Assembly: GCA_024231215.1 (NCBI GenBank)
Contig: JAAEQR010000195.1
Span: 78,755-142,754 of the forward strand
Source of the DNA: PVC group bacterium
Lineage (GTDB): Bacteria > Omnitrophota > Gorgyraeia > B26-G9
Reading direction: 5' to 3'
DNA length: 64,000 bases
In this document: positions 1-64,000 of the stretch, in pieces
Position numbering within the stretch: position 1 is the stretch's first letter
How the letters are laid out: every line of letters starts with the position of its first letter
Made by a program: the position numbers and the translations under genes
The notes under the pieces: model-generated
What the model saw: only the letters and a program-made list of their open reading frames with translations
The model's database searches: none
Told to the model about the DNA's origin: nothing

Positions 1-2
1 TT

Positions 3-200
3 GATGAAGATGATAATAGGGTTGTATATAATTTGGTTTATAATCACTATAAATATACAGACAGCCCAAAGGCTAAATTTGTGCATGATAATTTTGAAGA
101 AGAAGCTAAGAAATTTGTAAAGGTCATGCCTTTAGAATATAAACGGATCTTGGAGCAAAGAAAATTGCAGGAACAACTGGGATTATCGGAGACAGAATAG
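3..200 (+). CDS. gltB: glutamate synthase large subunit, C-terminal fragment (5' end lies outside the window)
   Basis: Frame-3 translation ends ...FVKVMPLEYKRILEQRKLQEQLGLSETE*. This looks like the conserved GltB C-terminal tail, and gltD follows immediately. Confidence 0.55.
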   Translation, partial: DEDDNRVVYNLVYNHYKYTDSPKAKFVHDNFEEEAKKFVKVMPLEYKRILEQRKLQEQLGLSETE

Positions 201-377
201 AATGATTTAGTGGATAGCGTAAAAATTCTCTTCGAGCGGCGGTTTTGAACGTGATTTTGACAAGGATGTTAAAATAGTGAGAACTCGCGGCTGCAAGGCA
301 GGAGGCCGCAGCAGGCTTAGCGAGAAGACGTGTTTTGGCGATATCTGATTGTTTGATATTTTTTATGGAGGATAGTA

Positions 378-1823
378 ATGGGTGACGCAAGAGGTTTTTT
401 AAAAGTAAAACGCAAAAATACAGAATATCGTCCGGTATGTGAACGTGTGCTGGACTTTAAAGAAGTAACTATATTACGCAGCAATAAACATACTCGGGAA
501 CAGGCATCGCGTTGCATGGATTGCGGGACTCCGTTTTGTCAGTGGGCGTGTCCGGTAGCTAACTATATCCCGGAATGGAATGATCTTGTTTACCGAGGGC
601 ATTGGCAAAAAGCGTTTGATTTATTACAGGCGACAAATAATTTGCCGGAAATTACCGGCAGAATTTGTCCGGCTTTATGTGAGTATTCATGTGTGCTGGG
701 AATTAGCGACGATGCAGTTACAATCAGGGAAAATGAACTGGCGATTATCGAACATGCATTTAAAAACGGATACATCAAACCTAATCCTCCGAAAGTTCGT
801 ACTGGTAAAACAGTAGCGGTGATCGGTTCTGGACCAGCAGGTTTAGCTTGTGCTGATCAGCTTAATAAGGCAGGGCATGAAGTTACTGTTTTTGAAAAAG
901 ATGATAAAATCGGTGGGATTCTGCGTTATGGAATTCCTGATTTTAAGTTAGAAAAAAATATGATCGATCGGCGTGTGGATATTTATACAAAAGAAGGTAT
1001 TAATTTTAAAACAGGGATTGATGCAAGTAAAAATATTAAAGTAGAAGCTTTGAAAAAAGAGTTTGATGCGGTTTGTCTGACCGGAGGCTCCCGTGAGCCG
1101 CGGGATTTAAAGATAGAAGGTAGAGAATTAAAAGGTATTTATATGGCTATGGATTTTTTGATCCAGGCTAATCTGCGGGTTGATGGTAAAGAGGTAGCCG
1201 AAGAGGCATCGATCAATGCTAAAGGGAAGAGTGTCGTAGTTATTGGCGGTGGAGATACTGGAGCTGACTGTGTGGGGATTTCCCATCGGCAGGGAGCTAA
1301 TTATATAGTGCAAATTGAAGTCATGCCGCGGCCGGCTGAAAGCAGGACAAAAGATTTCCCCTGGCCGAGGTATCCGATGCTTTTAAAGAGCTCAACTAGC
1401 CATGATGAAGGCGGGGATCGGCAGTGGGCAGTACTTACTAAACGTTTTACCGGAGAAAATGGACAGGTAAAAAAACTTGAATGTGTACAGGTAGCATTTG
1501 TGAAAGATGAAAGTACAGGCCTGATGAGCATGAAGGAAATACCGGATAGTGAATTTGAAATAAATACAGATCTGGTTATCCTTGCTGTAGGATTTTTGCA
1601 TCCGGAGCATAATACAGTATTATCTGATTTAAAAGTAGAATTTGATCAGCGTGGGAATGTAAAGGCTGATGATAATTTCATGACCAACCAAAAAGGCGTT
1701 TTCGCCGCAGGTGATTTGCGTCGCGGACAATCTTTGATTGTCTGGGCAATATCCGAAGGTCGCAAATCAGCGCATCATATAGATACATATCTTATGGGTA
1801 ATAGCGAATTACCGGCCCTTTAA
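378..1823 (+). CDS. gltD: glutamate synthase (NADPH) small subunit
   Basis: 481 aa. N-terminal Cys clusters ([23 protein letters not shown]) match the GltD 4Fe-4S sites. Two Rossmann motifs ([24 protein letters not shown]) are present. RBS GGAGGA precedes the ATG. Confidence 0.85.
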
Positions 1824-1953
1824 AGTTTCCAAAAAATCATATATTTTGACAAAACTTTCCTCTCGGGGTTATAATAATATAACCATCCGATTTTAAAATC
1901 ATAAAGGTTAAAGAGCTTCCTAATAATAAAAATAGATTAAGTAAGGAGTATGT

Positions 1954-2946
1954 ATGCGTTCATTTGGTTCTAATTCGCGACGTGGACAATCGCGGCAAAA
2001 ATCACATCATCATGGAAGATCACGACCGCAGCAACGTTCGCATATGTCGACGCGCAGGGTTGCTTCAGCTGATGAGAAAAAATTCATTGCCGGAACAGCA
2101 GTAGATCCGCATCCGCGTATTATTCTTGAGAAGGGCAGTGATGACTTGTCTGTTCGTGCACTTGATCTTATTTGCCCGATAGGAATGGGACAGCGTGCGC
2201 TTGTGGTGTCATCTCCTGGATTGGGTAAGACGACATTTTTAAAAAATATCTGTCATGCAGTATCAAACGGGTATCCCGAGATGAAGGTATATTGCGTTCT
2301 TGTTGATGAGCGCCCCGAAGAGGTGACGGATTTTACGCGGAGTGTGAATGCTAATGTATATTCTTCGTCCATAGATCATAGTCATGAAAGTCATATTAAG
2401 ATTGTTGATACTGTTATGCTGGAAGCTTTTAAGGAAGCGGTCGCAGGGCATAATGTGATGATATTGCTTGATTCGCTTACACGTCTGGCGCGAGTACATA
2501 ATACACAGCATCGAGGTAGTGGACGTACACTTTCCGGAGGAGTGGATGCTGGTGCACTTGAAGTACCACGTCGTATTTTTGGTGCTGCCCGGAATGTAGA
2601 AGGTTTGGGCTCGATAACGATTATTGCGACGATTTTGGTTGATACAGGCAGCTGCATGGATAATGTTATATTTGAGGAATTTAAAGGCACGGGGAATATG
2701 GAGCTGGTGCTTTCAAAGCAACTAGCAGCTAATCGGGTGTTCCCGGCAATCGATGTGTTAAAGAGTGGGACCAGGCGGGCGGAGCTTTTGTTTGAGCCGG
2801 AAGAATACAGACGCCTTGAATTGTTACGCCGGGGGATGGCTATGGCTAATAGTGTCTCTGCCATGGAAAAGCTGATAGATTTGCTTGGGAAATATCCGAA
2901 TAATAGCGATCTTTTAGAATCATTTAAGGATTTTAAAATTAGTTAA
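1954..2946 (+). CDS. rho: transcription termination factor Rho, ATPase core only, with a short Arg/His/Ser-rich N-terminus replacing the canonical NTD
   Basis: The P-loop SSPGLGKTT, catalytic VDERPEEV, Q-loop-like RGSGRTLSGGVD and Arg-finger region GTRRAELL align to E. coli Rho residues about 150-419. Only about 55 residues precede the ATPase domain. RBS AAGGAG sits 5 nt upstream, and an in-frame TAA lies at 1942-1944. Confidence 0.8.
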   Translation: MRSFGSNSRRGQSRQKSHHHGRSRPQQRSHMSTRRVASADEKKFIAGTAVDPHPRIILEKGSDDLSVRALDLICPIGMGQRALVVSSPGLGKTTFLKNICHAVSNGYPEMKVYCVLVDERPEEVTDFTRSVNANVYSSSIDHSHESHIKIVDTVMLEAFKEAVAGHNVMILLDSLTRLARVHNTQHRGSGRTLSGGVDAGALEVPRRIFGAARNVEGLGSITIIATILVDTGSCMDNVIFEEFKGTGNMELVLSKQLAANRVFPAIDVLKSGTRRAELLFEPEEYRRLELLRRGMAMANSVSAMEKLIDLLGKYPNNSDLLESFKDFKIS

Positions 2947-2955
2947 AGGGACTCT

Positions 2956-3528
2956 ATGAGAAAATATTTAAAAATATTTTACGTGACAATAGGACTAATT
3001 CTAATGCCCTCTGTTTGTTTTGCGGATGGAGGAGGACCAATATTATTGCTGATTAATGGATATGCTTTTAGTGTCGGGCAAATTTGGATTATGTCTGTGG
3101 AATTTGGCTATCTTTTTTTATGGTTAAAATCCTTATCTTTTTCGAAATGGAAAATTTTTAAAATAACATTTATTATGAATCTTCTTTCAACTTTGCTGGG
3201 TGCTATTTTATTTCCGTTATTGCTGGCGATCGTAACATTCCCTGGATTATTATATATGAATACTAAATGGGGCGGATTGCTGATGGCTCTTGGCACCTGG
3301 ATAGCGGGTGATAACTCGCCTAATTCTGAAGTTGCAATCGGTGCCGCAGTAGTTGGGTTTTTTATAACATTTATTTTAACGATATGGATTGAGTATAAAT
3401 ATCTTAAAAGATTATCGCGAAAAAAACAGATAGATTTTGGAAAGAATCTTTTCAAGCATTGTATTTATTTTAACATAATAAGTTATACAGGATTAATAAC
3501 TTTGTTTTTTGTTCTTCAAAGATTATGA
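2956..3528 (+). CDS. hypothetical polytopic membrane protein
   Basis: 190 aa with several hydrophobic segments. No family recognised. Confidence 0.5.
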   Translation: MRKYLKIFYVTIGLILMPSVCFADGGGPILLLINGYAFSVGQIWIMSVEFGYLFLWLKSLSFSKWKIFKITFIMNLLSTLLGAILFPLLLAIVTFPGLLYMNTKWGGLLMALGTWIAGDNSPNSEVAIGAAVVGFFITFILTIWIEYKYLKRLSRKKQIDFGKNLFKHCIYFNIISYTGLITLFFVLQRL

Positions 3529-3571
3529 AATAGTGGTTATAAATAAAATAAAGATATAAGGAGATATTGTA

Positions 3572-4639
3572 GTGAAAACTTTACGCATAATAATTTCCGG
3601 GTTCTATATTTTATTGTTTTTTTTTAGCCTGGTTGTTTTTGCCCAAACGATTGAGAATCGTCCGATACAAGTTGATGCGCATTCTTCAGAATATAATTCT
3701 TTTCTTCATTACTACACTGATCTTATTCGCAAGTTCAAAGTAACAACCGTAGAAGATCAGGACTATGTGTATCTGGATCAGCTTGTTGAAAAAGCGCGTA
3801 GTCTTCGTACCGAAGAACCTTTAACTGTGGAATCCTGCAAAAAAATTTTAAAAGAACTTGAAAGAATTATTGATGAGGAGGAAGCGTTCAATATTGGTAC
3901 TTTAGCATATACTCGGGTTATTCTGCCGATAGGATGGAAGGGCAAGCACTGTTTTTATCGCTCGCTCATGTTTCATTCATTAGGGCAAGAGGCAGGAATA
4001 CCGATTTATGTTTTTGCTACTCCTAAAGGTAAAGCTTCAGAATTATATCATTTTGCGAATCGGGTAGATCTCGACGGTAAACATTCTATAAAGGATCAAC
4101 AGAGTCCGGATAATGAAGGAGATTTTTGTTATGAAGCAACAAGAGATGTTTTTTGTGAAGATGCATACTATTTGAAAAACTATAATTTTACCCCGGAAAT
4201 GATAGAAAAAGAAGTCTATGGCCGAAACTTAGATGATAATGCAACTATTGCTGCTTTTGTGGGACATCTTTATAAATATAAAAAAAAGGATAAAAGAAAG
4301 TTAGTTGAGCACTTATCTTTATTGCAGCCAATAGCAGATGTTCTCATGAAATACGGTGATGTTCCGACAGACTGGATTAGCGCGGGTAGTGCCTTGCGGA
4401 CGTATGCGGAGTATCGAGAGAAAAGTCTGGCTCCGCGTATGAGCGCTACGGAGGATAAATGGCGTCTTAGGGCTGAAATGCTCAAGATTATGGAACGGGC
4501 ATTGGATTGTTATAATAAAGCTTTATCAATGAATGATACGGACTGGATTATAAATAGATCGGTTCATCAATATAAGAAGTTCGTTGAAGATGTTAGGGAA
4601 TCAGTTGAAAAATATTATAGTCATAGTTGGAAGAAATAA
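3572..4639 (+). CDS. exported hypothetical protein with a transglutaminase-like Cys-core motif
   Basis: GTG start with RBS AAGGAGA. An N-terminal signal peptide is present. The segment GWKGKHCFYRSLMFHSLGQEAGIPIYV resembles the G-x-C-x-x-[FY]...GIP core of transglutaminase-like cysteine peptidases. Confidence 0.45.
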   Translation: MKTLRIIISGFYILLFFFSLVVFAQTIENRPIQVDAHSSEYNSFLHYYTDLIRKFKVTTVEDQDYVYLDQLVEKARSLRTEEPLTVESCKKILKELERIIDEEEAFNIGTLAYTRVILPIGWKGKHCFYRSLMFHSLGQEAGIPIYVFATPKGKASELYHFANRVDLDGKHSIKDQQSPDNEGDFCYEATRDVFCEDAYYLKNYNFTPEMIEKEVYGRNLDDNATIAAFVGHLYKYKKKDKRKLVEHLSLLQPIADVLMKYGDVPTDWISAGSALRTYAEYREKSLAPRMSATEDKWRLRAEMLKIMERALDCYNKALSMNDTDWIINRSVHQYKKFVEDVRESVEKYYSHSWKK

Positions 4640-4647
4640 CGCAGGTT

Positions 4648-5610
4648 TTATTTTTTTGCTGCCTTGATTGCATCTATTGCTTCCTGACAGTGCTTTTTAA
4701 ACGTATACCTTTCTTTTTTATCTGGTGGTAAATTATATTTGAGCGCATGCTCTAAATAATCTAAAGCGTCGTTTCCGTAGTGCACCAACAATTCTTTGCA
4801 TTTCTTGGGGAATATCACGAATTTTTTTTCCAAAGCAGGTAAAATATAAGGCGTTGCTTTTGGGCCGTATTCTTTAAGCGCATCAAAAGCTACTTGTTGT
4901 AAAGGGGTCAATGTTCTTACTTCTGTCCTCCAGCCGCGTTCTGTATAAAATGCATAAGCAAAGTTTGGCATGGCTTCGTTTGCATTGAATTTTTTTGCGA
5001 TCATCGCAGACTCTGTTCTTGCTTTGCACATCGGATTATTGATGCCCTGGATGGCGATTTTAGTGGCTGGCTCTGCGGCCTTACCCATTTGCAATAGAGC
5101 TTGCCCGCAGGCTTGGGCAAAATATCTATTTTGATTTTTTAATCCGCTAGTAAGTAAAGAGATTGTTTCATTGTTAGATTGCCCTATTTTCCCTAATGCT
5201 TCTGCCGCTGCGGTTTTAACTTGAATATCCGGGTCATTAAGCTTTTCGGTAAGGGATTCTATTATCTCCGGAGCAGAATAATCAAGTTCTCCTAAAGCCT
5301 GACAGGCTTTTATTCTCTGCTTCGGGTCTTTATCTGTAAGTTGTTTAATTAACCCGGAAGGATTGTTGTTAATAATTGGTTGTTCGGGAACTTTTTTTTC
5401 AGGTAGTGGTTTTTTAACCGCCGGGACTATATTAGTTTTTTTGATTTTTGCAGGCTTAGCAGATGTTTTAGTTAAAGTAATAGGTGGTGGCTGCTGTTTC
5501 TTTTTTGATTTAGAGAGTTTGGGAATGAATAGGACAATCAGGGAAATAAACCCTACCAATATCACGATAACTGTTACTAATTCAAACATGATTTTTCGAG
5601 GCATTTTCAT
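4648..5610 (-). CDS. HEAT-repeat (PBS-lyase-like) protein with an N-terminal TM anchor
   Basis: 320 aa. N-terminal hydrophobic helix followed by a Lys/Pro-rich linker. Repeats of the type DPDIQVKTAAAEALGKIG and KQRIKACQALGEL. RBS AAAGGA precedes the ATG on the minus strand. Confidence 0.65.
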   Translation of the reverse strand: MKMPRKIMFELVTVIVILVGFISLIVLFIPKLSKSKKKQQPPPITLTKTSAKPAKIKKTNIVPAVKKPLPEKKVPEQPIINNNPSGLIKQLTDKDPKQRIKACQALGELDYSAPEIIESLTEKLNDPDIQVKTAAAEALGKIGQSNNETISLLTSGLKNQNRYFAQACGQALLQMGKAAEPATKIAIQGINNPMCKARTESAMIAKKFNANEAMPNFAYAFYTERGWRTEVRTLTPLQQVAFDALKEYGPKATPYILPALEKKFVIFPKKCKELLVHYGNDALDYLEHALKYNLPPDKKERYTFKKHCQEAIDAIKAAKK

Positions 5611-5706
5611 ATGTCATCCTTTATGGTTAATAGTATCGCATTTAGTTTTTTTTGTAAATAATTAATCTTACTATGATATGATGAGAAAGGAGAGGATGAT
5701 TTAAAG

Positions 5707-5925
5707 ATGAGCGAACAACAAACAAATGATCCATTGCACGGCGTGACGCTTGAGAAGATCGTGAATAGTTTGGTCGAGCAGTATGGCTGGGACGTCTTAG
5801 GCGAACGCATTAATATCCGGTGTTTTACTAATGATCCATCCGTAAAATCCAGCCTCAAATTTCTGCGAAGAACTCCCTGGGCAAGGAAAAAAGTCGAGAA
5901 CTTATATCTGGAAATTTCTGAATAA
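5707..5925 (+). CDS. DUF2132-family small protein
   Basis: 72 aa. [57 protein letters not shown] resembles the DUF2132/VF530 signature. Strong RBS AAAGGAGAGGA. Confidence 0.55.
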
Positions 5926-6122
5926 ACTATATATCCTAATTCCCGGGATTCACATCCAGAACAAAAGATTATAGATAAGATTGTTTTTCTTGAGACAGAC
6001 TTGTAGATGTCTAATGGATAATGCTATAATACGTATTATGAAAACAACTCATTTTTTAAACCCAGATTAGTGATATTCGCTGTGAGCTAATGCATGATTT
6101 GGGTTAATAAAGGGGAATCAAT

Positions 6123-6614
6123 ATGAATAAATCGAAAATTAAGACAGTTTTTATTTTAATTTTCTGCGTATGTATATTAGCACAGGCCATGATGTGCTTT
6201 GCTCAAGCTGAGCAGTTTAAAGCTAGTTATCCGGAAAATAGGGTAAGATCATTTGTGCATTATTTTTTCTCTCTTTTTGAGAAAAAGCCAAAAGATGTTG
6301 ATGCGATTGTTGCTCTTTTGGCTAAAGATAATTTAAAGATGGTTTATCCATGGGGGCAGATACATTCAAAACAGGAGGCAAGGAAGTGGATAACCGAAAT
6401 CCCAAAAGAGGTGCAGGACGCGCATCATATAAAAAATGTTAAAATAGAAATTTTAGAAGACGGGCGGTATTTTGTGACATTGGATGTGTTATGGCATAAT
6501 ATAGGACCGGAAGGACATTTCCAAGAGAAACAGCTAATATATGAATTGGAGTTGGTTGATGGGGGCGGGAGGTTTCCCTTAATTGTAAGTCTTCTTTCAA
6601 AAGAAGCGAAATGA
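6123..6614 (+). CDS. exported hypothetical protein
   Basis: 163 aa with a signal peptide. RBS AAAGGGG. No family recognised. Confidence 0.5.
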   Translation: MNKSKIKTVFILIFCVCILAQAMMCFAQAEQFKASYPENRVRSFVHYFFSLFEKKPKDVDAIVALLAKDNLKMVYPWGQIHSKQEARKWITEIPKEVQDAHHIKNVKIEILEDGRYFVTLDVLWHNIGPEGHFQEKQLIYELELVDGGGRFPLIVSLLSKEAK

Positions 6615-6627
6615 CAGGGAACAACCT

Positions 6628-7188
6628 ATGAAATTAAAAAAAAGCACATATGTATTATTGATTTGTCTTGTTATTTGTTTTGGTTTTTTTGTTTGGACTG
6701 TTTTGTATACAGGAACACCAATGAGGAACGGTCTTTATTTGAGATATAAGTTGGTGCAGAACGGGGTGGATATTGAGTCTTATCAAAAATTTTCTTTTTC
6801 CAGAATCAATCTCAGGTATTTTACTGTAGATATCGAATCTAAGGGGTTGATTGAAAGTAAAGGCAAAGACAGGGTTGATTGTTATTTTACAAATGAAGAA
6901 GATTGTTTATTGACCGGGCCGGTTGGCGGATTGCTCTGGATAGATCCTGACGATTTCAAAAAAGATGCTATAATTGCCGGAAGCCAGGTACAAAAGACCG
7001 CGGCCTGGAAAGGGTATAATGTTTGGGTCCTAAAAGATCAGTCTTTGGAAAATTGTTACGGTTATTATGATCAGCGGACAGGATTACAAGTGGGTTTTGA
7101 AAATCAGTGGTCTTCTAAAAAACTTGAAGCTATATTAACGCAGACAAATGCGAAGGTATTGGGTTCTACTTATTTGGAGAAGAAATGA
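6628..7188 (+). CDS. hypothetical membrane-anchored protein
   Basis: 186 aa with an N-terminal TM segment. No family recognised. Confidence 0.5.
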   Translation: MKLKKSTYVLLICLVICFGFFVWTVLYTGTPMRNGLYLRYKLVQNGVDIESYQKFSFSRINLRYFTVDIESKGLIESKGKDRVDCYFTNEEDCLLTGPVGGLLWIDPDDFKKDAIIAGSQVQKTAAWKGYNVWVLKDQSLENCYGYYDQRTGLQVGFENQWSSKKLEAILTQTNAKVLGSTYLEKK

Positions 7189-7883
7189 GCGTAATTGATT
7201 TTTGGAAAAGTTTTGAGCATATAAAATATATATATTTATTTGGTACAATCAGTTTAGTTGTGTTTGCGTGTATTTTCTATGCTTGGCTTAGCAAGAAACA
7301 GACCGAGTGGCAGCGAAATGTTTTAGGACGATTAGGGCTTGTTTTTGTTAATCATCTGCGCGAAGAGATGTTTGAGGAGTTAAAGGGATTCAAGCTTTTT
7401 AATATAGGATATGCTAAAAAAATAACATATGTTTTAACAGGAGAGATGGAGGGCATATCCTGGAAGATTTTTGATTACCAGTATTCAGTAAAATCTGGAC
7501 GGCGCACAGCGACTTATATACAGACTGTTGCTTATACGGAGTTTTCCGGTTTAAGTCTTCCGAAGTTTTTAATAGAGCCGAATTCGTTTCTACATAAAAT
7601 TGGAGATGTGTTTAAAACTAATGATATTAAGCTTGAGGCGTTTCCTGTTTTTTTAAAACGATATACTTTGCGAGGAAAGGACGAGGTGCGTATTAAAAAA
7701 TTGTTTACTCCTCAAATAGTTGATTTCTTTGAAAAACGGAACCGAGCGGTTACGATTGAAGCAGAGGGTAGTAAAATAATAATTTATTATTTAAAAGTCA
7801 AAATTCCTTTGCCAGAGCTAAAAGATATCATTGTAGATGAGGCTGGAATTGTGAAAACTTTTGAAACACATTGTTCTAAATAA
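7185..7883 (+). CDS. hypothetical membrane-anchored protein
   Basis: 232 aa. Its ATGA start overlaps the stop of the upstream ORF. An N-terminal TM segment is present. Confidence 0.5.
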   Translation: MSVIDFWKSFEHIKYIYLFGTISLVVFACIFYAWLSKKQTEWQRNVLGRLGLVFVNHLREEMFEELKGFKLFNIGYAKKITYVLTGEMEGISWKIFDYQYSVKSGRRTATYIQTVAYTEFSGLSLPKFLIEPNSFLHKIGDVFKTNDIKLEAFPVFLKRYTLRGKDEVRIKKLFTPQIVDFFEKRNRAVTIEAEGSKIIIYYLKVKIPLPELKDIIVDEAGIVKTFETHCSK

Positions 7884-7902
7884 TCTATCTGTCACAAACC
7901 AG

Positions 7903-8046
7903 CTACTCTTTTGTATTAATATCTATTTCTTCCACTTCAAAATTAGTGCTTAATGCAAATATATTTTCTAAAGCCTGTTGTACATCTTCGGCTGTGAGTT
8001 TTTCCGTGCAGTTATTATGTCTTATTTTTACAATCAGCTCCTTCAT
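7903..8046 (-). CDS. small hypothetical protein (47 aa)
   Basis: Internal start MKELIVKIRHNN... is preceded by a strong RBS GGAGGGGGAAGCA-ATG. It is the only minus-strand small ORF with a convincing RBS. Confidence 0.35.
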   Translation of the reverse strand: MKELIVKIRHNNCTEKLTAEDVQQALENIFALSTNFEVEEIDINTKE

Positions 8047-8244
8047 TGCTTCCCCCTCCGTGGCAAAGATAGAATATAATATTATAAAGTAATTGCTATT
8101 GAAAAAAATATACAAGAATATTTTATTATATTCAAAAGTGATGTTTTGTCAAGAGTAAGATGTATACTTTTTGTGATTAATTTTTAAGCATTTTTTCCTT
8201 GACATGATTTATTGATTGTGATAGGTTTGGAGATGCAGAACAAA

Positions 8245-8292
8245 GGCGTTCTCTCAGTGATTACAACCGGGAGAATGCCTTTTTTGTTTTTG
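8245..8292 (+). terminator. intrinsic terminator or attenuator hairpin in the leader of the nfnAB-icd-gdhA operon
   Basis: GGCGTTCTC...GAGAATGCC is a 9-bp stem with one G-U pair, followed by TTTTTTGTTTTT. It lies about 45 nt upstream of the nfnA GTG and downstream of a candidate TTGACA promoter at about 8202. Confidence 0.45.
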
Positions 8293-8337
8293 AACTATAA
8301 ATCATTTTCGTAGAGATATTTATTATAGGAGACTGTA

Positions 8338-9171
8338 GTGAAAATATTAGAAAAAGAGCGTATTGCGGAAAACCTAACTAAATTTGTTATTAATGCGGAA
8401 CTTATTGCTGAAAAGGCCCTGCCGGGGCAGTTTATTATTCTTATGGGATGGAAAAAGGGCGAACGCATTCCGTTGACAATTGTCGATGCCGATAAAGAGA
8501 AAAAAACGATCACCATAATTTTTCAGGAAGTGGGATACACTACTAAATTATTAGGGAAGATGAATGCCGGGGATTCTTTGTATTCTCTGGTCGGACCTCT
8601 GGGAGAACCAACCCCGATTAAAAATTATGGCAAAGTTATTATTTTAGGTGGGGGAGTGGGTATTGCCGAGCTTTTGCCGGTTGTGCGTGCTTACAAAGAG
8701 GCAGGATGCGTGATTACCTCGATTCTTGGCGGTCGGACCTCTGATCTAGTAATTTTGCAGGATCAGATAAAAGAGTTTTCAGAAGAGTTATTTATAACTA
8801 CGGATGATGGATCATTAGGGGAAAAGGGGTTAGTAACCGATCCTTTAAAACAGTTGCTTGAGAAAAATTCAGATTATGGTTTAGTGTTTTGTGTCGGGCC
8901 GGTTCCGATGATGAGAGCGGTATCTAATGTGACGCGGCCATTTAAAATAAAGACGTTAGTCTGTCTTAATTCGATTATGATTGATGGCACAGGTATGTGC
9001 GGTGGTTGCCGGGTTACAGTGGGCAATAAAACAAAATTCACTTGCGTTGACGGACCTGATTTTGATGGACATGAAGTTGATTTTGAAGAGCTTATGGTTA
9101 GACAGAAAAGATTTATAACGCATGAAAAGCAGTCTAAATGTAAGCTAAACAAGTATGTAAAAGATGAATAA
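8338..9171 (+). CDS. nfnA: NfnA/SudB-like (PyrK-like) FAD + 2Fe-2S electron-transfer subunit
   Basis: 277 aa. GTG start with RBS AGGAG. PyrK-like FAD/NAD fold with the C-terminal cluster motif C-x8-CGGC-x...-C (CLNSIMIDGTGMCGGCRVTVGNKTKFTC). Confidence 0.7.
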   Translation: MKILEKERIAENLTKFVINAELIAEKALPGQFIILMGWKKGERIPLTIVDADKEKKTITIIFQEVGYTTKLLGKMNAGDSLYSLVGPLGEPTPIKNYGKVIILGGGVGIAELLPVVRAYKEAGCVITSILGGRTSDLVILQDQIKEFSEELFITTDDGSLGEKGLVTDPLKQLLEKNSDYGLVFCVGPVPMMRAVSNVTRPFKIKTLVCLNSIMIDGTGMCGGCRVTVGNKTKFTCVDGPDFDGHEVDFEELMVRQKRFITHEKQSKCKLNKYVKDE

Positions 9172-9211
9172 CTGATAATGACTTTTAACTTTAATACAGG
9201 AAATAAAAAAT

Positions 9212-10609
9212 ATGGCAAAAATGAATCCAAAACAAGTTCCAATGCGGGAACAGCTGCCTAAGGATCGAATTAAAAACTTCAAAGAAGTTCCTTGTGGCTA
9301 TTCAGATGAAGAAGCAGTTATTGAAGCCAAAAGGTGTTTGCAGTGTAAAAACCAGCCGTGTGTATTAGGTTGCCCGGTAGAGATAGATATCCCGGGATTT
9401 GTTAAACTAATCGCCGAAGGAGATTTTCCCAGGGCAATAAAGAAGATGAAGGAGACGAACAGTCTTCCTGCGATATGCGGTAGGGTATGTCCTCAGGAAG
9501 ATCAGTGCCAGAAGGTATGTGTTGTTGGAAAGATGGGAGATCCGGTAGCGATTGGGCGTTTAGAAAGATTTATTGCGGATTGGGAGGCAAAGCAAGCTAA
9601 TATAGAGCTTCCTGAAATAAAAGCGCCTACCGGTAAAAAAGTAGCTTGTGTTGGAGGAGGTCCGGCTGGACTTACAGTTGCCGGAGAGTTGGTAAAGCTC
9701 GGGCACAGCGTGACTATATTTGAGGCATTGCATGAGTTGGGAGGAGTTTTAGTTTATGGGATTCCGGAATTCAGGTTGCCGAATAGTATTGTAGAAAGAG
9801 AAGTGGAATATATCCATTCTCTGGGAGTAGAAATTAAAAAATCTTTTATTGTCGGAAAACTAAAGACTATTGATGAATTTTTAGAAGAATTTGATGCTGT
9901 ATTTGTGGGAACAGGCGCTGGGCTTCCTTGGTTTATGGATCTTCCCGGCGAAAATTATAACGGCATATATTCGGCAAATGAGTATCTTACTCGGTCAAAT
10001 TTGATGAAGGCATATCTTTTTCCGGAATACGATACCCCGATTGAAAGGGGAAAGCAGGTTGCGGTAATCGGTGGGGGTAATGTGGCAATGGATTCAGTAA
10101 GAACCGCATTGCGTCTTGGTGCTGCGAAGGCTATGATTATATATAGAAGGTCGAAAAAAGAGATGCCGGCAAGGTTCGAAGAAATACACCATGCTGAGGA
10201 AGAAGGAGTTATTTTTGAATTTTTAACTTTACCGATTGCTTATCATGCCGATGATCAAGGCGGGGTTAAGGAAATGGAATGTTTAAAGATGGAATTGGGT
10301 GAGCCTGATGCTTCTGGAAGAAGACGTCCGGTACCTGTGGAAGGGTCTAATTTTAGAATTCCAGTGGATGTGGTGGTTGTGGCGATCGGTAACAGCCCGA
10401 ATCCTTTAGTTCCAGCTACTACTTCAGGACTTGAGATCGGAAAAAAAGGCAATATAGTAGTTGATGCGACTACTGGAAAAACCAGTAAAAAAGGAGTCTT
10501 TGCTGGAGGAGATATTGCAACCGGTGCGGCTACGGTGATTTCTGCGATGGGTGCAGGAAAAATCGCTGCTAAAAATATAGATGATTACTTAAAAACAGAA
10601 CAATGGTAA
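9212..10609 (+). CDS. nfnB: NfnB/SudA-like, GltD-family NAD(P)H oxidoreductase subunit
   Basis: 465 aa. Two Cys clusters (CLQCKNQPCVLGCP, CGRVCPQEDQCQKVC). Rossmann motifs VACVGGGPAGL and VAVIGGGNVAMD. It is a paralog of gltD at 378..1823. Confidence 0.75.
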   Translation: MAKMNPKQVPMREQLPKDRIKNFKEVPCGYSDEEAVIEAKRCLQCKNQPCVLGCPVEIDIPGFVKLIAEGDFPRAIKKMKETNSLPAICGRVCPQEDQCQKVCVVGKMGDPVAIGRLERFIADWEAKQANIELPEIKAPTGKKVACVGGGPAGLTVAGELVKLGHSVTIFEALHELGGVLVYGIPEFRLPNSIVEREVEYIHSLGVEIKKSFIVGKLKTIDEFLEEFDAVFVGTGAGLPWFMDLPGENYNGIYSANEYLTRSNLMKAYLFPEYDTPIERGKQVAVIGGGNVAMDSVRTALRLGAAKAMIIYRRSKKEMPARFEEIHHAEEEGVIFEFLTLPIAYHADDQGGVKEMECLKMELGEPDASGRRRPVPVEGSNFRIPVDVVVVAIGNSPNPLVPATTSGLEIGKKGNIVVDATTGKTSKKGVFAGGDIATGAATVISAMGAGKIAAKNIDDYLKTEQW

Positions 10610-10627
10610 AATTACAATTAAATTATT

Positions 10628-11119
10628 ATGCAAAGATTTAGTAAAGACGGACGACTGATATTTCCTATACACGAGAGAGAAAATAAGGAATTAAAACATA
10701 AAGAACATAAAATTCGATATGTTATACAAAAAGCATATTGTCCGAATGGCTGTAACATCATGGATCCAGAACACAAAATCCATGATGTTGCTGGCCTGAG
10801 GATTAAATTTAAAAGACCAGGTGTTGAAGGTGAGTTTGTGATCTCTGCAATAGAGGGAGATTTTGATAAAATTATTCTATCGGGGATATTAAAGGATGGA
10901 GTAAAGGATGACCTTTATTGTCCGCATTGCAATGCTATGTTTAAAATACTTGTTAATTGCGATTGTAAGCCAGATGCAGACATGATCGTAATCGGATTGA
11001 CTCCGAAATTGGATTTTAATAATGCAATAACCTTTTGCAATGTGACTGGATGTAACACTGGAACATTTGTTAAGTCTGGAGATGTTATTAGACATATTAG
11101 ATTAGATAATTCGTTTTAA
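10628..11119 (+). CDS. hypothetical Cys-rich protein (8 Cys in CxxxC/CxxC/CxC pairs)
   Basis: 163 aa containing YCPNGC, YCPHCN, CDCKPD and FCNVTGC. It is wedged between nfnB and icd. The RBS is weak, so the start is uncertain. Confidence 0.45.
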   Translation: MQRFSKDGRLIFPIHERENKELKHKEHKIRYVIQKAYCPNGCNIMDPEHKIHDVAGLRIKFKRPGVEGEFVISAIEGDFDKIILSGILKDGVKDDLYCPHCNAMFKILVNCDCKPDADMIVIGLTPKLDFNNAITFCNVTGCNTGTFVKSGDVIRHIRLDNSF

Positions 11120-11148
11120 GTACACTTTGTAACCTTAGGAGACAGAAG

Positions 11149-12351
11149 ATGTCAGAAGAATTAATTAAACAAGCAAAAGAGAAATTTGCAGTGATCATCG
11201 AAGAACAGTTAATGCGGGTTGAAGAGATGAAAAAAGGTGCGGCATGGACCGACTTTTCAAAGCTGTCCCCGATTATTATCGGCGTGTGTTTTGGTGACGG
11301 GATTGGTGAAATTATTTCAAAACACGCGGAAACAGTTTTATCTCATATACTCAAAGATGAAGTGGCCAACGGTAAAGTTAAGTTTAAAGATATTGCCGGG
11401 CTTACGATCGAAAACCGGGCGGCTCAAAAAAAAGCAATCCCTGATGATGTTCTTGAAGAAATAAAGTCTTGTCATGTTATTCTTAAAGGTCCGACGACAA
11501 CTCCGCAGAAAGGCGATAATTGGCCGAATATTGAAAGCGCGAATGTAGCGATGCGCAGATATCTGGATCTTTTTGCTAATGTCCGGCCGGTACGTATTCC
11601 CCAAGAAGGAATTGACTGGTGTTTCTTTCGTGAAAATACAGAAGGCGCTTATGTGTTAGGTTCAAAAGGTTTTGACGTAACTGAAGATTTAAGTATAGAT
11701 TTTAAGGTTATTACTGAACAGGGTGCGGAACGAATTATTCGCATGGCATTTGAATATGCTAAAAATAATAACATTGATAGGGTTACAGTAGTAACTAAAT
11801 CTAATGTTGTTAAGACTACTGACGGCAGATTTTCACAGGTTGCGTTTCGGATTGCAAACGAGTATCCGGGAATTAAGCTGGATGAATGGTATATTGATAT
11901 TATGACCGCAAAACTTATTGATCCGGCCCGGCGTAAAGATTTTAAAGTAATGGTTCTTCCAAATCTTTACGGTGATATTCTTACGGATGAGGCTGCACAG
12001 ATGCAGGGTGGTGTTGGTACAGCGGGAAGTGCTAATATTGGAAAACATTGGTCGATGTTTGAGGCAATTCATGGTAGTGCTCCGCGGATGGTTAAAGAAG
12101 GCAGAGCTAAATTTGCTGATCCTTGTTCTATGATTCGTGCTAGCGCGATGCTGCTGCGACATATTGGCTATCCTGAACGCGCGGAGAAAGTAGAGATGGC
12201 TTTGGAGGTATGTGGTACGTATGAGAAAAAAATGGTAATTACCGGCAGAGATTCCGGAGTTACCGGAGAAGAGTATACTCAGTATTTATTATCCTGGGTG
12301 GATAATCCGGAGCTTAAGACTCGCTGGGGACAAGGAGTTAACAAAAGTTAA
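11149..12351 (+). CDS. icd: isocitrate dehydrogenase (NADP) of the beta-decarboxylating dehydrogenase family
   Basis: 400 aa with GDGIGEI and NLYGDILTDEAAQMQGGVGTAGSANIG motifs. RBS AGGAGA. Confidence 0.7.
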   Translation: MSEELIKQAKEKFAVIIEEQLMRVEEMKKGAAWTDFSKLSPIIIGVCFGDGIGEIISKHAETVLSHILKDEVANGKVKFKDIAGLTIENRAAQKKAIPDDVLEEIKSCHVILKGPTTTPQKGDNWPNIESANVAMRRYLDLFANVRPVRIPQEGIDWCFFRENTEGAYVLGSKGFDVTEDLSIDFKVITEQGAERIIRMAFEYAKNNNIDRVTVVTKSNVVKTTDGRFSQVAFRIANEYPGIKLDEWYIDIMTAKLIDPARRKDFKVMVLPNLYGDILTDEAAQMQGGVGTAGSANIGKHWSMFEAIHGSAPRMVKEGRAKFADPCSMIRASAMLLRHIGYPERAEKVEMALEVCGTYEKKMVITGRDSGVTGEEYTQYLLSWVDNPELKTRWGQGVNKS

Positions 12352-12429
12352 GGTAAGGGAGGTAAGATGCAAGTTAAAGAAACAAAGAAAAAAAGAAAAC
12401 TTATTGAAAAAGAAGGAGGAGAGAAAATA

Positions 12430-13767
12430 ATGGATGCAAAAGTAAAACAGTTTATGGAAGGTGTTATCAAAAGAAACCCGGGAGAATCGGAGTTTCATCA
12501 GGCAGTGCAGGAAGTTGCTGAATCGGTGATGCCGTTTATCGACGCAAATCCAAAATATAAGAAAGCAAAAATTTTAGAAAGAATAGCAGAACCGGAAAGA
12601 GTAATAATGTTCCGGGTGCCGTGGAAGACTGATAAAGGTGAAGTTGAGGTTAACCGAGGTTTTCGAATTGAGATGAATAGCGCTATTGGTCCTTACAAAG
12701 GTGGATTACGTTTTCATCCAACTGTTTATTTAGGGATTTTGAAATTTCTTGCTTTTGAGCAGGTATTTAAAAACAGCTTAACTACTTTGCCTATGGGCGG
12801 CGGAAAAGGCGGTTCTGATTTTGATCCTAAAGGAAAATCTGATAATGAAGTAATGAGTTTTTGCCAGAGTTTTATGACTGAACTCTCGCGTCATATCGGG
12901 CCTGATACAGATGTTCCTGCAGGAGATATTGGTGTTGGCGGACGTGAAATTGGGTTTATGTTTGGGCAATATAAAAGAATCCGCAATGAGTTTACCGGAA
13001 TTTTAACTGGTAAAGGGCTTAATTGGGGTGGTAGTTTGATTAGACCGGAAGCTACTGGCTATGGTTGTGTTTATTTTGTTGAAGCGATGTTGAATCATCT
13101 TGGCGATTCTTTAAATGGAAAAGTTTGTACTGTATCCGGGGCTGGAAACGTTGCACAATATACAGTAGAGAAGGTAAACCAGTTGGGCGGCAAATGTGTT
13201 ACTTTATCTGATTCCGGTGGATATATTTATGATAAAGATGGGATTGATGCAAATAAGCTGGCATTTGTGATGAAGCTTAAGAATATAAAGCGCGGCAGAA
13301 TTAAAGAATACGCGGATAAATACGGTTGTAAATATGTTGCGAATAAACGTCCTTGGGATGTTAAATGTGATGTGGCTTTTCCTTCGGCTACGCAGAATGA
13401 AATAAATAAGGAAGATGCTAAAGCTTTAGTAAAGAATGGATGTATTGCTATCGGTGAAGGCGCAAACATGCCTACAACTCCTGATGGAGTAGAAGTATTT
13501 CAGAAAGCCAAAATTTGTTACGGTCCGGGTAAAGCAGCTAATGCCGGTGGAGTAGCAACTTCTGGTTTGGAAATGTCTCAGAACAGCTTAAGGTTGTCCT
13601 GGAGTCGTGAAGAAGTAGACAAGCGTTTGCATAATATTATGCTGGACATTCATGCACAGTGTGTAAAATACGGTACAAGTGGAGAGCATGTTGATTATGT
13701 AAAAGGTGCGAATATCGGAGGATTTGTTAAAGTAGCTGATTCAATGCTTGATCAGGGAATAGTGTAA
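12430..13767 (+). CDS. gdhA: NADP-specific glutamate dehydrogenase
   Basis: KGGLRFHP and [16 protein letters not shown] signatures. The start was moved to the internal ATG ([29 protein letters not shown]) preceded by AAGGAGGA; it aligns with the E. coli GdhA N-terminus. Confidence 0.85.
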
Positions 13768-13787
13768 GATATACTAGTTAGAGCAAT

Positions 13788-13830
13788 AAAAAACCGCTTC
13801 TGAGTAAAATTAGAGGCGGTTTTTTTATTT
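13788..13830 (+). terminator. Rho-independent terminator after gdhA
   Basis: AACCGCTTCT-gagtaaaatt-AGAGGCGGTT followed by TTTTTTTATTT. Confidence 0.7.
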
Positions 13831-13911
13831 CCATCGACAAAACTAGAGATAAATAATAAAATATTATGTGTTAACCCGGATTTTATTTTTAACTGGAACT
13901 TATGGAGCGCG

Positions 13912-15300
13912 ATGTTATTTAATTCTCTTGAATTTCTCATTTTTTTTCTTATTATATACGGTTTATACCTTATTCTGTCGCATCGTTGGCAGAACCGAAT
14001 GCTTCTTTTGGCAAGTTATATTTTTTATGGGTTTTGGGATTATCGATTTTTGTCTTTAATTTTTATTTCTACTCTGGTAGATTATTTTTGTGGATTGGGG
14101 ATTGAATCAAGTCAGAATATTACTCGCTGCCGAAGACTCCTTATAATTAGCATAGTTGTAAATCTTTCTTTGCTGGGCGTATTTAAGTATTTCAATTTTT
14201 TTGCTTCCGGACTTAGCTTGCTTTTAAGTAATATTGGCATTGGGGCTGATTTGAGATCTTTAAATATTATTCTTCCTGTAGGAATTTCATTTTATACGTT
14301 TCAAACGATGAGCTATACAATCGATATTTATCGCGGGAAATTGAAACCGACACGGAAATTTTTGGATTTTGCTTTGTTCGTGGCTTTTTTCCCTCAGCTG
14401 GTTGCCGGTCCGATTGAAAGAGCTCGCAGGCTTCTGCCTCAAATCTTGCAGCCTAGAAAATTATCACTTAATTCTTTTTATGAAGGATGTTTTTTGATTT
14501 TCTGGGGTCTTTTTGAAAAGATTTTTATTTCCGGAAACCTGGCCTTGATTGTTGATCCGGTATTTGCTGAGCAATACCAGGGTGACGGAGGCCGAGTATT
14601 GATTGCCTTGTACGCGTTTGCCTTTCAGATTTTTTGTGATTTTGACGGATATTCTAATATCGCGCGTGGGCTGGGAAAATGCATGGGATTTGAGTTGATG
14701 AACAACTTTAATATCCCGTACATTGCAGCTGATCCGAAGGAATTCTGGCAGAGGTGGCATATAAGTTTGTCGAGCTGGTTGCGGGATTATCTTTATATCC
14801 CCTTAGGTGGCAACCGGGGATCCCGGGGCAGGACAAACTGTAATTTGATGCTTACAATGCTGCTTGGTGGATTATGGCATGGTGCAGCCTGGACATTTGT
14901 TGCGTGGGGAGCTTATCACGGGATACTGCTGATTATTTACCGCCGATTGAATATAGTAACAAAAAAGTTTTTAGCAATACGTATTTTTCTATTTTTCCAC
15001 ATTATTACTTTAAGTTGGCTTTTATTCAGAGCTGAATCTTTTGCGCAGGTTAACGAGATGTTTGCGGCTATGTTATTTAATTTGCGATTTGCGCCGGATA
15101 CAATTTTAATTTTTTTGCGTATGCTTATAATTATTTTACCTTTACTATGTGTTCAAGTTGGTCAATATGTTACGAAGGATCGTTTATTTCTTTTCCGGCG
15201 TCATTGGCTGATAAAGACATTTATTTACGCGGTGTTTGTTTATCTTATGGCGGTTTGGGGTATATTTAGTGCTGAGGAGTTTATATATTTTCAGTTTTAA
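13912..15300 (+). CDS. MBOAT-family membrane-bound O-acyltransferase (AlgI/DltB/PatA-like)
   Basis: 462 aa, polytopic. Conserved MBOAT His region (WHGAAWTFVAWGAYHG). RBS ATGGAG. Confidence 0.8.
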   Translation: MLFNSLEFLIFFLIIYGLYLILSHRWQNRMLLLASYIFYGFWDYRFLSLIFISTLVDYFCGLGIESSQNITRCRRLLIISIVVNLSLLGVFKYFNFFASGLSLLLSNIGIGADLRSLNIILPVGISFYTFQTMSYTIDIYRGKLKPTRKFLDFALFVAFFPQLVAGPIERARRLLPQILQPRKLSLNSFYEGCFLIFWGLFEKIFISGNLALIVDPVFAEQYQGDGGRVLIALYAFAFQIFCDFDGYSNIARGLGKCMGFELMNNFNIPYIAADPKEFWQRWHISLSSWLRDYLYIPLGGNRGSRGRTNCNLMLTMLLGGLWHGAAWTFVAWGAYHGILLIIYRRLNIVTKKFLAIRIFLFFHIITLSWLLFRAESFAQVNEMFAAMLFNLRFAPDTILIFLRMLIIILPLLCVQVGQYVTKDRLFLFRRHWLIKTFIYAVFVYLMAVWGIFSAEEFIYFQF

Positions 15301-15302
15301 AA

Positions 15303-16217
15303 TTGGATGGTGTCATGAAGAATAGTGTTGAGGTACGCCGTATATTTAGAATTATACTTTTTTTACTGTTTCTGGAGATAATCTGCCGGATTGGCGGAAT
15401 TATTGTTCTTGAGGGATATGAACAGCGTAATAGATTAGATATGCACAATAAACAACTTTACCGCATTCTTTGTATTGGGGAATCAGTGACATTATCCACG
15501 GTTACTCCGTCTTATCCTGAATTACTTGAGCAAGTGCTGAATAGACTTACGCGAACACAAAAAGTAAAGGTTATAAATAAAGGTATTGCCGGAGCATCTA
15601 CAGAAACAGTTTTTAAATCGTTGGATAAGATGCTGAATAAATATGAACCTGACTTGGTTGTGCTGATGCTGGGAGTAAATGACGCAAAGATGATTGTTAG
15701 CCGCGAACAGCTTTTTGTGGTGCGTTGGGAGCGTTGCTTGAATAAGCTTAAAACATATCGTTTATTTAAGCAACTAATTAAGCAGGCGCTTTTCCGGATG
15801 CAGCATACTAAAGAAGAAAATATTATTGTTGATCAGAATGATGCGGTAATTAGGCAGCCTCCGCGTCCAACATCTTTAGAAGAGCAGGCGTTGTTTTTAT
15901 CTGCAGTCCGAGAGCCTCAGGCAGTAACACTTAATAATTTTCGTAAAATCGCCGGGAAAATTTTTGGATACGGGAGTAGACTGGTTATAATGCAATATCC
16001 GCTGGTTGATATTGAGCTTTTGCAAGAACATTTAAAAGAATATCCTCAGATTATTTTTGTTGAAAATAAAGATAATTTTACCGAAGCTTTGCGATTTGCT
16101 TCTATGGAAGAGTATTTTATCGATCTTTTTGCCGCTGAATTTGGCCATTGCACAGTAGCGGGGAATGAATTGATTGCCGAAGAATTGGCCAAAGCCATAA
16201 AAAACAACTGTTTCTAA
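15303..16217 (+). CDS. SGNH/GDSL-hydrolase-fold protein with an N-terminal TM anchor, partner of the MBOAT (AlgJ/PatB/DltD-like)
   Basis: 304 aa. GESVT block near the N-terminus, a GVNDA block, and a C-terminal D..H pair. It lies immediately downstream of the MBOAT gene. Confidence 0.65.
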   Translation: MDGVMKNSVEVRRIFRIILFLLFLEIICRIGGIIVLEGYEQRNRLDMHNKQLYRILCIGESVTLSTVTPSYPELLEQVLNRLTRTQKVKVINKGIAGASTETVFKSLDKMLNKYEPDLVVLMLGVNDAKMIVSREQLFVVRWERCLNKLKTYRLFKQLIKQALFRMQHTKEENIIVDQNDAVIRQPPRPTSLEEQALFLSAVREPQAVTLNNFRKIAGKIFGYGSRLVIMQYPLVDIELLQEHLKEYPQIIFVENKDNFTEALRFASMEEYFIDLFAAEFGHCTVAGNELIAEELAKAIKNNCF

Positions 16218-16249
16218 CTTATTTATTGCCAACGCATTATATGTTTGTA

Positions 16250-16284
16250 TTGACAAAATCTGTTATTTATGTTAAATTCTTATT
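16250..16284 (+). promoter_or_regulatory. candidate sigma70-type promoter for the car-pur-pyr array
   Basis: TTGACA-17nt-TAAATT. A roughly 190-nt AT-rich leader follows before carA. Confidence 0.3.
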
Positions 16285-16477
16285 AATTCAGGAACAAAGG
16301 TGTTCACCGAAAGGGAGAGCGTCTTTTTTTTATGCCTTTTTGCGTAAAAAATATGATTTAAAAAAAGACTTTTTAAATAATTAATATTGTATTATAATTA
16401 GATAAATTATAATCCCTTCAGATTTCAGGACTTCTTAGAAATCCGCAAGATAGAACATAAACATAAATATAATTTTA

Positions 16478-17584
16478 ATGGATACCCTTGTGTGTAATCA
16501 TAAGCGACAAAGAGCAAAACTTGCGTTAGAAGATGGCAGAATATTTCCCGGATTTTCTTTTGGTGCTACGGGAACTGCTTTGGGAGAAGTTGTCTTTAAT
16601 ACCAGCTTAGCTGGATACCAGGAAATACTCACAGATCCTTCCTACAAAGGTCAGATGGTAACAATGACCTATCCTCTTATTGGTAATTATGGTGTAAATG
16701 AAGAAGATGTTGAATCACATAAACCTTTTGTTGAAGCATTTATTGTAAAAGAATGTAGTCGTATTGCCAGTAATTGGCGTTCTACGATGACCTTAGATGA
16801 ATATCTTAAAAAGAATAATATTATTGGTATCGAAGGGGTAGATACACGTGCGATTACCCGTCATGCAAGATTGCAGGGAGCAATGAAGGCGGTGCTTTCC
16901 ACCGAAGACTTAGATGATAAAAGTTTAGTTGCAAAAGCAAAAGCTTCAACTGGACTGGTGGGAGTGGATTTAGTCAAAGAAGTAACTTCTTCTGAAATCA
17001 AGCATTGGACAAAAGAAGGTAAATATAAAGTTGTTGTTTTAGATTGCGGAGTAAAACTGAATATTTTAAGAGAATTAGCAGGACTTGATTGCCAGGTGAT
17101 TGTTGTTCCGGCATCTACTACAGCAGAAGAGATCCTGGCTTTAAATCCTGACGGGCTTATGCTTTCTAATGGCCCGGGAGATCCAGCTGCTGTAACATAT
17201 GTTGTTGAGACGGTGAAACAATTAATCGGAAAACTGCCGATGTTCGGCATTTGTCTTGGCCATCAGATGTTGGGACAGGCTTTAGGCGGAAAAACATATA
17301 AACTTAAGTTTGGCCATCATGGGGGTAATCAGCCGGTAAAAGATCTTAAAACAGGCAAGATCGATATTAGTGTGCAGAATCATGGATTTTGCGTGGATAT
17401 CGATTCATTAAATAAAGATGATATCGAAATTACACATATTAATCTTAATGATCAGACTTTAGAGGGAATTCGGCATAAAAAACTGCCGATTATCTCAGTG
17501 CAGTTTCATCCGGAAGCTTGTCCTGGTCCGCATGATTCAAAATATTTATTTAAACAATTTATGGAAATGATAGAAAATGCCTAA
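16478..17584 (+). CDS. carA: carbamoyl-phosphate synthase small (glutaminase) subunit
   Basis: 368 aa. [35 protein letters not shown] aligns to the E. coli CarA N-terminus. GATase triad region GICLGHQ. Confidence 0.9.
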
Positions 17585-20500
17585 GAGTACAGACATTAAA
17601 AAAATATTAATTATCGGTTCTGGTCCGATTATCATCGGTCAGGCTTGTGAGTTTGATTATTCCGGAACTCAGGCGTGTAAAGCGCTTAGAGAGGAAGGAT
17701 ATGAAGTAGTCTTGGTGAATTCTAACCCGGCAACGATTATGACCGACCCGGAGACAGCTGATTCTATTTATATCGAACCGATTACTCCGGAAGTAGTGAT
17801 TAAGATTATCGAAAAAGAACGTCCGGATGCTATCCTGCCTACATTGGGAGGTCAGACAGGTTTAAATATAGCAATGAAAGTTGCCGAAAGCGGTGCTTTA
17901 GAAAAATATAATGTAAAGATGATCGGAGCAAACGCTGCAGCAATTAAAAAAGCCGAAGATAGAAAAGATTTTAAAGAAGCAATGCAGAATATAGAATTGG
18001 ATGTGCCCAAAAGTGCACTTGCGTATACCATGGAAGAGGCACTTGGGGCTTTAGATGATATTGGTTTGCCGATAATCATAAGGCCTAGTTTTACCATGGG
18101 TGGTACTGGCGGTGGAATTGCGCATACAAAGGAAGAATTTGAGCGTATTTGTGCTTTAGGTTTAAAAAGCAGTATGATCAACGAAGTGCTTGTAGAAGAA
18201 TCAATTCTCGGCTGGAAAGAATATGAATTAGAAGTAATGCGGGATACAAAAGACAATGTAGTAATTGTCTGCTCAATTGAGAACTTTGATCCCATGGGGA
18301 TTCATACCGGCGATTCGATCACTGTTGCTCCGGCGCAGACTTTGACAGATGTTGAGTATCAGAAAATGAGAAATGCCGCTTTAGCGATTATGCGGGAGAT
18401 TGGAGTTGAGACAGGTGGCTCTAATGTGCAGTTTGCCGTAAATCCAAAAGACGGAAGAATGGTTGTTATTGAAATGAATCCGCGGGTATCGCGCAGTTCA
18501 GCCTTAGCTAGTAAAGCAACCGGATTTCCGATTGCTAAATTCGCGGCAAAGCTTGCTGTAGGATATACGTTAGACGAAATACAAAATGATATTACAAAAG
18601 AAACTCCGGCTTCTTTTGAACCTACAATAGATTATTGTGTAGTGAAAATCCCGCGGTTTACATTCGAAAAGTTTCCGGAAGCAAAAGATGTTCTGGGTAT
18701 CTCCATGAAATCTGTAGGAGAAACCATGGCGATTGGCCGGACTTTTAAAGAAGCTTTGCAAAAAGGCCTGCGTGGTTTGGAAATAGGGCATACGGGATTT
18801 GATAATAAGCAGAAGTTTACTGATATCTCTGAGGAAAAAATGATGCATCGTTTAAAAGAACCAAATGCTTCTCGCATTTTTTATATGAAATACGCTTTGC
18901 AGAGAGGCATGAGTATCGAAGAGCTTTATGAGATAACAAAAGTCGATCCCTGGTTTATTAGTAATCTTAAAGAGATCGTTGAATTAGAAAAAGAGATTGT
19001 AAACCATAGTAGTAAGACTAAGGGTATGGGATTTGATATTGAAATTTTAGAACAGGCTAAGCAGTGGGGATTTAGTGATAAACAAATTGCCGATTTAATT
19101 CAAACTGAGGAATCGGCAGTGCGGCATTTCCGAAAGAAACAAGGGCTTGAAGCTACCTATAAATTGGTTGATACATGTGCCGCGGAATTCGAAGCATATA
19201 CGCCGTATTATTATTCTACTTATGAGACTGAGGATGAGGCTAGGTCTAGTGATAAGAAAAAGATTATGATTTTGGGCGGCGGTCCGAATCGGATTGGCCA
19301 AGGGATTGAATTTGATTATTGTTGCTGTCACGCGGCGTTTGCGCTGAAGGAATTAGGTTATGAAACAATAATGGTTAATTCAAATCCGGAAACAGTTTCT
19401 ACGGATTACGATACTTCAGATAAATTATATTTTGAGCCGCTTACTTTTGAAGATGTAATGAATATCGTTGATAAGGAAAAACCAGATGGAATTATTGTGC
19501 AGTTTGGCGGACAGACCCCGCTGAATCTCGCTAAACGGCTTTTGGATGCAGGGGCTCCGATTATCGGAACATCTGTAGAATCAATTGACCGGGCTGAAGA
19601 TAGGGATAAATTTTCAAAACTGGTTAAAAAATTAAGAATACATCAGCCGGCTAATGGTTCGGCAACAAATAAAGAAGAAGCATTGGAAATCGCTAGTGAA
19701 ATTGGGTATCCGGTTTTAGTGCGTCCATCATATGTGCTTGGCGGACGGTCGATGAAAATAGTCTATAACGATGATGATTTAAATGAGTTTATTAAAGAAG
19801 CAAAAGATACAAGCAAAGATAAACCGATTCTTATTGATAAATTCTTAGAAGACGCAGTAGAAGTTGATGTAGATGCAATATCGGATGGTGAGATGACAGT
19901 TATCGGCGGGATTATGGAACATATTGAAGAAGCCGGGGTGCATTCCGGTGATTCAGCGTGTGTGCTTCCCCCGCATACATTAAGCGATGATATTATTGAT
20001 AAAATCCGAAAGGATACTTTGGCAATGTCAAAAGAGCTAAAGGTAAAAGGGTTGCTTAATATTCAGTTTGCCGTAAAAAAAGATAAAGTATATGTCTTAG
20101 AAGTTAATCCCAGGGCTTCACGTACAGTGCCTTTTGTAAGTAAAGCTACCGGGGTTCCATTAGCTAAAATCGCGGCAAAGGTAATGTCCGGCAAGAAATT
20201 AACAGAGCTTGGATTTACCGATGAAATAAAAGTTGAACATTTTTCCGTAAAAGAATCAGTGCTTCCTTTTTCACGTTTCTCCGGCGTGGATGTTTTGTTA
20301 GGCCCGGAGATGAAATCTACCGGGGAAGTAATGGGAATTGATACTTCGTTTGGGCAGGCGTTTTATAAAGCTCAGATTGCTGCGGGTACTGTTTTGCCGA
20401 GGGAAGGAACAATTTTTATTAGTGTTAAGAATGATGATAAGCGGAATATCGTATTTATAGCTAAGAAACTATATGACATGGGCTATTCGATCATGGCGAC

Positions 20501-20804
20501 TAAAGGTACCGCGAAAGTTTTAAATTCGAATAATATTAAGACGAAAAAAATGAAAAAGATTGGTGAAGGTAATACGGATATTTTAGAAAATATTCGAAAC
20601 GGGAAGATTAATCTTATTATCAATACGCCTTCCGGAGAAAGAGGGCAATCGGATATGAAGCCAATGCGAAGCCTGGCAGTTATGCACGGAGTTCCGTGTA
20701 TAACGACTATTTCGGGAGCTCAGGCTGCGGTAAACGGGATTGAATCGATGCTTGAAGGAGAGATGTCAGTGACTTCGATCCAGGAATATATTAAACAGAT
20801 CTAA
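17577..20804 (+). CDS. carB: carbamoyl-phosphate synthase large subunit, copy 1
   Basis: 1075 aa. Two ATP-grasp halves and a C-terminal MGS-like allosteric domain. Its start overlaps the carA stop. Confidence 0.9.
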
Positions 20805-20851
20805 CCGCTCACAATAGGGTGAGTAGTAACGTATTCGGGGAGGAATACAGT

Positions 20852-23800
20852 ATGCCGAGAAGAGATGATATTAAAAAAGTTTTGATTATAGGTTCCGGGC
20901 CGATTATTATTGGGCAGGCATGTGAATTTGATTATTCAGGTACACAGGCTTGTAAAGCATTGAAAGAGGAAGGTTACGAGGTTGTTCTGGTTAACTCTAA
21001 TCCGGCAACAATTATGACTGATCCGGGTATGGCGGATAAAACATATATAGAACCGTTGACCATAGAAAGTATTGAAAAAATCATTGAAAAAGAACGGCCT
21101 GACGCATTGCTTCCTAATTTAGGCGGGCAGACAGCTTTGAATCTTTCGGCTTCTTTATCTAAAGCTGGTATATTAAAAAAATATAATGTGGAAGTTATCG
21201 GAGTAAAAACAGATGCAATTGAACGCGGTGAAGACAGAATTATTTTTAAAGAAACAATGAACAAGCTTGGTATTGAAATGCCGACTTCAGAGCCGTGTCA
21301 TTCCGTAGAGGAAGCAGAGAAAATTGCTGAAAAAATAGGATATCCGGTAGTATTAAGGCCTGCATATACTATGGGCGGTACAGGCGGTGGTATTGCCTAT
21401 AATATAGAAGAATTACGTACGATTGTAAGTCGTGGTCTTTCGGTTAGCATAGTGCATCAGGTTTTAGTTGAAGAATCTGTTATTGGCTGGGAAGAGCTGG
21501 AACTTGAAGTTGTAAGAGACGCTAAAGGGCAGAAAATCACCGTATGTTTTATTGAAAACATAGATGCGATGGGAGTGCATACCGGAGATAGCTTTTGCGC
21601 AGCACCAATGTTGACGGTTCCGGAAAAATTGCAAAAGCGTATGCAGGAGGCTGCTTATAAAATAGTTGATGCTATCGGGGTTACCGGTGGTACGAACGTA
21701 CAGTTTGCGCATAATTTAAAAGATGACCGATTGGTTGTAATTGAAATTAATCCCAGGACTTCACGTTCATCAGCCTTGGCGTCTAAAGCAACTGGTTTTC
21801 CAATTGCCAGGATTTCTACAAAACTTGCAGCTGGGTTGACAATGGATGAAATCCCTTATTGGAAAGAAGGAACTCTTGAAAAATATGCGCCGAGTGGAGA
21901 ATATGTAGTAATTAAATTTGCTCGTTGGGCGTTTGAGAAATTTCCCGGGTCTCAGGATGTCTTAGGTACACAGATGAGAGCTGTTGGTGAAGTAATGAGT
22001 ATTGGTAAGAATTTTAAAGAAGCATTTTTGAAAGCAATACGTTCTTTGGAAATTAAACGTTATGGTCTTGGCGGAGCAAAAGATTTCAAGGAACTTTCAT
22101 TAGATAGATTAAAAGAGAAATTAGCTAATCCTTCTAGTGAGAGGATATTCCTGGTCTATGAGGCCTTGCGTAAGGGTATGAGCCCGGAAGAGCTTTATAA
22201 ATTAACACATATTGGTATCTGGTTTTTAACTCAGATGCAGGAACTTGTGCAATTTGAGGAAAAGGTGCTTACCTGTAAATGGGAAGATCTGGCGGATGAA
22301 CAATTGATCGAAGCTAAAAAACTAGGGTTTGCGGATAAGTATTTGGCTGGTCTTTTCAATGTTGATGAAAAGAAAATTCGGGATAAGCGGATTGCCTTGG
22401 GGATGCATGGCAGATTTGAAGCAGTACCGGTAAGCGGTGTGGAAAATGCCGCGTATTATTATTCAACATATAACGCGGAAGATACTGTGCCAGTTTCTCT
22501 GAATAAAAAGATTATGATTTTAGGCGGCGGTCCGAATCGAATCGGGCAGGGGATTGAATTTGATTATACTTGTGTTCATGCGGCGTTTACCTTACGTGAT
22601 GAGGGTTATGAATCAATTATGGTCAATTGTAATCCGGAAACAGTTTCTACTGATTATGATACTTCTAATAAACTGTATTTTGAACCATTGACAGTGGAAG
22701 ATGTTTTAACTATTTATGAAAAAGAAAAGCCGGAAGGTGTTATTGTCCAGTTTGGCGGGCAGACTCCGTTAAACATCGCGCAAGAATTAAAAGATAATGG
22801 TGTAAAAATATTAGGTACGACTCCGGAAAGTATTCATTTAGCAGAAGACCGGGAGCGTTTCAGGGAAAAAATGATTGCCTTAGGCGTGCCTCAGCCGGAA
22901 AGTGGAATTGCGCGTTCATTAGAAGAAGCAATTGATATTTCGGAAAAGATTGGCTATCCGCTGATGGTACGTCCTTCTTATGTATTGGGCGGTAGAGGTA
23001 TGGAAGTTATTTATGATCAGGTAATGTTGAAACGCTATGCTATAGAAGCGATCCAGGTAAGCCCGGAACATCCAATGCTTATCGACCGATTTTTAGAAGA
23101 CGCGATTGAAGCAGAAGTGGATGCGCTAAGTGATGGCGAGAATACATTTGTTGCTTCGATTATGGAACATATAGAACTAGCTGGGGTTCATTCCGGAGAT
23201 TCCGCATGTGCGATACCTCCTCATTCGATTCCGGAAAAACATATCAAGACAATAGAGGGATATACCGCGAAGATCGCAAAAGAATTAGAAGTTGTCGGGT
23301 TGATGAATATTCAATATGCGATTTGTGATGATAAGGTGTATATTTTGGAAGCTAACCCGCGAGCTTCACGTACAGTTCCGATTGTTTCCAAAATTATGGG
23401 TATTCAAACAGCGCGGATTGCAACACAGCTGATGTTGGGTAAAAAGCTGAAAGATTTTCCGGAATTAAAAAGTGAAAAGGTTTCTTATGTGGGAGTTAAA
23501 GAAGCGGTTTTTCCTTTTAATATGTTCCCTGAAGTAGACCCTCTCTTAGGCCCGGAGATGAGAGCAACCGGAGAGGTTATGGGTATTGCCGATTCTTTTG
23601 CTAAAGCATTTTATAAAGCCGAAGAAGCTGCCGGAGCCAAGCTGCCGGTAAAAGGGAATATTTTACTTACTGTTGCCGATAGAGATAAGCCAGCGTTGCT
23701 TCCAATTGCTGAACATGTTAAGAAATTGGGATTTAATATCTATGCTACCGAAGGGACAGGAACATATTTAAAAGCACATGGTATTGATACTACTTTCGTG

Positions 23801-24049
23801 AAAAAAGTGCATGAAGGAAGACCTAATGTTTCGGATTCAATTAAGAATAAAGAGATACAGTTGGTAATTAATACTCCGGTAGGAAGAACAAGTAAATATG
23901 ATGACAGCTATATTCGCATGATGGCGATACAGCATAAGGTACCCTATATAACGTCAATGGCAGCAGCGCAGGCGAGTATAGAAGGAATTGAAGCTGTGAA
24001 TAATGCGGATATTGCACCGAAAGCATTACAGGATTATTATAAGGAGTAG
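20852..24049 (+). CDS. carB: carbamoyl-phosphate synthase large subunit, copy 2 (tandem paralog)
   Basis: About 1065 aa. Start chosen at MPRRDDIKK with RBS GGGGAGGAA (the ORF track extends to a GTG at 20819). Near-identical N-terminal 60 aa to copy 1, but a divergent C-terminal allosteric domain. Confidence 0.88.
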   Translation: MPRRDDIKKVLIIGSGPIIIGQACEFDYSGTQACKALKEEGYEVVLVNSNPATIMTDPGMADKTYIEPLTIESIEKIIEKERPDALLPNLGGQTALNLSASLSKAGILKKYNVEVIGVKTDAIERGEDRIIFKETMNKLGIEMPTSEPCHSVEEAEKIAEKIGYPVVLRPAYTMGGTGGGIAYNIEELRTIVSRGLSVSIVHQVLVEESVIGWEELELEVVRDAKGQKITVCFIENIDAMGVHTGDSFCAAPMLTVPEKLQKRMQEAAYKIVDAIGVTGGTNVQFAHNLKDDRLVVIEINPRTSRSSALASKATGFPIARISTKLAAGLTMDEIPYWKEGTLEKYAPSGEYVVIKFARWAFEKFPGSQDVLGTQMRAVGEVMSIGKNFKEAFLKAIRSLEIKRYGLGGAKDFKELSLDRLKEKLANPSSERIFLVYEALRKGMSPEELYKLTHIGIWFLTQMQELVQFEEKVLTCKWEDLADEQLIEAKKLGFADKYLAGLFNVDEKKIRDKRIALGMHGRFEAVPVSGVENAAYYYSTYNAEDTVPVSLNKKIMILGGGPNRIGQGIEFDYTCVHAAFTLRDEGYESIMVNCNPETVSTDYDTSNKLYFEPLTVEDVLTIYEKEKPEGVIVQFGGQTPLNIAQELKDNGVKILGTTPESIHLAEDRERFREKMIALGVPQPESGIARSLEEAIDISEKIGYPLMVRPSYVLGGRGMEVIYDQVMLKRYAIEAIQVSPEHPMLIDRFLEDAIEAEVDALSDGENTFVASIMEHIELAGVHSGDSACAIPPHSIPEKHIKTIEGYTAKIAKELEVVGLMNIQYAICDDKVYILEANPRASRTVPIVSKIMGIQTARIATQLMLGKKLKDFPELKSEKVSYVGVKEAVFPFNMFPEVDPLLGPEMRATGEVMGIADSFAKAFYKAEEAAGAKLPVKGNILLTVADRDKPALLPIAEHVKKLGFNIYATEGTGTYLKAHGIDTTFVKKVHEGRPNVSDSIKNKEIQLVINTPVGRTSKYDDSYIRMMAIQHKVPYITSMAAAQASIEGIEAVNNADIAPKALQDYYKE

Positions 24050-24051
24050 AA

Positions 24052-25428
24052 ATGTGTGGGATTTTTGGAATCAGTGGACATAAAGAAGCGGGGAGATTAA
24101 CACACCTGGGGTTATTCGCATTGCAGCATCGAGGCGAGGAAAGTGCCGGGATTGTAACTTGTGATGGGAAAAAAGTGCGTTCTCGCCGAGCCATGGGCTT
24201 GGTTGGGGATGTGTTTGATGAGCCGGCAATAAAATCACTGAGGGGCAATGTTGCCATAGGACATGTTCGCTATTCTACTACCGGATCAAGCAACATGAAA
24301 AATATTCAGCCGTTTTTGGTAAGCCATAAGAAGGGAAATATTGCGGTTGCGCATAACGGAAACCTGACCAATACATATGAACTGAGAGAAAAGCTGGAAG
24401 AAAAAGGTTCTATTTTCCAGAGCTCAATGGATTCGGAAGTAATTGTGCATCTTTTAGCGCAGTCTAGCAATAAAGATTATAGGCAGCGGGTTGTGGAAAC
24501 ATTATCGCAGCTTGACGGTGCTTATTCTCTGAGCATATTAATTAATAATGTATTGATCGGAGTGCGGGATCCACACGGATTTAGGCCGTTATGTATTGGA
24601 AAACTGGATGGTGCTTATGTCTTGGCGAGTGAGACATGTGCGCTTGATTTAATTCACGCTAAATATGTAAGAGATGTAGCTCCGGGAGAAGTTGTGTTTA
24701 TCACAAAACAAGGGATTGAATCAATAACACCCTTTCCCAAAAAACCACATGCATTTTGTATATTCGAATACATATATTTTGCTAGGCCGGATAGTAATAT
24801 CTTTGGTAAAAACGTATATTTAACCAGAAAACGTTTAGGCAAGAGTATGGCTCGAGAAGCTTCGGCTAAATGTGATTCAATAATGCCGATACCTGATTCG
24901 GGTAATTATGCAGCACTAGGATTTGCCGAAGAAGCGGGTATACCTTTTGAAGTGGGGATGATCAGGAACCATTACATCGGAAGGACGTTTATTCAGCCCA
25001 CACAGGGCATCCGGGATTTTAGGGTAAGAGTGAAGCTTAATCCGATAAAAGATGTGCTTAAAGGGAAAAAACTGGTTGTTGTAGAAGATTCTATTGTCCG
25101 CGGGACAACAAGTAAATCGCGGGTAAAGACAATACGTGACGCAGGAGTAAAAAAAATACATATGCGTATTAGCTGTCCGCCTATAAAATTCCCGTGTTTC
25201 TATGGAATTGATTTTCCTTCACGTAAGGAACTTATTGCTTCCGGGAAATCTGTAAAACAGATACAGAAATTTTTAAAACTGGATAGCCTGGAATATTTAA
25301 GCCTTAAAGGGATGTTAGATGCAATGCTTTTGCCTAAATGTGAGTTTTGCACGGCATGTTTTAGCGGTAAGTATCCGACAAAGTTGCCAAAGAGATTTTC
25401 TAAAAAGATGCTGGAAAAAAGAAAATAG
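24052..25428 (+). CDS. purF: amidophosphoribosyltransferase
   Basis: MCGIFGI N-terminal nucleophile, PRTase domain, and C-terminal Cys residues for a 4Fe-4S cluster. Confidence 0.9.
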   Translation: MCGIFGISGHKEAGRLTHLGLFALQHRGEESAGIVTCDGKKVRSRRAMGLVGDVFDEPAIKSLRGNVAIGHVRYSTTGSSNMKNIQPFLVSHKKGNIAVAHNGNLTNTYELREKLEEKGSIFQSSMDSEVIVHLLAQSSNKDYRQRVVETLSQLDGAYSLSILINNVLIGVRDPHGFRPLCIGKLDGAYVLASETCALDLIHAKYVRDVAPGEVVFITKQGIESITPFPKKPHAFCIFEYIYFARPDSNIFGKNVYLTRKRLGKSMAREASAKCDSIMPIPDSGNYAALGFAEEAGIPFEVGMIRNHYIGRTFIQPTQGIRDFRVRVKLNPIKDVLKGKKLVVVEDSIVRGTTSKSRVKTIRDAGVKKIHMRISCPPIKFPCFYGIDFPSRKELIASGKSVKQIQKFLKLDSLEYLSLKGMLDAMLLPKCEFCTACFSGKYPTKLPKRFSKKMLEKRK

Positions 25429-25437
25429 GGAGAATAT

Positions 25438-26955
25438 ATGTGTGCGCAAATAGGTTTTGATAACGAAAAGTATTTAAAAGAACAAAGCGCGGCAATCTTA
25501 GAACGGGTAAAGAAATCTGAACATAAGCTGTATCTTGAATTTGGAGGAAAGCTGCTTTTTGATTATCATGCATCGAGAGTGCTCCCGGGATTTGATCCCA
25601 ACGTAAAAATGAGGCTACTGCAAAAGCTTAAAGACAAAGCCGATATCATACTGTGCATCTATGCCGGTGATATTGAAAGAAGGAAAGTGCGGGCGGATTT
25701 CGGAATTACCTATGATGCAGATGTGCTTAAAGTTATTGATGATTTATCTCATTGGGGGATAACCAGAGTTCAGGTTGTGATCACGCGTTTTGACGGACAG
25801 CGTTCCGCGACTATATTTAAAAACAAATTAGAACGAAGAGGGGTAAAGGTATATACACATAGTTTTACTAAAGGATATCCTACGGATATAGATATGATTG
25901 TAAGCGATGAGGGGTATGGGGCTAATCCTTATATTAAGACAGACAATCAATTGGTTGTAGTGACGGCTCCCGGACCTGGAAGCGGAAAACTAGCGACTTG
26001 TCTTTCTCAGTTATATCATGATTACCGGAAAGGAAGAAAAAGCCGGTATTCAAAATTTGAAACTTTTCCGATATGGAATATCCCTTTAAAACATCCGGTA
26101 AATGTAGCTTATGAAGCGGCAACAGCAGATCTTAGGGATTTTAATATGATTGATCCTTTTCATATGGAGACTTATGGAGAAAAGACTATAAATTATAACC
26201 GGGATGTTGAAGTGTTTCCGGTATTAAAAAGGATTCTGGAAAAGATTATGAACGCAGAATCTCCTTATCAGTCACCTACGGATATGGGAGTTAATCGGGC
26301 AGGTTTTGGAATTATTGATGATACAGTAGTTCAGGAAGCAGCAAGGCAGGAGATTATACGGCGATATTTCCGGTATGCTTGTGAGTATATAATGGGATTT
26401 GTGGACAAAGAAACAGTGCAGAGAGTGGAATTACTTCTGGAAGAATTAGGAATAAAAATTGAGAATAGAAAAGTTGTCTTACCGGCACGAAAGGCAGCCG
26501 AGCAGGCGCAGAAGAAAAAGAAAGGTAATGAAGGTATTTACTGTGGAGCAGCATTAGAACTGCCTGATGGGACAATTATTACCGGGAAAAATTCACCGTT
26601 AATGCATGCCGCATCAAGTGTTATTATAAATGCAGTAAAAAAGCTTGCGGGTATTCCAGATAAAATTCATTTATTATCTCCAAACATTTTAGAATCTATA
26701 AGGCAGCTTAACAGTAATATTCTTAATGCTAAAATCGTAAGCTTGGATTTAGAAGAAATGCTTATTGCGTTGAGTATTAGTGCGGCGACCAATCCTACAT
26801 CTCAGCTGGCGATTGAAAAGTTGAAAGAATTGCGGAATTGTGAGGTGCACATGACGCATATTCCTACTCCGGGAGATGAGGCTGGTTTGCGGCGGTTAGG
26901 GGTGAATATGACCAGCGATCCTGATTTTTCTACTAAGGGGTTATTTGTGTCGTAA
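25438..26955 (+). CDS. UPF0371/DUF1846-family protein of unknown function
   Basis: 505 aa. [23 protein letters not shown] and [21 protein letters not shown] resemble the UPF0371 family signature. RBS GGGAGA. Confidence 0.65.
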
Positions 26956-26997
26956 GACGTAGATGAGTTGGAGTCGGTTTCCAAGTTAGCAGCTTAG

Positions 26998-28656
<1,659 letters not shown>

Positions 28657-28657
28657 G

Positions 28658-29377
28658 TTGAAAGGGGTTTTGAAGTTGAATATTAAATCACATGAAGCAT
28701 ACATAGATACATTAAGTAAAATAAGTAAGGCGATAACAAGCGATCTTTATTTAGAAGACGTTTTAAAACTTGTGGTTACCTTGACCGCGAATGTTATGAA
28801 CGCAAAAATTTGCGCTTTGTGGCTTTTGGATGAAAAGACTCAGGAATTAAAAATTAAAGCAACACAAGCGATGAGCAGTGAATATTTAAAAGAGCGTACA
28901 TTAAAAGTTGGCGAGGGAATTGTCGGGTTAGTCGCGAAAAGCAAGAAGCCGATTGCGATACTGGATATTTTGAAAGATAAAAGGTATAAAGAGAAGAAAT
29001 TAGCTAAGAAAGAAAAACTTGTTTCTATGCTTAGTATTCCGATGCTTGTAAAGAGTCGTGTGATTGGAGTTGTTAATTGTTATACAACCGCGAAGTATAA
29101 ATTTACTAAAAGCGACATCAATCTTTTAAGTACTGTTTCCAATCAGGCTGCTGTAGCTATAGAAAATACAGAGTTAATTGTTAAGACAAAAGTTGTGCAG
29201 GAAGAATTAGACGCGCGAAAAAAAGTGGAAAAAGCAAAAGGGCTCTTAATGAAGGAACAGAATATTACTGAGCAGCAAGCGTACAATATCCTCCGCAAGT
29301 CAAGTATGAATAAACGCATTTCCATGAAAGATATTGCCGAGGCAATAATCCTATCTTCTGAAATCAAGAAAAAATAA
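28658..29377 (+). CDS. GAF-domain + ANTAR-domain RNA-binding regulator
   Basis: 239 aa. N-terminal GAF-like region and C-terminal ANTAR helix set (EQQAYNILRKSSMNKRISMKDIAEAII). Start codon uncertain; TTG or ATG at 28658-28692. Confidence 0.65.
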   Translation: MKGVLKLNIKSHEAYIDTLSKISKAITSDLYLEDVLKLVVTLTANVMNAKICALWLLDEKTQELKIKATQAMSSEYLKERTLKVGEGIVGLVAKSKKPIAILDILKDKRYKEKKLAKKEKLVSMLSIPMLVKSRVIGVVNCYTTAKYKFTKSDINLLSTVSNQAAVAIENTELIVKTKVVQEELDARKKVEKAKGLLMKEQNITEQQAYNILRKSSMNKRISMKDIAEAIILSSEIKKK

Positions 29378-29537
29378 TCATCGAAAAATACTGAAATATT
29401 TTATTGTTGCTTTTTTTGTAAAATTTTTTTTTGCAAAAAAGTAATTTTTTCCTTGTAATCAATTCCCGTTTTAGTATATAGTATACATATAAGAAAAAAA
29501 TGGGGGTTAATCAGTAAAACTGATTTAATATATAAAA

Positions 29538-29750
29538 ATGAAAGGGGGTGACACCGTGGCCGTAAAAAAGAAAAAAGCAGCAAAGAAAAAAGTGGCAAAG
29601 AAAAAAGTTGTAAAGAAAAAAGTAGCTAAGAAAAAAGTGGCAAAGAAAAAAGTTGTAAAGAAAAAAGTGGCAAAGAAAAAAGTAGCAAAGAAAAAAGTGG
29701 CAAAGAAAAAAGTGGCAAAGAAAAAAGTGGCAAAGAAAAAGAAAAAATAG
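29538..29750 (+). CDS. lysine-rich tandem-repeat protein, histone-H1/AlgP-tail-like
   Basis: 64-70 aa consisting almost solely of (V/A)(A/V)KKK pentads. RBS AAAGGGGG; the start is ATG 29538 or GTG 29556. Confidence 0.5.
   Translation: MKGGDTVAVKKKKAAKKKVAKKKVVKKKVAKKKVAKKKVVKKKVAKKKVAKKKVAKKKVAKKKVAKKKKK
29577..29741 (+). repeat. 11 tandem copies of a 15-bp unit (GTGGCAAAGAAAAAA and variants), in-frame coding repeat
   Basis: Direct reading of the sequence. Units differ only at the first or second codon. Confidence 0.9.
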
Positions 29751-30054
29751 TTGTTGGAACAACGTTGAATTTAAATCTTAGATTTTAAGTAGGTCCCAAA
29801 TTTGATTAGCAAAACAAGGATGTTGCTGAATCCCAAAGGTGGGGAAGCTAACAAAAAGTTTTAGGTGTTTGAAGTAAAAAAGATTTTCCCGCCTTTGGGA
29901 GGGGATCAAAAAACAGCATTTAGAATTTCTACACTAATATCCTTCCCATGTTTCCTATTTTTTATATTGTTGATGAAAATTAAATATTTTTTAAGTTGGA
30001 ACTGTTTGTGGTGCAACATGTTACGAAATTTAATATTTTAGAGCAGTTATTGAT

Positions 30055-30090
30055 ATCTTCTCCCCTCATTGTGTTGGGAGATTTTTTTAT
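30055..30090 (+). terminator. candidate intrinsic terminator ending a roughly 340-nt non-coding stretch
   Basis: TCTCCC-loop-GGGAGA followed by TTTTTTT. Confidence 0.45.
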
Positions 30091-30168
30091 TTGTAGCCGG
30101 AGGCATAACTAATAATTGACTTTTTAATGTAAGTGTTGTATTTTAAAAGTTATAAGGGGGGTGATGGA

Positions 30169-30483
30169 ATGAATGGAAAGATAGTGTTACTGATTTTAGG
30201 AGTGTTTGCCGTAATGCTGGTTTCTTGCGTAGTATCTTTTGCTGCGGTTTCTGATGCAAATAATGTGAAAGAAGTGTATGAAGGGGCAACGGTTGAATGC
30301 GCTACTTGTCATGTTCCTGGTAATTTTAAAGAATTAAATAGTTATGGAGAGGAATATAACGATGCCGGCAGGAATACTACTGCCGTGGAAATATCCGGGG
30401 ATACCGATAGTGATGGTGATGATGTTAGCAACGCAGATGAAATAATGGCAGGGACTAATCCTGGAGATGCAGAGAGTAAATAA
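30169..30483 (+). CDS. small exported protein with a CxxCH motif and a TSP3-like Asp-rich tail
   Basis: Start MNGKIVLLILGVFAVMLVSCVVSFA with RBS AAGGGGGG. ECATCH motif. C-terminal GDTDSDGDDVSNADE. Confidence 0.45.
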   Translation: MNGKIVLLILGVFAVMLVSCVVSFAAVSDANNVKEVYEGATVECATCHVPGNFKELNSYGEEYNDAGRNTTAVEISGDTDSDGDDVSNADEIMAGTNPGDAESK

Positions 30484-30502
30484 TATAGATGAATTAGATT
30501 GA

Positions 30503-30538
30503 CGGCTGGGATGGTTAAACATCCTAGCCGTTTTTTTG
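30503..30538 (+). terminator. Rho-independent terminator
   Basis: CGGCTGGGATG-gttaaa-CATCCTAGCCG followed by TTTTTTT. Confidence 0.7.
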
Positions 30539-30610
30539 TAGGAAAAGATGCAATATAGTTTAAAAATTTTTAATAAAAAAGAAAGCTTTGCCGGTTGAAA
30601 GATAGTGTTT

Positions 30611-31300
30611 ATGTCTAAAAAAAATTCTATAAGAATTATTTATGAAGATGAATATTTGTTGGTGGTGGATAAATCAGCTGGATTGTTGGTGGTTCCGGCG
30701 GATAATGAAAAAGGAAATGATTTAACAGCTTTATTGAATGCTCAGTATAGTCAAAATGAGAAAAATATGAGAATTTATCCGTGTCATCGTTTGGATAAGG
30801 AAACTTCAGGTTTAATAATATTTGCTAAGAGTAAGAGAGTACAGCAGGCAATAATGGATGAATTTCGGAATCGGGAAGTGCGCAAGCATTATATCGCGTT
30901 TATTCAAGGCAAGTTAAAACAGAGAAGCGGGGTGTTGAAAAGTTATATTCAAGCAGTTTGGCCTTATATGAAAAAAGGTAAGAAGAAATTGGCGATTACG
31001 AATTTTCAGACTCAGACTGTTGGTAAAAATTTCAGTGTGTTAAAACTGCAGCCATTGACGGGGAGAACAAATCAGATCAGGATACAGTTTAGGGATATTG
31101 GCCATCCCTTGGTAGGGGAACGCAGGTTTGCTTTTGCCCGGGATTGGCCTGTTAAATTTCGTCGAACAGCGTTACATGCCGCAGGTCTTGAATTTGCGCA
31201 TCCTATTAATAAATCACGTATTAAGTTGCAGTCTGAATTGCCGGAAGACATGTCAGAGTTTTTAAATAAAAACGGCATTTCATTGCCTGTAAAAAATTAA
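30611..31300 (+). CDS. RluA-family pseudouridine synthase
   Basis: Catalytic HRLDKETSGLIIFAKS motif. No S4 domain. Confidence 0.8.
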   Translation: MSKKNSIRIIYEDEYLLVVDKSAGLLVVPADNEKGNDLTALLNAQYSQNEKNMRIYPCHRLDKETSGLIIFAKSKRVQQAIMDEFRNREVRKHYIAFIQGKLKQRSGVLKSYIQAVWPYMKKGKKKLAITNFQTQTVGKNFSVLKLQPLTGRTNQIRIQFRDIGHPLVGERRFAFARDWPVKFRRTALHAAGLEFAHPINKSRIKLQSELPEDMSEFLNKNGISLPVKN

Positions 31301-31349
31301 TATGTTAAAATAATATATAAATTACATTTTCAAATAAAGGACAGGTGAT

Positions 31350-32177
31350 ATGGAGTATTTTTTATTAGCATTATTTCAAGGAGTGACTGAATTTGTCCCG
31401 GTATCCAGTTCCGGGCATTTAGTTTTTTTTCAGCGGATTTTTGGATTTGAAGAGCCGATGCTGGCCTTTGATATTATTTTGCATCTGGCGACTACATTAG
31501 CGGTTATCGTTTTTTTATACAAAGATCTTTGTGTAATGTTGAAAGAGGTTTTTTTAGCCTTAAAAAGTTGTATTAAAGGAAAGGCACTTCGTGAGGTTTG
31601 GAGGGAATTTACTTATTTAAGAATATGTGTATTCATGGCCGCAGCTTTAATACCGGCGATAATTATTGGAGTGGCTTTGAAAGATATAATTGAAAATTTA
31701 TTTGGCTCAATGAGGTTTGTCGGAATTGCGTTTATTATTACAGGTTGTGTATTGTTTATTACAAAACGGCTTTCCTCTAATAATAGAGAAATGAAAAATA
31801 TGAATATAAAAGATGCGTTAATTATTGGCATAGCCCAGGCTGCGGCAATAATGCCTGGTATTTCGCGTTCCGGGATGACGATTGCCTCGGGCATATTTCG
31901 CGGGCTGGATAAAAATGTAGCCGCACGATTTTCTTTCATGCTTTCTATCCCGACGATATTAGCGGCATCAGTATATCAGTTGAAAGACGGGCTAGGTGAG
32001 TTGGGGGTAAGTATGCCGGTAATGACGGGGTCTTTTTTAATTGCGTTTATTAGCGGATATATTGCTCTTGTGGTTTTATCAAAAATGATTTCTAAAGCAA
32101 AATTTCATTATTTTTCTTATTACTGCTGGACGATGGGAATAATAACTATCATTTTATCTATTGTTAAATATAACTAA
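31350..32177 (+). CDS. uppP: undecaprenyl-diphosphatase
   Basis: BacA/UppP signature FQGVTEFVPVSSSGHL. Polytopic. Confidence 0.88.
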   Translation: MEYFLLALFQGVTEFVPVSSSGHLVFFQRIFGFEEPMLAFDIILHLATTLAVIVFLYKDLCVMLKEVFLALKSCIKGKALREVWREFTYLRICVFMAAALIPAIIIGVALKDIIENLFGSMRFVGIAFIITGCVLFITKRLSSNNREMKNMNIKDALIIGIAQAAAIMPGISRSGMTIASGIFRGLDKNVAARFSFMLSIPTILAASVYQLKDGLGELGVSMPVMTGSFLIAFISGYIALVVLSKMISKAKFHYFSYYCWTMGIITIILSIVKYN

Positions 32178-32196
32178 TTTATGAGATGGGGTGTAT

Positions 32197-33444
32197 ATGA
32201 AGGGTTCAGATTGTTTGGTTTTAATTCTCGGTGGAGGCAGGGGATCACGGCTTTATCCGTTAACATTAGAGAGAAGTAAACCAGCGATTGGTTTTGCCGG
32301 CAAGTATCGTATTATTGATATTCCGATTTCCAATTCAATTAATTCCGGGTTTAACAAAATTTTTATTTTGACTCAGTTTCTTGCGGCAAGCCTGCATGCG
32401 CATATCTTACATACTTATCGCTTTGATAATTTTTCTAAAGGATTTATAGAGATTCTTTCGGCGGAACAAAGTCATAAGAGTTTTGAATGGTTCCAGGGCA
32501 CAGCAGATGCTGTGCGTCGTGTAATTCGGCATATTCGTAATTTGCCGCAGAAATATATTTTGATTCTTTCCGGAGACCATTTGTATAAAATGGATTATAG
32601 ACAGCTTATGAATTCGCATGTCAAGAATAATGCCGAGCTGAGCATAGCTTCTATTTTTGTCGATGAACGAGAAGCAACACGCATGGGGATTATAGATTGC
32701 AATTCTTCAGGACAAATCACCAGCCTCATTGAAAAGCCTAAAAATCCAAAAAGATTAAAAATAAAATCCAGGCTTAAATCCCAGGAAGGGGATCAATATC
32801 TTGCGTCGATGGGTGTATATTTATTTAATAAAGATGTGCTTATTGATATTCTTTCAGGTACAACCGTAGAAGATTTTGGTAAGCATATACTTCCGATGAT
32901 GATAAAGAAGAAAAGAAAAGTATACAACTATAATTTTAAAGGATATTGGCGTGATATTGGGACTGTGGATAGTTATTATGATGCAAGCTTGGACTTAATT
33001 GGTAAAAAGCCGCAATTTGATTTGTTTGATGAAAACTGGCCGCTTTTTTCCCGTCCGCGGTTTTTACCACCAAGCCGTATTGTGGATTCAAATATTATAA
33101 ATGCGTTAATATCTGATGGATGCCGCTTGGATAAGGTGCATATTGAAAATTCACTTATTGGCTTGCGTAGTAAAATAAAAGAAAATACAAGAATAAAAGA
33201 TTCGATTATCATTGGTAACGATTATTATCAGAGATATTTTGGGGATAAACTGGTAAAGCCATATATTGGCAAGGGAGTGCTTATCGAGCGGGCGATTGTG
33301 GATAAAAATGTTTCAATTGGAGATTTCTGCCAGATTACGGATAAAAGCAATAGCCCTGATTGCGATAAAGATATTTATTATGTGCGGGATGGAATTACGA
33401 TAATCAGAAGAGGCGTAACTCTCCCGGCCCATACAATAATATAA
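32197..33444 (+). CDS. glgC: glucose-1-phosphate adenylyltransferase
   Basis: LILGGGRGSRLYPLT nucleotidyltransferase motif. C-terminal left-handed beta-helix region. Start taken at the ATG after RBS GAGATGGGG. Confidence 0.85.
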   Translation: MKGSDCLVLILGGGRGSRLYPLTLERSKPAIGFAGKYRIIDIPISNSINSGFNKIFILTQFLAASLHAHILHTYRFDNFSKGFIEILSAEQSHKSFEWFQGTADAVRRVIRHIRNLPQKYILILSGDHLYKMDYRQLMNSHVKNNAELSIASIFVDEREATRMGIIDCNSSGQITSLIEKPKNPKRLKIKSRLKSQEGDQYLASMGVYLFNKDVLIDILSGTTVEDFGKHILPMMIKKKRKVYNYNFKGYWRDIGTVDSYYDASLDLIGKKPQFDLFDENWPLFSRPRFLPPSRIVDSNIINALISDGCRLDKVHIENSLIGLRSKIKENTRIKDSIIIGNDYYQRYFGDKLVKPYIGKGVLIERAIVDKNVSIGDFCQITDKSNSPDCDKDIYYVRDGITIIRRGVTLPAHTII

Positions 33445-33456
33445 AGGGGGTATCTA

Positions 33457-33681
33457 ATGGCGGTGAAGAAGAATTTAAGGAAAATTAACGCGGGGAAGGT
33501 AAAGATATTTAAAATCGCTAACCGGCGCGGCTATGCAGGTCTTTGCCTGAACAATCTTACCGAAGGCAATACAACTTATCAGGTATATCAGAGAATGGAG
33601 AAGGCGGTAAAAAGAAGAGGATATGAATTGCCTCAGATTACCGCAGATAAATCAAAACGTCTGATTGTCTCGAAAATATAA
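33457..33681 (+). CDS. small basic hypothetical protein
   Basis: 74 aa, Lys/Arg-rich. RBS AAAGGGGG. Confidence 0.4.
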   Translation: MAVKKNLRKINAGKVKIFKIANRRGYAGLCLNNLTEGNTTYQVYQRMEKAVKRRGYELPQITADKSKRLIVSKI

Positions 33682-33899
33682 TAAATCTGGATTGATTCTA
33701 TCTTTTTAAAAGATGAAACGAAGCAATCTTTTTATTTGCAATGGGTTATGTTCTATTAAATTTTTCTTGTCAATTAACGGGTTATCTGGTAAAATAGCTT
33801 AGCATTTAAAGAGATGTCAATCTTAGAAGTCCTGCCTTATTTAACTATCATAAAATTAAGATGTTATGAATATTATAATTACGAGAGGTAAATGATAAT

Positions 33900-34556
33900 A
33901 TGTATAAGCAAACACGCGCTTTGAATAAAATAGATGATAAGATGGCCTTGGCCGAAGAGGGAAGCTTGAGGTACTCCATTCTTGAATGTGTGAAAAGTTT
34001 TAAAAGCTCCTGGATTGAGTTGGGGCAGTATTTGATGACTGTGCACAGAGACAAGACATATAAGGAATGGGATTACATGACTTTTGAAGCTTATTGCACA
34101 AAAGAGATTGGGATTAGGAAGCAGACAGCGATGAAACTTTTGCGATCCTATTATTTCTTAGAACAGGAAGAGCCGGAATATTTAAATAAGGAAAGTTTGA
34201 CGGCAAAAGACCCTCAGAATATTCCTTCTTATGAATCGGTGAATGTTTTGCGTCAGGCAAAAAATAATAAAGAGCTGGGAATTGCAGACTATAGAGAAAT
34301 TAAAAGAAAAGTTTTAGAAGAAGGTAATCCGGAAAGAGAAGTAAAAGATGTTTATCGTCAGATGGTAAGATCGATCCAGGAAGAAGTTGATGATCCAGAG
34401 ACCGCCAGAAAAAAAAGACGTATGATGCATGTGCAGCGTATGCTGGGGTCTTTGAATTCCATAAAAAGAGAAGCGGAAATGAATAAGTTCTTGTCCGGGC
34501 CAGTACTTAAAGAGTTAGAAAAGATTATAGAGAAGATAAAAGTAGAAGTTTCCTAA
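33900..34556 (+). CDS. hypothetical protein
   Basis: 218 aa, charged and helical. Preceded by a TTGTCA-17-TAAAAT promoter at about 33768-33796. Confidence 0.5.
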   Translation: MYKQTRALNKIDDKMALAEEGSLRYSILECVKSFKSSWIELGQYLMTVHRDKTYKEWDYMTFEAYCTKEIGIRKQTAMKLLRSYYFLEQEEPEYLNKESLTAKDPQNIPSYESVNVLRQAKNNKELGIADYREIKRKVLEEGNPEREVKDVYRQMVRSIQEEVDDPETARKKRRMMHVQRMLGSLNSIKREAEMNKFLSGPVLKELEKIIEKIKVEVS

Positions 34557-34571
34557 TAAATATACGGAGGG

Positions 34572-36209
34572 ATGATGGTTGTTAGAGATTTAGTGTTTGG
34601 TTTGATGGGTGGGTTGGGATTATTTATTTACGGCATTCATCTTATGGGTGAAGGGCTTCAAAACGCGGCAGGTGACCGGTTGCGACGCTGCTTAAAAGTG
34701 CTTACAAAAAATACCCTTGTTGGGACCACCGTCGGAGCTTTCATTACGGCGCTCATTCAAAGTTCATCGGCAACGACGGTTATGGTGATCGGTTTTGTAA
34801 ACGCCGGATTAATGGCTTTACGTCAGGCAATTTGTATTATATTAGGTGCACATATCGGAACTACAATTACAGCACAGATTATTGCCTTTAAATTAACAGA
34901 GTATGCATTGCCTGCTATAGCGATTGGAGCATGTTTATATTTGTTTGTAAATAAGCGGTTCTGGCGTTACTTTGGATTGTTTGTACTCGGAATTGGTGTT
35001 TTGTTTTTAGGATTGAATATAATGACCTCCGGAATAAAGCCTTTAGCTGGTGATCCGATGATCAAAGAAATATTTGTTAACTTTAGCAAAAATCCAGTTT
35101 TAGGAGTACTAACAGGGGCAATGTTAACAGCATTGTTTCAAAGTTCAAGTGTAACAACCGGTATGGTGATTGGTTTCGCGTGCATTGGACTCTTTGATTT
35201 AAAAGGAGCAATCCCGTTGGTTTTTGGCTGTAATATCGGCACATGTATTACGGCACTTTTGGCTTCTATCGGAGCGACTATTTCGGCTAAAAGAGCAGCT
35301 TTTGCACATATTTTAATTCAAATTATTGGTACAATTGTTTTTTTACCAACACTCCCTTTTTATTATAAACTAATTGCTTATACATCAAATGATCTTGCTC
35401 GTCAGATAGCAAATGCGCATACCATTTTTAATATACTGACTACTTTACTTTTTCTTCCCTTTGTTGGCATATTTACCCAGTTTGTTATAAAGATGTTTCC
35501 AGGCAAAGATGTTATTATCGATACTCGGCCTAAATTCCTAGAAAAACATCTGTTAAATACTTCGCATGCAGCACTTGATGCTTCTATAAAAGAAATTGTT
35601 CGGATGCTTGAACTTGCACAAAGCATGGTTGTTGATGCAATGAAGGGATTTGTAAAACAGGATCAGCGGGCACTTGAGCTTATTCCTAAAAAAGAAGTAG
35701 CCGTAGATAATCTTCAGGAGGCTATAACTGGTTATCTTATGGAATTAATGCAAAGAGAGATATCTCCTGAAATTGCAAGTAAAATACCATCTCTTTTGCA
35801 TACGGTTAATGATATTGAGAGAGTTGGAGATCACTCGGAAAATCTTATGGAACTTGCGGAGAGAAAGATTACTTCTTCTTTTCCTTTTTCCGAGGCAGCA
35901 ATGAAGGAGCTTCAAGAGATGTTTTCGCTTGTTGACAGAATGTCCGAAGGTGTAAGGACAGCTCTTGACTCCAATAGCATAAATGACGCAAAAGTGGTAT
36001 TGGATTTGGAAAAGCAGGTGGATAAGCTTACTCAGCAGTTGCGGGAAAATCATATAAATCGATTATCTAGCGGGAACTGTAAGGTTCTTTCCGGGATTAT
36101 CTTCCTGGATACGATTAGTAATTTTGAAAAGATTGCGGATCATCTGACTAATGTGGCGCAGGCTGTTATCGGTAAGTTACAATGGCAGAATGAACTTCCT
36201 GGGGCGTAA
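34572..36209 (+). CDS. Na/Pi cotransporter family protein with C-terminal PhoU-like domains
   Basis: 545 aa. Duplicated QSSSATT/QSSSVTT motifs in the membrane part. C-terminal PhoU-like helical repeats. Confidence 0.8.
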   Translation: MMVVRDLVFGLMGGLGLFIYGIHLMGEGLQNAAGDRLRRCLKVLTKNTLVGTTVGAFITALIQSSSATTVMVIGFVNAGLMALRQAICIILGAHIGTTITAQIIAFKLTEYALPAIAIGACLYLFVNKRFWRYFGLFVLGIGVLFLGLNIMTSGIKPLAGDPMIKEIFVNFSKNPVLGVLTGAMLTALFQSSSVTTGMVIGFACIGLFDLKGAIPLVFGCNIGTCITALLASIGATISAKRAAFAHILIQIIGTIVFLPTLPFYYKLIAYTSNDLARQIANAHTIFNILTTLLFLPFVGIFTQFVIKMFPGKDVIIDTRPKFLEKHLLNTSHAALDASIKEIVRMLELAQSMVVDAMKGFVKQDQRALELIPKKEVAVDNLQEAITGYLMELMQREISPEIASKIPSLLHTVNDIERVGDHSENLMELAERKITSSFPFSEAAMKELQEMFSLVDRMSEGVRTALDSNSINDAKVVLDLEKQVDKLTQQLRENHINRLSSGNCKVLSGIIFLDTISNFEKIADHLTNVAQAVIGKLQWQNELPGA

Positions 36210-36313
36210 TTTCCAGGTTGAAAATTACTTTGACATTATTTAGATAATGGGTTATTATCGGGTATAGAGAGAAATAATTCGTATCTTTATTGTTTTTATT
36301 GGGTTAGGATAAT

Positions 36314-37705
36314 ATGAGTGATCAAAATAATAAAACACCACCAAACATAGCTAGGCTTTTTATTCCGGAGATAAAAACACTTCTGGAGGCTAAAAAGTTT
36401 TCCGGGGTGAAAACAATTCTTTCGGAAATCCCGTCTATTGATATCGCGGAACGCTGGCATGAATTTTCCGAAAAGGAAAAACAATTGATTTTTAAGATGC
36501 TGGCGGCGGATCTTGCGGTCGAAGTGTTTGAATTTCTGGAGTTTGAAGAGCAGTCTTTCCTTTTAAATAATCTAGATAATCAAGAAGTATCAAATGTCTT
36601 GAATGAGATGTCTACGGATGACCGCGCCGATCTTTTTAAAGATTTGCCTCCGGAAGTAATTAAGAAATTTTTCCGATTGATGAAAAAGGAAGAGGTTGAA
36701 GATGTTCGTGAATTGATGACTTATGAGGAAGGTACCGCCGGCGCGATCATGAACACTGATTTTGCCGAATTGAAAAGAGAAATGAGCGCACGCGCGGCAA
36801 TATTAAAACTTCAGGACAGTTTGAGTTTTGATCATGACTTAGATATTACTTCCAATTTTGTTACCGATGCCGATGGTAAATTGCTGGGAGTTGTGCAGCT
36901 GCCGGATCTGATGAAATCTCCGCCGGATATGCTTATTAAAAATATCATGGAGAATGTAGAGTTTATAAAAGTTGATGAGTATACTCCGGAAGAAGATGCA
37001 GCCCAGATTTTTAAGCGCTACGATTTAAATATTGCTCCGGTAATTAATAAGAGCAATGAATTAGTCGGGATTATAACTGTTGATGATATCGTTGATGTTA
37101 TGGAGCAGGAGGCAACCGAAGATTTTGAAAAAATTGCTGCGGTTCTTCCGGTAGAAGAGCCTTATATGGAGGCTGATTTTTTTAAGCTTGTATGGAAAAG
37201 GAGTTTTTGGCTGGTTCTTTTGGTTGTATTCGAGTCGATGTCTGCTTGTATTTTGAAAATGAATCATCTCGCGATTAATAATATGCTTGCTTTGACATTT
37301 TTTGTGCCTGTATTGATCGCGATGGGTGGTAATGCCGGCACACAATCAGCGACGATTATTATCCGAAGTTTAGCGGTTGGGGATATAGGAGTTAAAGATT
37401 TTCTTAAAGTTGTTTTCAGGGAATCTCTTCTAGGTGTATGTATGGGGTTGATCCTTGCGGTTGTCGGATCTGTAATCGTGTCGCTGATGGAAAATAACTG
37501 GCATTTGAGTTTAGCGGTAGGTATTTCTATGGGCGTGACGGTGATTTTAGCAGCGACCTTAGGAGCAGGCCTGCCGATAATTTTTCGTAAATTTAAATTG
37601 GATCCAGCGCTTATGAGCGGACCTTTAATTGCTACGATTGTTGATATTGTGGGATTAATTATATATTTTAAGGTCGCGCAGTTAATCCTGCCTATACTGC
37701 CATAA
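36314..37705 (+). CDS. mgtE: magnesium transporter MgtE
   Basis: 463 aa. N-domain, tandem CBS, and a 5-TM MgtE core. TTGACA-17-TATTAT promoter upstream. Confidence 0.85.
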   Translation: MSDQNNKTPPNIARLFIPEIKTLLEAKKFSGVKTILSEIPSIDIAERWHEFSEKEKQLIFKMLAADLAVEVFEFLEFEEQSFLLNNLDNQEVSNVLNEMSTDDRADLFKDLPPEVIKKFFRLMKKEEVEDVRELMTYEEGTAGAIMNTDFAELKREMSARAAILKLQDSLSFDHDLDITSNFVTDADGKLLGVVQLPDLMKSPPDMLIKNIMENVEFIKVDEYTPEEDAAQIFKRYDLNIAPVINKSNELVGIITVDDIVDVMEQEATEDFEKIAAVLPVEEPYMEADFFKLVWKRSFWLVLLVVFESMSACILKMNHLAINNMLALTFFVPVLIAMGGNAGTQSATIIIRSLAVGDIGVKDFLKVVFRESLLGVCMGLILAVVGSVIVSLMENNWHLSLAVGISMGVTVILAATLGAGLPIIFRKFKLDPALMSGPLIATIVDIVGLIIYFKVAQLILPILP

Positions 37706-37709
37706 TCTT

Positions 37710-38423
37710 ATGAAATTATACGGAAAAAACCCAGTTATTGAACGGATTAAAGCAAATTCAAAAAGTATAGAAAAAATATATTTTAATTTAAATAATAACG
37801 TAGAAGATATCTGCGAGTTAGCCCGATCTAAGCATATTCGGTGTGAGTTTTTAAAGGAGAGAGAATTTCTTAAATTGGCGGGGAAGCATCAAACGCAGGG
37901 GGTTATTGCCGAAATCGAAGAGTTTGCTTATGCGAGCCTGGAAGATTTTTTGGATTTACCAGATAATGAGAAATACACTTTAATCGCTTTAAGTAGTATT
38001 ACTGACCCGCAGAATTTAGGTTCTATCTTAAGAACAACGGCTTGTTTTGGCAAAAACGCACTGATTATTCCCCGGCATAAAGCGGTTTCAGTAAATGAAA
38101 CAGTTTTAAAAGTAGCTTGTGGGGGAGAGAATTATGTGCCGGTGATCCAAGTGACGAATCTTGTCCCGGCTTTGGAAAAAGCAAAAAAGGCTGGTTACTG
38201 GGTAGCGGGTGCTGTTGTTGACGGTGGAGAGGATCTTGCTAAGTTTGAATTTACTCCTCCGGTATGTTTAGTGATTGGTTCTGAAGGTGAAGGGATTCGT
38301 AAAGGCGTAGTTGAAAAACTTGATTTTAAGTTGTCATTACCAATGCCTGGAGCAAATCTTTCGTTGAATGCCGGGGTGGCTTGTGCCATCTTTTGTTATG
38401 AAATTGTCCGGCAGCGCAAATAG
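37710..38423 (+). CDS. SpoU/TrmH-family RNA 2'-O-methyltransferase (RlmB-like)
   Basis: 237 aa. N-terminal L30e-like substrate domain and C-terminal SPOUT knot motifs (LVIGSEGEGI, NLSLNAGVAC). Confidence 0.75.
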   Translation: MKLYGKNPVIERIKANSKSIEKIYFNLNNNVEDICELARSKHIRCEFLKEREFLKLAGKHQTQGVIAEIEEFAYASLEDFLDLPDNEKYTLIALSSITDPQNLGSILRTTACFGKNALIIPRHKAVSVNETVLKVACGGENYVPVIQVTNLVPALEKAKKAGYWVAGAVVDGGEDLAKFEFTPPVCLVIGSEGEGIRKGVVEKLDFKLSLPMPGANLSLNAGVACAIFCYEIVRQRK

Positions 38424-38484
38424 GGGTAATATATACTGATGACCAGGTATGTATCGAAAAATAGCAAGAAAAAGCAGATAGCCC

Positions 38485-38862
38485 ATGCAGTTTAAAAACA
38501 GTTTTGTTATTGAGCTTTTGATTGTACTGATGCTTTTACCGGGGGTGGGGTATGCTAATAGTCAGGAAAATGGACAAATCCCCAAACGTACATATATTTC
38601 ACTGCCTTGGGCAACGACAGTCAATCAACCGAAAAAAAAGAAAGAGGGCTATCCGGATAAAAGAAAGATATCTCCTGAGACGGTGCGTTTAACGGTAAAT
38701 GAATATTATGTACCGCATATCTCAGAGCTCTTAAATAAGGGGGTTGATTACTTTGAATGGCTAAATAAGCTTGATGATCCCTACTTGAACAGATATAAGA
38801 TTGATATTAGGGTTGATCCGGCTGATGAGCGTTTTAAGTTGTTTTGGAAGAGGCAGTTCTAG
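38485..38862 (+). CDS. exported hypothetical protein
   Basis: 125 aa with a signal peptide. Confidence 0.45.
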   Translation: MQFKNSFVIELLIVLMLLPGVGYANSQENGQIPKRTYISLPWATTVNQPKKKKEGYPDKRKISPETVRLTVNEYYVPHISELLNKGVDYFEWLNKLDDPYLNRYKIDIRVDPADERFKLFWKRQF

Positions 38863-38972
38863 AGTTACTGTCTTATAATTTCTTGACGATATTTTTAAAT
38901 AATGATATACTTAATCAAGACTTAATTGTATCCCTGAGGGGGGGCATTATTTGTTCATTAAAGGAGGTAAAA

Positions 38973-39350
38973 ATGTTGCGAAGATATTTGATCTGTGGGA
39001 TTGCCTGTTTACTTATGATTGTTTGTTGTTATAATACGGGTATTATTTTTGCGCAACAAGAAGCAGAAAATAAAATCACTAAATCATCGATAACTTCTAT
39101 TCCCCATAAACAAAAGATTTATGGGATAGTTGGGGAAGTGGAATATGTTGATTTCAAGAAAAAGGGTAAGTCTGTTGTTTCTGTCAAGAATAAGAAAGGC
39201 GAAACCGCGGAAGTTTTTTTGAAAGATTTGCAGGATGGAGCGACTGTTTTAGTTACATATCGTAAAGTTAAAGACAGTAAAGGTAATGAGCAAAATACTC
39301 TTATTTCGATGAGTGTTATTAAGGGTATTGACGATAAACAGAAAGAATAG
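38973..39350 (+). CDS. exported hypothetical protein
   Basis: Start at MLRRYLICGIACLL after RBS AAGGAGG. 125 aa. Confidence 0.5.
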   Translation: MLRRYLICGIACLLMIVCCYNTGIIFAQQEAENKITKSSITSIPHKQKIYGIVGEVEYVDFKKKGKSVVSVKNKKGETAEVFLKDLQDGATVLVTYRKVKDSKGNEQNTLISMSVIKGIDDKQKE

Positions 39351-39375
39351 GTATTATACTATTTAATTAATGATT

Positions 39376-39424
39376 TTTAAAAGTGTAGAGATGGATCAGG
39401 TTAAAATATCTCTACACTTTTAAT
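39376..39424. terminator. bidirectional-looking intrinsic terminator
   Basis: AGTGTAGAGAT-loop-ATCTCTACACT, flanked by an A-run and a T-run. Confidence 0.6.
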
Positions 39425-39461
39425 CTATTATGTTCTTTGGAAAAATAGAATGCAGTTTGTC

Positions 39462-39539
39462 CGGGGCGTGGCTCAGCTTGGCTAGAGCGCCTGGTTTGGG
39501 ACCAGGAAGTCACAGGTTCAAATCCTGTCGCCCCGACCA
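39462..39539 (+). tRNA. tRNA-Pro (TGG)
   Basis: Cloverleaf read by eye. Acceptor CGGGGCG/CGCCCCG. Anticodon loop tTTGGGa. Encoded CCA. Confidence 0.85.
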
Positions 39540-39596
39540 TTTAGTTTATAGTCAATATTAATAGAAACATTTTACTAGTGACTATAAACTAATCAT

Positions 39597-39673
<77 letters not shown>

Positions 39674-39749
39674 TCTATGAAGTTACAAGTTACAGATTAT
39701 GAGTGACAAGTTGTAATTTGTCATTTGTAATTCGTAACTATTTTAATAT

Positions 39750-39827
39750 GGTGGGTGTAGCTCAGTTGGTTAGAGCACATGATTGTGGTTCATGATGTCG
39801 TGGGTTCGAATCCCATCATCCACCCCA
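39750..39827 (+). tRNA. tRNA-His (GTG) with G-1
   Basis: Extra 5' G. Anticodon loop tTGTGGt. Discriminator C. Encoded CCA. Confidence 0.85.
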
Positions 39828-39891
39828 AAAAATTTACACAATTCCCTTATTAGATAAAGGGTTTAAACACAAAAGAAAGACAGGAAATTAT

Positions 39892-40971
39892 ATGACAAGC
39901 AAATTAAAACCGCTTATGCTCGGCGGATTAGAAGTTAAAGTGCCAATTTTCCAAGGCGGAATGGGTGTCATGATATCCAGGGCACCTTTGGCTGCAGCTG
40001 TGGCAGATTATGGCGGAGCTGGTACTATTGCTAGTGTTGGTTTAGGATATGGTACAGATGAAAATGAAGCTAATTTTGTAAGGGCATCACGTGAAGGATT
40101 ACAAAAAGAGATTCGTAATGCTAAGGAATTGACAAAGGGCGTTGTTGGCGTTAATATACTGTTTGCGTTGAGCAACTATGAAGATTTGGCCAAAACTGCG
40201 GTTGAAGAAAAAACTGATTTTATTGTTTCCGGAGCTGGGCTTCCCTTGAAACTTCCGGAAGTTGCCGAAGGATCAGATGTAAAACTTATTCCCATTGTTT
40301 CCTCCCCGAGAGCGGCTGATATTATTATTAAAACCTGGAAAAAAAGATATAATCGCTTACCTGATGCGATTGTTGTCGAGGGGCCTTTGGCCGGAGGACA
40401 TTTAGGATTTAAATTTCAAGAATTAGAAGCGGTTAATGAATATAAACTTGAAGATATTTTTCAAGATGTTTTAAAAGTGGTTCAGGGATATATAGAACAG
40501 TATAAGACACCTATTCCGTTAATTGCTGCAGGAGGAATATTTACCGGTAAAGATATTGCGAAGTTTATTTCTATGGGGGCTTCTGGAGTTCAAGTAGCTA
40601 CTCGTTTTGTAGCTACGCATGAATGTACGGTGACCGAAGAGTTTAAGAAGTTATACTTAGCGGCAAAAGAAGAAGATGTCGGGATCATAAAGAGTCCGGT
40701 GGGAATGCCGGGCAGGGTTATTAAAACTAAATTTACCCAGCGCATATTAGAAGGAGAAAGAGATGCGATAAGATGTAATTATCGCTGTCTTAAAACATGC
40801 GATCCTAAAACAGTACCGTATTGCATAGCTAAAGCTTTATTTAATGCGGTAAGTGGTAATTTAGATAGTGCGGTTGTTTTTGCCGGAAGTAATGTTAGTA
40901 AAGTGGACAAGGTGGTGTCAGTAAAAGAACTGATGGATGAGCTTGTCCAGGAAACAGAGATGTCTTTATAA
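39892..40971 (+). CDS. nitronate monooxygenase / FabK-like FMN-dependent TIM-barrel oxidoreductase
   Basis: N-terminal VPIFQGGMGV and AGG..GFKF motifs of the NMO/FabK family. Confidence 0.75.
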   Translation: MTSKLKPLMLGGLEVKVPIFQGGMGVMISRAPLAAAVADYGGAGTIASVGLGYGTDENEANFVRASREGLQKEIRNAKELTKGVVGVNILFALSNYEDLAKTAVEEKTDFIVSGAGLPLKLPEVAEGSDVKLIPIVSSPRAADIIIKTWKKRYNRLPDAIVVEGPLAGGHLGFKFQELEAVNEYKLEDIFQDVLKVVQGYIEQYKTPIPLIAAGGIFTGKDIAKFISMGASGVQVATRFVATHECTVTEEFKKLYLAAKEEDVGIIKSPVGMPGRVIKTKFTQRILEGERDAIRCNYRCLKTCDPKTVPYCIAKALFNAVSGNLDSAVVFAGSNVSKVDKVVSVKELMDELVQETEMSL

Positions 40972-40991
40972 AAAAGACAGGGGTTGATAGG

Positions 40992-41363
40992 ATGGTTGAA
41001 AAAAGAAAGCATACGCGTTTAAATGCGACGATCGATGGGGAATTTCAGGTTAAAGATAGTGGAATTGCCGGGATGATGATGCTTTCTAATGTTAGCTGGG
41101 AAGGATTTAAAGCAACTTTAAATCAACCAGTGTCTCAAGGCAAGACTATTGAGTGTGAGATGCGTTTTCCGCAGAGTATTATGCCATTCTTCATAGCTGG
41201 TAAAGTAATCTGGATTAAAGAAAAAGGCACAGGTTATGATGCAGGCATCCAATTAGAAACAATTGATTCACTTGAACGTCAGAGACTGCTGGATCATGCA
41301 TTTGAAACTTCAACTTTAGAAAAAGTAGCTGTAAATATTCCGCAAGAAGAAATTCAACCCTAG
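40992..41363 (+). CDS. stand-alone PilZ-domain protein (c-di-GMP receptor candidate)
   Basis: RKHTR (RxxxR) and NVSWEG ([D/N]xSxxG) motifs are present. Confidence 0.65.
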   Translation: MVEKRKHTRLNATIDGEFQVKDSGIAGMMMLSNVSWEGFKATLNQPVSQGKTIECEMRFPQSIMPFFIAGKVIWIKEKGTGYDAGIQLETIDSLERQRLLDHAFETSTLEKVAVNIPQEEIQP

Positions 41364-41426
41364 CCCGCCTTTTTACTATATTAATTAAAATTAATATGTC
41401 TGTGTGAATTAAGGAAGTATTGCCGA

Positions 41427-41915
41427 ATGCAAATTATAAAGAAAAGAAGATCAATTCGCCGCTATTCTGATAAGCCTGTTTTAAAAGAAGATATACAAGC
41501 AATTATCGAAGCTGGAATATGGGCGCCATCAGGACTTAATAATCAGCCTTGGCGGTTTAAAATTGTTGCTAATAAAAAACAGAAAGACGGATTAGCGCAA
41601 TTTACTAAATACGGACATATAATTAAAAGCGCACCGATTTCTGTTTGCATTTTTTTGGATAAAAGTGTAATGTATAATCGTGATAAAGATATAATGGCTA
41701 TTGGTGCTTGCATCCAAAATATGCTTTTACAGGCTTATGAATTAAATATTGGAACTTGCTGGCTGGGGGAAATACTTAACCAGCGGGAAGCTGTGGAAAA
41801 ATATCTGGAACTAAACACTGATTATGAGCTTATGGCTGTAATTACATTTGGCTATAGCGATAAGATGGATGGGCAAGGAAGTCGTAAAAAAATAGAAAGT
41901 TTTATTATTAAGTAG
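41427..41915 (+). CDS. nitroreductase-family protein
   Basis: KKRRSIRRY N-terminal motif. 162 aa. Confidence 0.75.
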   Translation: MQIIKKRRSIRRYSDKPVLKEDIQAIIEAGIWAPSGLNNQPWRFKIVANKKQKDGLAQFTKYGHIIKSAPISVCIFLDKSVMYNRDKDIMAIGACIQNMLLQAYELNIGTCWLGEILNQREAVEKYLELNTDYELMAVITFGYSDKMDGQGSRKKIESFIIK

Positions 41916-41934
41916 GGGCGGGGTGCCCCCGCCC
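41916..41934. other. perfect 8-bp all-GC hairpin (GGGCGGGG-tgc-CCCCGCCC) with no U-tract
   Basis: Directly abuts the nitroreductase stop codon. It is a GC island in an AT-rich locus. Confidence 0.6.
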
Positions 41935-41967
41935 GGATAATATTACTATTGATTAGGAAAGTTAAAT

Positions 41968-44844
41968 ATGGGGCGTAAGAATTATAGTACGGTAATTCTG
42001 GCAACAATATTGTTTTTATTTTACGTTGTTCCTATCATATGTGCCCAGCCGGAAACATCTCTAAAAGAATTGTCTGCTGATATTCCCACCGAAGTATACC
42101 AAAAAATAAGAAACTTATATTCAAAAGATGCCAATGTGCGGGCTGAAGCAGCTTATAACCTTGGGCAAATGCAGGATGCGGCTGCGGCTGCAGTTCCATT
42201 ACTGGTGGAAATGTTGGGCGATACTACCGGCGTAAACTGGAAGTCTACACCCCAGGGGATTGTGTCCGGGGTTAATGTGGTTGGGAATGAAGCTACGCAG
42301 GCTTTGATTAAAATCGGAAGTGTTGCGGCTGTGCCGCTAATAGAGGTTATTCATAAAGGCAGAAAGATTGAAAAACGTAATGCAGTCCGAGCTTTAGGGC
42401 GGATCGGGGATCTTCAGACCGTAGAATTGCTTTCGGCGTTATTGAAAGAAGAGAAGGCTTTAGTGCGCAGATATGCGGTTGTAGCTATGGGAGAAGCTAA
42501 AAGCTTTTATGCTGTGCCGGCATTACTTTCTGCGCTAAGGAGCGATGATGATGTTACAGTCCGGCGTTATGCGGCGTTAGCTTTAGGTGGAATAAAAGAC
42601 AGTCGGTCTGGTTTTGGTTTGATCGAGGCGTTAAAAGACGATAGTGCTGTGGTCCGTACACAGGCAGCCTGGGCTTTGGGAGAGTTGAGAAATAAACAGG
42701 CGGCAAAGATGCTGCTTCCATTTTTAAATGATAAAGATCTGAATATGCGTATAGAAACAGTTCACGCTTTAGGTAAAATTGCGGATAAAATTGCGTTGCA
42801 GCCGTTGATGGGATTATTGAAAGACCAAAATAAAGTGATTCAGCAAGCTGCGGCAAAATCTTTAGAAATGATCAAGCATCCTCAGACTGTTGAAGTTTTA
42901 ATCAAGGCACTTAAGAGTGATGATTTAAAAATGCGCAGAGAGGCTGCTTGGATACTAGGTGGTGTAAATGATCAGAGAGCAATAAAACCATTACTGAGTG
43001 TATTTAATGATAAAGATTCTAGGGTAAGAAGCTATGCGGCACGGGCATTGGGCAAGATGAAAGCTAAGCAGGCAATAGATCCATTAATCAAACTTTTAAA
43101 GGATAATGATTCGTTAGTTAGTAATTATGCCTCCTGGGCTTTAAGCAAGATGAACCCAGCTGATACAATGACGCCGTTAAAAGCTTTGTTGAAAGATGCT
43201 CAGCCTTTAGTTCGTAAAATGGCAGCTATGGTTTTGGGGAATATTGGAAGTAAACAGGCGATGGCACCCTTGCTTTTGGCAATGGATGATCAGGCGTGGT
43301 TTGTGCGCTACTATGCAGCTTGGGCTTTGGGTAGAATAAAGGAGCCCGGAGCTGTTCCTAAGCTTATTCGGGCTCTTAAAGATGAAAATTTTACAGTAAG
43401 GCAATATGCGGCTTGGGCTTTGGGTAATATAGGAGATCCAAAAGCTTTGGAAGCTTTAGGTGCGGTGATGGATGATCAGTATTGGACGGTACGTTATAGT
43501 GCAGCCAGAGCATTAGGGGTATTAAAGGATGCGCGTGCTTTAAACGATTTGTTTAAAGTCTTAAAAGATGATCATTGGCTTGTGCGTTATCATTCTGTAA
43601 ATGCGTTGGGGCAAATAGGAGATAAAAAGGCATTGCCTTATTTGAGAGAGGTTTCTAAGGATAAGAATACTTCTGTGCGTTATCAAGTGGCGCGATCTTT
43701 GGGTTGGATTGGAAATCCGCGTGCCTTGAATACGCTTACCGGTCTTTTAAAAGATAGTAAAAGGTTGGTTCGTTATCATGCTGCCGAAGCATTAGGAGAT
43801 ATAGGAGATAAAAAAGCATTAAATTCTTTGTTGCAGGCTTCTAAAGATAGTCATCCTGCGGTGCGATATAAGGCGATATGGGCTTTAGGACAATTCAAAG
43901 ATATGCGTGCGGAAAAAGCGGTCATTAATGCTTTGAAGGATAAGCATTGGGCAGTACGTTATCACGCGGCAAAAGTTTTAAGTGACTCAAACAGTGCGTT
44001 TGCGGCAAAGGGATTGATTATTGCCTTAAAAGATAAAGATGCCTCAGTTAGAGAAACCGCTGCTTTGGCTTTGGTTACGGTTAAAAGCGATGAGACATCC
44101 ACGTTTTTGGCTGATGCCTTAGAAGACAAAGATCCATTGGTGAGAAGATATATTGGGGAGATAATAGATGAAAGAAAGGGGCCGCCGATATCTAAGCCTT
44201 CTGATATTAATGCTGATATACAGATAAGTATAGATAATTCTATGGAGGATGTTATTGAGGAAATTCAGGGGAAAGAATCATTTGGATCATTGATTATTGC
44301 TTTAAAAGATGAAAATTCTTCTGTGCGTAGACACGCTGCATCGGAATTGGCCCAATTAAAGGATAACCGATCAATAAAACCACTGATTGAGGCATTAAAA
44401 GACACTGATCCCGGAGTACGCTATCAGGTTGCCTTGGCTTTAGGAGAGATAAAGTCGCTGGAGTCTGTGCCGGGGCTGATTATTGCTTTGAAAGATAAAG
44501 ATACGTCTGTGCGTTACCAAGCTGCCTTGGCCTTATCCGAACTAAAGGATCCTCGTTCTGCGTTACCCTTAACCAAAGCGCTTAAAGATAACCATTGGTC
44601 TGTACGTTATCAGGCGGCCTTAGCTTTAGGAGAGATTAAAGATATTGCTTCTATTGACGGCCTGATTGATGTTTTATCTGACGACGATACGTTTGTAAGG
44701 GAGAATGCTGCTTCTGCTCTGGAGACTATAGTCGGTATAACCTTTCATCAGGATCAGGCTAAGTGGCGTGCCTGGTGGGAAGAATATAAAGAGAATATGC
44801 CTGAGAAAGAGAAACAAGCTTTAAACCCGTCCTCTGAAAACTAG
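41968..44844 (+). CDS. large exported HEAT-repeat (PBS-lyase-like) protein with more than 25 repeats
   Basis: 958 aa with a signal peptide. Reiterated ...VRxxAAxALGxIGD... units. Confidence 0.8.
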   Translation: MGRKNYSTVILATILFLFYVVPIICAQPETSLKELSADIPTEVYQKIRNLYSKDANVRAEAAYNLGQMQDAAAAAVPLLVEMLGDTTGVNWKSTPQGIVSGVNVVGNEATQALIKIGSVAAVPLIEVIHKGRKIEKRNAVRALGRIGDLQTVELLSALLKEEKALVRRYAVVAMGEAKSFYAVPALLSALRSDDDVTVRRYAALALGGIKDSRSGFGLIEALKDDSAVVRTQAAWALGELRNKQAAKMLLPFLNDKDLNMRIETVHALGKIADKIALQPLMGLLKDQNKVIQQAAAKSLEMIKHPQTVEVLIKALKSDDLKMRREAAWILGGVNDQRAIKPLLSVFNDKDSRVRSYAARALGKMKAKQAIDPLIKLLKDNDSLVSNYASWALSKMNPADTMTPLKALLKDAQPLVRKMAAMVLGNIGSKQAMAPLLLAMDDQAWFVRYYAAWALGRIKEPGAVPKLIRALKDENFTVRQYAAWALGNIGDPKALEALGAVMDDQYWTVRYSAARALGVLKDARALNDLFKVLKDDHWLVRYHSVNALGQIGDKKALPYLREVSKDKNTSVRYQVARSLGWIGNPRALNTLTGLLKDSKRLVRYHAAEALGDIGDKKALNSLLQASKDSHPAVRYKAIWALGQFKDMRAEKAVINALKDKHWAVRYHAAKVLSDSNSAFAAKGLIIALKDKDASVRETAALALVTVKSDETSTFLADALEDKDPLVRRYIGEIIDERKGPPISKPSDINADIQISIDNSMEDVIEEIQGKESFGSLIIALKDENSSVRRHAASELAQLKDNRSIKPLIEALKDTDPGVRYQVALALGEIKSLESVPGLIIALKDKDTSVRYQAALALSELKDPRSALPLTKALKDNHWSVRYQAALALGEIKDIASIDGLIDVLSDDDTFVRENAASALETIVGITFHQDQAKWRAWWEEYKENMPEKEKQALNPSSEN

Positions 44845-44966
44845 TCTGAATATTTCCCTAGATTCGATTTGTTTATTATTGCTTTTTATTGTATAATAAT
44901 AGACTATACCATGTAATATCCGTGGGTTATAGGTGTTGATTGGGAATATCTATCAGAAGGGATTGT

Positions 44967-46574
44967 ATGCCTAAATATTCGTTTGACGCAGTAATTTTCG
45001 ATATGGACGGGGTTATAACCAAAACAGCACTGGTACATGCTCAGGCTTGGAAGCTGGTGTTTGATGAGTATTTGCGTTTGCGGGAAGAACGGGATAATGA
45101 GCCTTTCCGGGAATTTACGCATGAGGTTGATTATCTTAATTATGTAGATGGAAAGCCCAGGCTTGAAGGGATACAGAGTTTTTTAGAATCCCGGGGCATT
45201 AATCTTCCGATAGGAACTCCCGAAGATGCAGCAGATGCTGAGACAGTATACGCTATCGGCAATAAAAAAAATACAAAGTTTAGAGATGTTTTAAATACTG
45301 ATGGAGTAGAAGTTTATCCTTCCACTAAAGCGTTGATCGAAGTTTTGAAAAAAGATGGTATTAAGATTGGAGTTGTTTCTTCTTCTAAAAACTGCGAATT
45401 TGTCTTAGAAGCAGCTGATATGCTTAAATATTTTGATACCAGAGTCGATGGAATGATAGCTGTGGAGCAGAATATTGTGGGTAAGCCCGAAGGCGATATG
45501 TTTATTAAGGCGGCATTAAATTTAGGCACAACTGCGGACAAAAGTGTAGTTGTTGAAGATGCTATATCCGGGGTACAATCAGGACGTAACGGGGGTTTTG
45601 GCCTGGTTATTGGTGTGGCCAGAAGTGATAATGTAGAGGAATTAAATAAAAACGGGGCTGATGTCACGGTTACGGATTTAGAGTATATAAGTGTCGACTG
45701 GATGGAAAAATGGTTTTCCAAAACTTTACCTGCGTTATTTGATGCTTGGGATAATAAAGATAAGATGGTTCAGGGATATGCCGATGTACAAATTGATAAC
45801 ATCGTGATTAACCCGAGTTATTTACGTGATCCGAAAGAGGTTTTATTAGCAGGTAAAAAGCCGGTATTTTTCCTGGATTACGATGGAACTTTGACTCCGA
45901 TTGTAGAACGTCCGGAGCTTGCGGTGATCTCACAAGCGATGAAAGATACTGTGACCCAGCTATCTAAAAAACATACGACTGCAGTTGTCAGTGGTAGGAT
46001 GCGGGAAGATGTAGAGAATTTGGTGGGTATTGAAGGTTTGTTTTATGCCGGTAGTCATGGATTTGATATTTTAGGCGGAGGGGTCTCTATGGTTCAGCCC
46101 GAGGCGCAAGAGACAATACCTTTAGTTACGCAAATAATTGAAAGATTGAAAAAAGAGGTTGGAACAATCGAAGGGGTTATTATTGAAGAGAAGAAATTCA
46201 GCATGGCAGTACATTATCGTTTAGTTGCGGATGAGCATTTAGAGCTGATTGAAGCAGCTGTGCTTGCAGTTGTCGAGGCACATCCTCAGTTACGGTTAAT
46301 GCGCGGTAAAAAAGTATATGAAATACTTCCGGCTATTGATTGGAATAAGGGGAAAGCTGTACGCTGGATTATGAAGGCTATGAATATTTCCTGGGAGGAC
46401 TCAACGGTTGTTTATATCGGAGATGATACTACAGATGAATATGCGTTTCGTGTTGTACGAGGTCGGGGCGTAGGTATTCTGGTTGCAGATGGCCCAAGGC
46501 CTTCGGCGGCTCATTTTCAGTTATCCTCACCGGACCAGACAAGAAAGTTATTTGAAATGCTGATTAAAGAATAA
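44967..46574 (+). CDS. fusion of a beta-phosphoglucomutase-like HAD domain and a trehalose-6-phosphate phosphatase-like (OtsB) domain
   Basis: N-terminal FDAVIFDMDGVITKT motif (beta-PGM class). C-terminal VFFLDYDGTLTPIVERPE ... SGR motif (T6PP class). Start taken at the ATG after RBS GAAGGGA. Confidence 0.75.
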   Translation: MPKYSFDAVIFDMDGVITKTALVHAQAWKLVFDEYLRLREERDNEPFREFTHEVDYLNYVDGKPRLEGIQSFLESRGINLPIGTPEDAADAETVYAIGNKKNTKFRDVLNTDGVEVYPSTKALIEVLKKDGIKIGVVSSSKNCEFVLEAADMLKYFDTRVDGMIAVEQNIVGKPEGDMFIKAALNLGTTADKSVVVEDAISGVQSGRNGGFGLVIGVARSDNVEELNKNGADVTVTDLEYISVDWMEKWFSKTLPALFDAWDNKDKMVQGYADVQIDNIVINPSYLRDPKEVLLAGKKPVFFLDYDGTLTPIVERPELAVISQAMKDTVTQLSKKHTTAVVSGRMREDVENLVGIEGLFYAGSHGFDILGGGVSMVQPEAQETIPLVTQIIERLKKEVGTIEGVIIEEKKFSMAVHYRLVADEHLELIEAAVLAVVEAHPQLRLMRGKKVYEILPAIDWNKGKAVRWIMKAMNISWEDSTVVYIGDDTTDEYAFRVVRGRGVGILVADGPRPSAAHFQLSSPDQTRKLFEMLIKE

Positions 46575-46584
46575 AGGATGTTTT

Positions 46585-49005
46585 ATGAAAAAAGATTTGT
46601 TATGGAAACTTGTTTATAATCGGTTTTATCCGGACGAAGAGGGATTAAGAGAGTCGCTCTGTACGCTTGGAAACGGTTATATGGGCAGCCGGGGAGTGGC
46701 ACCAGAAGTGATTGCTTCTGAAATTCATTATCCGGCTACATACATTGCCGGAATTTATAACCGGACACCGACAGAAATTGCCGGCAGAACAATTTATAAT
46801 GAAGACTTGGTGAATTGTCCGAACTGGACACACCTGGTATTCCGGATTGGAAACGGGAAATGGTTTCGTCCTTTTTCGGCAAAGTTACTTTCGTATCGCC
46901 AGGAACTTGATATGCATAAAGGAATTTTGAGTAGGACTATCCGGTTTCAGACTACGCGTGGACAGAAAACAAAAGTCGAAGAAACAAGGCTTGTGCATAT
47001 GGCTAATCCGCATTTAGCGGCGATCAGGTATATAATTACTCCGGAAAACTATAACGATGTGATTACGGTCAGAACAATGCTGGAAGGATCTGTGCTTAAT
47101 CTAAACGTAGAGCGTTATCGTGAATTAAACACACATCATTTAAAAGCGCATAATGTAGGAAGATTTTCCAAGAACGGTATTTATCTGTCGGCTAAGACCA
47201 GCCAGTCCAATATAGAAATTTGTATGGCGGAAAAAGTAAGGGTTTATATAGCTGATAAAGAGAAGAGACCTGCAGTTGAGGTTTTGCGCAGACATCGAAA
47301 TCAGAATATCGGTCAGGAGATAAGAATTGGTATTAGAAAAGGACAACCTTTGCGTATCGAAAAGATCGTTGGTATTTATACGTCCCGGGATGAAGGATGT
47401 CAGAGTGCGAAGAATGCGGCGATAAAAGTTGCAAAGAGTGCTTCGCAGTTTAAGACTTTATTTGATTCTCATCAAAAAGCATGGGCAAGGCTTTGGGAAA
47501 AATTTGATATAAAGATTGAAGGGCATAAATTTTCACAGAGGGCAATAAGATTGCATATGTTTCATTTGCTTCAGACGGCTTCTGCACATAATGTAAAGAT
47601 AGATGCTGGTTTTCCGGCGCGTGGTTTGCATGGAGAGGCGTATCGCGGACATATATTCTGGGATGAAGTTTTTGCCATGAAATTTTTCTCTTTTAACAGC
47701 TCGGAAGTTGCTGAAGCATTGCTTAGGTATCGCTATCGCCGTTTACAAAAAGCGCGCGATTATGCTAAAGCAAATGGTTATAAAGGTGCGATGTTTCCCT
47801 GGCAAAGCGGATCATCCGGCAGAGAAGAAACACAGGAAGTACATCTTAATCCGATGTCCGGGAAATGGGGTCCGGATTACAGTCGGTTACAAAGGCATGT
47901 ATCATTTTCAATTGTTTATAATGTTTGGCGGCACTGGAGAATTACCGGTGATTTAGATTTTATGGTGCGTTTTGGCGCGGAACTACTTTTATCGATTGCC
48001 CAGTTTGGAGCCAGCCTGGTTCATTTTGACGAAAAGGACGGACGTTATCATACGGAAAAAGTTATGGGGCCTGATGAGTTTCACGAAAAACTGCCGCATA
48101 GCAAACAGCCGGGATTAAAAGATAATGCTTATACCAATGTTATGATTGTGTGGATGTTGTTAAAGGCAGAAGAAGTGCTGGCTATTCTTCCGGATAAAGA
48201 TAAGCAGAAATTGATGAAGAAGTTGAAACTTACTTCTGATGAAACTTCGCGTTGGGAAGATATTACCCGGAAGATGAAAATTATTATGGATGACCGGGGA
48301 ATTATCAGCCAGTTTGACGGATATTTTAAGTTGAAAGAGTTGGACTGGTCTAAATATCGTAAGAAATACAGTGATATTCATCGCTTGGATCGGATATTGA
48401 AAGCTGAAGGCAGAACTCCGGATGCTTACAAAGTATCGAAGCAGGCGGATGTACTGATGATTTTTTATTTATTACGGTTAGGGGAGGTTCAGAGGATATT
48501 TAAACGATTAGGTTATAATTGTGATAAAACACTCTTAAGAAAGAATTACGATTATTATATTAAACGGACTTCGCATGGTTCAACTTTAAGTAAAGTAGTG
48601 CATTGTTTTATTGCGCAATGCCTTGATCGTGAAAAAGAAGTTTGGCGTTGGTTTTTAGAGGTTTTGGAATCGGATATCCAGGATACCCAGGGTGGAACTA
48701 CGCCGGAAGGGATACATACAGGGGTTATGGGCGGTTCCATAGACGCGGTTATTCGCGGCTTTGCCGGTATCCAGATCCTGGATGACCGAATTAAAATTAC
48801 TCCGTGGTTTCCGAAAAATTTGCGAAGAATAAAGTTTAAATTGTGTTATCGTAAACGCTGGATTGATTTTGAAATCACCAAAAAGGAAATAAAGATTCAT
48901 ATTATGGGCAGACGTAAAGTTGTGAATATGCTGCCGATGGAGATAAATTCAAAACTACAGCTTCTTCCTGAGGGCCGGCCGGTTAAGTTTTCTATAAATA
49001 ACTAA
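46585..49005 (+). CDS. GH65-family glycoside phosphorylase (trehalose, kojibiose or Tre6P phosphorylase class)
   Basis: 806 aa. N-terminal LCTLGNGYMGSRG. Catalytic region GLHGEAYRGHIFWDE. Confidence 0.8.
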   Translation: MKKDLLWKLVYNRFYPDEEGLRESLCTLGNGYMGSRGVAPEVIASEIHYPATYIAGIYNRTPTEIAGRTIYNEDLVNCPNWTHLVFRIGNGKWFRPFSAKLLSYRQELDMHKGILSRTIRFQTTRGQKTKVEETRLVHMANPHLAAIRYIITPENYNDVITVRTMLEGSVLNLNVERYRELNTHHLKAHNVGRFSKNGIYLSAKTSQSNIEICMAEKVRVYIADKEKRPAVEVLRRHRNQNIGQEIRIGIRKGQPLRIEKIVGIYTSRDEGCQSAKNAAIKVAKSASQFKTLFDSHQKAWARLWEKFDIKIEGHKFSQRAIRLHMFHLLQTASAHNVKIDAGFPARGLHGEAYRGHIFWDEVFAMKFFSFNSSEVAEALLRYRYRRLQKARDYAKANGYKGAMFPWQSGSSGREETQEVHLNPMSGKWGPDYSRLQRHVSFSIVYNVWRHWRITGDLDFMVRFGAELLLSIAQFGASLVHFDEKDGRYHTEKVMGPDEFHEKLPHSKQPGLKDNAYTNVMIVWMLLKAEEVLAILPDKDKQKLMKKLKLTSDETSRWEDITRKMKIIMDDRGIISQFDGYFKLKELDWSKYRKKYSDIHRLDRILKAEGRTPDAYKVSKQADVLMIFYLLRLGEVQRIFKRLGYNCDKTLLRKNYDYYIKRTSHGSTLSKVVHCFIAQCLDREKEVWRWFLEVLESDIQDTQGGTTPEGIHTGVMGGSIDAVIRGFAGIQILDDRIKITPWFPKNLRRIKFKLCYRKRWIDFEITKKEIKIHIMGRRKVVNMLPMEINSKLQLLPEGRPVKFSINN

Positions 49006-49043
49006 AAAGAAAACGCAACAAAAGATGTTTAGGGGCAAATAGA

Positions 49044-50876
49044 ATGAAAATCGGGGCACATTATATTGGTGACCGTATCTGTAAATTTATAGTTTGGGCG
49101 CCTTTCGCCAATGAAGTCACATTAAAAATTGTCTTGCCGCAAGAATTATTTATTCCTATGAATAAAGATGCATTGGGGTATTGGAGTGTGATTGTAGAAG
49201 AGATTAATCCCGGGACCCAGTATCTTTATAGTCTTGACCAGTCTCAAGAAAAACCCGACCCCGCTTCTTTTTATCAGCCGGATGGAGTGCATGGGCCTTC
49301 CCAAATTATTGATCAAAATAGTTTTTTATGGAAAGATACCGGCTGGAAAGATATCCCTCTAAAAGAAATGATTTTGTATGAATTGCATATAGGTACGTTT
49401 ACTCCGGAGGGGACTTTTAATAGTGCGATTGATAGAGTAGAGCAGTTAGCGCAGTTGGGCATAACAGCTATAGAAATTATGCCTGTAGCGCAATTCCCCG
49501 GGGCTAGGAATTGGGGGTATGACGGGGTATATCCATTTAGTGTTCAGAATTCTTATGGAGGTCCGAAGGGGTTAAAGGAATTTGTGAATGCTTGCCATTT
49601 GAACGGAATAGCTGTAATTCTGGATGTAGTTTATAACCATCTTGGCCCGGAAGGTAATTACTTTTCTGAATTTGGTCCGTATTTTACAAATAAATATCAT
49701 ACTCCTTGGGGCAATGCGCTTAATTTTGATGATGCTTATAGCTATGGGGTGAGAAATTATTTTATTGAAAATGTATTGAGCTGGTTTGATAATTATCATA
49801 TAGACGGGTTACGTCTGGATGCAGTTCACGGAATTTATGATTTAAGTGGAAAACATATTTTAGAAGAATTCGCAGAGGCAGTAGAAGATGCGTCTATGCG
49901 TCAGGGTAGAAAATTATGTTTAATTGCAGAGAGCGAGTTAAATGACACCCGTTTGATAAAATCAAAAGATGTTGGGGGCTATGGAATTGACGCGCAGTGG
50001 TGCGATGATTTTCACCATGCCTTGCATGCTTTACTGACAGAGGAAAAACAGGGCTATTATATTGATTATGGAAAAACAGAACATATCATGACTGCTTTAA
50101 AAGAGGGGTTTGTTTACTCCGGTCAATATTCTGTTTTTCGTAAAAAACATTACGGCAATTCATCGAAAGATATTTCCGGGAATCAGTTTGTGGTATGTGC
50201 GCAGAATCATGATCAGATCGGTAATCGCAGGCAAGGGGAACGCCTGAGCCGGCTGATTTCTTTTGAAGGATTGAAACTAAGCGCGGCAACGGTGATGTTC
50301 TCCCCGTATGTTCCGTTGCTTTTTATGGGGGAGGAATATGCTGAATCTGCGCCGTTTTTATATTTTGTGAGTCATTCCGATGATGATTTGATTGCGTCAG
50401 TGCGTAAAGGCAGAAAAGAAGAGTTCTCTGCTTTTAAGTGGAAAGGAGAGGCTTCTGATCCACAGCAGGAAGAGACTTTTTTAGATTCCAAACTTAACTG
50501 GGGTAAGAGGAATGAAGGAGATGGGAATATCCTTTTGCATTGGTATAAAGAATTGATTGCTTTAAGAACGCGTCTTCCCGCGTTTATTTACGGAGGGAAA
50601 GATACAATGGAAGTCTCTACGGACAAGACGGCTAAAATTGTTTTTGTCCGAAGATGGCATGTCCGGCATGAACTTTCGTTGATTATGAATTTTAGTCAGG
50701 AAGAAGTAAGTTTTAACCCGCAAATTTCCGAAGGTAAATGGAAAAAGCTTATTGACTCATCGGACCTCAAGTGGATGGGTAAGGGTGCGTTATTGCCGGA
50801 TAATATTATGAACAGTCAGAAGGTTAAGATGCCTGCTTGGGGGTTTGCGTTATACGAAAAAGACGTTTTACGATAG
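49044..50876 (+). CDS. treZ: malto-oligosyltrehalose trehalohydrolase
   Basis: 610 aa. N-terminal CBM48-like segment plus a GH13 catalytic core (GYDGV, VILDVVYNHLGPEGN). Confidence 0.8.
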   Translation: MKIGAHYIGDRICKFIVWAPFANEVTLKIVLPQELFIPMNKDALGYWSVIVEEINPGTQYLYSLDQSQEKPDPASFYQPDGVHGPSQIIDQNSFLWKDTGWKDIPLKEMILYELHIGTFTPEGTFNSAIDRVEQLAQLGITAIEIMPVAQFPGARNWGYDGVYPFSVQNSYGGPKGLKEFVNACHLNGIAVILDVVYNHLGPEGNYFSEFGPYFTNKYHTPWGNALNFDDAYSYGVRNYFIENVLSWFDNYHIDGLRLDAVHGIYDLSGKHILEEFAEAVEDASMRQGRKLCLIAESELNDTRLIKSKDVGGYGIDAQWCDDFHHALHALLTEEKQGYYIDYGKTEHIMTALKEGFVYSGQYSVFRKKHYGNSSKDISGNQFVVCAQNHDQIGNRRQGERLSRLISFEGLKLSAATVMFSPYVPLLFMGEEYAESAPFLYFVSHSDDDLIASVRKGRKEEFSAFKWKGEASDPQQEETFLDSKLNWGKRNEGDGNILLHWYKELIALRTRLPAFIYGGKDTMEVSTDKTAKIVFVRRWHVRHELSLIMNFSQEEVSFNPQISEGKWKKLIDSSDLKWMGKGALLPDNIMNSQKVKMPAWGFALYEKDVLR

Positions 50877-50946
50877 CGATACTGTTGCAAAACGCACATC
50901 TGCACATTTTAAAACAGTATCATAATGAATGAGGGGAATTAAAAAT

Positions 50947-53370
50947 ATGAACAAATATATTTGCGTACATGGACATTTCTATCAGCCGCCGCGGGAGAAC
51001 CCGTGGTTAGAGGAGGTTGAACTTCAGGATTCAGCTTATCCTTTTCATGACTGGAATAAGCGTATTACCATTGAATGCTATGCTCCAAACGCGGCATCGC
51101 GTATTCTAGATAATGAAGATAAAATTGTCGATATTGTAAATAACTACGCGCAGATTAGTTTTAATTTCGGTCCAACTTTGCTTTCCTGGATGCAAAGGCA
51201 TATGAATGATACGTATAATATGATTTTAGAAGCAGATAAATTAAGTCTTAAGAATTTCTCCGGGCATGGGTCTGCTTTAGCTCAGGTATATAATCACATG
51301 ATTATGCCGTTGTCTAATTTAAAGGATAAGCAAACGCAGGTGATTTGGGGGATAAAGGATTTTGTAGCTAGATTTAAACGTAAGCCCGAAGGTATGTGGT
51401 TGGCTGAAACAGCTGTGGATACAGAAACTTTAGAAGTTCTGGCTGAACATGATATTAAATTTACGATATTATCTCCGTATCAGGCGCAGAATTTAAGAAA
51501 AATAGGAGATGAAAAATGGATAGATGCAAGTGCGGGAAAAATTGATCCGAAGATGCCGTATCTTTGCAATCTTCCTTCCGGGAAAAAAATTACCCTTTTC
51601 TTCTATGACGGCCCCGTATCTCAAGATATTGCTTTTGGCGGGCTTTTAGATAAGGGGGAAAATCTTGCTAACCGGTTGATCGGAACATTTGGTTCTCAAG
51701 AAGAGCCGCAGTTGGTGCATATTGCTACAGATGGAGAGACTTACGGGCATCATCATTCCTATGGGGAAATGGCTTTATCTTACGGATATAATCATATTAA
51801 AGAAAATAAATCAGCTAATATTACAATTTACGGGGAGTATCTGGAAAAATTTCCACCGACGCATGAAGTACAGATCGCAGAAAACTCATCTTGGAGTTGT
51901 ATACATGGCGTGGAACGCTGGCGTAATGATTGCGGATGTAAGATTGGTTCTGGTCATAACTGGAATCAAGCCTGGCGTGCACCTTTGCGTAAAGCTATGG
52001 ATTGGCTGCGGGATGCGCTTATTGAAGTATATGAGAAAGAAGGGGCGAAGTATTTAAAAGATGTGTGGCAGGCGCGGGATGGGTATATTGAGGTTATCTT
52101 AAATCGCGAAGATAAGAGTGTGAAGGATTTTCTTCAAAAGCACGCTAATGCAGAATTGCCCGAAGAAGATAAAATCCAGGCACTAAAGCTTTTGGAAATG
52201 CAGAGACATGCAATGCTTATGTATACAAGCTGCGGCTGGTTTTTCGATGAGATATCCGGGATAGAGACAGTGCAGATTATGCAGTACGCAGCGCGGGCTA
52301 TACAGATGGCTAAAGAAGCCGGGGGTATTGATTTAGAACCTGGGTATCTTAAGATTTTAAAAAAAGCACACAGCAATATAAAAGAGTCTGAAAACGGAGC
52401 TAAAATATATGAAAAGGCAATTAAGCAGACAGTGCTTGATTTGCACAGAGTTGGTGCGCATTTCGCCGTATCGTCATTGTTTAACGATTATCCCAAGACA
52501 ACCAAGGTGTATTGTTATTCTGTAGAAAACAGAGTTAATGAGCGCGCCGAAGCCGGAAGACAAAAGATTGTTATTGGCCGGGCGCTGGTAAAATCGGATA
52601 TTACTTACGAAGAAGATTTGGTTAGCTTTGCGGCTTTGCATATGGGGGATCATAATCTTTTTGGCGGAGTAAGAGATTATATGGGAGAAGAGCCGTTTGA
52701 TAAAATGCAGGAAGAGATTAAAGGAGCTTTTCAGCGCAGTGATATCTCACAGATAATTCATCTGATAGATCAGCATTTTGGGAGTCACAATTATTCTTTA
52801 TGGCATTTATTTAAAGATGAACAGAGAAAAGTTTTAGATGAGATACTTAATTCCACTCTCGAAGAAATAGAAAACTCATTCAGGCAGATTAACGAACATC
52901 ATTATCCGGTAATGCAGGTTATCAAAGAAATAGATATGCCTTTGCCAAAGATATTATCTACAACATTAGAATTCATGTTTAATGCGGATATCAGAAAGAT
53001 ACTTGATAGTGATGAGATTGATCTTTCCAGGCTGCAAAATTTAGTTGAAGAAGTAAAACGCTGGTCGTTTGTCTTAGATACTACAACTATAAAGTATGTA
53101 GCAAGTAAAAGAATAACTATTTTAATGAAACAATTAGATAAGAATCCCGGCGATTTGAAATTAATTACTACTTTGGGAGCGCTATTTAAATGTTTGAGCG
53201 GACTTAACCTGGACTTAAGTTTATGGCGAGCCCAGAATATATATTTTGATATTCACGCTCAGTTGTATGCGGAATTAGATAAGAAATCCAGAGAGAAAGA
53301 TCGTCATGCCAGAAAATGGATCAGACAGTTTGATCGGCTGGGCAAGTATCTTAGGGTAAGGAGCAGGTAG
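50947..53370 (+). CDS. GH57-family glycoside hydrolase with a long C-terminal extension
   Basis: HGHFYQPPRE and WLAETA catalytic-region motifs. Start taken at MNKYICVHGHF after RBS GAGGGG. Confidence 0.75.
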   Translation: MNKYICVHGHFYQPPRENPWLEEVELQDSAYPFHDWNKRITIECYAPNAASRILDNEDKIVDIVNNYAQISFNFGPTLLSWMQRHMNDTYNMILEADKLSLKNFSGHGSALAQVYNHMIMPLSNLKDKQTQVIWGIKDFVARFKRKPEGMWLAETAVDTETLEVLAEHDIKFTILSPYQAQNLRKIGDEKWIDASAGKIDPKMPYLCNLPSGKKITLFFYDGPVSQDIAFGGLLDKGENLANRLIGTFGSQEEPQLVHIATDGETYGHHHSYGEMALSYGYNHIKENKSANITIYGEYLEKFPPTHEVQIAENSSWSCIHGVERWRNDCGCKIGSGHNWNQAWRAPLRKAMDWLRDALIEVYEKEGAKYLKDVWQARDGYIEVILNREDKSVKDFLQKHANAELPEEDKIQALKLLEMQRHAMLMYTSCGWFFDEISGIETVQIMQYAARAIQMAKEAGGIDLEPGYLKILKKAHSNIKESENGAKIYEKAIKQTVLDLHRVGAHFAVSSLFNDYPKTTKVYCYSVENRVNERAEAGRQKIVIGRALVKSDITYEEDLVSFAALHMGDHNLFGGVRDYMGEEPFDKMQEEIKGAFQRSDISQIIHLIDQHFGSHNYSLWHLFKDEQRKVLDEILNSTLEEIENSFRQINEHHYPVMQVIKEIDMPLPKILSTTLEFMFNADIRKILDSDEIDLSRLQNLVEEVKRWSFVLDTTTIKYVASKRITILMKQLDKNPGDLKLITTLGALFKCLSGLNLDLSLWRAQNIYFDIHAQLYAELDKKSREKDRHARKWIRQFDRLGKYLRVRSR

Positions 53371-53376
53371 GGAAAA

Positions 53377-56127
53377 ATGAAAACGCCACTCGCTACATAT
53401 AGAATTCAATTTAATCCTTCTTTTGGCTTTCAGCAGGCAAAGGAAGTTCTGGATTATTTAAAAGCTTTGGGCATATCTGATATTTATGCGTCTCCCATAT
53501 TTAAGGCACGCAAGGGTAGCGGACATGGATATGATATAGTTGATTCAAATCAGATAAATCCTGAGCTGGGAACAGAGGCTGATTTTGATGCCTTGAGCAA
53601 TTGCGTAACTGAAAAACATATGGGCTGGCTGCAGGATATTGTACCCAATCACATGGCTTTTGATGCGGGAAATAAAATGCTTATGGATGTTCTGGAGATG
53701 GGACGATGTTCTGAGTATTATGAATTCTTTGATATTAACTGGAATCATCCTTATGAAAGTATGCGCGGTAGATTGCTGGCACCGTTTCTGGGCAGATTTT
53801 ACGCGGAGTGTTTAGAAAGCGGCGAAATAGAACTCACCTATAATAAGGAAGGCCTGAGTGTTAATTACTACTCTTTACGTTTTCCTTTAAAAATAGAATC
53901 ATATTCTAGCGTATTAGGTTATCGTATTGATAAACTAGCTAATGGGTCGGACAAAGCGGACGATCTTATTGGTATATTTTCCAGCTTAGGTAAAAAAGCC
54001 GAGAACCGTTATAGTCAACTTGCTCAGGCGAAAAAAGACTTTTGGGAGTTATATATACAAGATACGGGGATTAAAGAATTTATAGATGAAAATGTCCGAA
54101 CATTTAACGGGAGTCCCGGTGATCCTGAGAGTTTTAATTTATTGGATGAGTTACTAGGGCATCAGTGGTTTCGTTTAGCGTTCTGGAAGGTGGCGGCTGA
54201 AGAAATAAACTATCGCAGATTTTTCACGATTAATGAACTTATTTGTTTGAAAATTGATGACCAGGATGTATTAAACCAGACACATGCTTTGATTATTAAA
54301 CTGGTAGAGGAAGGAAAGATTACCGGATTAAGGATAGACCATATCGATGGATTACAAGATCCCCGCCAATATTTAGAGAGATTAAAAGGGGTGGCGAAGG
54401 ATACTTATACGGTTGTAGAAAAGATTCTGATCGATAAAGAGCAGCTGTCTTTGGACTGGCCGGCGCAGGGAACCACGGGATATGATTTTTTAAATCACGC
54501 TAACGGCTTATTTTGCATGAAGAAAAACCAGCGTTCTTTTAACCGGATCTATACAAAATTTACAGGCAGAGGTACATCCTATGAAGGTCTGGCTTGTAAT
54601 AAAAAACGTTTGATTATTAGTAAACATATGGCCGGTAATATCGACAACCTAGCTGTTTTATTGAAACAAATATCCAGCTATAGCCGGCATGGCAGTGATA
54701 TAACATTATATGCTTTAAGACGAGCATTAGTAGAGGTGCTGGCGCATTTTCCTGTGTACCGAACTTATATAAGTCATGATGATTTTACGGATATAGATGC
54801 TGACTATATATTGTCTGCGGTAAAAAAAGCAAAACATATAAGCCCAGGACTTTTTTATGAACTTGATTTTATTGAAAAATTTCTTTTGTTAAAGCCGGAA
54901 CACTATATTCGTGATGAAGAAAGAGAAAAAGTAATCGAGTTTGTGATGCGGTTTCAACAGGTAAGCGGGCCATTGATGGCTAAAGGGGTCGAAGACACTG
55001 TATTTTATGTGTATAATAGATTTTTGTCATTAAATGAAGTGGGTGGAAGTCCTGATAAGTTTGGAATTTTTGTAAAAGATTTTCATAATTTTAATAAAAC
55101 AAGGCAAGCAAATCATCCGTGTTCTTTGAATGCCCTGTCTACGCATGATACTAAACGCGGTGAAGATTTTCGCGCCAGGCTTAACGTGTTTTCTGAAATT
55201 CCCGAGCTTTGGGAGCAGAGTATAAAGCGATGGAACCGGAGTAATAAAAAAATCAAGACAAAACTAAATGCTGTTATTGCTCCGGATAAAAACGATGAGT
55301 ATTTTTTGTATCAGACACTGGCCGGAGCATTTCCTTTTAATGTTGAAGATAGGGATGCGTTTATGGGTCGGCTGAAAGAATACCTGATTAAAGCGGTAAG
55401 AGAAGCAAAGGTCTATACCGCCTGGTTAAAGCCGGATACCGATTATGAAAACGCTTATATAAAGTTTGCCGAAGAGATAATGAACGGTGCGTTTCTAAAT
55501 GAGTTCCTGCCGTTTCAGAAAAAGATTGCGTATTACGGAATATTTAATTCCCTGGTGCAGACACTGATTAAAATGACTGCTCCGGGTGTACCTGATTTCT
55601 ATCAAGGCACAGAGCTTTGGGATTTAAGCCTGGTTGATCCGGACAATCGCAGGCCGGTTGATTTTGTTCAAAGAGAAAAGATGCTTCGAGATATAATGCA
55701 TGGGAAGCAGAATAATCTCAAAGAATTGATCTTGGACCTCTGGAAAAATAAAGAAGACGGCAGAGTAAAGATGTTTTTAATCTATCAGATTTTACAGCAA
55801 AGAAAGGCATTGCCGGAGTTGTTTTTAAAGGGTGATTATGCGGCATTGGATACCGGCGGTAAGTATAAAGATCATGTGGTTGCCTTTGCCAGAACCTATA
55901 AGGATGATACGGCGTTGATTATTGTACCGCGGTTTTTGACAACTTTAGTTGAAGAAGGGGAAAATCCTTTTGGAGAAACTGTCTGGAGTGATACGTATGT
56001 AGCTGTCCCGGATGGGGTGGATAAATGGACAGATGCGATAACTGATCAAGTGATAGAGGGGAAAAGGACATTAGCAGTAAGTGATATTTTTAAGAGTTTC
56101 CCAGGGGCAATGCTAATTAATAAATAA
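53377..56127 (+). CDS. treY: malto-oligosyltrehalose synthase
   Basis: 916 aa, GH13-like. N-terminal TYRIQFNPSFGFQQAKEVLDYLKALGISDIYASPIFKA. Confidence 0.85.
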   Translation: MKTPLATYRIQFNPSFGFQQAKEVLDYLKALGISDIYASPIFKARKGSGHGYDIVDSNQINPELGTEADFDALSNCVTEKHMGWLQDIVPNHMAFDAGNKMLMDVLEMGRCSEYYEFFDINWNHPYESMRGRLLAPFLGRFYAECLESGEIELTYNKEGLSVNYYSLRFPLKIESYSSVLGYRIDKLANGSDKADDLIGIFSSLGKKAENRYSQLAQAKKDFWELYIQDTGIKEFIDENVRTFNGSPGDPESFNLLDELLGHQWFRLAFWKVAAEEINYRRFFTINELICLKIDDQDVLNQTHALIIKLVEEGKITGLRIDHIDGLQDPRQYLERLKGVAKDTYTVVEKILIDKEQLSLDWPAQGTTGYDFLNHANGLFCMKKNQRSFNRIYTKFTGRGTSYEGLACNKKRLIISKHMAGNIDNLAVLLKQISSYSRHGSDITLYALRRALVEVLAHFPVYRTYISHDDFTDIDADYILSAVKKAKHISPGLFYELDFIEKFLLLKPEHYIRDEEREKVIEFVMRFQQVSGPLMAKGVEDTVFYVYNRFLSLNEVGGSPDKFGIFVKDFHNFNKTRQANHPCSLNALSTHDTKRGEDFRARLNVFSEIPELWEQSIKRWNRSNKKIKTKLNAVIAPDKNDEYFLYQTLAGAFPFNVEDRDAFMGRLKEYLIKAVREAKVYTAWLKPDTDYENAYIKFAEEIMNGAFLNEFLPFQKKIAYYGIFNSLVQTLIKMTAPGVPDFYQGTELWDLSLVDPDNRRPVDFVQREKMLRDIMHGKQNNLKELILDLWKNKEDGRVKMFLIYQILQQRKALPELFLKGDYAALDTGGKYKDHVVAFARTYKDDTALIIVPRFLTTLVEEGENPFGETVWSDTYVAVPDGVDKWTDAITDQVIEGKRTLAVSDIFKSFPGAMLINK

Positions 56128-56141
56128 TGGAGAGCTAAGCA

Positions 56142-57632
56142 ATGAAAAAACGAAGTAGCGGAATATTAATGCATATTACATCTTTACCTTCACCGTTTGG
56201 AATTGGTGATATGGGAGATGGTGCTTATAGATTTGTGGATTTTCTGGAGCAGTCAAAACAAAAATCATGGCAGGTACTTCCGTTTAACCCGACAAGCGGG
56301 ATTAACGGACATTCACCGTATAGCAGTATGTCTGCTTTTGGGGCCAATATATTATTGATCAGCCCGGAATTGATGCTAAAAGACGGACTGCTTAGCGAAA
56401 AAGATGTTGATACCTGTCTGGATTCAAACGGTGTAGTTGATTATCCAAAAGTTTTAGAATTCAAAAACAGATTATTTAATATCGCGTTTAAAAAATTTCA
56501 AACTATTGAAGATAAACAGGGGTATACGGATTTTTGCGCGGAAAATGCATATTGGCTGGAAGATTTTGCGATGTTTATTGCTTTTAAAGAGTATTTCCAG
56601 GATAAACTTTGGAGCGAATGGCCGCAGGATATCCGGGACAGAAATCAGCAGGCAGTGATCAATTTAAAAGCGCAGATGAACGGCAAGATTGAAAAAGAGA
56701 AATTTCTGCAGTATTTATTTTTTAAACAGTGGTTTGCGCTAAAAAAATATGCGAACCAAAAAGGCGTAGAGATAATCGGTGATATTCCGATCTATGTTAC
56801 CTATGATAGTGTGGATGTATGGCAGGATCCTTCAGTATTTAAGCTGAACGCGGAAAAAGAACTGAAATACTTAGCAGGGGTGCCGCCGGATTATTTTAGT
56901 AAGACCGGACAATTATGGGGTAATCCTGTCTATGATTGGGATGCGTTGGCTAAAGATAAATACGCCTGGTGGATAAAAAGAATAGAACACAATCTTAAAT
57001 TGTTTGATTGGGTAAGGATTGATCATTTCCGAGGGTTTGTTGATTATTGGCAGGTACCGCTTGGAGAGAAGACAGCGATTGGCGGGGAATGGCAAAAAGC
57101 ACCGGCTTTTGATTTTTTTGAGACTATATTACAGAGATTTCCTGATGCGCCGATTATTGCCGAGGACCTGGGGATTATTACCGATGAAGTCAGGGAAGCA
57201 ATTAAACATTTTGGTTTCCCAGGGATGAAGATATTGATATTTGCGTTTTACGAAGATAAAAAAGACCATCCGTACTTGCCGGATAATTATATAGACAATT
57301 GTGTGGCTTATACCGGAACACATGATAATAATACAGTCAAAGGCTGGTTTGAAAATGAAACACAAGAAGCAGATAAAAAACGTTTGTTTAAATGTCTGGG
57401 CAGGGAAGTGTCCGTAGATGAGCTGCCTTGGGCAATGATTAAATTATTGATGGAATCTAAAGCGAATATGGCTCTTTTTCCGATGCAGGATATTCTGGGT
57501 TTAAAGCAGGAAGACCGCATGAATTTACCCGGGACTTTAGACGGAAACTGGCAATGGCGGCTTAAGCCTGAGCAGTTAACTCCGCAAATCACTGCGCAAT
57601 TAGCGGAAATCACGCTATCTACCAGCAGATAA
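56142..57632 (+). CDS. malQ: 4-alpha-glucanotransferase (GH77)
   Basis: GILMHITSLPSPFGIGDMG N-terminus and a GH77 core. RBS GGAGAG. Confidence 0.85.
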   Translation: MKKRSSGILMHITSLPSPFGIGDMGDGAYRFVDFLEQSKQKSWQVLPFNPTSGINGHSPYSSMSAFGANILLISPELMLKDGLLSEKDVDTCLDSNGVVDYPKVLEFKNRLFNIAFKKFQTIEDKQGYTDFCAENAYWLEDFAMFIAFKEYFQDKLWSEWPQDIRDRNQQAVINLKAQMNGKIEKEKFLQYLFFKQWFALKKYANQKGVEIIGDIPIYVTYDSVDVWQDPSVFKLNAEKELKYLAGVPPDYFSKTGQLWGNPVYDWDALAKDKYAWWIKRIEHNLKLFDWVRIDHFRGFVDYWQVPLGEKTAIGGEWQKAPAFDFFETILQRFPDAPIIAEDLGIITDEVREAIKHFGFPGMKILIFAFYEDKKDHPYLPDNYIDNCVAYTGTHDNNTVKGWFENETQEADKKRLFKCLGREVSVDELPWAMIKLLMESKANMALFPMQDILGLKQEDRMNLPGTLDGNWQWRLKPEQLTPQITAQLAEITLSTSR

Positions 57633-57731
57633 AAACTCTCCTTTAATTTGCGAACACACCTAAAATATGGTATACTTTATCAGATTTTTACCTAATTTTT
57701 AATGATGTATCTTGTTTAACAATAACGATTT

Positions 57732-59708
57732 ATGGGTATAATGGCAATGAAATCAAGAAGATTAAAATTCATAAACAAACTTATGGCAGTTGTTTTGATC
57801 CAGCTGTTTTTAGGGGGGAGCTCTGCCTGGTGTGGGGAGATTAGTACTTTGTCCCCTCAGATTTTCCTGCAAAATAATTCCTTACTAGATGTTTTTACCC
57901 AAAAGACAGAAGCTGCTATTTTTAGCGTGCCGCATGATGCGCAGTTATTGATGGTGCATGTGAATGAGAGGTGTGATCCTGATTATTATTGGACTAGCAC
58001 AAAGACAGCTAATAACCGGCTTATAGAAATGTTTTCTATTCAGCCTTTAATTTTTGCTTTTCCGGATTCTATGTTTGGCGACAGCTTTGATGCAAAAGAT
58101 ATATATGTGAATACTAATAATGCAGAGATTGTGCCTCCGCAGGGAAGTGTGTCTGAAGAAGAATGTTATGAGTTGACAAGAGGCCTCAATTCTAATTCGT
58201 TTATTCTTACCGGCGGCGCCTGGGGAGAATGTCATTATCAGGCATTTAAGGTTTTGTTGCGTAAGGCAATTAGGGAATGTGCTTCAACTCCACAGATAAT
58301 TTTGCCTAAAGATGCTATTTATGTTTTGTATAATGATTACAAGATGAAGGGTGAGTTTTCTACTCGACCTTTGACAGAGTGCGGAGATCGAAGGTTTTCA
58401 TCAGGATTATGGGACTATTATAAAGCTTTAGATGAATTGGCCGGAGAATATGAAATTTGGGATATAAGCGAGCAGAAGAAGGATCTTTTGCAGAAAAAAG
58501 GCGAAGATTCTAAAGTGAAAATTTTTCTGGTTGATTCTGTAAAGACAGTTGAAAAGGCAATTGTTAATAGTGAAAACCTTAGTTTTAATTCGTTAGAGAA
58601 ACAAGAAAGAAGTATAGTAGATCATATATTGGCAGCATTTGGCACAACACATAAAGACCTGCAATGGAAAAAAGATAAAGGATCGTTTAATATTGCAAAT
58701 ATTGTGCTAACGGATGAAAATAAAGATGTTGTGAGTCAAGTTTTTTTTCCTCTTGAGGAGAAAACTATTGCTTCTGGAAATGTCATGATTCTAGCGTATA
58801 ATGATCTGCCTCTATATTTATGGTTTATTAATGACCAGAAGGAGGCAGAGTATATAAATTTGACATTTTATTATTCTTCTTTATCAAGCAATAAGATTTT
58901 GTTGGGAATGGGAAAAGATATTGTTGATATTTTTGAGCGTCAGGAAATTGTTCGTATGCATGGTTTTGATGCGGGGAATCAGTTTGTTTATATTAATATG
59001 GATCCTAGTAGTAATAGTTATAAGGAGGTAACTATTGGTAATTACAATCAATGGCGGGAAGAATATCTTAATTTGATTTGGATTTTTCCTGGAGTGTGGG
59101 GGCCTGATAGTTTTTCAAGTCGGCTTATTGCTGGAGCAACCGCAGAATTAACAAAGCCGGGGATGAAGGTTTTGGTTATTGGTACAGGTGCGGGTGTAGA
59201 GGCATATATTGCGGCAAATAAAGGTGCTTATGTTGATGCAGTGGATATAAGAAAGATGGCTGTGGAGAATACTAAGATTACTTGTAGCAATACGGATTTT
59301 TCACATAGAGTTAATGCGTTTGTAAATGATATGTATAACGGGTTGGGTAAGTATGATTTGATTGTCTGGAATATGCCGCATTATTGGCCTGATTTACGAT
59401 TGGATGGTTATGCAAAATCTACCAATACTACTGATAAGAATGGACAGATATTATCTCGATTTGCACAAGGAGTTACTGAGCATCTTACAATTAATGGTAA
59501 AGTGGCAATAGTTAATAGCGCTGGAGATCAACTTAAAGTAATTATTAAAAGTTTATTGGAGCAGACTTCCGGATTGAAAATAACACAGATGATGGGAGAG
59601 GAAGATACTCCTTCTCGAATATATATTTTAGAACAGGGCGTAATGGCATTTGAGGAAAATGACAAGATAAAGGCATATAGTGCAGAATTGGTAGGAGAAG
59701 CAATATAA
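57732..59708 (+). CDS. exported or membrane-anchored protein with a C-terminal class-I SAM methyltransferase-like domain bearing an NPPY-type motif IV (NMPHYW)
   Basis: N-terminal signal/anchor (KSRRLKFINKLMAVVLIQLFLGG). Cys-containing central region of about 400 aa. C-terminal VLVIGTGAGVE ... VDAVD ... NMPHYW. Start ambiguous among three ATGs at 57732-57747. Confidence 0.5.
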   Translation: MGIMAMKSRRLKFINKLMAVVLIQLFLGGSSAWCGEISTLSPQIFLQNNSLLDVFTQKTEAAIFSVPHDAQLLMVHVNERCDPDYYWTSTKTANNRLIEMFSIQPLIFAFPDSMFGDSFDAKDIYVNTNNAEIVPPQGSVSEEECYELTRGLNSNSFILTGGAWGECHYQAFKVLLRKAIRECASTPQIILPKDAIYVLYNDYKMKGEFSTRPLTECGDRRFSSGLWDYYKALDELAGEYEIWDISEQKKDLLQKKGEDSKVKIFLVDSVKTVEKAIVNSENLSFNSLEKQERSIVDHILAAFGTTHKDLQWKKDKGSFNIANIVLTDENKDVVSQVFFPLEEKTIASGNVMILAYNDLPLYLWFINDQKEAEYINLTFYYSSLSSNKILLGMGKDIVDIFERQEIVRMHGFDAGNQFVYINMDPSSNSYKEVTIGNYNQWREEYLNLIWIFPGVWGPDSFSSRLIAGATAELTKPGMKVLVIGTGAGVEAYIAANKGAYVDAVDIRKMAVENTKITCSNTDFSHRVNAFVNDMYNGLGKYDLIVWNMPHYWPDLRLDGYAKSTNTTDKNGQILSRFAQGVTEHLTINGKVAIVNSAGDQLKVIIKSLLEQTSGLKITQMMGEEDTPSRIYILEQGVMAFEENDKIKAYSAELVGEAI

Positions 59709-59752
59709 AGAGTTTACCCTGCTTGTATTTTCTTATATAATAACATTTGTTT

Positions 59753-60997
59753 ATGGAAAAAGTTATTCTGGTTACAGTCAAACTTACAGATAGATCCGAG
59801 GCGTGGTCATTAGAAGAGCTTAGTGATGAACTGCGGCTTCTTACCAAAACCGTATGCGCGGATATTGTTGCCGAAATTACCTGCAATCGCAAGTCACCAG
59901 ATCCTTCCTTATATATAGGGAAGGGAAAAGTCAAAGAAATTGCCACAATCGTAAAACAGGAAAAGGCCCAGACAGTTATTTTCAATAATGACCTTTCCCC
60001 TACCCAACAGCGAAATTTAGAAGAATTGCTCAAAGTGAAGACTATTGATCGCACTCAGTTGATCCTGGATATCTTTGCGCGTCATGCCAAAAGTCAGGAA
60101 GGAAAGACCCAGGTTGAGTTGGCCCAATTACAATATTTATTACCCCGATTATCCGGAGAGGGAATTGCGTTGTCTCGGTTGGGCGGAGGTATTGGTACTC
60201 GCGGTCCGGGGGAGCAAAAACTGGAGATTGACCGTCGGCGGATCAGGAAACGCGTAGTTCATTTAAAAGAAGATATTAAGGCTATGGGGCTCCGACGTTT
60301 TGCTTTGAGGAAAAAGCGGATTGATAATGCTTTACCCACAGTTGCATTGGTGGGGTATACGAATGCTGGCAAATCTACGTTACTTAATTCTCTTACCGGT
60401 GCAGGTGCTAAAATGAAAAATGAGATGTTTAGTACTCTTGATCCGATCACTCGCAAATTTGTACTTCCTGATAGCGGCCAAAATATTTTATTTTCAGATA
60501 CAGTTGGATTTTTGCATAAATTACCGCATCATTTGATTGACGCGTTTAAAGCTACGTTGGAGACGGTAGCCGAGGCTGATTTACTGCTTATTGTTTTAGA
60601 TGCTGCCAGTGAAAAGATGCAGCAGCATAGCGATGCAATATGGGAAGTCTTATCTGAGCTTAAAGCCCAGGATAAACCGGTTATTTATGTGTTAAATAAG
60701 ATTGATAATCTAGATAATGATACTCTTCTGGAGCAGTTTAAACTTAAAATAGAAAAAAGCATTTCGATTTCAGCTAAACAGAAGATTAATCTGGAGATGC
60801 TTATTAAACAGATTGAGAGTAGCTTATTTGACTTGATTACAGAAGTAAACGTGTTTATCGAGCACTCTAAAATGAAGATACTTAATTATATCCATGAACA
60901 TGGCAAAGTTGATGTTTGTGAATATACAGAAAACGGCGTTCAAATACAGGCAAAACTACCGATTCCGCTAGCCAAGAAAGTCCTCTCCGAAATATAA
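59753..60997 (+). CDS. hflX: GTPase HflX
   Basis: N-terminal HflX domain and G-domain motifs GYTNAGKST, DTVGF and NKID. Confidence 0.85.
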   Translation: MEKVILVTVKLTDRSEAWSLEELSDELRLLTKTVCADIVAEITCNRKSPDPSLYIGKGKVKEIATIVKQEKAQTVIFNNDLSPTQQRNLEELLKVKTIDRTQLILDIFARHAKSQEGKTQVELAQLQYLLPRLSGEGIALSRLGGGIGTRGPGEQKLEIDRRRIRKRVVHLKEDIKAMGLRRFALRKKRIDNALPTVALVGYTNAGKSTLLNSLTGAGAKMKNEMFSTLDPITRKFVLPDSGQNILFSDTVGFLHKLPHHLIDAFKATLETVAEADLLLIVLDAASEKMQQHSDAIWEVLSELKAQDKPVIYVLNKIDNLDNDTLLEQFKLKIEKSISISAKQKINLEMLIKQIESSLFDLITEVNVFIEHSKMKILNYIHEHGKVDVCEYTENGVQIQAKLPIPLAKKVLSEI

Positions 60998-61011
60998 ATT
61001 TTTTGTAAAAC

Positions 61012-61046
61012 CCTCTTGACAGGCATTTATTTATTTGATATATTAG
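61012..61046 (+). promoter_or_regulatory. sigma70-type promoter of the hrcA operon (TTGACA-17-TATATT)
   Basis: Direct reading of the sequence. The -10 abuts the CIRCE element. Confidence 0.6.
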
Positions 61047-61069
61047 CACTCTGAATGCGAGAGTGCTAA
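61043..61069 (+). promoter_or_regulatory. CIRCE operator (HrcA binding site)
   Basis: TTAGCACTC-N9-GAGTGCTAA, a perfect match to the CIRCE consensus. Confidence 0.9.
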
Positions 61070-61099
61070 ATGTAAGTTTGGATTTCAAAAGGCAGAATT

Positions 61100-62152
61100 A
61101 TGACTGTAGATATACAATCAAGAAGAGATAAAATACTTAGGGTTATTATTAATACCTATATAAATTCCGGTAATCCGGTAAGCTCAAGATCGGTATGTTC
61201 TCATTCCCGACTTGGGTTATGTTCTGCGTCGATCCGGAATGTTATGGCGGACTTAGAAGATATGGGAATGATAACTCACATGCATACATCTGCGGGCAGG
61301 GTGCCGACGGATAAAGGATATCGTTTTTATGTAGATGAGCTTTTAGACAATGCCGGACTTACTTCGAATGAACAGCAGAATATAAGCAAGGGTCTTATTG
61401 ATCGCCAGCTGATTTTAGAAGAAATTATTTCTAAGACTTCTAAGGTTCTTTCTGATTTTACAAAATACGCCGGAGTAGTTTCACATCCGGTGATTAAAAG
61501 AAGTTATTTTAAGCGTATTCAGTTTACTCCATTAGGGGAAGGCAAGATCTGCGTGACCTTGATTGCTAATACCGGAGTGGCTAAAAACTCGGTAGTTTCT
61601 TTAGGTTTTAAAATCCAAAAAGACAGTTTAAAGCGTATTGAAAACTTCATGAACAGTCAGTTAGAAAACGTACCTCTTAGTCAGATAAAGTCGAAATTAC
61701 GCCGGATGATGATTGAAGAACGAAATTCGTTCTTTTATATATTAAAGCAGGCAGCAGAACTTATTGATTTGAGCTTGTTGGTAAATGAAGATACCCGGGT
61801 TTATTTTGAAGGCTTAAGTAATATTCTTGATTTTCCGGAATTTGGAGAATCTGAAGTTATGCGGTCGTTAATAAAAGTTTTAGACCAAAAAAAGACATTA
61901 GCTGATTTAGTTCAGGATATTGTGGATGAAGAAGTTTCCAGTAAGAGGGTAAGAGTTTATATCGGCAAGGAAAACCCACATAGCTTTATGGGCGATTGCA
62001 CAATAATTCTTACCAGATATAAAATTGACGATGAAACAGTCGGCGGATTAGGAATTATCGGTCCTAAACGCATGAATTATGGTAAAACGATTGCTACGGT
62101 TGAGTATGTCTCTGATATTTTGAGCGAGATGTTGACTGAGCTTAGTATTTAA
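61100..62152 (+). CDS. hrcA: heat-inducible transcription repressor HrcA
   Basis: 350 aa. N-terminal winged-helix (ILRVIINTYINSGNPVSSRSV). The operon context hrcA-grpE-dnaK supports the call. Confidence 0.85.
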   Translation: MTVDIQSRRDKILRVIINTYINSGNPVSSRSVCSHSRLGLCSASIRNVMADLEDMGMITHMHTSAGRVPTDKGYRFYVDELLDNAGLTSNEQQNISKGLIDRQLILEEIISKTSKVLSDFTKYAGVVSHPVIKRSYFKRIQFTPLGEGKICVTLIANTGVAKNSVVSLGFKIQKDSLKRIENFMNSQLENVPLSQIKSKLRRMMIEERNSFFYILKQAAELIDLSLLVNEDTRVYFEGLSNILDFPEFGESEVMRSLIKVLDQKKTLADLVQDIVDEEVSSKRVRVYIGKENPHSFMGDCTIILTRYKIDDETVGGLGIIGPKRMNYGKTIATVEYVSDILSEMLTELSI

Positions 62153-62168
62153 GAAAGTTGATAAGACT

Positions 62169-62735
62169 ATGAAGAAAAAACCTAAAAATGATGAACAAGA
62201 AGAACAGGCTGAGTTGGAAACAAAAATTCCTGAGGTTCAGGAGGAAGAATCTGTAACTATTCCTAAAGCAGAGTATGAGGTGTTAAAGCATCAGGAACAG
62301 ATCGCAACTGAACGTATTGCTCGTATTCAGGCGGACTTTGATAATGCTCGCAAACGTATGGAACGTGATAAACTGGATTTTTTGCGGTTTTCAGAAGAGA
62401 ATATAATTTCTGAGCTAGTTCCGTTCATTGATGATTTTCAGCGTGCGTTTGCTGCGGCAGATAAGACAAAAGATTTTGATGTTCTGCACAAGGGAGTGGA
62501 AATGATCTTAAATCACCTGCTTGAGCTTTTAAAGAAAAAAGGAGTTAAGCCGATTGAAGCCGAAGGTAAGCTATTTGATCCTGCATATCATGAGGCAATG
62601 ATGCAGGTTGAATCAGAAGAACATCCGGAGAATACAGTTATTGAAGAATTGCAAAAAGGGTATATGTTGAATGATAAGGTTTTGCGTACAGCAAAAGTAA
62701 AGGTTAGTAAACAAACAGAAGAAGAAAAGGAATAA
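62169..62735 (+). CDS. grpE: nucleotide exchange factor GrpE
   Basis: 188 aa. Acidic N-terminus, coiled-coil, and a C-terminal beta domain. Confidence 0.85.
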
Positions 62736-62754
62736 AAACAGGAGGGGAAATATC

Positions 62755-64000
62755 ATGGGAAAAGTAATTGGAATTGATTTAGGAACATCAAACTCAGCGG
62801 CATCTGTTTTAGAAGGAGGCAGACCGGTAATTATTCCTTCTGCGGAAGGAACAACCGTAGGCGGAGGAAAAGCATTTCCTTCTTATGTGGCATTTACAAA
62901 AGACGGACAGAGATTAGTTGGTGAGCCGGCACGTCGTCAGGCAGCGATTAATCCAACCGGTACAATCGTAGCGGCAAAAAGAAAAATGGGTATGGATTAT
63001 AAATTCGAAGCGCATGGACAGTCGTTCACTCCGCAGCAGATATCTGCGTTTATCTTGCAAAAGATCAAACAGGATGCCGAAGCATATTTGGGCGGTACGG
63101 TCGAAGAAGTTGTAGTTACTGTGCCGGCGTATTTTGATGACAATCAGAGAACCGCGACGATTGATGCAGGAGAAATTGCCGGGCTTAAAGTATTGCGTAT
63201 TATCAACGAGCCGACTGCTGCATGTCTTGCTTACGGTATGGATAAATCAGGAGCAGCAGAACAGAAAATAATGGTGTTTGATTTAGGCGGCGGAACATTA
63301 GATGTAACAGTTATGGAAATGGCTGAAGGTGTATTTGAAGTAAAATCAACACATGGAGATACTCAGCTTGGCGGAACCGATATGGATAACGCAGTGCTGA
63401 ATTATATTGCGGATGAGTTTAAAAAAGCAGAAGGACTTGATTTGCGTAATGATAAAATGGCGATGCAGAGATTACGCGAAGCTGCGGAAAAAGCAAAGAT
63501 TGAACTTTCAAGCACATTGACTACAGATCTTAATCTGCCGTTTATTACCGCAGATAGCACCGGTCCAAAACATCTTACGATGAGTCTTAATCGTGCAAAG
63601 TTAGAAGAACTTGTCGCGCCGATTATTGATCGTTGCAGTTCTCCAATGAAAGAGGCGATTAGTGATGCAAAGCTTGCTCCGAATCAGATTGATAAGATCA
63701 TCATGGTTGGCGGACCTACTCGGATGCCGATTGTTCAGAAGTTTGTAGAAGACTTTGTCGGTAAAAAGATTGAGCGTGGAATTGATCCTATGGAATGTGT
63801 GGCGATGGGCGCGGCGATTCAGGCAGGGATTATTAAAGGTGATGTGAAGGATGTTTTATTACTTGATGTTACTCCTCTTTCACTAGGGATTGAAACACTG
63901 GGTAGTGTTTGCACAAAATTAATTGAAAGAAATACAACAATTCCGACGAAAAAAAGCCAAGTGTTTTCAACCGCTGCAGATAACCAGTCAGCAGTAACGA
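62755..64000 (+). CDS. dnaK: molecular chaperone DnaK, N-terminal part (continues past the window end)
   Basis: [22 protein letters not shown] and IINEPTAAC Hsp70 signatures. RBS AGGAGGGG. Confidence 0.9.

Follow-up and report, generated by a model that had tools for sequence, protein, structure and literature searches.

A conserved Rho-family ATPase with an arginine-rich tail in place of the N-terminal RNA-binding domain

The window, i.e., the whole 64-kb stretch of DNA under analysis, carries on its + strand a Rho-family gene at positions 1954-2946, which encodes a protein of 330 aa (plus stop) devoid of the Rho N-terminal domain (NTD). A GltD-like gene located 5' of this short rho ends at 1823, and the resulting gap of 130 nt confirms the preliminary description of this locus on that point. 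Its view that the start is well supported was likewise confirmed in the sequence, where a Shine-Dalgarno AAGGAG (1943-1948, + strand) stands 5 nt before the ATG at 1954 and is overlapped by an in-frame TAA (1942-1944). Across 25 family loci, the AAGGAG and the ATG are invariant and the start region, namely GTAAGGAGTATAT-ATG, is near-invariant, the Shine-Dalgarno lying inside the stretch GTAAGGAGTAT(A/G)T-ATG. The exact protein, deposited at NCBI from a 506,687-bp contig, is a 300-aa “Rho” starting at Met31; because the tail, the ribosome-binding site (RBS) and the start codon are conserved family-wide, Met1 is favoured over Met31, and the public annotation is probably truncated with respect to a true product of 330 aa. 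Further upstream, a promoter-like TTGACA-18 nt-TATAAT sequence (1846-1875, + strand), which is a consensus match only, agrees with the consensus at 12/12 positions and lies 78 nt 5' of the ATG; no promoter match of comparable strength is conserved in related loci. In about 15 Thermodesulfovibrionia-type loci (L003-L029), a 5' leader of ~110 nt is conserved and holds a GGGAG...CUCC inverted repeat, SD-like on one arm and anti-SD-like on the other, from which the window's own leader diverges. A regulatory RNA in this leader was considered and rejected, as Rfam gave no match there, RNAalifold gave no consensus structure, and the covariation of a hairpin drawn by hand was not above shuffled controls. 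Rfam matches in the 64-kb window are limited to three tRNAs; the tRNA cluster at 39462-39827 comprises tRNA-Pro(TGG), tRNA-Arg(TCT) and tRNA-His(GTG).

On the 3' side, an ORF of 190 aa (2956-3528) with hydrophobic stretches, possibly a membrane protein, starts 10 nt past the rho stop and is followed by an ORF of 355 aa (3572-4639); neither has a Pfam, PADLOC or PHROGs match, nor is either conserved beside rho elsewhere. Two GltD-like genes (Fer4_20 + Pyr_redox_2) and a DHODB-type Fe-S/NAD-binding subunit, at 378-1823, 8338-9171 and 9212-10609, suggest electron-transfer enzymes resembling NfnAB or sulfide dehydrogenase. Beside the family loci, no conserved rho-type synteny, such as rpmE or prfA, was found, and the recurring neighbours of the short rho are Omnitrophota-specific only, e.g., a conserved ORF of ~80 aa, with no assigned function and not ribosomal protein L31, which is found directly 3' of the gene in 10 Omnitrophota loci (e.g., L046, 7011-7253).

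The ORFs of at least 150 aa in the window are nearly all on the + strand, and the coding strand contains 15% C vs. 24% G; the GC skew amounts to +0.14 to +0.32 in every 2-kb bin, against 0 to 0.19 in related loci. An explanation of the loss of the primary RNA site by C-poor transcripts was rejected, and a C-poor coding strand is not a family trait, because the other family loci are not so skewed as the window. On the + strand, only 8% of 78-nt windows have C>G, and C>G patches occur at 1745-1937, 7831-8129, 16162-16493, 29242-29428, 41283-41418, 44780-44912, 57541-57734 and 60908-61062; several of the longer ones coincide with the ends of genes or with intergenic gaps, the places in which one would look for rut-like sites, although this placement may be fortuitous.

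When the 330-aa protein was compared with Pfam, ATP-synt_ab (residues 67-271) was the only match and neither PF07497 nor PF07498 was found at E<=1; this was the check called for in the preliminary description, and it bears out the claim that the ORF lacks the Rho NTD. With the Rho models of NCBIfam, residues 39-325 pair with profile positions about 128-414 only, the score being above the cut-off for NF006886 (361.5 vs. 315) and below it for TIGR00767 (341.2 vs. 509.45). Rho chains of the PDB align with the short Rho from their residue ~140 only. In a tblastn search with E. coli (Ec) Rho, for which a 419-aa sequence served as query, Ec 137-417 corresponded to window 2095-2928 at 47.7% identity. 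Similarity is thus confined to the C-terminal part of Rho, as first described, although it begins not at about residue 150 but at the connector (Ec ~130-137). The missing part corresponds to Ec 1 to about 129, i.e., both NTD subdomains, whereas the connector between the NTD and the C-terminal domain (CTD) is kept: residues 38-65 (2065-2148, + strand) are homologous to this linker in E. coli Rho (about Ec 130-155), and a conserved pattern, (D/E)E..F..GT...P..RI.LE.GS, follows the basic tail across loci. For the surroundings, four Rho NTDs served as tblastn queries, the targets being the window and 82 loci. No Rho NTD match appeared anywhere in the 64-kb window (E<10), and no NTD/OB homologue or canonical Rho was found within about 6 kb of the best 80 of 161 loci.

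Ahead of the connector, residues 1-37 (1954-2064, + strand; MRSFGSNSRRGQSRQKSHHHGRSRPQQRSHMSTRRVA) form a basic tail rich in Arg, Ser, Gln and His and predicted to be disordered, of which residues 9-35 constitute the basic segment RRGQSRQKSHHHGRSRPQQRSHMSTRR. In an AlphaFold2 model built on a 22-sequence alignment, the RecA core is confident and residues 1-64 have a pLDDT below 50, which suggests that they are disordered; no more than 37-65 residues, of low confidence, stand ahead of the CTD. The family consensus of the tail reads MSSfGxNSRRGkSRPQQRSxxpARRV, with a net charge of about +7. Over 77 proteins, the median tail length is 27 aa in the Thermodesulfovibrionia-type clade and 39 aa in the Omnitrophota-type clade, and in both the tails contain about 20% Arg and 1-3% Asp+Glu for a median net charge of +7, with conserved Arg positions. 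A replacement segment that is basic and looks disordered, as originally noticed in this one protein, is therefore a family-wide character as to the basic tail, the disorder being predicted (pLDDT <50). In the window, the tail contains a diverged tandem duplication of a 10-codon unit (1984-2043, + strand), GQSRQKSHHH / GRSRPQQRSH; the first unit (1984-2013) is an insertion unique to this genome, beside its apparent source (2014-2043), and some other family members have the tail motif repeated two to four times. Given the charge, the few acidic residues and the conserved Arg, loading of RNA on the hexamer through the Arg-rich tail, as proposed in the preliminary description, is plausible.

Residues 66-330 (2149-2943, + strand) correspond to the RecA-type ATPase domain of the Rho CTD together with the C-terminal helices, and the best PDB matches of the AlphaFold2 model by Foldseek are Rho chains, over 261-285 columns. 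On the + strand can be recognised (i) the Walker A / P-loop SSPGLGKTT (2209-2235), with K92 and T93 conserved and Gly89 replacing Ec K181, (ii) the catalytic Glu119 and the Arg-valve Arg120 (2308-2313), equivalent to Ec E211 and R212, (iii) the Walker B ILLDS (2461-2475), where Asp173 is Ec D265, (iv) the Q-loop (2509-2547; Ec 278-290), where R191 and S194 occupy the positions of K283 and T286, (v) the R-loop DTGSCMD (2641-2661; Ec 322-328), with Cys234 where E. coli has K326, and (vi) the arginine finger Arg274 (2773-2775), equivalent to Ec R366. The early statement that the ATPase motifs are present stands for the P-loop, the catalytic Glu, the Q-loop and the Arg finger, but has to be qualified for the R-loop, whose Lys is Cys234, and for K181, which is Gly89. 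All of the 78 family proteins compared have, in Ec numbering, K184, T185, E211, R212, D265, R269, R353 and R366. The Q-loop of the secondary RNA site reads GRTLSGG in place of GKVLTGG, and neither K283R nor T286S is unusual in a set of 146 other Rho representatives. The two other substitutions set the family apart from these representatives, position 181 being Gly in 78/78 family members vs. K/R in 146/146, and position 326 being K/R in 144/146 of them vs. a mixture in the Thermodesulfovibrionia-type proteins (Ala in 27, Arg in 4, Asn in 4, Lys in 1 and Cys in 1); Omnitrophota-type proteins have Arg there in 41/41 cases. Because the R-loop Lys and K181 are lost, the coupling between RNA and ATPase may differ from that of E. 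coli Rho. The bicyclomycin pocket, following the residue list of Moreira et al. (2024; PMC11347177), is kept at 11/11 positions in the window protein, namely P180, K184, D210, E211, R212, D265, S266, R269, L320, T323 and G337. Models of the FliI, T3SS and F1-type ATPases reached at best 91.5 bits against cut-offs above 379.

Searching 5.8 billion protein clusters brought up more than 120 clusters of about 320 aa, 72-87% identical and all with PF00006 only, the named ones among them coming from Nitrospirota or Thermodesulfovibrionia metagenome-assembled genomes (MAGs). A scan of loci, with one genome per GTDB species, gave 161 relatives, and the best 80 among them were retained. Among these best 80 of 161, BMS3Abin06 is the closest relative, L002-L039 are 71-85% identical and mostly labelled as Thermodesulfovibrionia or Nitrospirae MAGs (L036 being a partial gene cut by the locus end), and L040-L081 are 55-62% identical and mostly labelled Omnitrophota; L049, from a MAG labelled SAR324, stands at 69%. 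By submitter labels, MAGs assigned to Desulfobacteraceae, Desulfococcaceae, SAR324 and KSB1 also carry the family, which was met only in metagenome-assembled genomes. One MAG, JADHUV01, holds two family copies, L009 (1647-2636) and L027 (6001-6948), which share 81% and 77% identity with the query; the tail motif is duplicated in one of the two, and the pair reflects true paralogy or else mixed binning. Close relatives that all have a normal NTD at the locus had been named at the outset as something that would speak against the observation; instead, the relatives share the NTD-less architecture, in more than 120 clusters and in the best 80 of 161 loci, and the loss is a conserved family character, not a local deletion. 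These loci come from independent assemblies, with an upstream stop 3 codons away in most, and for the great bulk of them the open frame extends no further than a few to a few tens of codons 5' of the start, which leaves no room for an NTD; in two loci, the upstream frame lacks a start codon and the start is uncertain. The pN/pS ratio (Nei-Gojobori, 27 genes) rises from 0.18 in the core through 0.21 in the linker to 0.61 in the tail; by this estimate the core is under purifying selection and the tail is much less constrained.

Outside the family, the nearest sequences in a search of 1.84 billion representatives are other short forms, followed by canonical or atypical Rho at about 50% identity; the canonical representatives closest to the query are P0131 (Desulfotomaculales) and P0125 (Gemmatimonadota). 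P0121, from a Sericytochromatia MAG, and P0122 are members of the NTD-less family. In a CTD tree, which is a rough neighbour-joining (NJ) tree without support values, the Thermodesulfovibrionia-type proteins, P0121, the Omnitrophota-type proteins and P0122 form one clade of 23 tips, all NTD-less, whose neighbours are OB-only (“Type 4”-like) and PVC-style atypical Rho. From the sequence comparisons taken together, a conserved family of NTD-less Rho is recognised that spans at least two phyla.

On balance, and with moderate confidence, this selectively maintained family is read as a ring-shaped RNA translocase of the Rho family, in which the Arg-rich tail that replaces the NTD would capture RNA. 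The RecA-type ATPase would assemble as a ring and move along RNA. Six tails, adding up to a net charge of about +42 per hexamer, would project from the face of the ring that normally holds the NTD crown, where naked RNA would be caught by electrostatic attraction, with little preference for sequence or pyrimidines, and passed on to the secondary site at the centre, i.e., the Q-loop channel. ATP hydrolysis would then drive 5'-to-3' translocation, which would displace RNA polymerase or pull RNA off DNA or proteins. A comparable arrangement exists in DEAD-box helicases, where basic tails tether RNA. Arg-rich regions are reported to raise the RNA affinity of Rho from Mycobacterium tuberculosis and Micrococcus luteus (Moreira et al. 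2024; PMC11347177). Against this mechanism count the loss of the R-loop Lys/Arg in most of the lineage, the family-wide Gly at K181, and a tail much less constrained than the core. According to the same source, an E. coli NTD deprived of its first 27 residues, among which are its seven basic ones, loses RNA binding, and the working definition of a functional Rho requires an RNA-binding domain (PMC11347177).

Whether the protein acts alone or beside another Rho can be argued from its conservation and its surroundings. It is tentatively considered possible, though short of probable, that the NTD-less protein is the only Rho in uncultured Thermodesulfovibrionia and Omnitrophota, where termination would proceed without an OB-fold primary site and an Arg-rich crown would capture RNA. 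Identities of 72-87% within the family vs. 78-89% for Desulfotomaculales Rho, the strong start signal and the presence in Omnitrophota, whose genomes are often small, speak in favour of a sole Rho. It is rather doubtful, albeit seriously to be weighed, that the gene is an accessory paralogue beside a canonical rho, with a specialised or regulatory role, e.g., in R-loop or RNA surveillance or within mixed rings. Published surveys point in that direction, since they attribute a Rho with an RNA-binding domain to every species outside five phyla, never met a species with an ATPase-only Rho alone, and report shorter second copies of Rho (Group B); so do the proximity of the family to OB-only and PVC-type atypical Rho in the rough NJ tree, the lack of conserved rho-type synteny, the MAG with two family copies (L009, L027), and a patchy distribution by MAG label that looks more like that of an accessory gene. 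However, MAG labels are unreliable, the window's own protein being labelled “PVC group,” neither the window nor the ~6 kb around each of the best 80 of 161 loci holds a canonical Rho, and conservation is as tight as that of a housekeeping Rho within a class.

The remaining explanations concern the nature of the gene itself. That it should be a Rho-derived ATPase recruited elsewhere, no longer acting on RNA or in termination, would fit the disappearance of the primary RNA site, the loss of the basic R-loop residue in the Thermodesulfovibrionia-type lineage and the Gly at K181; it is nonetheless quite improbable in view of the conserved Q-loop, Arg finger, Arg valve and whole bicyclomycin pocket, the R-loop Arg in 41/41 Omnitrophota-type proteins, FliI/T3SS/F1 scores far under the Rho scores, and no match to a defence-system or phage family. 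On this last point, PADLOC and PHROGs gave weak P-loop matches only, and a defence or phage origin was rejected; a mobile-element origin was also rejected, a scan of viral contigs having given canonical-like Rho only, several at contig edges. Very improbable too is a split Rho, whose RNA-binding module would be encoded separately and dock onto the ATPase ring: no NTD ORF lies in the 64-kb window or beside the best 80 of 161 loci, the conserved basic tail sits precisely where an NTD would join, and the architecture is stable across two phyla. As for an assembly or annotation artefact, or a decaying pseudogene, the NCBI record starting at Met31 (300 aa) does make the annotation uncertain, but this explanation is effectively refuted by the family data, i.e., the same architecture in the best 80 of 161 loci from independent assemblies, purifying selection on the gene, and an invariant RBS and start, preceded in most loci by a stop 3 codons away.

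The NTD of Rho is regarded as indispensable. The primary RNA site that it holds chooses C-rich rut sequences, the inhibitors Psu, Rof/YaeO and Hfq all target it, and models of termination in which Rho is bound to the polymerase have it touching both RNA polymerase and NusA. A family that strong purifying selection maintains in at least two phyla, and that keeps the motor while dropping the NTD, shows that the motor can be useful without this domain. If it is the sole Rho of its hosts, it would be a natural Rho without the domain to which recognition of rut and contacts with RNA polymerase and NusA are currently attributed; the contribution of the primary site, and the way in which terminators are selected in the absence of pyrimidine recognition, could then be studied in a natural case. 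A paralogue, in turn, would reveal that Rho-type RNA translocases have a second role still to be explored. In both cases, the scoring of Rho presence in genomes would change, because NTD-less proteins score as Rho with an NCBI model and carry the annotation of ordinary Rho.

Compared with known systems, the family has a RecA ATPase domain 47-55% identical to that of canonical Rho (“Type 1,” as in E. coli) and shares with it Walker A/B, catalytic Glu, Arg valve, Arg finger, Q-loop, bicyclomycin pocket and connector, but is devoid of both the helical subdomain (PF07498) and the OB-fold primary RNA site (PF07497); where canonical Rho has K181 and the R-loop Lys, the window protein has Gly and Cys. 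Four Rho types, all with an RNA-binding domain, are distinguished by Moreira et al. (2024; PMC11347177), where a functional Rho is defined by the RNA-binding and ATPase domains together, a definition adopted by a 2026 survey. With “Group B” / “Type 4” / NF041509 paralog_Rho2, the family has in common a shortened Rho with a conserved ATPase domain; these forms lack the helical bundle but keep the OB domain (PMC11347177), whereas the NTD-less family lacks the OB domain as well. The NF041509 model includes OB sequence, because its profile aligns with canonical Rho starting from residue 72; the window protein matches profile positions 72-358 only and scores 307.9 vs. a cut-off of 628, under which five other short forms and P0023 also fall. 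Neither NF041509 nor the published Rho types cover the NTD-less family, because all of them keep the OB fold. “Type 2” Rho (M. tuberculosis, M. luteus, Bacteroides) likewise exhibits an Arg-rich, disordered N-terminal region of biased composition, but there it accompanies an RNA-binding domain that is intact, whereas in the NTD-less family a far shorter tail of 27-40 aa replaces the domain; the window protein has the Arg-rich tail and lacks the domains that normally accompany it.

By definition, the window protein fits the single-domain “Rho-like” class of Moreira et al. (2024), since it consists of the ATPase domain only; sequences of this class are treated as non-functional in that study (PMC11347177), whose Table 2 has no Nitrospirota among the species without functional Rho. 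The survey covered 2730 genomes from RefSeq (PMC11347177), and the NTD-less family was probably not sampled there because it was met only in MAGs. No description of an NTD-less, Arg-tailed Rho family was found in the literature searched; the family occurs in many uncultured bacteria. The closest parallels in architecture are P0128 (Hydrogenedentes), P0130, which sits on closed contigs of 4.4-4.9 Mb, and P0137, all three of which combine a basic, low-complexity, Arg-rich tail with the connector and the Rho CTD; being 46-47% identical, lying outside the family clade (NJ) and keeping K181 and K/R326, they differ from the family and may represent independent losses of the NTD.

Follow-up and report, generated by a model that had tools for sequence, protein, structure and literature searches.

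A carbamoyl-phosphate synthetase (CPS) operon in which one glutaminase gene is followed by two complete large-subunit genes raises the question of what the second large subunit does, and whether it works with the small subunit at all. The case lies in the window (the whole 64-kb stretch of DNA analysed, part of a 507-kb contig), where one operon of an uncultured Omnitrophota bacterium encodes CarA, CarB1 and CarB2. The favoured answer, to which a probability of roughly 0.55 is given, is that CarB2 is a CarA-independent, ammonium-using enzyme which stands beside a glutamine-dependent CarA-CarB1; this is inferred from fitness data for Bacteroides thetaiotaomicron together with a sequence signature of the clade to which CarB2 belongs.

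Layout of the operon and its neighbourhood

The ORF listing and translation give carA, CarB1 and CarB2 as intact genes, all on the + strand, in a same-strand run that continues through purF, a DUF1846 gene and pyrG to a GAF-ANTAR regulator (Table 1). The preliminary description of one carA followed by two complete carB genes is thus borne out by the reading frames and by scores above the PRK05294 and TIGR01368 cut-offs. For the CarB proteins, the NCBIfam equivalog cut-offs are 599 bits (PRK05294) and 1027 bits (TIGR01369), and both copies also pass the latter (CarB1 1588 bits, CarB2 1390 bits). CarB2 has the four-domain architecture and scores 1140 bits to 1BXR_A. Its ORF opens at GTG 20819; nevertheless, the start is assigned to ATG 20852, since this codon lies 8 nt past a GGAGG Shine-Dalgarno sequence and agrees with the N-termini of homologs.

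Table 1. Features of the operon and its surroundings, in window coordinates
Feature	Position	Strand	Details
PyrK-like + GltD-like pair	8338-10609		same nitrogen-assimilation neighbourhood as gdhA
Isocitrate-dehydrogenase-like gene (Iso_dh)	11149-12351		nitrogen-assimilation neighbourhood with gdhA
gdhA (NADP glutamate dehydrogenase)	12367..13767	+	PRK09414, 765 bits; context only
Intergenic region 5' of carA	16218..16477	+	promoter-like conserved element ~16387-16421 (TTGTATTATAATTAGATAAATTATAATCCCTTCAG)
carA, glutaminase (small) subunit	16478..17584	+	368 aa; TIGR01368 520 bits, cut-off 307
CarB1, canonical large subunit	17577..20804	+	1075 aa; PRK05294 1745 bits
CarB1-CarB2 spacer, 47 nt	20805..20851	+	contains CarB2's own Shine-Dalgarno (GGGGAGGAA)
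CarB2, second full-length large subunit, orphan/stand-alone clade	20852..24049	+	1065 aa; PRK05294 1535 bits
purF (amidophosphoribosyltransferase)	24052..25428	+	TIGR01134 524 bits, cut-off 350; starts 2 nt past CarB2 stop
DUF1846 / UPF0371 protein	25438..26955	+	PRK13663, 780 bits
pyrG (CTP synthase)	27055..28656	+	PRK05380, 864 bits
GAF-ANTAR regulator	28658..29377	+	Pfam GAF + ANTAR; last of same-strand run

Upstream of carA, a putative promoter (TTGACA-17-TAAATT match) is located at 16250-16278, and the AT-rich conserved element of Table 1 recurs in the carA upstream regions of two other Omnitrophota loci (L167 and L168); an Rfam search of the region matched no family. The order Iso_dh-gdhA-carA is found in the same two loci, and the PyrK-like and GltD-like pair is read here as NfnAB-like. 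Glutamate dehydrogenase is the low-affinity route of ammonium assimilation, and the presence of gdhA in the neighbourhood is in keeping with an ammonium-using CarB2. The 3' end of carA overlaps the start of CarB1 by 8 nt (ATGCCTAA), unlike the junction between the two CarB genes, where CarB2 has its own ribosome-binding site; this difference likewise sits well with ammonium use. A search of the 47-nt spacer for terminator-like sites found none.

Two old CarB lineages and their distribution

CarB1 and CarB2 share 53% identity over their full length, and their synonymous sites are saturated. The near-identity noted earlier for the first 60 residues is confirmed at the protein level (88%), whereas third codon positions at the identical residues match in 47% of cases, so that the likeness is owed to purifying selection; neither gene conversion nor duplication of the segment in the assembly explains it. 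A CarB phylogeny, proposed earlier as a check, was run as a neighbour-joining (NJ) tree on an alignment of 79 sequences (34 CarB2-type and 45 CarB1-type); together with the third codon positions, it indicates ancient paralogy and not a recent tandem duplication. The two proteins are old paralogs without recent shared history, and two genes labelled "carB" are here not redundant copies, which is a warning for annotation.

Another possibility, that CarB2 is inactive or was duplicated in the assembly, was considered. Sequence, residue and synteny comparisons yielded no evidence in its favour, and it is refuted by the 53% identity, the saturated synonymous sites, the intact catalytic residues and the recurrence of the gene order in four independent assemblies. 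Furthermore, the CarB2-type clade is internally more conserved than the CarB1-type clade (mean within-clade distance 0.37 vs 0.48), and the probability of such an origin is close to nil.

The NJ tree separates the two types cleanly into clades, with CarB2-type sequences monophyletic (34/34). CarB2 groups with stand-alone genes of Bacteroidales (L014, L015, L029 and L036), Desulfobacterota, Planctomycetota, Kiritimatiellia, Dehalococcoidia and others, and two scans of public collections place it at 63-77% identity to CarB genes that stand alone in many phyla and about 80-89% to Omnitrophota orthologs. On this evidence, the CarB2-type clade is widespread in anaerobe-rich phyla. A carA gene lies directly upstream in 61 of 76 CarB1-type loci vs one of 50 evaluable CarB2-type loci. 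In the window itself, carA lies 3.3 kb upstream of CarB2 in the same operon, so the lack of an adjoining carA that marks the orphan type does not hold here.

The arrangement had been called unusual, a view that is not sustained: at least four further, independent Omnitrophota assemblies (L167-L170) have this gene order, and the CarB2 type is widespread. The locus is an interesting enzyme pair and not a new kind. Within Omnitrophota, CarB2 follows carA-CarB1 in the window and in L167-L170, precedes carA in L085 and occurs without carA nearby in L001, L082, L083/84 and L087; given this variable position, it behaves as an independent gene.

The genes downstream of CarB2 suggest another partner, namely that the DUF1846/UPF0371 protein or PurF feeds it ammonia. 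The purF gene lies directly 3' of CarB2 in the window, in L167, L168 and L170, and in nine loci of other phyla, while DUF1846 is adjacent to or near CarB2, in varying orientation, in eight distinct Omnitrophota-like loci (among them L001, L083/84, L085/86, L100 and L167-L169). However, no DUF1846 gene was found in CarB2 neighbourhoods outside the Omnitrophota-like loci; the window's protein matches PDB 7F00 and 3BH1 (E about 1e-160), but no enzymatic function is assigned to these two solved structures, and the single paper on DUF1846 reports hemin binding. The PurF-like proteins are complete, with the N-terminal Cys and PRTase motif, and are thus ordinary purine enzymes. Since, moreover, no co-fit glutaminase was found for CarB2 of B. 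thetaiotaomicron (PMC8121099), such a partner is highly improbable. The GAF-ANTAR gene 3' of pyrG is present in L167 and L168 as well, and it also lies near CarB2 in L082.

Catalytic sites, allosteric domain and small-subunit side

CarA and CarB1 match E. coli CarAB (PDB 1JDB, 1BXR) in every feature checked. In CarA, the counterparts of E. coli C269, H353 and E355 and of P358-G359-P360-H361 are conserved. CarB1 shares 61% identity with E. coli CarB, has T249, Y261 and R265, shares its tunnel residues and holds every catalytic, tunnel and allosteric residue examined. The pair thus shows the gene overlap, Cys-His-Glu triad and ammonia-tunnel residues of canonical glutamine-dependent CarAB. As the genes overlap, the tunnel set is full and CarB1 belongs to the clade that usually adjoins carA, CarB1 is presumed to be CarA's partner, and the two would form a canonical glutamine-dependent heterodimer.

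Both CarB copies retain all 13+13 ATP-site residues, in accordance with the conserved ATP-grasp motifs recorded before, as well as both K+ loops and the carbamate tunnel; the inactivating substitutions that had been contemplated are present in neither. Kept in each are R129, R169, E215, H243, Q285, E299, N301, R303 and R306 of the first ATP-grasp set and R675, R715, E761, H788, Q829, E841, N843, R845 and R848 of the second. I18, I20, A23, E25, E383, G575, E577, E604, M911 and E916 are also as in E. coli, and so is the inner NH3 gate, C232/A251/A314, known as the ammonia gate residues of CarB (PMC8674909). With both ATP-grasp sites, the carbamate tunnel and the inner gate intact, CarB2 should, by its residues, make carbamoyl phosphate.

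The allosteric domain was earlier regarded as what sets the two copies apart. Its divergence is real (36% identity between CarB1 and CarB2) but is not the main distinction: CarB1 and E. coli CarB are equally distant there (34%), so that the domain is merely the fastest-evolving part of every CarB, and none of the 35 fixed sites that discriminate the clades falls within it (residues 937-1073). This bears directly on the suggestion of arginine- and pyrimidine-regulated isozymes. Bacillus subtilis and Lactobacillus plantarum, whose dual CPS systems comprise PyrAA/PyrAB and CarA/CarB (Paulus & Switzer, as cited by Liu et al. 2021), likewise have two synthetase large subunits per genome. There, the small subunit is duplicated too, and each pair resides in an arg or pyr operon. 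In contrast, the window has one carA (no second copy was found within the 64 kb) and one operon, in which both carB genes are joined by purF and pyrG, and an allosteric signature separating the clades is lacking. The effector pockets do differ at a few positions (S948T, a variable V994, S1026D, R1031K/M, and Y1040, which is Cys in CarB1); nevertheless, the UMP/IMP phosphate-binding residues K954, T974, G976, T977, K993, N1015 and T1016 and the ornithine residues E783, D791, E892 and T1042 are kept in both copies. A division into pathway-specific isozymes told apart by their allosteric domains is, therefore, very unlikely.

The discriminating sites are concentrated elsewhere: 27 of the 35 lie in residues 1-403, the carboxyphosphate domain (binomial P = 2e-6), and five at residues 530-540. 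These regions are taken here to receive the small subunit in E. coli, where residues 249-265, 321-325 and 530-540 presumably form the CarA interface or tunnel mouth; the structural and mutagenesis work behind this placement is reportedly that of Thoden 1997, Kim & Raushel 2004 and Fan et al. 2009. The clade signature comprises K214E, T249C, Y261Q, R265Q, I352G and D530P/T531V/C532S. The CarB2 of the window has C249, E258, Q261, K262, Q265 and P530-V531-S532, and in it, as across the 34 clade members, the canonical residues near the tunnel mouth and on the side of the small subunit (T249, Y261, R265, D258, Q262, K321, K325 and D530-C532) are not preserved. Positions 250, 257, 258, 262, 321, 324 and 325 do not vary among CarB1-type proteins but are unconstrained in CarB2-type proteins. 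Thus, although CarB2 and E. coli CarB have four domains and all catalytic residues in common, they are separated by fixed substitutions at K214, T249, A253, Q254, Y261, R265, N337, I352, P360 and D530-C532 and by small deletions at 278, 340 and 539-541. The locus thereby provides a sequence signature that splits two CarB types and points to the ammonia-entry side rather than to the allosteric domain.

The same comparison can be turned to the possibility that the one CarA can pair with CarB1 or with CarB2, to give two glutamine-dependent isozymes with different kinetics or effectors. CarB2 retains E217 besides the inner ammonia gate, so ammonia delivery from a docked subunit would be structurally conceivable; only one carA is available in the 64 kb, and it shares an operon with CarB2 in the window and L167-L170 and adjoins it in L085, while in Pelovirga (L027) a CarB2-type gene directly follows carA. 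Against this, the CarB2 clade has replaced or relaxed R265, Y261 and their neighbours, which canonical CarB keeps unchanged, 49 of 50 evaluable CarB2-type loci of other lineages have no carA nearby, CarB2 translation is uncoupled from that of carA, and the B. thetaiotaomicron data show no co-fitness between carA and carB2 (PMC8121099). Sharing of CarA is accordingly judged possible but unlikely. Earlier, subunit sharing and an ammonia-dependent enzyme had been offered side by side; it is the second that agrees with the lone clade, the tunnel changes and the B. thetaiotaomicron genetics.

A candidate ammonium-using enzyme beside CarA-CarB1

Bacterial carbamoyl-phosphate synthetases were long held to be exclusively glutamine-dependent, as recounted by Liu et al. 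2021 (PMC8121099), and the CarB2 clade is a candidate exception. In B. thetaiotaomicron, carAB matters only without added NH4+, whereas the lone CarB2 (BT3866) is important with NH4+ present, and its fitness pattern does not track that of carA (r = -0.02); from these fitness data, the same authors propose that BT3866 is an ammonium-dependent CPS that does not need CarA (PMC8121099). The window resembles that system in having a second full-length CarB beside canonical carAB in a nitrogen-assimilation setting. Its CarB2 shares 64-69% identity with lone CarB genes from Bacteroidales, which fall in the same clade; five Bacteroidales loci whose CarB2-type genes stand alone are the basis for provisionally assigning BT3866 itself to that clade. 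A search of the accessible literature turned up no CarB2-type protein that had been assayed biochemically.

Under the preferred, ammonium-using reading, the operon would yield two different carbamoyl-phosphate synthetases: CarB2, without CarA, would draw free NH3/NH4+ from solution and provide carbamoyl phosphate under ammonium-rich conditions, and CarA-CarB1 would use glutamine. Unlike the orphan BT3866, CarB2 of the window directly follows carA-CarB1 in one operon, which makes the locus a natural case of both enzymes co-transcribed. The differential transcription of B. thetaiotaomicron (a high-affinity-ammonium locus vs elsewhere) cannot apply to such an operon; with both enzymes encoded together, a division of labour would be kinetic or allosteric, not transcriptional. 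Some observations run counter to ammonium use. An ammonium switch, as put forward for Bacteroides, is hard to reconcile with expression of both enzymes from a single operon, and the co-transcription of CarB2 with carA in the Omnitrophota lineage, like the gene order in L027, fits CarA sharing.

Mitochondrial CPS I offers a further comparison. It retains a fused glutaminase-like domain that is inactive, and it depends on N-acetylglutamate. Its synthetase moiety (PDB 5DOT, 6UEL) is homologous to CarB2 (780 bits), and CarB2 would resemble it in using free ammonia instead of glutamine. Unlike CPS I, CarB2 is without a glutaminase-like domain and keeps the residues of the bacterial-type nucleotide and ornithine sites.

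It is also conceivable, though decidedly unlikely, that CarB2 was recruited into the carAB operon through physical cooperation, either with CarA shared by two synthetases or in mixed CarB1/CarB2 oligomers. If true, a single CPS assembly could change over from glutamine to free ammonium, and back, with no need for transcriptional control.

The carA operon and its two synthetase genes

The preliminary description had reported a carA gene followed by two full-length carB genes in tandem, and this observation is confirmed, since both genes are complete ORFs and the two large proteins score far above the threshold of the curated CarB equivalog model. Near relatives of CarB1 and CarB2 (the first and second carB products) carry the Omnitrophota label in a homology search. 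The first start codon of the CarB2 ORF is a GTG at 20819, ahead of the ATG chosen here. Beyond purF, the operon continues with a DUF1846/UPF0371 gene, pyrG and, as its last gene, a GAF-ANTAR regulator (RNA-binding antiterminator-type), which recurs in related loci. A sequence search of the CarB1-CarB2 spacer gave no convincing candidate for a terminator or promoter. Nearly all sizeable ORFs of the window (1-64000) run in the + direction, with a strongly positive GC skew (0.14-0.32) along its whole length, which suggests a position on a single replichore with extreme strand bias.

Coordinates of features in the window and in loci from public genome and metagenome scans (L handles; L167-L170 are related Omnitrophota operons)
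Feature	Locus	Coordinates	Remarks
T-run with hairpin-like sequence	window	16300-16335
AT-rich element	window	16387-16421
carA	window	16478-17584	368 aa
CarB1	window	17577-20804	1075 aa; 8-nt overlap with carA
CarB1-CarB2 spacer	window		47 nt; contains GGAGG ribosome-binding site
CarB2	window	20852-24049	1065 aa; ATG 20852 agrees with homolog N-termini
purF	window		begins 2 nt past CarB2 end
DUF1846	window	25438-26955	505 aa
DUF1846	L001	6424-7929
DUF1846	L083	12234-13751
DUF1846	L085	7175-8692 (-)
DUF1846	L100	8161-9675
DUF1846	L167	12593-14110
DUF1846	L168	12598-14115
DUF1846	L169	11228-12745
GAF-ANTAR gene	window	28658-29377
GAF-ANTAR gene	L082	6382-7086
GAF-ANTAR gene	L167	15799-16494
GAF-ANTAR gene	L168	17346-18056
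carA-CarB2-CarB1	L027 (Pelovirga sp.)	6840-14626
Neighbours of carA-less CarB2, incl. 530-aa protein	L083	3692-8174
Neighbours of carA-less CarB2, incl. 530-aa protein	L082	7304-8896
CarB2-PurF junction	L023, L024, L034, L052, L090, L093, L094, L097, L110
Ammonium-assimilation block	window	8338-13767
Three consecutive tRNA genes	window	39462-39824
HEAT-repeat protein	window	41968-44844	958 aa
Trehalose/alpha-glucan cluster	window	44940-57632

The two genes are not recent duplicates. CarB1 and CarB2 share 53% identity; their first 60 residues, described earlier as nearly identical, are indeed 88% identical, but the third codon positions of identical residues in this segment match at 47%, the same as elsewhere along the gene, which speaks against recent copying. 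On sequence grounds, the N-terminal identity is attributable to the universally conserved CarB N-terminus. For CarB1 and for CarB2 there are separate sets of orthologs at ~80% identity, present in many Omnitrophota assemblies and often together on one contig, and the order carA-CarB1-CarB2-(purF)-(DUF1846)-pyrG is found again in four independent contigs (L167, L168, L169 and L170). Assembly duplication or gene conversion is thus ruled out by the 53% identity, the saturated synonymous sites and the four independent assemblies, and the arrangement, regarded previously as unusual, recurs within the phylum.

Two CarB clades and their relation to CarA

Scanning the CarB2 query against a one-genome-per-species set and metagenome contigs gave two locus classes; the metagenome matches listed, mostly from other phyla, were used for the carA census and not for within-Omnitrophota statistics. 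Among the matches listed, CarB2-type genes show 62-80% identity to CarB2 and ~51% to CarB1, and CarB1-type genes 57-64% to CarB1. Hosts of the CarB2 type include Omnitrophota, Lentisphaerae, Planctomycetota, Kiritimatiellia, Opitutales, Bacteroidales, Desulfobacterota/Syntrophia, Dehalococcoidia, Latescibacterota, Hydrogenedentota and Nitrospiraceae. Both classes separate cleanly as clades in a 79-sequence alignment, and the assignment of the window CarB1 (61% identity with E. coli CarB) and CarB2 (51%) to them is close to certain. Across phyla, the mean distance is lower in the CarB2 clade (0.37) than in the CarB1 clade (0.48; alignment of loci L001-L080). With a span covering Bacteroidota, Desulfobacterota, Planctomycetota, Chloroflexota and Omnitrophota, this lower divergence points to horizontal transfer between anaerobes or to exceptionally strong constraint.

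The best-supported reading, with a probability of about 0.55, is that CarA and CarB1 would form the canonical glutamine-dependent enzyme and that CarB2 would be a CarA-independent synthetase consuming free ammonia. Its main rival, in which one CarA serves both synthetases, agrees with the predicted co-transcription of CarB2 with carA in the window and with the gene order of Pelovirga (L027), where CarB2 stands between carA and the canonical carB. Such sharing is nevertheless unlikely in view of the census: among evaluable loci in the matches listed, carA lies immediately upstream of 61 of 76 CarB1-type genes as against 1/50 of the CarB2 type, the sole case being L027, which is also the only non-Omnitrophota locus listed with both types together. 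In Omnitrophota, CarB2 is placed behind carA-CarB1 (window, L167-L170), ahead of carA (L085), or without carA nearby; in the last group (L001, L082, L083/84) it is accompanied by gdhA, a Glu_synthase-domain gene, guaA, purL or DUF1846. L082 belongs to the complete Omnitrophota genome CP070837.1. At L087, carA is not nearby when neighbours are compared with seven query genes. The 530-aa neighbour in L082 and L083 has a Glu_synthase (FMN) domain only, and a 326-aa neighbour in L083 and L084 gives faint NAD_synthase/Asn_synthase and GMP_synt_C matches with no GATase domain; these neighbours appear to be without a glutaminase domain.

Residues that distinguish CarB1 from CarB2

Both proteins retain all checked residues of the two ATP sites, both K+ loops and the carbamate tunnel, together with C232/A251/A314, the inner ammonia gate of E. 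coli CarB (PMC8674909), so that both may be expected to be active synthetases; an inactive pseudo-paralog is ruled out by this comparison with E. coli CarB. Thirty-five positions are fixed differently between the clades: the carboxyphosphate domain holds 27 of them (P = 2e-6), residues 530-540 hold 5, the carbamoyl-phosphate domain 3 and the allosteric domain 0. The CarB2 signature, which argues further against a shared CarA, includes K214E, T249C, A253M, Q254L, Y261Q, R265Q, N337Y, I352G, P360A and D530P/T531V/C532S as well as small deletions. A further 11 positions, among them 250, 257, 258, 262, 276, 321, 324, 325 and 552, do not vary in CarB1-type proteins but do so in those of the CarB2 type. 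Domain A identity drops unusually, from 75-78% inside clades to 57% across them. Thoden et al. reportedly found in 1997 that the carboxyphosphate and oligomerisation domains make the only small-subunit contacts; R265 and small-subunit P360 and H361 are said to make up the wall of the tunnel where the two subunits meet (Kim and Raushel, in 2004), and T249 of the E. coli enzyme is said to hydrogen-bond ammonia just beyond the gate (Fan et al., in 2009). In the window CarA, the catalytic triad is present, as are P360 and H361.

The allosteric domains of CarB1 and CarB2 do diverge (36% identity), as the preliminary description held, but not below the level of CarB1 and E. coli CarB (34%), and no clade-fixed site falls there. 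The UMP/IMP phosphate-binding residues (K954, T974, G976, T977, K993, N1015, T1016) and the ornithine residues (E783, D791, E892, T1042) are retained in both. The accompanying proposal of arginine- versus pyrimidine-regulated isozymes finds little support and is improbable.

There is a published precedent, biochemically unconfirmed, for a second enzyme that depends on ammonia. In addition to carAB (BT0556-57), which is situated inside a high-affinity-ammonium locus, Bacteroides thetaiotaomicron has a synthetase subunit standing alone, termed "CarB2" (BT3866) (Liu et al., 2021; PMC8121099). Mutants in carAB show a fitness defect only when no ammonium is added, carB2 matters when ammonium is present, and carA shows cofitness with carB (r = 0.85) and not with carB2 (r = -0.02), which also disfavours CarA sharing; the authors propose an ammonium-dependent CPS, for which confirmation is still required (PMC8121099). 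A literature search for later biochemical work on ammonium-dependent CarB2 found none. Lone CarB2-type genes occur in five Bacteroidales loci of the genome scan, from which BT3866 would be CarB2-type as well. An ammonium-responsive transcriptional switch has been proposed for Bacteroides; both enzymes share one operon in the Omnitrophota lineage, and such a switch therefore cannot explain the division of work in the window.

Neighbouring genes and upstream region

That DUF1846, PurF or another protein donates ammonia to CarB2 is speculative and highly improbable. When 270 adjoining ORFs were clustered, only a downstream PurF-like gene was recurrent around CarB2-type genes across phyla. Among the matches listed, a divergent complete PurF lies directly downstream in nine loci of other phyla (26-33% identity to the window PurF; N-terminal Cys and PRTase motif present), mirroring the window junction, and carB2-purF linkage is therefore recurrent. 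Being complete, divergent PurFs, these were dropped as alternative glutaminases. DUF1846 adjoins or neighbours CarB2 in most Omnitrophota-like loci, in varying position and orientation, and in none of the listed loci of other phyla. It was set aside as a CarB2 partner, as only structures without assigned enzymatic function (7F00, 3BH1) and a report of hemin binding were found.

The gdhA-centred neighbourhood is consistent with the use of free ammonia by CarB2. A PyrK-like and GltD-like oxidoreductase pair (NfnAB-like by our reading), a small unannotated ORF, an isocitrate-dehydrogenase-like gene and NADP-gdhA form a coherent ammonium-assimilation block; neither glnA nor gltB is present within the 64-kb window. 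The order Iso_dh-gdhA-carA is common to the window, L167 and L168. Upstream of carA, the AT-rich element TTGTATTATAATTAGATAAATTATAATCCCTTCAG is a probable promoter or operator; it is conserved in L167 and L168, and in the window a T-run with hairpin-like sequence immediately precedes it. An RNA leader, riboswitch or ANTAR target for carA was dropped: an alignment of five carA upstream regions gave a promoter-like AT-rich element only and no convincing structured leader, and neither an Rfam motif nor ANTAR target hairpins were identified before carA. The only Rfam matches in the whole window are its three tRNAs. Further downstream lie a protein built of HEAT repeats over nearly its whole length and a trehalose/alpha-glucan cluster comprising a trehalose-phosphatase fusion, GH65, two alpha-amylase-family proteins, GH57+DUF3536 and GH77.

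Follow-up and report, generated by a model that had tools for sequence, protein, structure and literature searches.

Does an open reading frame that encodes almost nothing except lysine, valine and alanine constitute a gene and, if so, what function may its product serve? This question is raised by an ORF at positions 29538–29750 (+ strand; 70 aa if read from its ATG) of the 64-kb stretch of Omnitrophota DNA that was analyzed in this work (the window), which has a G+C content of about 39% and a strong, uniform positive GC skew. The original prediction for this ORF was of a stand-alone mini-protein composed of lysine-rich pentads, preceded by a good ribosome-binding site and encoded by a tandem repeat whose copy number could vary. 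All of the + frames of the repeat region are free of stop codons, and hence the open frame by itself is no evidence of coding. The evidence from the start site, from related sequences and from the surrounding region is discussed below.

Identification of the Mini-Gene and Its Start Site

A strong Shine-Dalgarno (SD) sequence, AAAGGGGGTGA, is present at 29541–29551 (+ strand); it ends 4 nt before a GTG codon at 29556, and its GGGGG core lies 7 nt before this codon. This sequence falls inside the reading that starts from the ATG at 29538, and its spacing is correct solely for the GTG. In alignments, GTG 29556 occupies the same position as the TTG, ATG or GTG start codons of the homologues, and the upstream ATG is found in just two of the four aligned relatives. 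The SD spacing and the aligned starts of the homologues thus indicate that the start is GTG 29556 and that the mini-gene (29556–29750, + strand; 64 codons followed by TAG) encodes a product of 64 aa. The ORF and the good ribosome-binding site that had been predicted are therefore both present, but the SD serves the GTG and the ATG at 29538 is not the true start.

The 64-aa product consists of MAVKKKK, 11 pentads (AAKKK, eight copies of VAKKK and two of VVKKK) and a terminal KK, and can be written as MAVKKKKAAKKK(VAKKK/VVKKK)n...KKKKK. After the start methionine it contains lysine, valine and alanine alone, with no acidic residues and a net charge of about +39. The count of 11 pentads agrees with the pentad structure described originally, but the lysine content, which had been put at about 70%, is 61% (39 of 64 residues), or 57% in the 70-aa reading. 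At the DNA level, Tandem Repeats Finder identifies a 15-bp array with the consensus AAAGAAAAAAGTGGC at 29567–29740 (+ strand; 11.6 copies, score 285, 90% matches and 0% indels), in accord with the predicted 11 × 15-bp repeat.

Upstream of the mini-gene, a consensus scan has identified a promoter-like site (TTGTAA-18-TATAGT; 29453–29482, + strand), which is its probable promoter. The corresponding site of the homologous loci is TTGAAA-18-TATATT, and the scan found no other promoter-like site on the + strand between this site and position 30116.

A Family of Lysine-Repeat Microproteins in Omnitrophota

Our analyses have identified 18 distinct complete members of this family from Omnitrophota genomes and metagenomes, with lengths of 19, 29, 33, 34, 34, 39, 39, 39, 40, 41, 44, 45, 46, 55, 64, 72, 73, and 86 aa. 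The family is defined by an SD sequence, an N-terminus of the form M-(V/A)-V-K3-6, units of the form (V/A)(A/V)K2-5, a KKKK(K)-stop end, a composition that is near-exclusively K/V/A and a length below 90 aa, all of which are found in the window ORF. This ORF can be aligned over its full length with 14 other members, with M1, V3, K4–6 and the terminal K being invariant. The members retain the N-terminus (MVVKKKK or MAVKKK) and the KKKK(K)-stop end, and they seldom contain a residue besides K, V and A (13 R, T, P or E residues across the 15 tabulated members). An SD is present in every member: the SD-start sequence GAAAGGGGGTGA is identical in loci L003, L005, and L019, and the SD of the remaining members is AAGGGGGTGA, AAGGAGGTG or AAGGGAGG. 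The length differences among the members are always multiples of 3 and involve 12- or 15-nt units.

The members of the family are found in three genomic contexts. In the first of these, which includes the window, the copies occur directly after a gene for an ANTAR regulator (viz. L003, 40 aa; L005, 19 aa; and L019, which is cut by the contig end). A metagenome scan with the SD-start pattern has identified ten loci (L060–L069), among them three further ANTAR-linked copies, in L060 (86 aa), L063/L068 (55 aa), and L066 (45 aa). A second metagenome group (MVVKKKKK..., 29–46 aa) lies downstream of a phosphofructokinase (PFK) gene, whose product shares 70–78% identity with PFKs named from Omnitrophota, among them those of Ca. 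Aadella gelida and Ca. Makaraimicrobium. Each of the four PFK homologues examined is followed by a K-rich mini-ORF, in some cases with a PilZ gene in between, and the PFK-linked copies comprise L070 (39 aa), L071/72 (73 aa), L074 (41 aa), L075 (72 aa), and L076–78 (34 aa). Beyond the PFK look-ups, a profile search at a relaxed E-value has recovered P0249, P0250, and P0276 (loci L079–L081), which are family peptides with spurious N-terminal extensions; P0276 bears the database name "hypothetical protein [Candidatus Omnitrophica bacterium]" and follows dinB (L079, 33 aa), and P0250 is in a PFK/PilZ context (L080, 39 aa). A search of related lineages for similar KKK-pentad mini-ORFs, which had been suggested as a check, has thus yielded 18 members in three contexts, most of which follow the PFK/PilZ locus or dinB and not an ANTAR gene.

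Gene callers often miss the mini-ORF, extend it upstream, or take another frame. A search by word index in which the 64-aa protein was the only query found no match at E ≤ 1e-3, and in the profile search members came only at E-values of 0.2–3, the family being hidden by low-complexity filters. When the ANTAR protein of the window and the mini-protein, the latter with each of three possible starts, were looked up as exact sequences, no record matched, and none of 17 family, alternative-start or reverse-strand sequences was found in the protein collection; the versions that have been called bear N-terminal extensions that are spurious. No prior account of pentad strings or of lysine-rich or histone-like proteins from this phylum was found in the literature that could be searched, which included phylum-wide studies of Omnitrophota. 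Based on these sequence comparisons, the K/V/A microproteins of Omnitrophota constitute a largely unrecognized, phylum-wide family and a minimal variant of the lysine-repeat polycation theme.

Coding Evidence, Codon Usage, and Repeat Number

The PFK- and dinB-linked copies are preceded by a promoter-like site (TTGCAA-16-TATATT) and followed, within about 20–45 nt of the stop codon, by a GC-rich hairpin with a T-run, and the next gene has its own promoter, indicating that these copies are monocistronic units. The Val-Ala codons of the ANTAR-linked group are GTA GCA or GTG GCA and those of the PFK-linked group are GTT GCG, so that the peptide is kept while the third positions diverge. Within the window, the variable sites among the 11 units are the third and the second positions of the Val/Ala codons and one terminal AAA/AAG. 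The repeat, whose absence or loss of frame in related strains had been put forward as the sign of a non-coding simple-sequence repeat, is present and always in frame in the 18 members. The conserved frame, start, stop and SD, together with the synonymous divergence in the relatives, indicate that the mini-gene is a real gene, and the stand-alone character that had been ascribed to its product is borne out by the same conservation. We infer that it is translated in vivo.

The choice of lysine codons in the repeat is also regular. The longest A-run is 6–7 nt in the 15 tabulated members and 8 nt in L079 (the latter read from the sequence), whereas shuffling of the lysine codons in the first ten members leads to A-runs of 8–13.5 nt; the P values for this comparison are optimistic, as the repeat units are not independent observations. 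AAA makes up 68% of the lysine codons in the long ORFs of the window, and a KKKKKKKKK tail is encoded by AAG AAA AAG AAA AAG AAA AAG AAA AAA. The short A-runs fit with selection against transcriptional or translational slippage, and the regular AAG codons, by keeping these runs short, would allow the repeat to be transcribed and translated without it.

The predicted variation in copy number is seen across the family, where the 18 members range in frame from 19 to 86 aa, and also between near-identical loci. The loci L074 and L075 have an identical PFK protein and flanks that match at 99.55% identity for about 2 kb in either direction, and their mini-genes are of 41 and 72 codons, respectively. 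Arrays of this kind can be collapsed or expanded when short reads are assembled, and some of the length differences between such assemblies could have this origin. Fast, frame-preserving changes in copy number could be brought about by slipped-strand mispairing or by unequal recombination between the 12- or 15-nt units.

The ANTAR Regulator and a Conserved Structured RNA Downstream of the Mini-Gene

The gene upstream of the mini-gene (28658–29377, + strand) encodes a GAF-ANTAR RNA-binding regulator (Pfam GAF, 71.7 bits; ANTAR, 68.7 bits), homologues of which were found at 59 loci among 185,579 species genomes. The closest of these (up to 80% identity) are from Candidatus Omnitrophota MAGs and the distant ones (about 50–55%) from MAGs of Desulfobacterales/Deltaproteobacteria. 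In the window, L003, L005, L019, L060, and L063, a GAF-ANTAR gene is the immediate upstream neighbor. The locus is arranged, in the window as in its nearest relatives, in the order pyrG, GAF-ANTAR, mini-gene, structured RNA, PAS-HD-GYP, GEGP/cytochrome-like, RluA, and UppP, with the PAS-HD-GYP gene being present in L003, L005, L063, and L066 and missing from the window.

The structured RNA (29792–29907, + strand) is conserved in all six of the complete ANTAR-linked loci, where it begins 33–55 nt past the stop codon of the mini-ORF. Its outer helix P0 (GGUCCC/GGGAUC; 29792–29797 paired with 29902–29907) encloses a three-way junction, which is the minimum free energy (MFE) fold (-46.8 kcal/mol, z -2.9). 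Inside the junction are a hairpin with an ANTAR-type hexaloop (H1, aac-AAGGAU-guu; 29813–29824) and, in the MFE fold, a long 15-bp hairpin with a variable loop (29832–29846 paired with 29885–29899). The 5' arm of the long hairpin contains an alternative hexaloop hairpin (H2, ccc-AAAGGU-ggg; 29832–29843), which is about 11 kcal/mol less stable than the long-hairpin fold. The 24 pairs are 99.2% paired and include 3 compensatory pairs, all from L005, in which the H2 stem also covaries once (CCC/GGG to CUC/GAG). Hand-trimmed constructs (A4) were used in place of the MAFFT alignment of the full RNA (A2), which was misaligned around the variable loop. A further alignment (A3) was selected for pairing, so that its 100% pairing is circular and only its pair-type diversity is informative.

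The targets of ANTAR proteins contain two hexaloop stem-loops with A at position 1 and G at position 4 of the loop, the second being embedded in a competing hairpin (PMC8934654). Dual hexaloops with A1 and G4 are present in the window, L003, L005, L060, L063, and L066, with an H1–H2 linker of 7 nt in the window and of 6–7 nt across the loci. The AARGRY form of the dual hexaloop occurs once in the 64-kb window vs. 0 times in 20 shuffles, and the generic A..G.. pattern is not enriched (32 vs. 23 in shuffles). Of 57 loci, 21 have a dual hexaloop within 650 nt, against a background of 0.17 per 650 nt.

The sister Omnitrophota loci, which lack the mini-gene, have by eye a promoter-like sequence 39–114 nt after the ANTAR stop codon. 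Six of them (viz. L001, L006, L011, L018, L021, and L057) have aac-AnnGnn-guu, a 3–5-nt linker and ggc-AnAGnn-gcc, and the last hexaloop hairpin of the sister loci overlaps a GC hairpin with a U-tract, as in a canonical attenuator. The occurrence of the same hexaloop hairpin after the ANTAR gene in these loci indicates that H1 is homologous across loci. As read from these sequences, the promoter and the ANTAR switch are separated by the mini-gene in the window lineage.

The window RNA thus resembles the antiterminator RNAs that are targets of EutV and NasR/NasT in its dual hexaloops, short linker, embedded second hairpin and adjacent ANTAR gene. Unlike them, it has an outer helix and three-way junction, it follows an ORF and not the 5' end of the transcript, and its competing hairpin has no U-tract, GGGAUCAAAAAAC coming next instead, which makes it doubtful that the long hairpin acts as an intrinsic terminator. 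Where a PAS-HD-GYP gene is present downstream, it has its own near-consensus promoter. From these features, the RNA at 29792–29907 is probably an ANTAR binding site or switch, which may act by terminating transcription, by altering the stability of the mRNA or by titrating the regulator. The position between an ANTAR regulator and a long untranslated region had been considered worthy of note; the untranslated region does carry the probable target RNA of the adjacent regulator, but adjacency to an ANTAR gene is not a property of the family as a whole.

Several other possibilities for the structured RNA have been rejected. A hidden ORF starting from an AUG in H1 would read MLLNPKGGEANKKF and then a stop in the window vs. 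MLR and then a stop in L005; for a translational role of its SD-like AAAGGUGGGG, there is no start codon at a suitable distance; and the cores expected of a hammerhead or other ribozyme are not conserved. Rfam scans of 29300–30250 (gathering threshold and E ≤ 10) gave only sub-threshold noise in this region, tRNAs being found elsewhere in the window.

Beyond the structured RNA, the window sequence at 29915–30110 gave no match to the relatives, which together with the absence of the PAS-HD-GYP gene indicates that a part of the "long untranslated region" is a gene-loss scar. This part contains a possible but weak intrinsic terminator (UCUCCC...GGGAGA followed by U7; 30059–30088, + strand), which is recognized from its sequence and fold (z-score -0.29), its loop being too long for the terminator scanner. 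The promoter-like site of the next gene is at 30116–30144 (+ strand), within a segment (30111–30188) that aligns upstream of the orthologue in L066, and this gene (30169–30483, + strand) encodes a small GEGP/cytochrome-c-like protein (NCBIfam GEGP diheme domain, 59.9 bits).

Relationship to Known Lysine-Rich Polycations

The mini-protein had been likened to the lysine-rich tails of H1, to Hc2 and to AlgP, and this resemblance holds for composition but not at the level of family models. The sole Pfam match is to HC2 (PF07382), which covers residues 8–68 of the 70-aa reading with a score of 22.5 bits (E 1.4e-4) against a gathering threshold of 40. The scores for the NCBIfam models histone_lik_HC2 (11.9 bits; cut-off 135) and NF038053, the histone H1-like DNA-binding protein of the Burkholderia type (13.1 bits; cut-off 80), are also far lower than their cut-offs. 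On the basis of these scores, the likeness to H1-like families is a compositional analogy, expected from composition alone, and does not denote family membership. Searches of PDB, PHROGs, and PADLOC gave nothing meaningful, and no solved structure is related to the mini-protein. AlphaFold2 predicts a single uninterrupted helix (residues 2–63, pLDDT 94.5), which, as it derives from a single low-complexity sequence, indicates helical propensity only and may be an artefact; at a charge of +39 the chain is likely to be disordered when alone.

The C-terminal domain of eukaryotic linker histone H1 and the H1 of kinetoplastids are lysine-rich, acid-free, DNA-condensing polycations, and kinetoplastid H1, which has no globular domain, is like the mini-protein a short stand-alone "tail". 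Unlike the mini-protein, H1 tails include proline and S/TPKK motifs and do not form a strict array of pentads, and no homology of the mini-protein to H1 tails was demonstrable. To our knowledge, lysine-rich H1-like proteins are present in few bacteria and are always about 150–350 aa in length, with additional regions.

The chlamydiae that possess Hc2 belong to the same PVC superphylum as Omnitrophota. Hc2 (HctB) is a DNA- and RNA-binding protein with lysine-rich pentamers, whose length varies among strains by the in-frame gain or loss of repeats (PMC2848022). The mini-protein shares with it consecutive lysine-rich pentamers containing Ala/Val, a repeat region without acidic residues and an in-frame length polymorphism between strains. 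However, Hc2 is 165–237 aa long, with conserved non-repeat flanks, 36-aa super-repeats and two basic residues per pentamer (PMC2848022), whereas the mini-protein has three Lys per pentad, is all repeats at 19–86 aa, and has neither super-repeats nor flanks beyond M-A/V-V and the terminal KK. Hc2-like proteins have also been noted in Bordetella/Burkholderia-type genera (PMC2848022). Lysine-rich repeats are likewise found in BpH1 of Bordetella, the H1-like proteins of Burkholderia (NF038053), and AlgP of Pseudomonas, which are lysine/alanine-rich and are regarded as nucleoid- or polyphosphate-associated. In contrast to the mini-protein, these betaproteobacterial H1-like proteins and AlgP are about 180–350 aa in length and have units of the KPAA/AAKP type.

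Matches to the repeat also occur as tails of other proteins, several of which belong to DNA-associated families (ParA-like, SWIB). An exhaustive HMMER search of 1.84 billion representatives gave 115 matches, all of at least 100 aa and with (VAKKK)n as a terminal tail; these have been rejected as homologues, as they are unrelated proteins (e.g., a ParA-like ATPase) that bear such tails, and SWIB-domain proteins with the same tail were found in the relaxed profile search. Identical (VAKKK)n strings thus occur as N- or C-terminal extensions of ParA-like, SWIB-domain, TopA, Ku, and PhaF proteins, where the repeat is appended to a folded domain, whereas in the mini-protein the repeat is the whole product. 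Lysine-repeat tails are reported to confer on proteins, or to modulate, the binding of DNA or RNA (PMC5714199; PMC3553676; PMC12818456).

Possible Functions of the Microproteins

We consider it moderately probable (about 0.6) that the mini-gene is a genuine, independently expressed Omnitrophota gene and that its product is a domain-less, nonspecific polyanion-binding polycation, with the number of repeats setting its valency. By analogy with the lysine-rich proteins discussed above, the mini-protein would bind polyanions electrostatically and without sequence specificity, with DNA or RNA as the most probable partner. It may neutralize or condense nucleic acid as the lysine-rich tails of H1 and Hc2 do, with both valency and affinity depending upon the number of pentads. 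In the sub-lineage of the window, the mini-gene would have been placed downstream of the GAF-ANTAR regulator, between the promoter and the ANTAR-controlled switch, and owing to this position it should be transcribed whatever the state of the switch.

A bolder form of this proposal is that the microproteins are the principal charge-neutralizing "bacterial protamine" of Omnitrophota, being abundant and serving to compact DNA, RNA or both, with compaction tuned between strains by the hypervariable repeat number and production wired into the GAF-ANTAR switch; this we regard as possible but doubtful. Most Omnitrophota cells are about 0.2 μm across (PMC10066038), a size that makes a role in compaction or neutralization attractive but is no proof of it.

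Alternatively, the product could be a ribosome-associated basic protein (like bTHX, bS22, and bL37) that binds rRNA on the surface of the ribosome and not the chromosome. Its tiny size, extreme basicity, strong SD, and own promoter and terminator are as in abundant housekeeping microproteins, and it is conserved across the phylum at a stable locus. A length that ranges from 19 to 86 aa, and is 41 vs. 72 aa in near-identical strains, is however hard to fit to a fixed structural site; the protein has no non-repeat motif and matched no ribosomal-protein model, and its gene lies outside the ribosomal-protein operons. A ribosomal role is thus unlikely. Somewhat similarly, a pure polycation binds any polyanion, and the mini-protein could by analogy organize polyphosphate granules in the manner of Pseudomonas AlgP, which is reported to facilitate the even spacing of these granules (PMC9239181). 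The three genomic contexts examined, however, contain no polyphosphate kinase or granule genes, and we hold this role to be distinctly unlikely.

In the window, as in six relatives, a promoter precedes the ORF and an RNA with two alternative folds follows about 35–60 nt past its stop codon, which is the layout of classical attenuators, and it could be argued that the ORF is a cis-acting upstream ORF, in which the translation of lysine codons senses Lys-tRNA or ribosome speed and sets the fold of the RNA switch, the peptide itself being irrelevant. Against this, the members in the other two contexts are monocistronic, each with a plain terminator and without an alternative fold on visual inspection, and the gene that follows is preceded by a promoter of its own and has no connection with lysine metabolism, so that the PFK- and dinB-linked members do not conform to a classical amino-acid-sensing leader. 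ORFs of 19–86 codons with about 60% regulatory codons are also unlike known leaders, their amino-acid pattern is conserved through synonymous change, and a ribosome that terminates at the stop codon would not reach as far as H1. The presence of an own promoter and a canonical terminator outside the ANTAR context disfavors a leader peptide, which we judge to be very unlikely.

It is highly improbable that the repeat is a non-coding, A-rich simple sequence, such as an (ARN)n-type protein-binding RNA platform, in which the ORF is incidental: although it is highly repetitive and stop-free in all + frames, and the called protein is absent in most exact look-ups, a single frame has a conserved SD, start and stop, every indel among the 18 members preserves this frame, the Val/Ala codons diverge synonymously between lineages, and AAG and AAA alternate regularly. 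Export of the product as an antimicrobial or cell-penetrating polycation directed against hosts or prey, which the host-dependent traits proposed for Omnitrophota (PMC10066038) and the cell-penetrating activity reported for lysine-rich tails derived from bacterial Ku (PMC10739243) would accommodate, can be largely dismissed, as the product has no signal peptide or hydrophobic face and no transporter, immunity or processing gene is adjacent to it in any context.

Significance

A lysine repeat that elsewhere forms a tail is here, alone, a gene, and this gene is conserved across a candidate phylum of ultra-small uncultured bacteria. Such mini-genes are left uncalled, extended upstream or called in the wrong frame by gene callers, and a practical lesson from this work is that low-complexity filters can hide families of this kind. 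As a by-product, these analyses also provide a set of candidate ANTAR attenuators from Omnitrophota, each paired with a regulator gene. If the microproteins are abundant, they would bear on the question of how nanobacteria pack and neutralize their nucleic acids, and they would provide a minimal natural system for studies of polycation–nucleic-acid condensation and of the evolution of repeat length. Should they indeed serve as protamines, they would be the smallest and simplest bacterial chromatin-type proteins known, and would represent a class that routine annotation has missed.

Annotation of the microprotein family

The microprotein family is mishandled by gene callers in three different ways. 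At the metagenome locus L065, an E/K-rich ORF of 73 aa in the wrong frame (12251-12472, + strand) is open across the repeat; in one NCBI MAG (locus L070) the mini-ORF at 4441-4560 has been left uncalled; and three protein entries recovered by profile search (viz. P0249, P0250, and P0276) are called from upstream starts, which gives them spurious N-terminal extensions of 19-25 aa.

Leader of the mini-gene

Several ANTAR-linked copies of the mini-gene (L003, 4840-4930; L005, 4830-4900; L019, L060, and L063) share a conserved 5' leader, which runs from the promoter to the Shine-Dalgarno (SD) sequence and contains the inverted segments AUACAAUAU and AUAUUGU(G)U, which could form a hairpin. The leader in the window is shorter, differs from those of its relatives and carries a hairpin of its own (AAUCAG/CUGAUU, about 29509-29525). 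The next gene of the window has an extended SD, AAGGGGGGTGA (30140-30170), nearly the same as that of the mini-gene, and hence this extended form may be the organism's usual one rather than a speciality of the mini-gene.

Lysine-rich extensions on other proteins

The only match of the mini-protein among PDB sequences is a K-rich region in a chain of the RNA polymerase sigma factor SigA (8dy7_F), to which we liken the lysine-rich N-terminal extension, MPKRPKKTVKSAKKVVKPKTACKK..., of the primary sigma-70 factor in these Omnitrophota (L067, 4923-6554; the first gene of L070 and of L076). A second type of small protein, 62-76 aa in length (P0256, P0282, P0283, and P0295), consists of a conserved N-terminal segment of ~35 aa, MGKIIAKKVITRKPGFLYYVDGAGNVCEAKMARGG, followed by a (VAKKK)n tail. 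Locus L066 carries tandem paralogous ORFs of 106 and 121 aa (5162-5482 and 5511-5876), judged by eye to be phasin-like, which share the N-terminus MF(E/D)..EK.ILAGVG; at its C-terminus the second has a K/V/A-rich tail, KKKTKVVKAAPVAVKKKVKAKAKKKV, that recalls the H1-like tails of the PhaF type.

Composition of the window

The G+C content of the window is about 39%, its GC skew is strongly positive throughout (0.14-0.32 in each 2-kb bin of 1-64000), and a tRNA-Pro/Arg/His cluster is located at 39462-39827.

ANTAR sites in the window and in sister loci

In related loci a PAS-HD-GYP gene (L066, 505-1716, with a product of 403 aa; L003, from 5421; L005, from 5370) lies between the RNA element and a cytochrome-like gene. 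The window lacks this gene, and its corresponding stretch of about 200 nt (29915-30110) shows no similarity to relatives; with the PAS-HD-GYP gene absent, the ANTAR site of the window is apparently orphaned.

Six sister loci without the mini-gene contain candidate canonical ANTAR attenuators 39-114 nt past the ANTAR stop codon (L001, about 4798-4870; L006, about 3190-3260; L011, L018, L021, and L057). In all six, a promoter-like sequence, identified by eye, precedes the hairpin aac-AnnGnn-guu; a short linker separates this hairpin from a second one, ggc-AnAGnn-gcc, which overlaps a GC hairpin with a U-tract. In several of the loci a sigma-70-family (ECF-like) gene lies downstream. These loci provide a set of candidate regulator-target pairs for the GAF-ANTAR proteins of Omnitrophota.

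Follow-up and report, generated by a model that had tools for sequence, protein, structure and literature searches.

In an uncultured bacterium of the Omnitrophota (PVC group), two neighbouring genes raise the question of whether trehalose, a stress-protectant sugar, can be made in nature from glucose-6-phosphate (G6P) through a phosphorylase, or whether enzymes of this kind serve to break trehalose-6-phosphate (Tre6P) down. An earlier note on this DNA had suggested that the pair could act as a Tre6P trio: a beta-phosphoglucomutase (beta-PGM) fused to a trehalose-6-phosphate phosphatase (T6PP), here gene A, followed by a GH65 phosphorylase, here gene B. Analysis of the whole 64-kb stretch of DNA (the window) and of related loci supports that reading from sequence, and we consider that genes A and B would form a three-activity Tre6P module which, on balance, probably runs toward synthesis.

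Organization of the locus

Both open reading frames lie where the earlier note had placed them (Table 1), and the peptides it quoted, FDAVIFDMDGVITKT and FFLDYDGTLTP, are present in the translation of gene A. The mechanical ORF of gene A opens at a TTG (position 44940), but the ATG at 44967 is preceded by a Shine-Dalgarno-like GAAGGGA, and 535-aa homologues align from the Met of this ATG. Gene B follows after 10 nt, with AAGGA ahead of its own ATG. The span of 44967-49005 given in the note proved too short, as TreZ, a GH57/DUF3536 protein, TreY and MalQ continue the cluster to 57632. The resulting six genes share one strand, with A and B first, gaps of 6-52 nt along the TreZ-GH57-TreY-MalQ stretch and a 99-nt AT-rich spacer directly after MalQ; GlgC lies 12 kb upstream. 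The leader ahead of gene A is probably the start of the transcription unit; an Rfam search found no element in it, and promoter and terminator scans returned sites no more numerous than in shuffled sequence. We infer that genes A and B are co-transcribed with TreZ, GH57, TreY and MalQ, whose presence makes the setting one of glucan-to-trehalose synthesis. The GH57/DUF3536 gene occupies the slot where TreYZ clusters usually have a debranching enzyme, and this slot is kept in locus L001.

Table 1. Features of the gene cluster in the window (bit scores against model cut-offs where given)
Feature	Position	Strand	Basis
AT-rich intergenic leader, GAAGGGA before ATG 44967 (putative start of transcription unit)	44845..44966	+	sequence
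Gene A, 535 aa	44967..46574	+	
Gene A, beta-phosphoglucomutase (beta-PGM, HAD-IA) domain, residues ~7-245	44985..45701	+	PF00702/PF13419, TIGR02009
Gene A, structured inter-domain linker (HAD-IA to HAD-IIB), residues ~246-295	45702..45851	+	alignment A1, AlphaFold
Gene A, trehalose-6-phosphate phosphatase (T6PP, HAD-IIB), residues 296-535 + stop	45852..46574	+	TIGR00685, PF02358
Gene B, predicted trehalose-6-phosphate phosphorylase (TrePP), an inverting GH65 enzyme, 806 aa	46585..49005	+	Pfam, fingerprint
TreZ, malto-oligosyltrehalose trehalohydrolase	49044..50876	+	TIGR02402 739.8 vs cut-off 538.8
GH57 + DUF3536 protein, alpha-glucan-active (predicted)	50929..53370	+	PF12055 404 bits, PF03065 69.5 bits
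TreY, malto-oligosyltrehalose synthase	53377..56127	+	TIGR02401 929.7 vs cut-off 498.65
MalQ, GH77 4-alpha-glucanotransferase, last cluster gene	56142..57632	+	PF02446 595 bits

Predicted activities of genes A and B

Chance matches are ruled out for the domains of both genes by E-values of 1e-50 to 1e-119. The N-terminal domain of gene A is matched by PF00702/PF13419 over residues 7-210 and, barely, by the beta-PGM family model TIGR02009 (156.1 bits, cut-off 153.35), and falls below the cut-off of the beta-PGM equivalog TIGR01990 (105.4 bits, cut-off 189.4). All catalytic and distal-phosphate residues of the Lactococcus lactis beta-PGM are kept (D8, D10, T16, H20, G46 and R49 as D12, D14, T20, H24, G62 and R65; S114, S116, K117 and N118 as S138, S140, K141 and N142; K145, E169 and D170 as K173, E197 and D198), and those that form the nucleophile and acid/base Asp pair, the hinge Thr/His, the Mg2+ ligands and the distal phosphate site (D12, D14, T20, H24, R65, S140, K141, N142, K173, E197 and D198) are invariant or nearly so in an alignment of homologues (A1). 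The best solved relative is Mycobacterium tuberculosis Rv3400 (8h5s; 206 bits, E = 6e-60), a beta-PGM confirmed by genetics and required for growth on trehalose, with which the domain shares the long-cap type. The full residue set and this closest relative bear out the placement of the domain in the beta-PGM class rather than among generic phosphatases. In the linker that follows, W249, F250, L257, W261, N282 and Y285 are invariant or near-invariant in alignment A1, and the AlphaFold model of gene A (pTM 0.84) gives it a pLDDT of ~84-96.

The C-terminal domain exceeds the cut-off of the T6PP equivalog TIGR00685 about 2.5-fold (174.6 bits, cut-off 68.05) and matches PF02358 (Trehalose_PPase) over residues 302-521 (176 bits, cut-off 27). 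HAD motifs I-IV are complete: DYDGT (304-308), SGR (342-344) and GDDxTD (485-490) are invariant across alignment A1, and K448/K461 are present. Among solved structures, M. tuberculosis OtsB2 (5gvx; 156 bits over the domain) is closest. The earlier note had named loss of the DxD aspartates as grounds for rejecting its reading; the nucleophile/acid pair, D304 and D306, is kept, and the reading stands. Sequence comparison confirms gene A as an intact predicted beta-PGM domain fused to a predicted T6PP domain.

For gene B, specificity was read from a fingerprint of six published positions (64, 392, 394, 402, 416 and 585 in CsKP numbering), and the standard for the phosphate site, which replaces the catalytic base, was Lys/Arg330, Ser631, Ser632 and His675. 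Gene B carries all three GH65 domains, each above its cut-off (PF03636, 245 bits; PF03632, 398 bits; PF03633, 39 bits). Its fingerprint of D74, Q407, G409, Q417, D431 and E608 (DQGQDE) is an exact match to that of experimentally confirmed Tre6P phosphorylases (GH65 subgroup 22, EC 2.4.1.216). The phosphate site (R346, S666, T667 and H711) is intact, as is the catalytic acid, E498; the Thr at the position of CsKP Ser632 recurs in the best solved relative, 9lb6 (a Tre6P-acting GH65 chain, 500 bits), and in nearly all TrePP-type relatives. Fingerprint and phosphate site support the earlier reading of gene B as a GH65 phosphorylase, with a predicted reaction of Tre6P + Pi <-> beta-glucose-1-phosphate (beta-G1P) + G6P. 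The identical fingerprint is found in non-Firmicute members of subgroup 22, namely Caldithrix abyssi CaGP, which makes Tre6P from beta-G1P + G6P and rejects glucose, and the TrePP of Ca. Kuenenia stuttgartiensis, which like the source of the window belongs to the PVC superphylum. Reported activity of these enzymes is in vitro only, and no physiological pathway has been proposed for them.

Conservation of the module and its neighbours

A survey of 80 related loci, drawn from many phyla, showed the three domains kept together in the form of the A/B gene pair, of three individual genes or of a single protein of ~1300 aa. The single protein, an architecture that has been reported for OtsB1, occurs in Mycobacteriaceae, Nocardia and Desulfohalobiaceae. 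The beta-PGM::T6PP fusion occurs in >100 clusters at 50% identity, and the module spans more than a dozen bacterial phyla plus some archaeal MAGs. In every locus with all three domains the GH65 adjoins the beta-PGM::T6PP fusion, and all of these GH65s (56/56) show the TrePP-type motif, either exactly or with one residue changed; wherever their sequence is complete, the phosphate site is intact. The enzyme identities of the module (as predicted), its tight linkage and the conservation of that linkage are established at the level of sequence. Fusion of beta-PGM to T6PP, and the triple fusions, provide a Rosetta-stone argument for a shared pathway.

Neighbours of T6PP-type loci are biosynthetic or osmotic (TreY/TreZ, TreT, OtsA, MscS); kinases (0/27), MFS transporters, trehalases and PTS genes were not observed there. 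A small P-loop kinase directly follows the phosphorylase in 14 of 20 T6PP-less loci vs none of the 27 T6PP-type loci, a contrast whose Fisher p-value overstates independence because the loci are phylogenetically clustered, the T6PP-less ones being mostly Bacteroidota. MFS transporters occur near loci without T6PP, and in one Calditrichota locus (L055) a beta-PGM::GH65 fusion is followed by a kinase, not by T6PP.

The earlier note had proposed a route independent of OtsA. This held within the window, where six-frame ORFs gave no OtsA (GT20) match; the same probe picked up OtsA in related loci (21 ORFs, of which NCBIfam confirmed three). However, OtsA or a bifunctional OtsA-OtsB adjoins the module in 6/34 T6PP-type loci (and in 9/26 T6PP-less loci), so independence from OtsA is not a constant property of the route.

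A possible nucleotide-free route and its alternatives

In the synthetic direction, the beta-PGM domain would convert G6P to beta-G1P, the GH65 would join beta-G1P and a second G6P by reverse phosphorolysis, giving Tre6P + Pi, and the fused T6PP domain would hydrolyse Tre6P irreversibly to trehalose + Pi. The net reaction would be 2 G6P -> trehalose + 2 Pi, without UDP- or ADP-glucose. With TreZ, GH57, TreY and MalQ taking alpha-1,4-glucan to trehalose, the whole operon may turn stored glucan and hexose phosphate into a compatible solute at zero nucleotide cost, which would suit an energy-limited anaerobe. We infer the direction of flux and the physiological role. The fusion points to synthesis: beta-PGM and T6PP share one linear pathway only if it is synthetic, since in the catabolic direction T6PP would destroy the phosphorylase's substrate. 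The biosynthetic or osmotic neighbours of T6PP-type loci and, in the window, TreZ, TreY and MalQ downstream with GlgC upstream point the same way. Against synthesis, the beta-PGM equilibrium lies far on the G6P side, so that little beta-G1P would be available, and the high Pi of the cell pulls the GH65 reaction toward phosphorolysis. An in vitro study reports a Keq of ~760 for TrePP-catalysed Tre6P synthesis (PMC13121652), a value that is ambiguous as to the reaction meant, as the same Keq, with a free energy of -16.4 kJ/mol, is also given there for the whole cascade.

The nucleotide-sugar-free G6P route is absent from published lists of natural trehalose pathways, and has been built by engineers. 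L. lactis trePP and pgmB combined with Propionibacterium otsB, the work of Carvalho in 2011, reportedly ran the three activities synthetically in a living cell. That producer is artificial, with genes from two organisms, whereas the version in the window would be natural, with fused domains and wide conservation; an engineered L. lactis trehalose producer is named, as Carvalho et al. 2011, in PMC6942593.

The strongest alternative, which we consider less likely, is that, as in L. lactis, the GH65 works phosphorolytically (Tre6P + Pi -> beta-G1P + G6P) with beta-PGM returning beta-G1P to G6P. The module would then control how much Tre6P accumulates or feed the carbon of trehalose back into metabolism, and the T6PP could simply partner an OtsA encoded elsewhere while TrePP and beta-PGM drain Tre6P. 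Tre6P build-up is toxic, the growth requirement for Rv3400 on trehalose fits such a role, and OtsA adjoins the module in 15/60 related loci. It is also the sole physiological role that reviews document for TrePP/beta-PGM, those of 2024-2025 naming Tre6P phosphorylase only as degradative. L. lactis TrePP and PgmB (Andersson et al. 2001) belong to the same two enzyme families, sharing the DQGQDE GH65 subgroup and the beta-PGM catalytic residues. However, that pathway is catabolic, receives its Tre6P from a PTS and has no T6PP, whereas the window has T6PP fused to beta-PGM, neighbours that are all synthetic enzymes and no PTS or kinase nearby; nor did the window or the T6PP-type loci show any source of Tre6P for catabolism. 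A beta-PGM::T6PP polypeptide (with TrePP included in the triple fusions) would moreover unite two rival Tre6P sinks, and draining OtsA-made Tre6P to G6P would be a futile cycle that spends nucleotide sugar.

It is improbable that the GH65 and the phosphatase have shifted in specificity to another alpha-glucoside phosphate (with another hexose-6-phosphate or a polyol-phosphate acceptor) and a non-trehalose solute, or that the beta-PGM-like domain acts only as a sugar phosphatase. The missed equivalog and barely reached subfamily cut-offs of the beta-PGM models lean that way, as does the PDB label of 9lb6, for which we found no paper, as a "hydrolase"; L. lactis TrePP takes some other acceptors, according to a review citing Taguchi 2017. 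Yet all six specificity positions are identical to those of confirmed TrePPs, the T6PP equivalog is comfortably exceeded with a proven T6PP as nearest solved relative, the distal phosphate residues that mark a mutase (R49, S116, K117 and N118, L. lactis numbering) are all kept, and the neighbours are trehalose enzymes. Incidental adjacency of two unrelated carbohydrate genes beside a TreYZ operon, to which promoter and terminator scans that did not beat shuffled sequence lend some room, is effectively refuted by the pairing itself, which dozens of loci in unrelated phyla share with its gene order, and which also exists as covalent fusions.

Relation to known systems

The synthetic reading shares with OtsA/OtsB (TPS/TPP) the Tre6P intermediate and a final HAD-IIB T6PP step, but OtsA/OtsB makes Tre6P from UDP/ADP-glucose by a GT20 synthase, and the proposed route uses beta-G1P and a phosphorylase. 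A further parallel is mycobacterial OtsB1 (Rv2006, 1327 aa), in which the earlier note had recognized the same three domains. Compared via fused relatives in Mycobacteriaceae, Nocardia and Desulfohalobiaceae, repertoire and order are as in genes A and B, the GH65 being a separate gene here. Triple beta-PGM::T6PP::GH65 fusions in Mycolicibacterium, Rhodococcus and Nocardia keep this order. Of 106 such proteins, at least 98 have intact T6PP motifs, and in all 106 the GH65 domain bears a TrePP-type fingerprint, SQGQDE or one residue away from it, and keeps its phosphate site. Recombinant M. tuberculosis OtsB1 reportedly shows no T6PP activity, and an M. smegmatis mutant without OtsA, TreS and TreY reportedly depends on added trehalose, both of which speak against mycobacteria having a robust stand-alone route. 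A review attributes T6PP activity only to OtsB2, gives the function of OtsB1 as unknown and reports no obvious phenotype for a delta-otsB1 mutant. OtsB2 (Rv3372), the essential T6PP of M. tuberculosis, aligns with gene A over both domains, its N-terminal domain being without beta-PGM motifs.

We hold tentatively, with confidence just short of even, a joint reading of these systems: that 2 G6P -> trehalose + 2 Pi would be a sixth natural, nucleotide-sugar-independent route to trehalose; that the long-unexplained OtsB1 would be the single-polypeptide form of the beta-PGM::T6PP + TrePP module; that the essential OtsB2 would have arisen by decay from the same fusion; and that the P-loop kinase variant, with the phosphatase swapped out, would run reversed chemistry as PTS-independent trehalose catabolism. 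Acinetobacter baumannii MtlD (mannitol-1-phosphate dehydrogenase + HAD phosphatase), with other chemistry and another partner domain, is an analogy only, but it came up as a structural match and likewise has the final phosphatase fused to an earlier compatible-solute enzyme.

Gene pair and predicted activities

The fusion gene (gene A), which joins beta-phosphoglucomutase (beta-PGM) to trehalose-6-phosphate phosphatase (T6PP), and the GH65 phosphorylase gene downstream of it (gene B) lie where the earlier note had placed them, and the peptides quoted there are present in the gene A translation. Gene A likely starts at ATG 44967, because a GAAGGGA motif precedes this codon and 535-aa homologues align from its Met with 100% coverage. 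Both Pfam and NCBIfam assigned a HAD-IA domain (residues 7 to 210) and a trehalose-phosphatase domain (residues 296 to 534) to the protein. The first of these exceeded the cut-off of the beta-PGM family model TIGR02009 (156.1 bits; cut-off, 153.35) and missed that of the narrow beta-PGM equivalog TIGR01990 (105 vs 189); its cap is longer, of the type seen in Rv3400, the beta-PGM of M. tuberculosis. HMMER alignment to L. lactis beta-PGM, whose residue roles we take to be established, showed that gene A keeps all mutase-defining residues: the Asp nucleophile and acid/base (D8 and D10 in L. lactis, D12 and D14 in gene A), the hinge residues T16 and H20 (T20 and H24), the cap residues G46 and R49 (G62 and R65), S114, S116, K117 and N118 (S138, S140, K141 and N142), K145 (K173), and the Mg2+ ligands E169 and D170 (E197 and D198). 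Across 18 diverse homologues these residues were invariant or nearly so. The closest solved relative of the domain was 8h5s (206 bits, E = 6 × 10−60), identified by its fold-search description as M. tuberculosis Rv3400; no paper was found for this PDB entry. Deletion of rv3400 raised beta-G1P 30-fold (2025 preprint).

The second domain scored 174.6 bits against TIGR00685 (cut-off, 68.05) and 176 bits against PF02358. Its assignment as T6PP withstood a check, set beforehand, for loss of the catalytic DxD residues: DYDGT (304 to 308) is invariant with its Asp pair present, as are the HAD motifs SGR (342 to 344) and GDDxTD (485 to 490). The gene A product is identical to a database entry titled “MAG: trehalose-phosphatase [PVC group bacterium]”, and its closest relatives (57 to 74% identical) are nearly all from Candidatus Omnitrophota.

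Gene B begins 10 nt past the stop codon of gene A, is preceded by an AAGGA motif and encodes all three GH65 domains (Pfam). Six correlated positions (CsKP 64, 392, 394, 402, 416 and 585) separate all GH65 specificities, the combination DQGQDE being a predictor of Tre6P phosphorylase (TrePP), and the Caldithrix abyssi enzyme (CaGP) has been confirmed to form Tre6P from beta-G1P and G6P, with no activity on glucose (De Beul et al. 2021, PMC8537180). Gene B was compared with CaGP through this published fingerprint, the positions being mapped twice (read off the printed alignment with CsKP, 3wiq, and extracted by script from one made with MAFFT), and carries exactly DQGQDE (D74, Q407, G409, Q417, D431 and E608). 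At the phosphate site that tells GH65 phosphorylases from hydrolases (K/R330, S631, S632 and H675; review PMC11442529), gene B has R346, S666, T667 and H711. Its catalytic acid is E498. Scores against PDB chains dropped in the order expected for a TrePP, from 500 bits for 9lb6 (a Tre6P-acting GH65 chain) through 392 bits for kojibiose phosphorylase and 264 bits for the GH65 chain 4ktp (presumably glucosylglycerol phosphorylase) to 214 bits for maltose phosphorylase. Maltose, kojibiose, nigerose and trehalose phosphorylase were rejected as identities for gene B, since its fingerprint is unlike theirs and the PDB scores favor the Tre6P type. The entries 9lb6 and 9lb7 are deposited as “Trehalose-6-phosphate hydrolase” though the chain is GH65, and the aligned 9lb6 sequence, judged by eye, has the phosphorylase phosphate-site residues and DQGQDE; no paper was found for 9lb6, and the pair is either mislabeled or a true Tre6P hydrolase inside the TrePP subgroup.

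Features of the window and of related loci (L-numbers) discussed in the text
Feature	Position	Strand	Remarks
HEAT-repeat gene	4648-5610	-	second such gene
carA	16478-17584		directly before the tandem pair
Carbamoyl-phosphate synthase large subunit, first	17577-20804	+	full-length, tandem
Carbamoyl-phosphate synthase large subunit, second	20819-24049	+	full-length, tandem
GlgC	32191-33444		12 kb upstream of genes A and B
Three clustered tRNA genes	39462-39824	+	upstream of FabK/NMO-like, PilZ and nitroreductase genes
HEAT/PBS-lyase-type repeat gene	41968-44844	+	958 aa
Gene A	44967-46574	+	535 aa; beta-PGM and T6PP domains
Gene B	46585-49005	+	806 aa; GH65, predicted TrePP
TreZ	49044-50876	+	
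GH57 + DUF3536 gene	50929-53370	+	813 aa; between TreZ and TreY
TreY	53377-56127	+	
MalQ (GH77)	56142-57632	+	then 99-nt AT-rich spacer
HEAT-repeat gene in 74%-identical relative	L001:2820-5678		
Second beta-PGM + GH65 pair	L002:5692-8684	+	Omnitrophota MAG
P-loop kinase	L028:13212-13874	+	directly after GH65 gene

Genomic setting

Genes A and B head a series of same-strand genes with short gaps, a spacing that suggests co-transcription with the downstream run. TreZ, the GH57 gene, TreY and MalQ downstream, together with GlgC upstream, place the pair in a setting of glycogen-to-trehalose conversion. The GH57 + DUF3536 protein matched no NCBIfam equivalog; its gene occupies the usual slot of the GlgX/TreX debranching enzyme, and the slot is kept in the closest relative (L001). 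A promoter and terminator scan of the window performed no better than on shuffled sequence, and an Rfam scan returned the three tRNAs and nothing else. The gene immediately 5′ of the trehalose cluster encodes a protein that consists of little but HEAT/PBS-lyase-type repeats, and its position is also kept in L001. Farther upstream, the tandem carbamoyl-phosphate synthase genes are followed by genes for a class-II amidotransferase and a DUF1846 protein.

Direction of the module

Beta-PGM, a phosphorylase working towards Tre6P, and T6PP would be consecutive steps of one pathway (G6P to beta-G1P to Tre6P to trehalose). Fusion of beta-PGM with T6PP fits this synthetic direction because the two share one pathway only if the phosphorylase makes Tre6P, and we lean, cautiously, towards a module that runs towards trehalose. 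L. lactis has reportedly been engineered to make trehalose with trePP, pgmB and otsB (Carvalho, in 2011). This work is listed in PMC6942593. A Keq of ∼760 has been attributed to TrePP-catalyzed Tre6P formation and the same figure given for the whole cascade (2026 cell-free study, PMC13121652); which reaction the value describes is ambiguous.

The earlier note had proposed an OtsA-independent route. A probe search found no match to OtsA (GT20 trehalose-phosphate synthase) in the six-frame ORFs of the 64-kb window; the probe was counted valid because it recovered OtsA in related loci, three of them confirmed by NCBIfam. The claim of OtsA independence had to be softened, since OtsA adjoins the module in 15 of 60 related loci and the module is thus not always a substitute for it. 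That adjacency counts against the synthetic reading, as does the equilibrium of beta-PGM, which strongly favors G6P. Where OtsA is adjacent, the role could instead be homeostatic or catabolic, with T6PP as the partner of OtsA and with TrePP and beta-PGM setting the level of Tre6P; we regard this as less probable than the synthetic reading. A catabolic direction of the L. lactis type is opposed by T6PP itself, which would take away the substrate of the phosphorylase.

Textbook and recent reviews recognize five routes of trehalose synthesis (OtsAB, TreYZ, TreS, TreP and TreT), and those reviews see Tre6P phosphorylase as purely degradative. No recognition of a natural fused module as a route of trehalose synthesis was found in the literature searched, and the fused module is absent from the 2024 GH65, 2024 alpha-glucan and 2025 Tre6P reviews and from a 2025 survey of trehalose breakdown. 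Every enzyme family is already known, as are the L. lactis pair, which is catabolic, and the synthetic trio, which was engineered; in contrast, the module in the window is natural and fused. The natural and conserved tie of this phosphorylase to a Tre6P phosphatase points to a path that would yield a major stress protectant at no cost in ATP or NTP, of relevance to energy-starved anaerobes and saline habitats, and provides ready-made fused enzymes for cell-free production of trehalose or Tre6P.

Architectures across bacteria

Related loci were taken from a one-genome-per-species scan (best 80 by similarity), and every ORF in them was translated and then searched with the window proteins. Four arrangements were observed. 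The first is that of the window, with GH65 immediately after beta-PGM::T6PP, and occurred in Omnitrophota, Planctomycetota, Chlamydiae, Binatia, Bacteroidota, Gemmatimonadota, several Desulfobacterota families, Gamma- and Alphaproteobacteria, Synergistota, Thermotogae, Coriobacteriia, Legionella saoudiensis and MAGs binned as archaea, the MAG taxonomy of carriers, notably of “archaeal” bins, being possibly unreliable. Three unfused genes in the same order formed the second (L058, L060, L064, L066, L071 and L075), and a single ∼1300-aa protein with all three domains the third (Desulfohalobiaceae, L017 and L018; Nocardia, L027; Mycolicibacterium moriokaense, L056). The fourth, beta-PGM::GH65 without T6PP, was found mainly in Bacteroidota. 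DQGQDE was present in 39 of 56 long GH65 neighbors, with one-position variants in the rest, and the phosphate site was intact in all complete sequences among them. When 1.8 billion cluster representatives were searched exhaustively, 2056 clusters were returned at E < 1 × 10−30, the best 150 of which were mostly two-domain proteins of 500 to 550 aa, with several of ∼1300 aa. Given this number and the spread of carriers, the beta-PGM::T6PP arrangement is common and ancient; it is also essentially unstudied. Databases name these proteins only “trehalose-phosphatase” or “alpha,alpha-trehalase”, and the module would mend the annotation of thousands of genes so labeled. In L002, a second, remoter beta-PGM + GH65 pair lies just upstream of the module with T6PP; its GH65 scored 354 vs 1017 and probably has a different specificity.

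Neighbors were counted for 34 loci with the T6PP domain (T6PP-type) and 26 without it (T6PP-less). OtsA was a neighbor in 6 T6PP-type and 9 T6PP-less loci, in the latter as a divergent bifunctional OtsA-OtsB, and TreT, TreZ and MscS were each found in 3 T6PP-type and 0 T6PP-less loci. Conversely, a P-loop kinase adjoined 15 T6PP-less and 0 T6PP-type loci, and an MFS transporter 6 and 0, respectively. Where at least 1 kb of sequence was available downstream of GH65, a ∼220-aa P-loop kinase of the PRK/uridine-kinase family followed it in 14/20 T6PP-less vs 0/27 T6PP-type loci (Fisher's test, P = 1 × 10−7, across loci that are phylogenetically clustered). Besides L028, the kinase holds this position in L029, L030, L032, L033, L036, L039 to L042, L044, L047, L050 and L055; it trails beta-PGM::TrePP fusions, often with the MFS transporter and the divergent OtsA-OtsB. 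It scored 39.7 bits against PF00485, and identity as uridine kinase was rejected (udk model, 52.7; cut-off, 220). We see in it a candidate for a cytoplasmic kinase of trehalose (or glucose); the literature searched contained no gene for a trehalose kinase. Kinase and phosphatase as alternative partners would be expected to mark catabolic and anabolic versions of the module, respectively.

Mycobacterial relatives

The function of OtsB1 (Rv2006, 1327 aa), in which the earlier note had recognized the same three domains, is unknown, T6PP activity being found in OtsB2 only (2024 review). Rv2006 was compared indirectly, through proteins of at least 1250 aa that carry the triple fusion; of these 106, 103 are related to the M. 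moriokaense protein, one is from Nocardia and two are from Desulfohalobiaceae. The homologue search from the M. moriokaense triple fusion returned only other Mycobacteriaceae, and its 1327-aa clusters were M. poriferae and M. parafortuitum. T6PP motifs were intact in at least 98 of the 106. All 106 have an intact phosphate site and a fingerprint of the TrePP type, which reads SQGQDE in 60 and is a one-residue variant in each of the others. The full beta-PGM residue set, with Lys or Arg allowed at K117, was kept in 78; three more depart from it by Ser to Thr alone, and in a minority (e.g., M. poriferae and M. parafortuitum) the set is clearly decayed.

OtsB2 of M. tuberculosis (5gvx) was the closest solved relative of the gene A T6PP domain (156 bits for that domain). 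Besides that domain (gene A 294 to 532), OtsB2 residues 87 to 165 matched gene A 177 to 256, and the AlphaFold model of gene A (pLDDT 87.5, pTM 0.84) matched 5gvx over 425 columns (E = 7 × 10−31), so that by both sequence and structure the N-terminal domain of OtsB2 aligns with the C-terminal half of the beta-PGM domain. OtsB2 therefore resembles a fusion with a decayed first domain, and the alignments suggest that this essential mycobacterial T6PP may descend from a fusion of beta-PGM with T6PP in which the mutase part decayed. Together with this alignment, the triple-fusion motifs give OtsB1 a concrete, testable reaction starting from G6P, though its function is not thereby established. In three proteins of 1327 to 1328 aa from Mycolicibacterium poriferae and M. 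parafortuitum (P0295, P0296 and P0299), T6PP and TrePP motifs are intact and the beta-PGM motifs degenerate, with FDVEG for FDxDG, ASRCDC for SSSKNC and IDD for VED.
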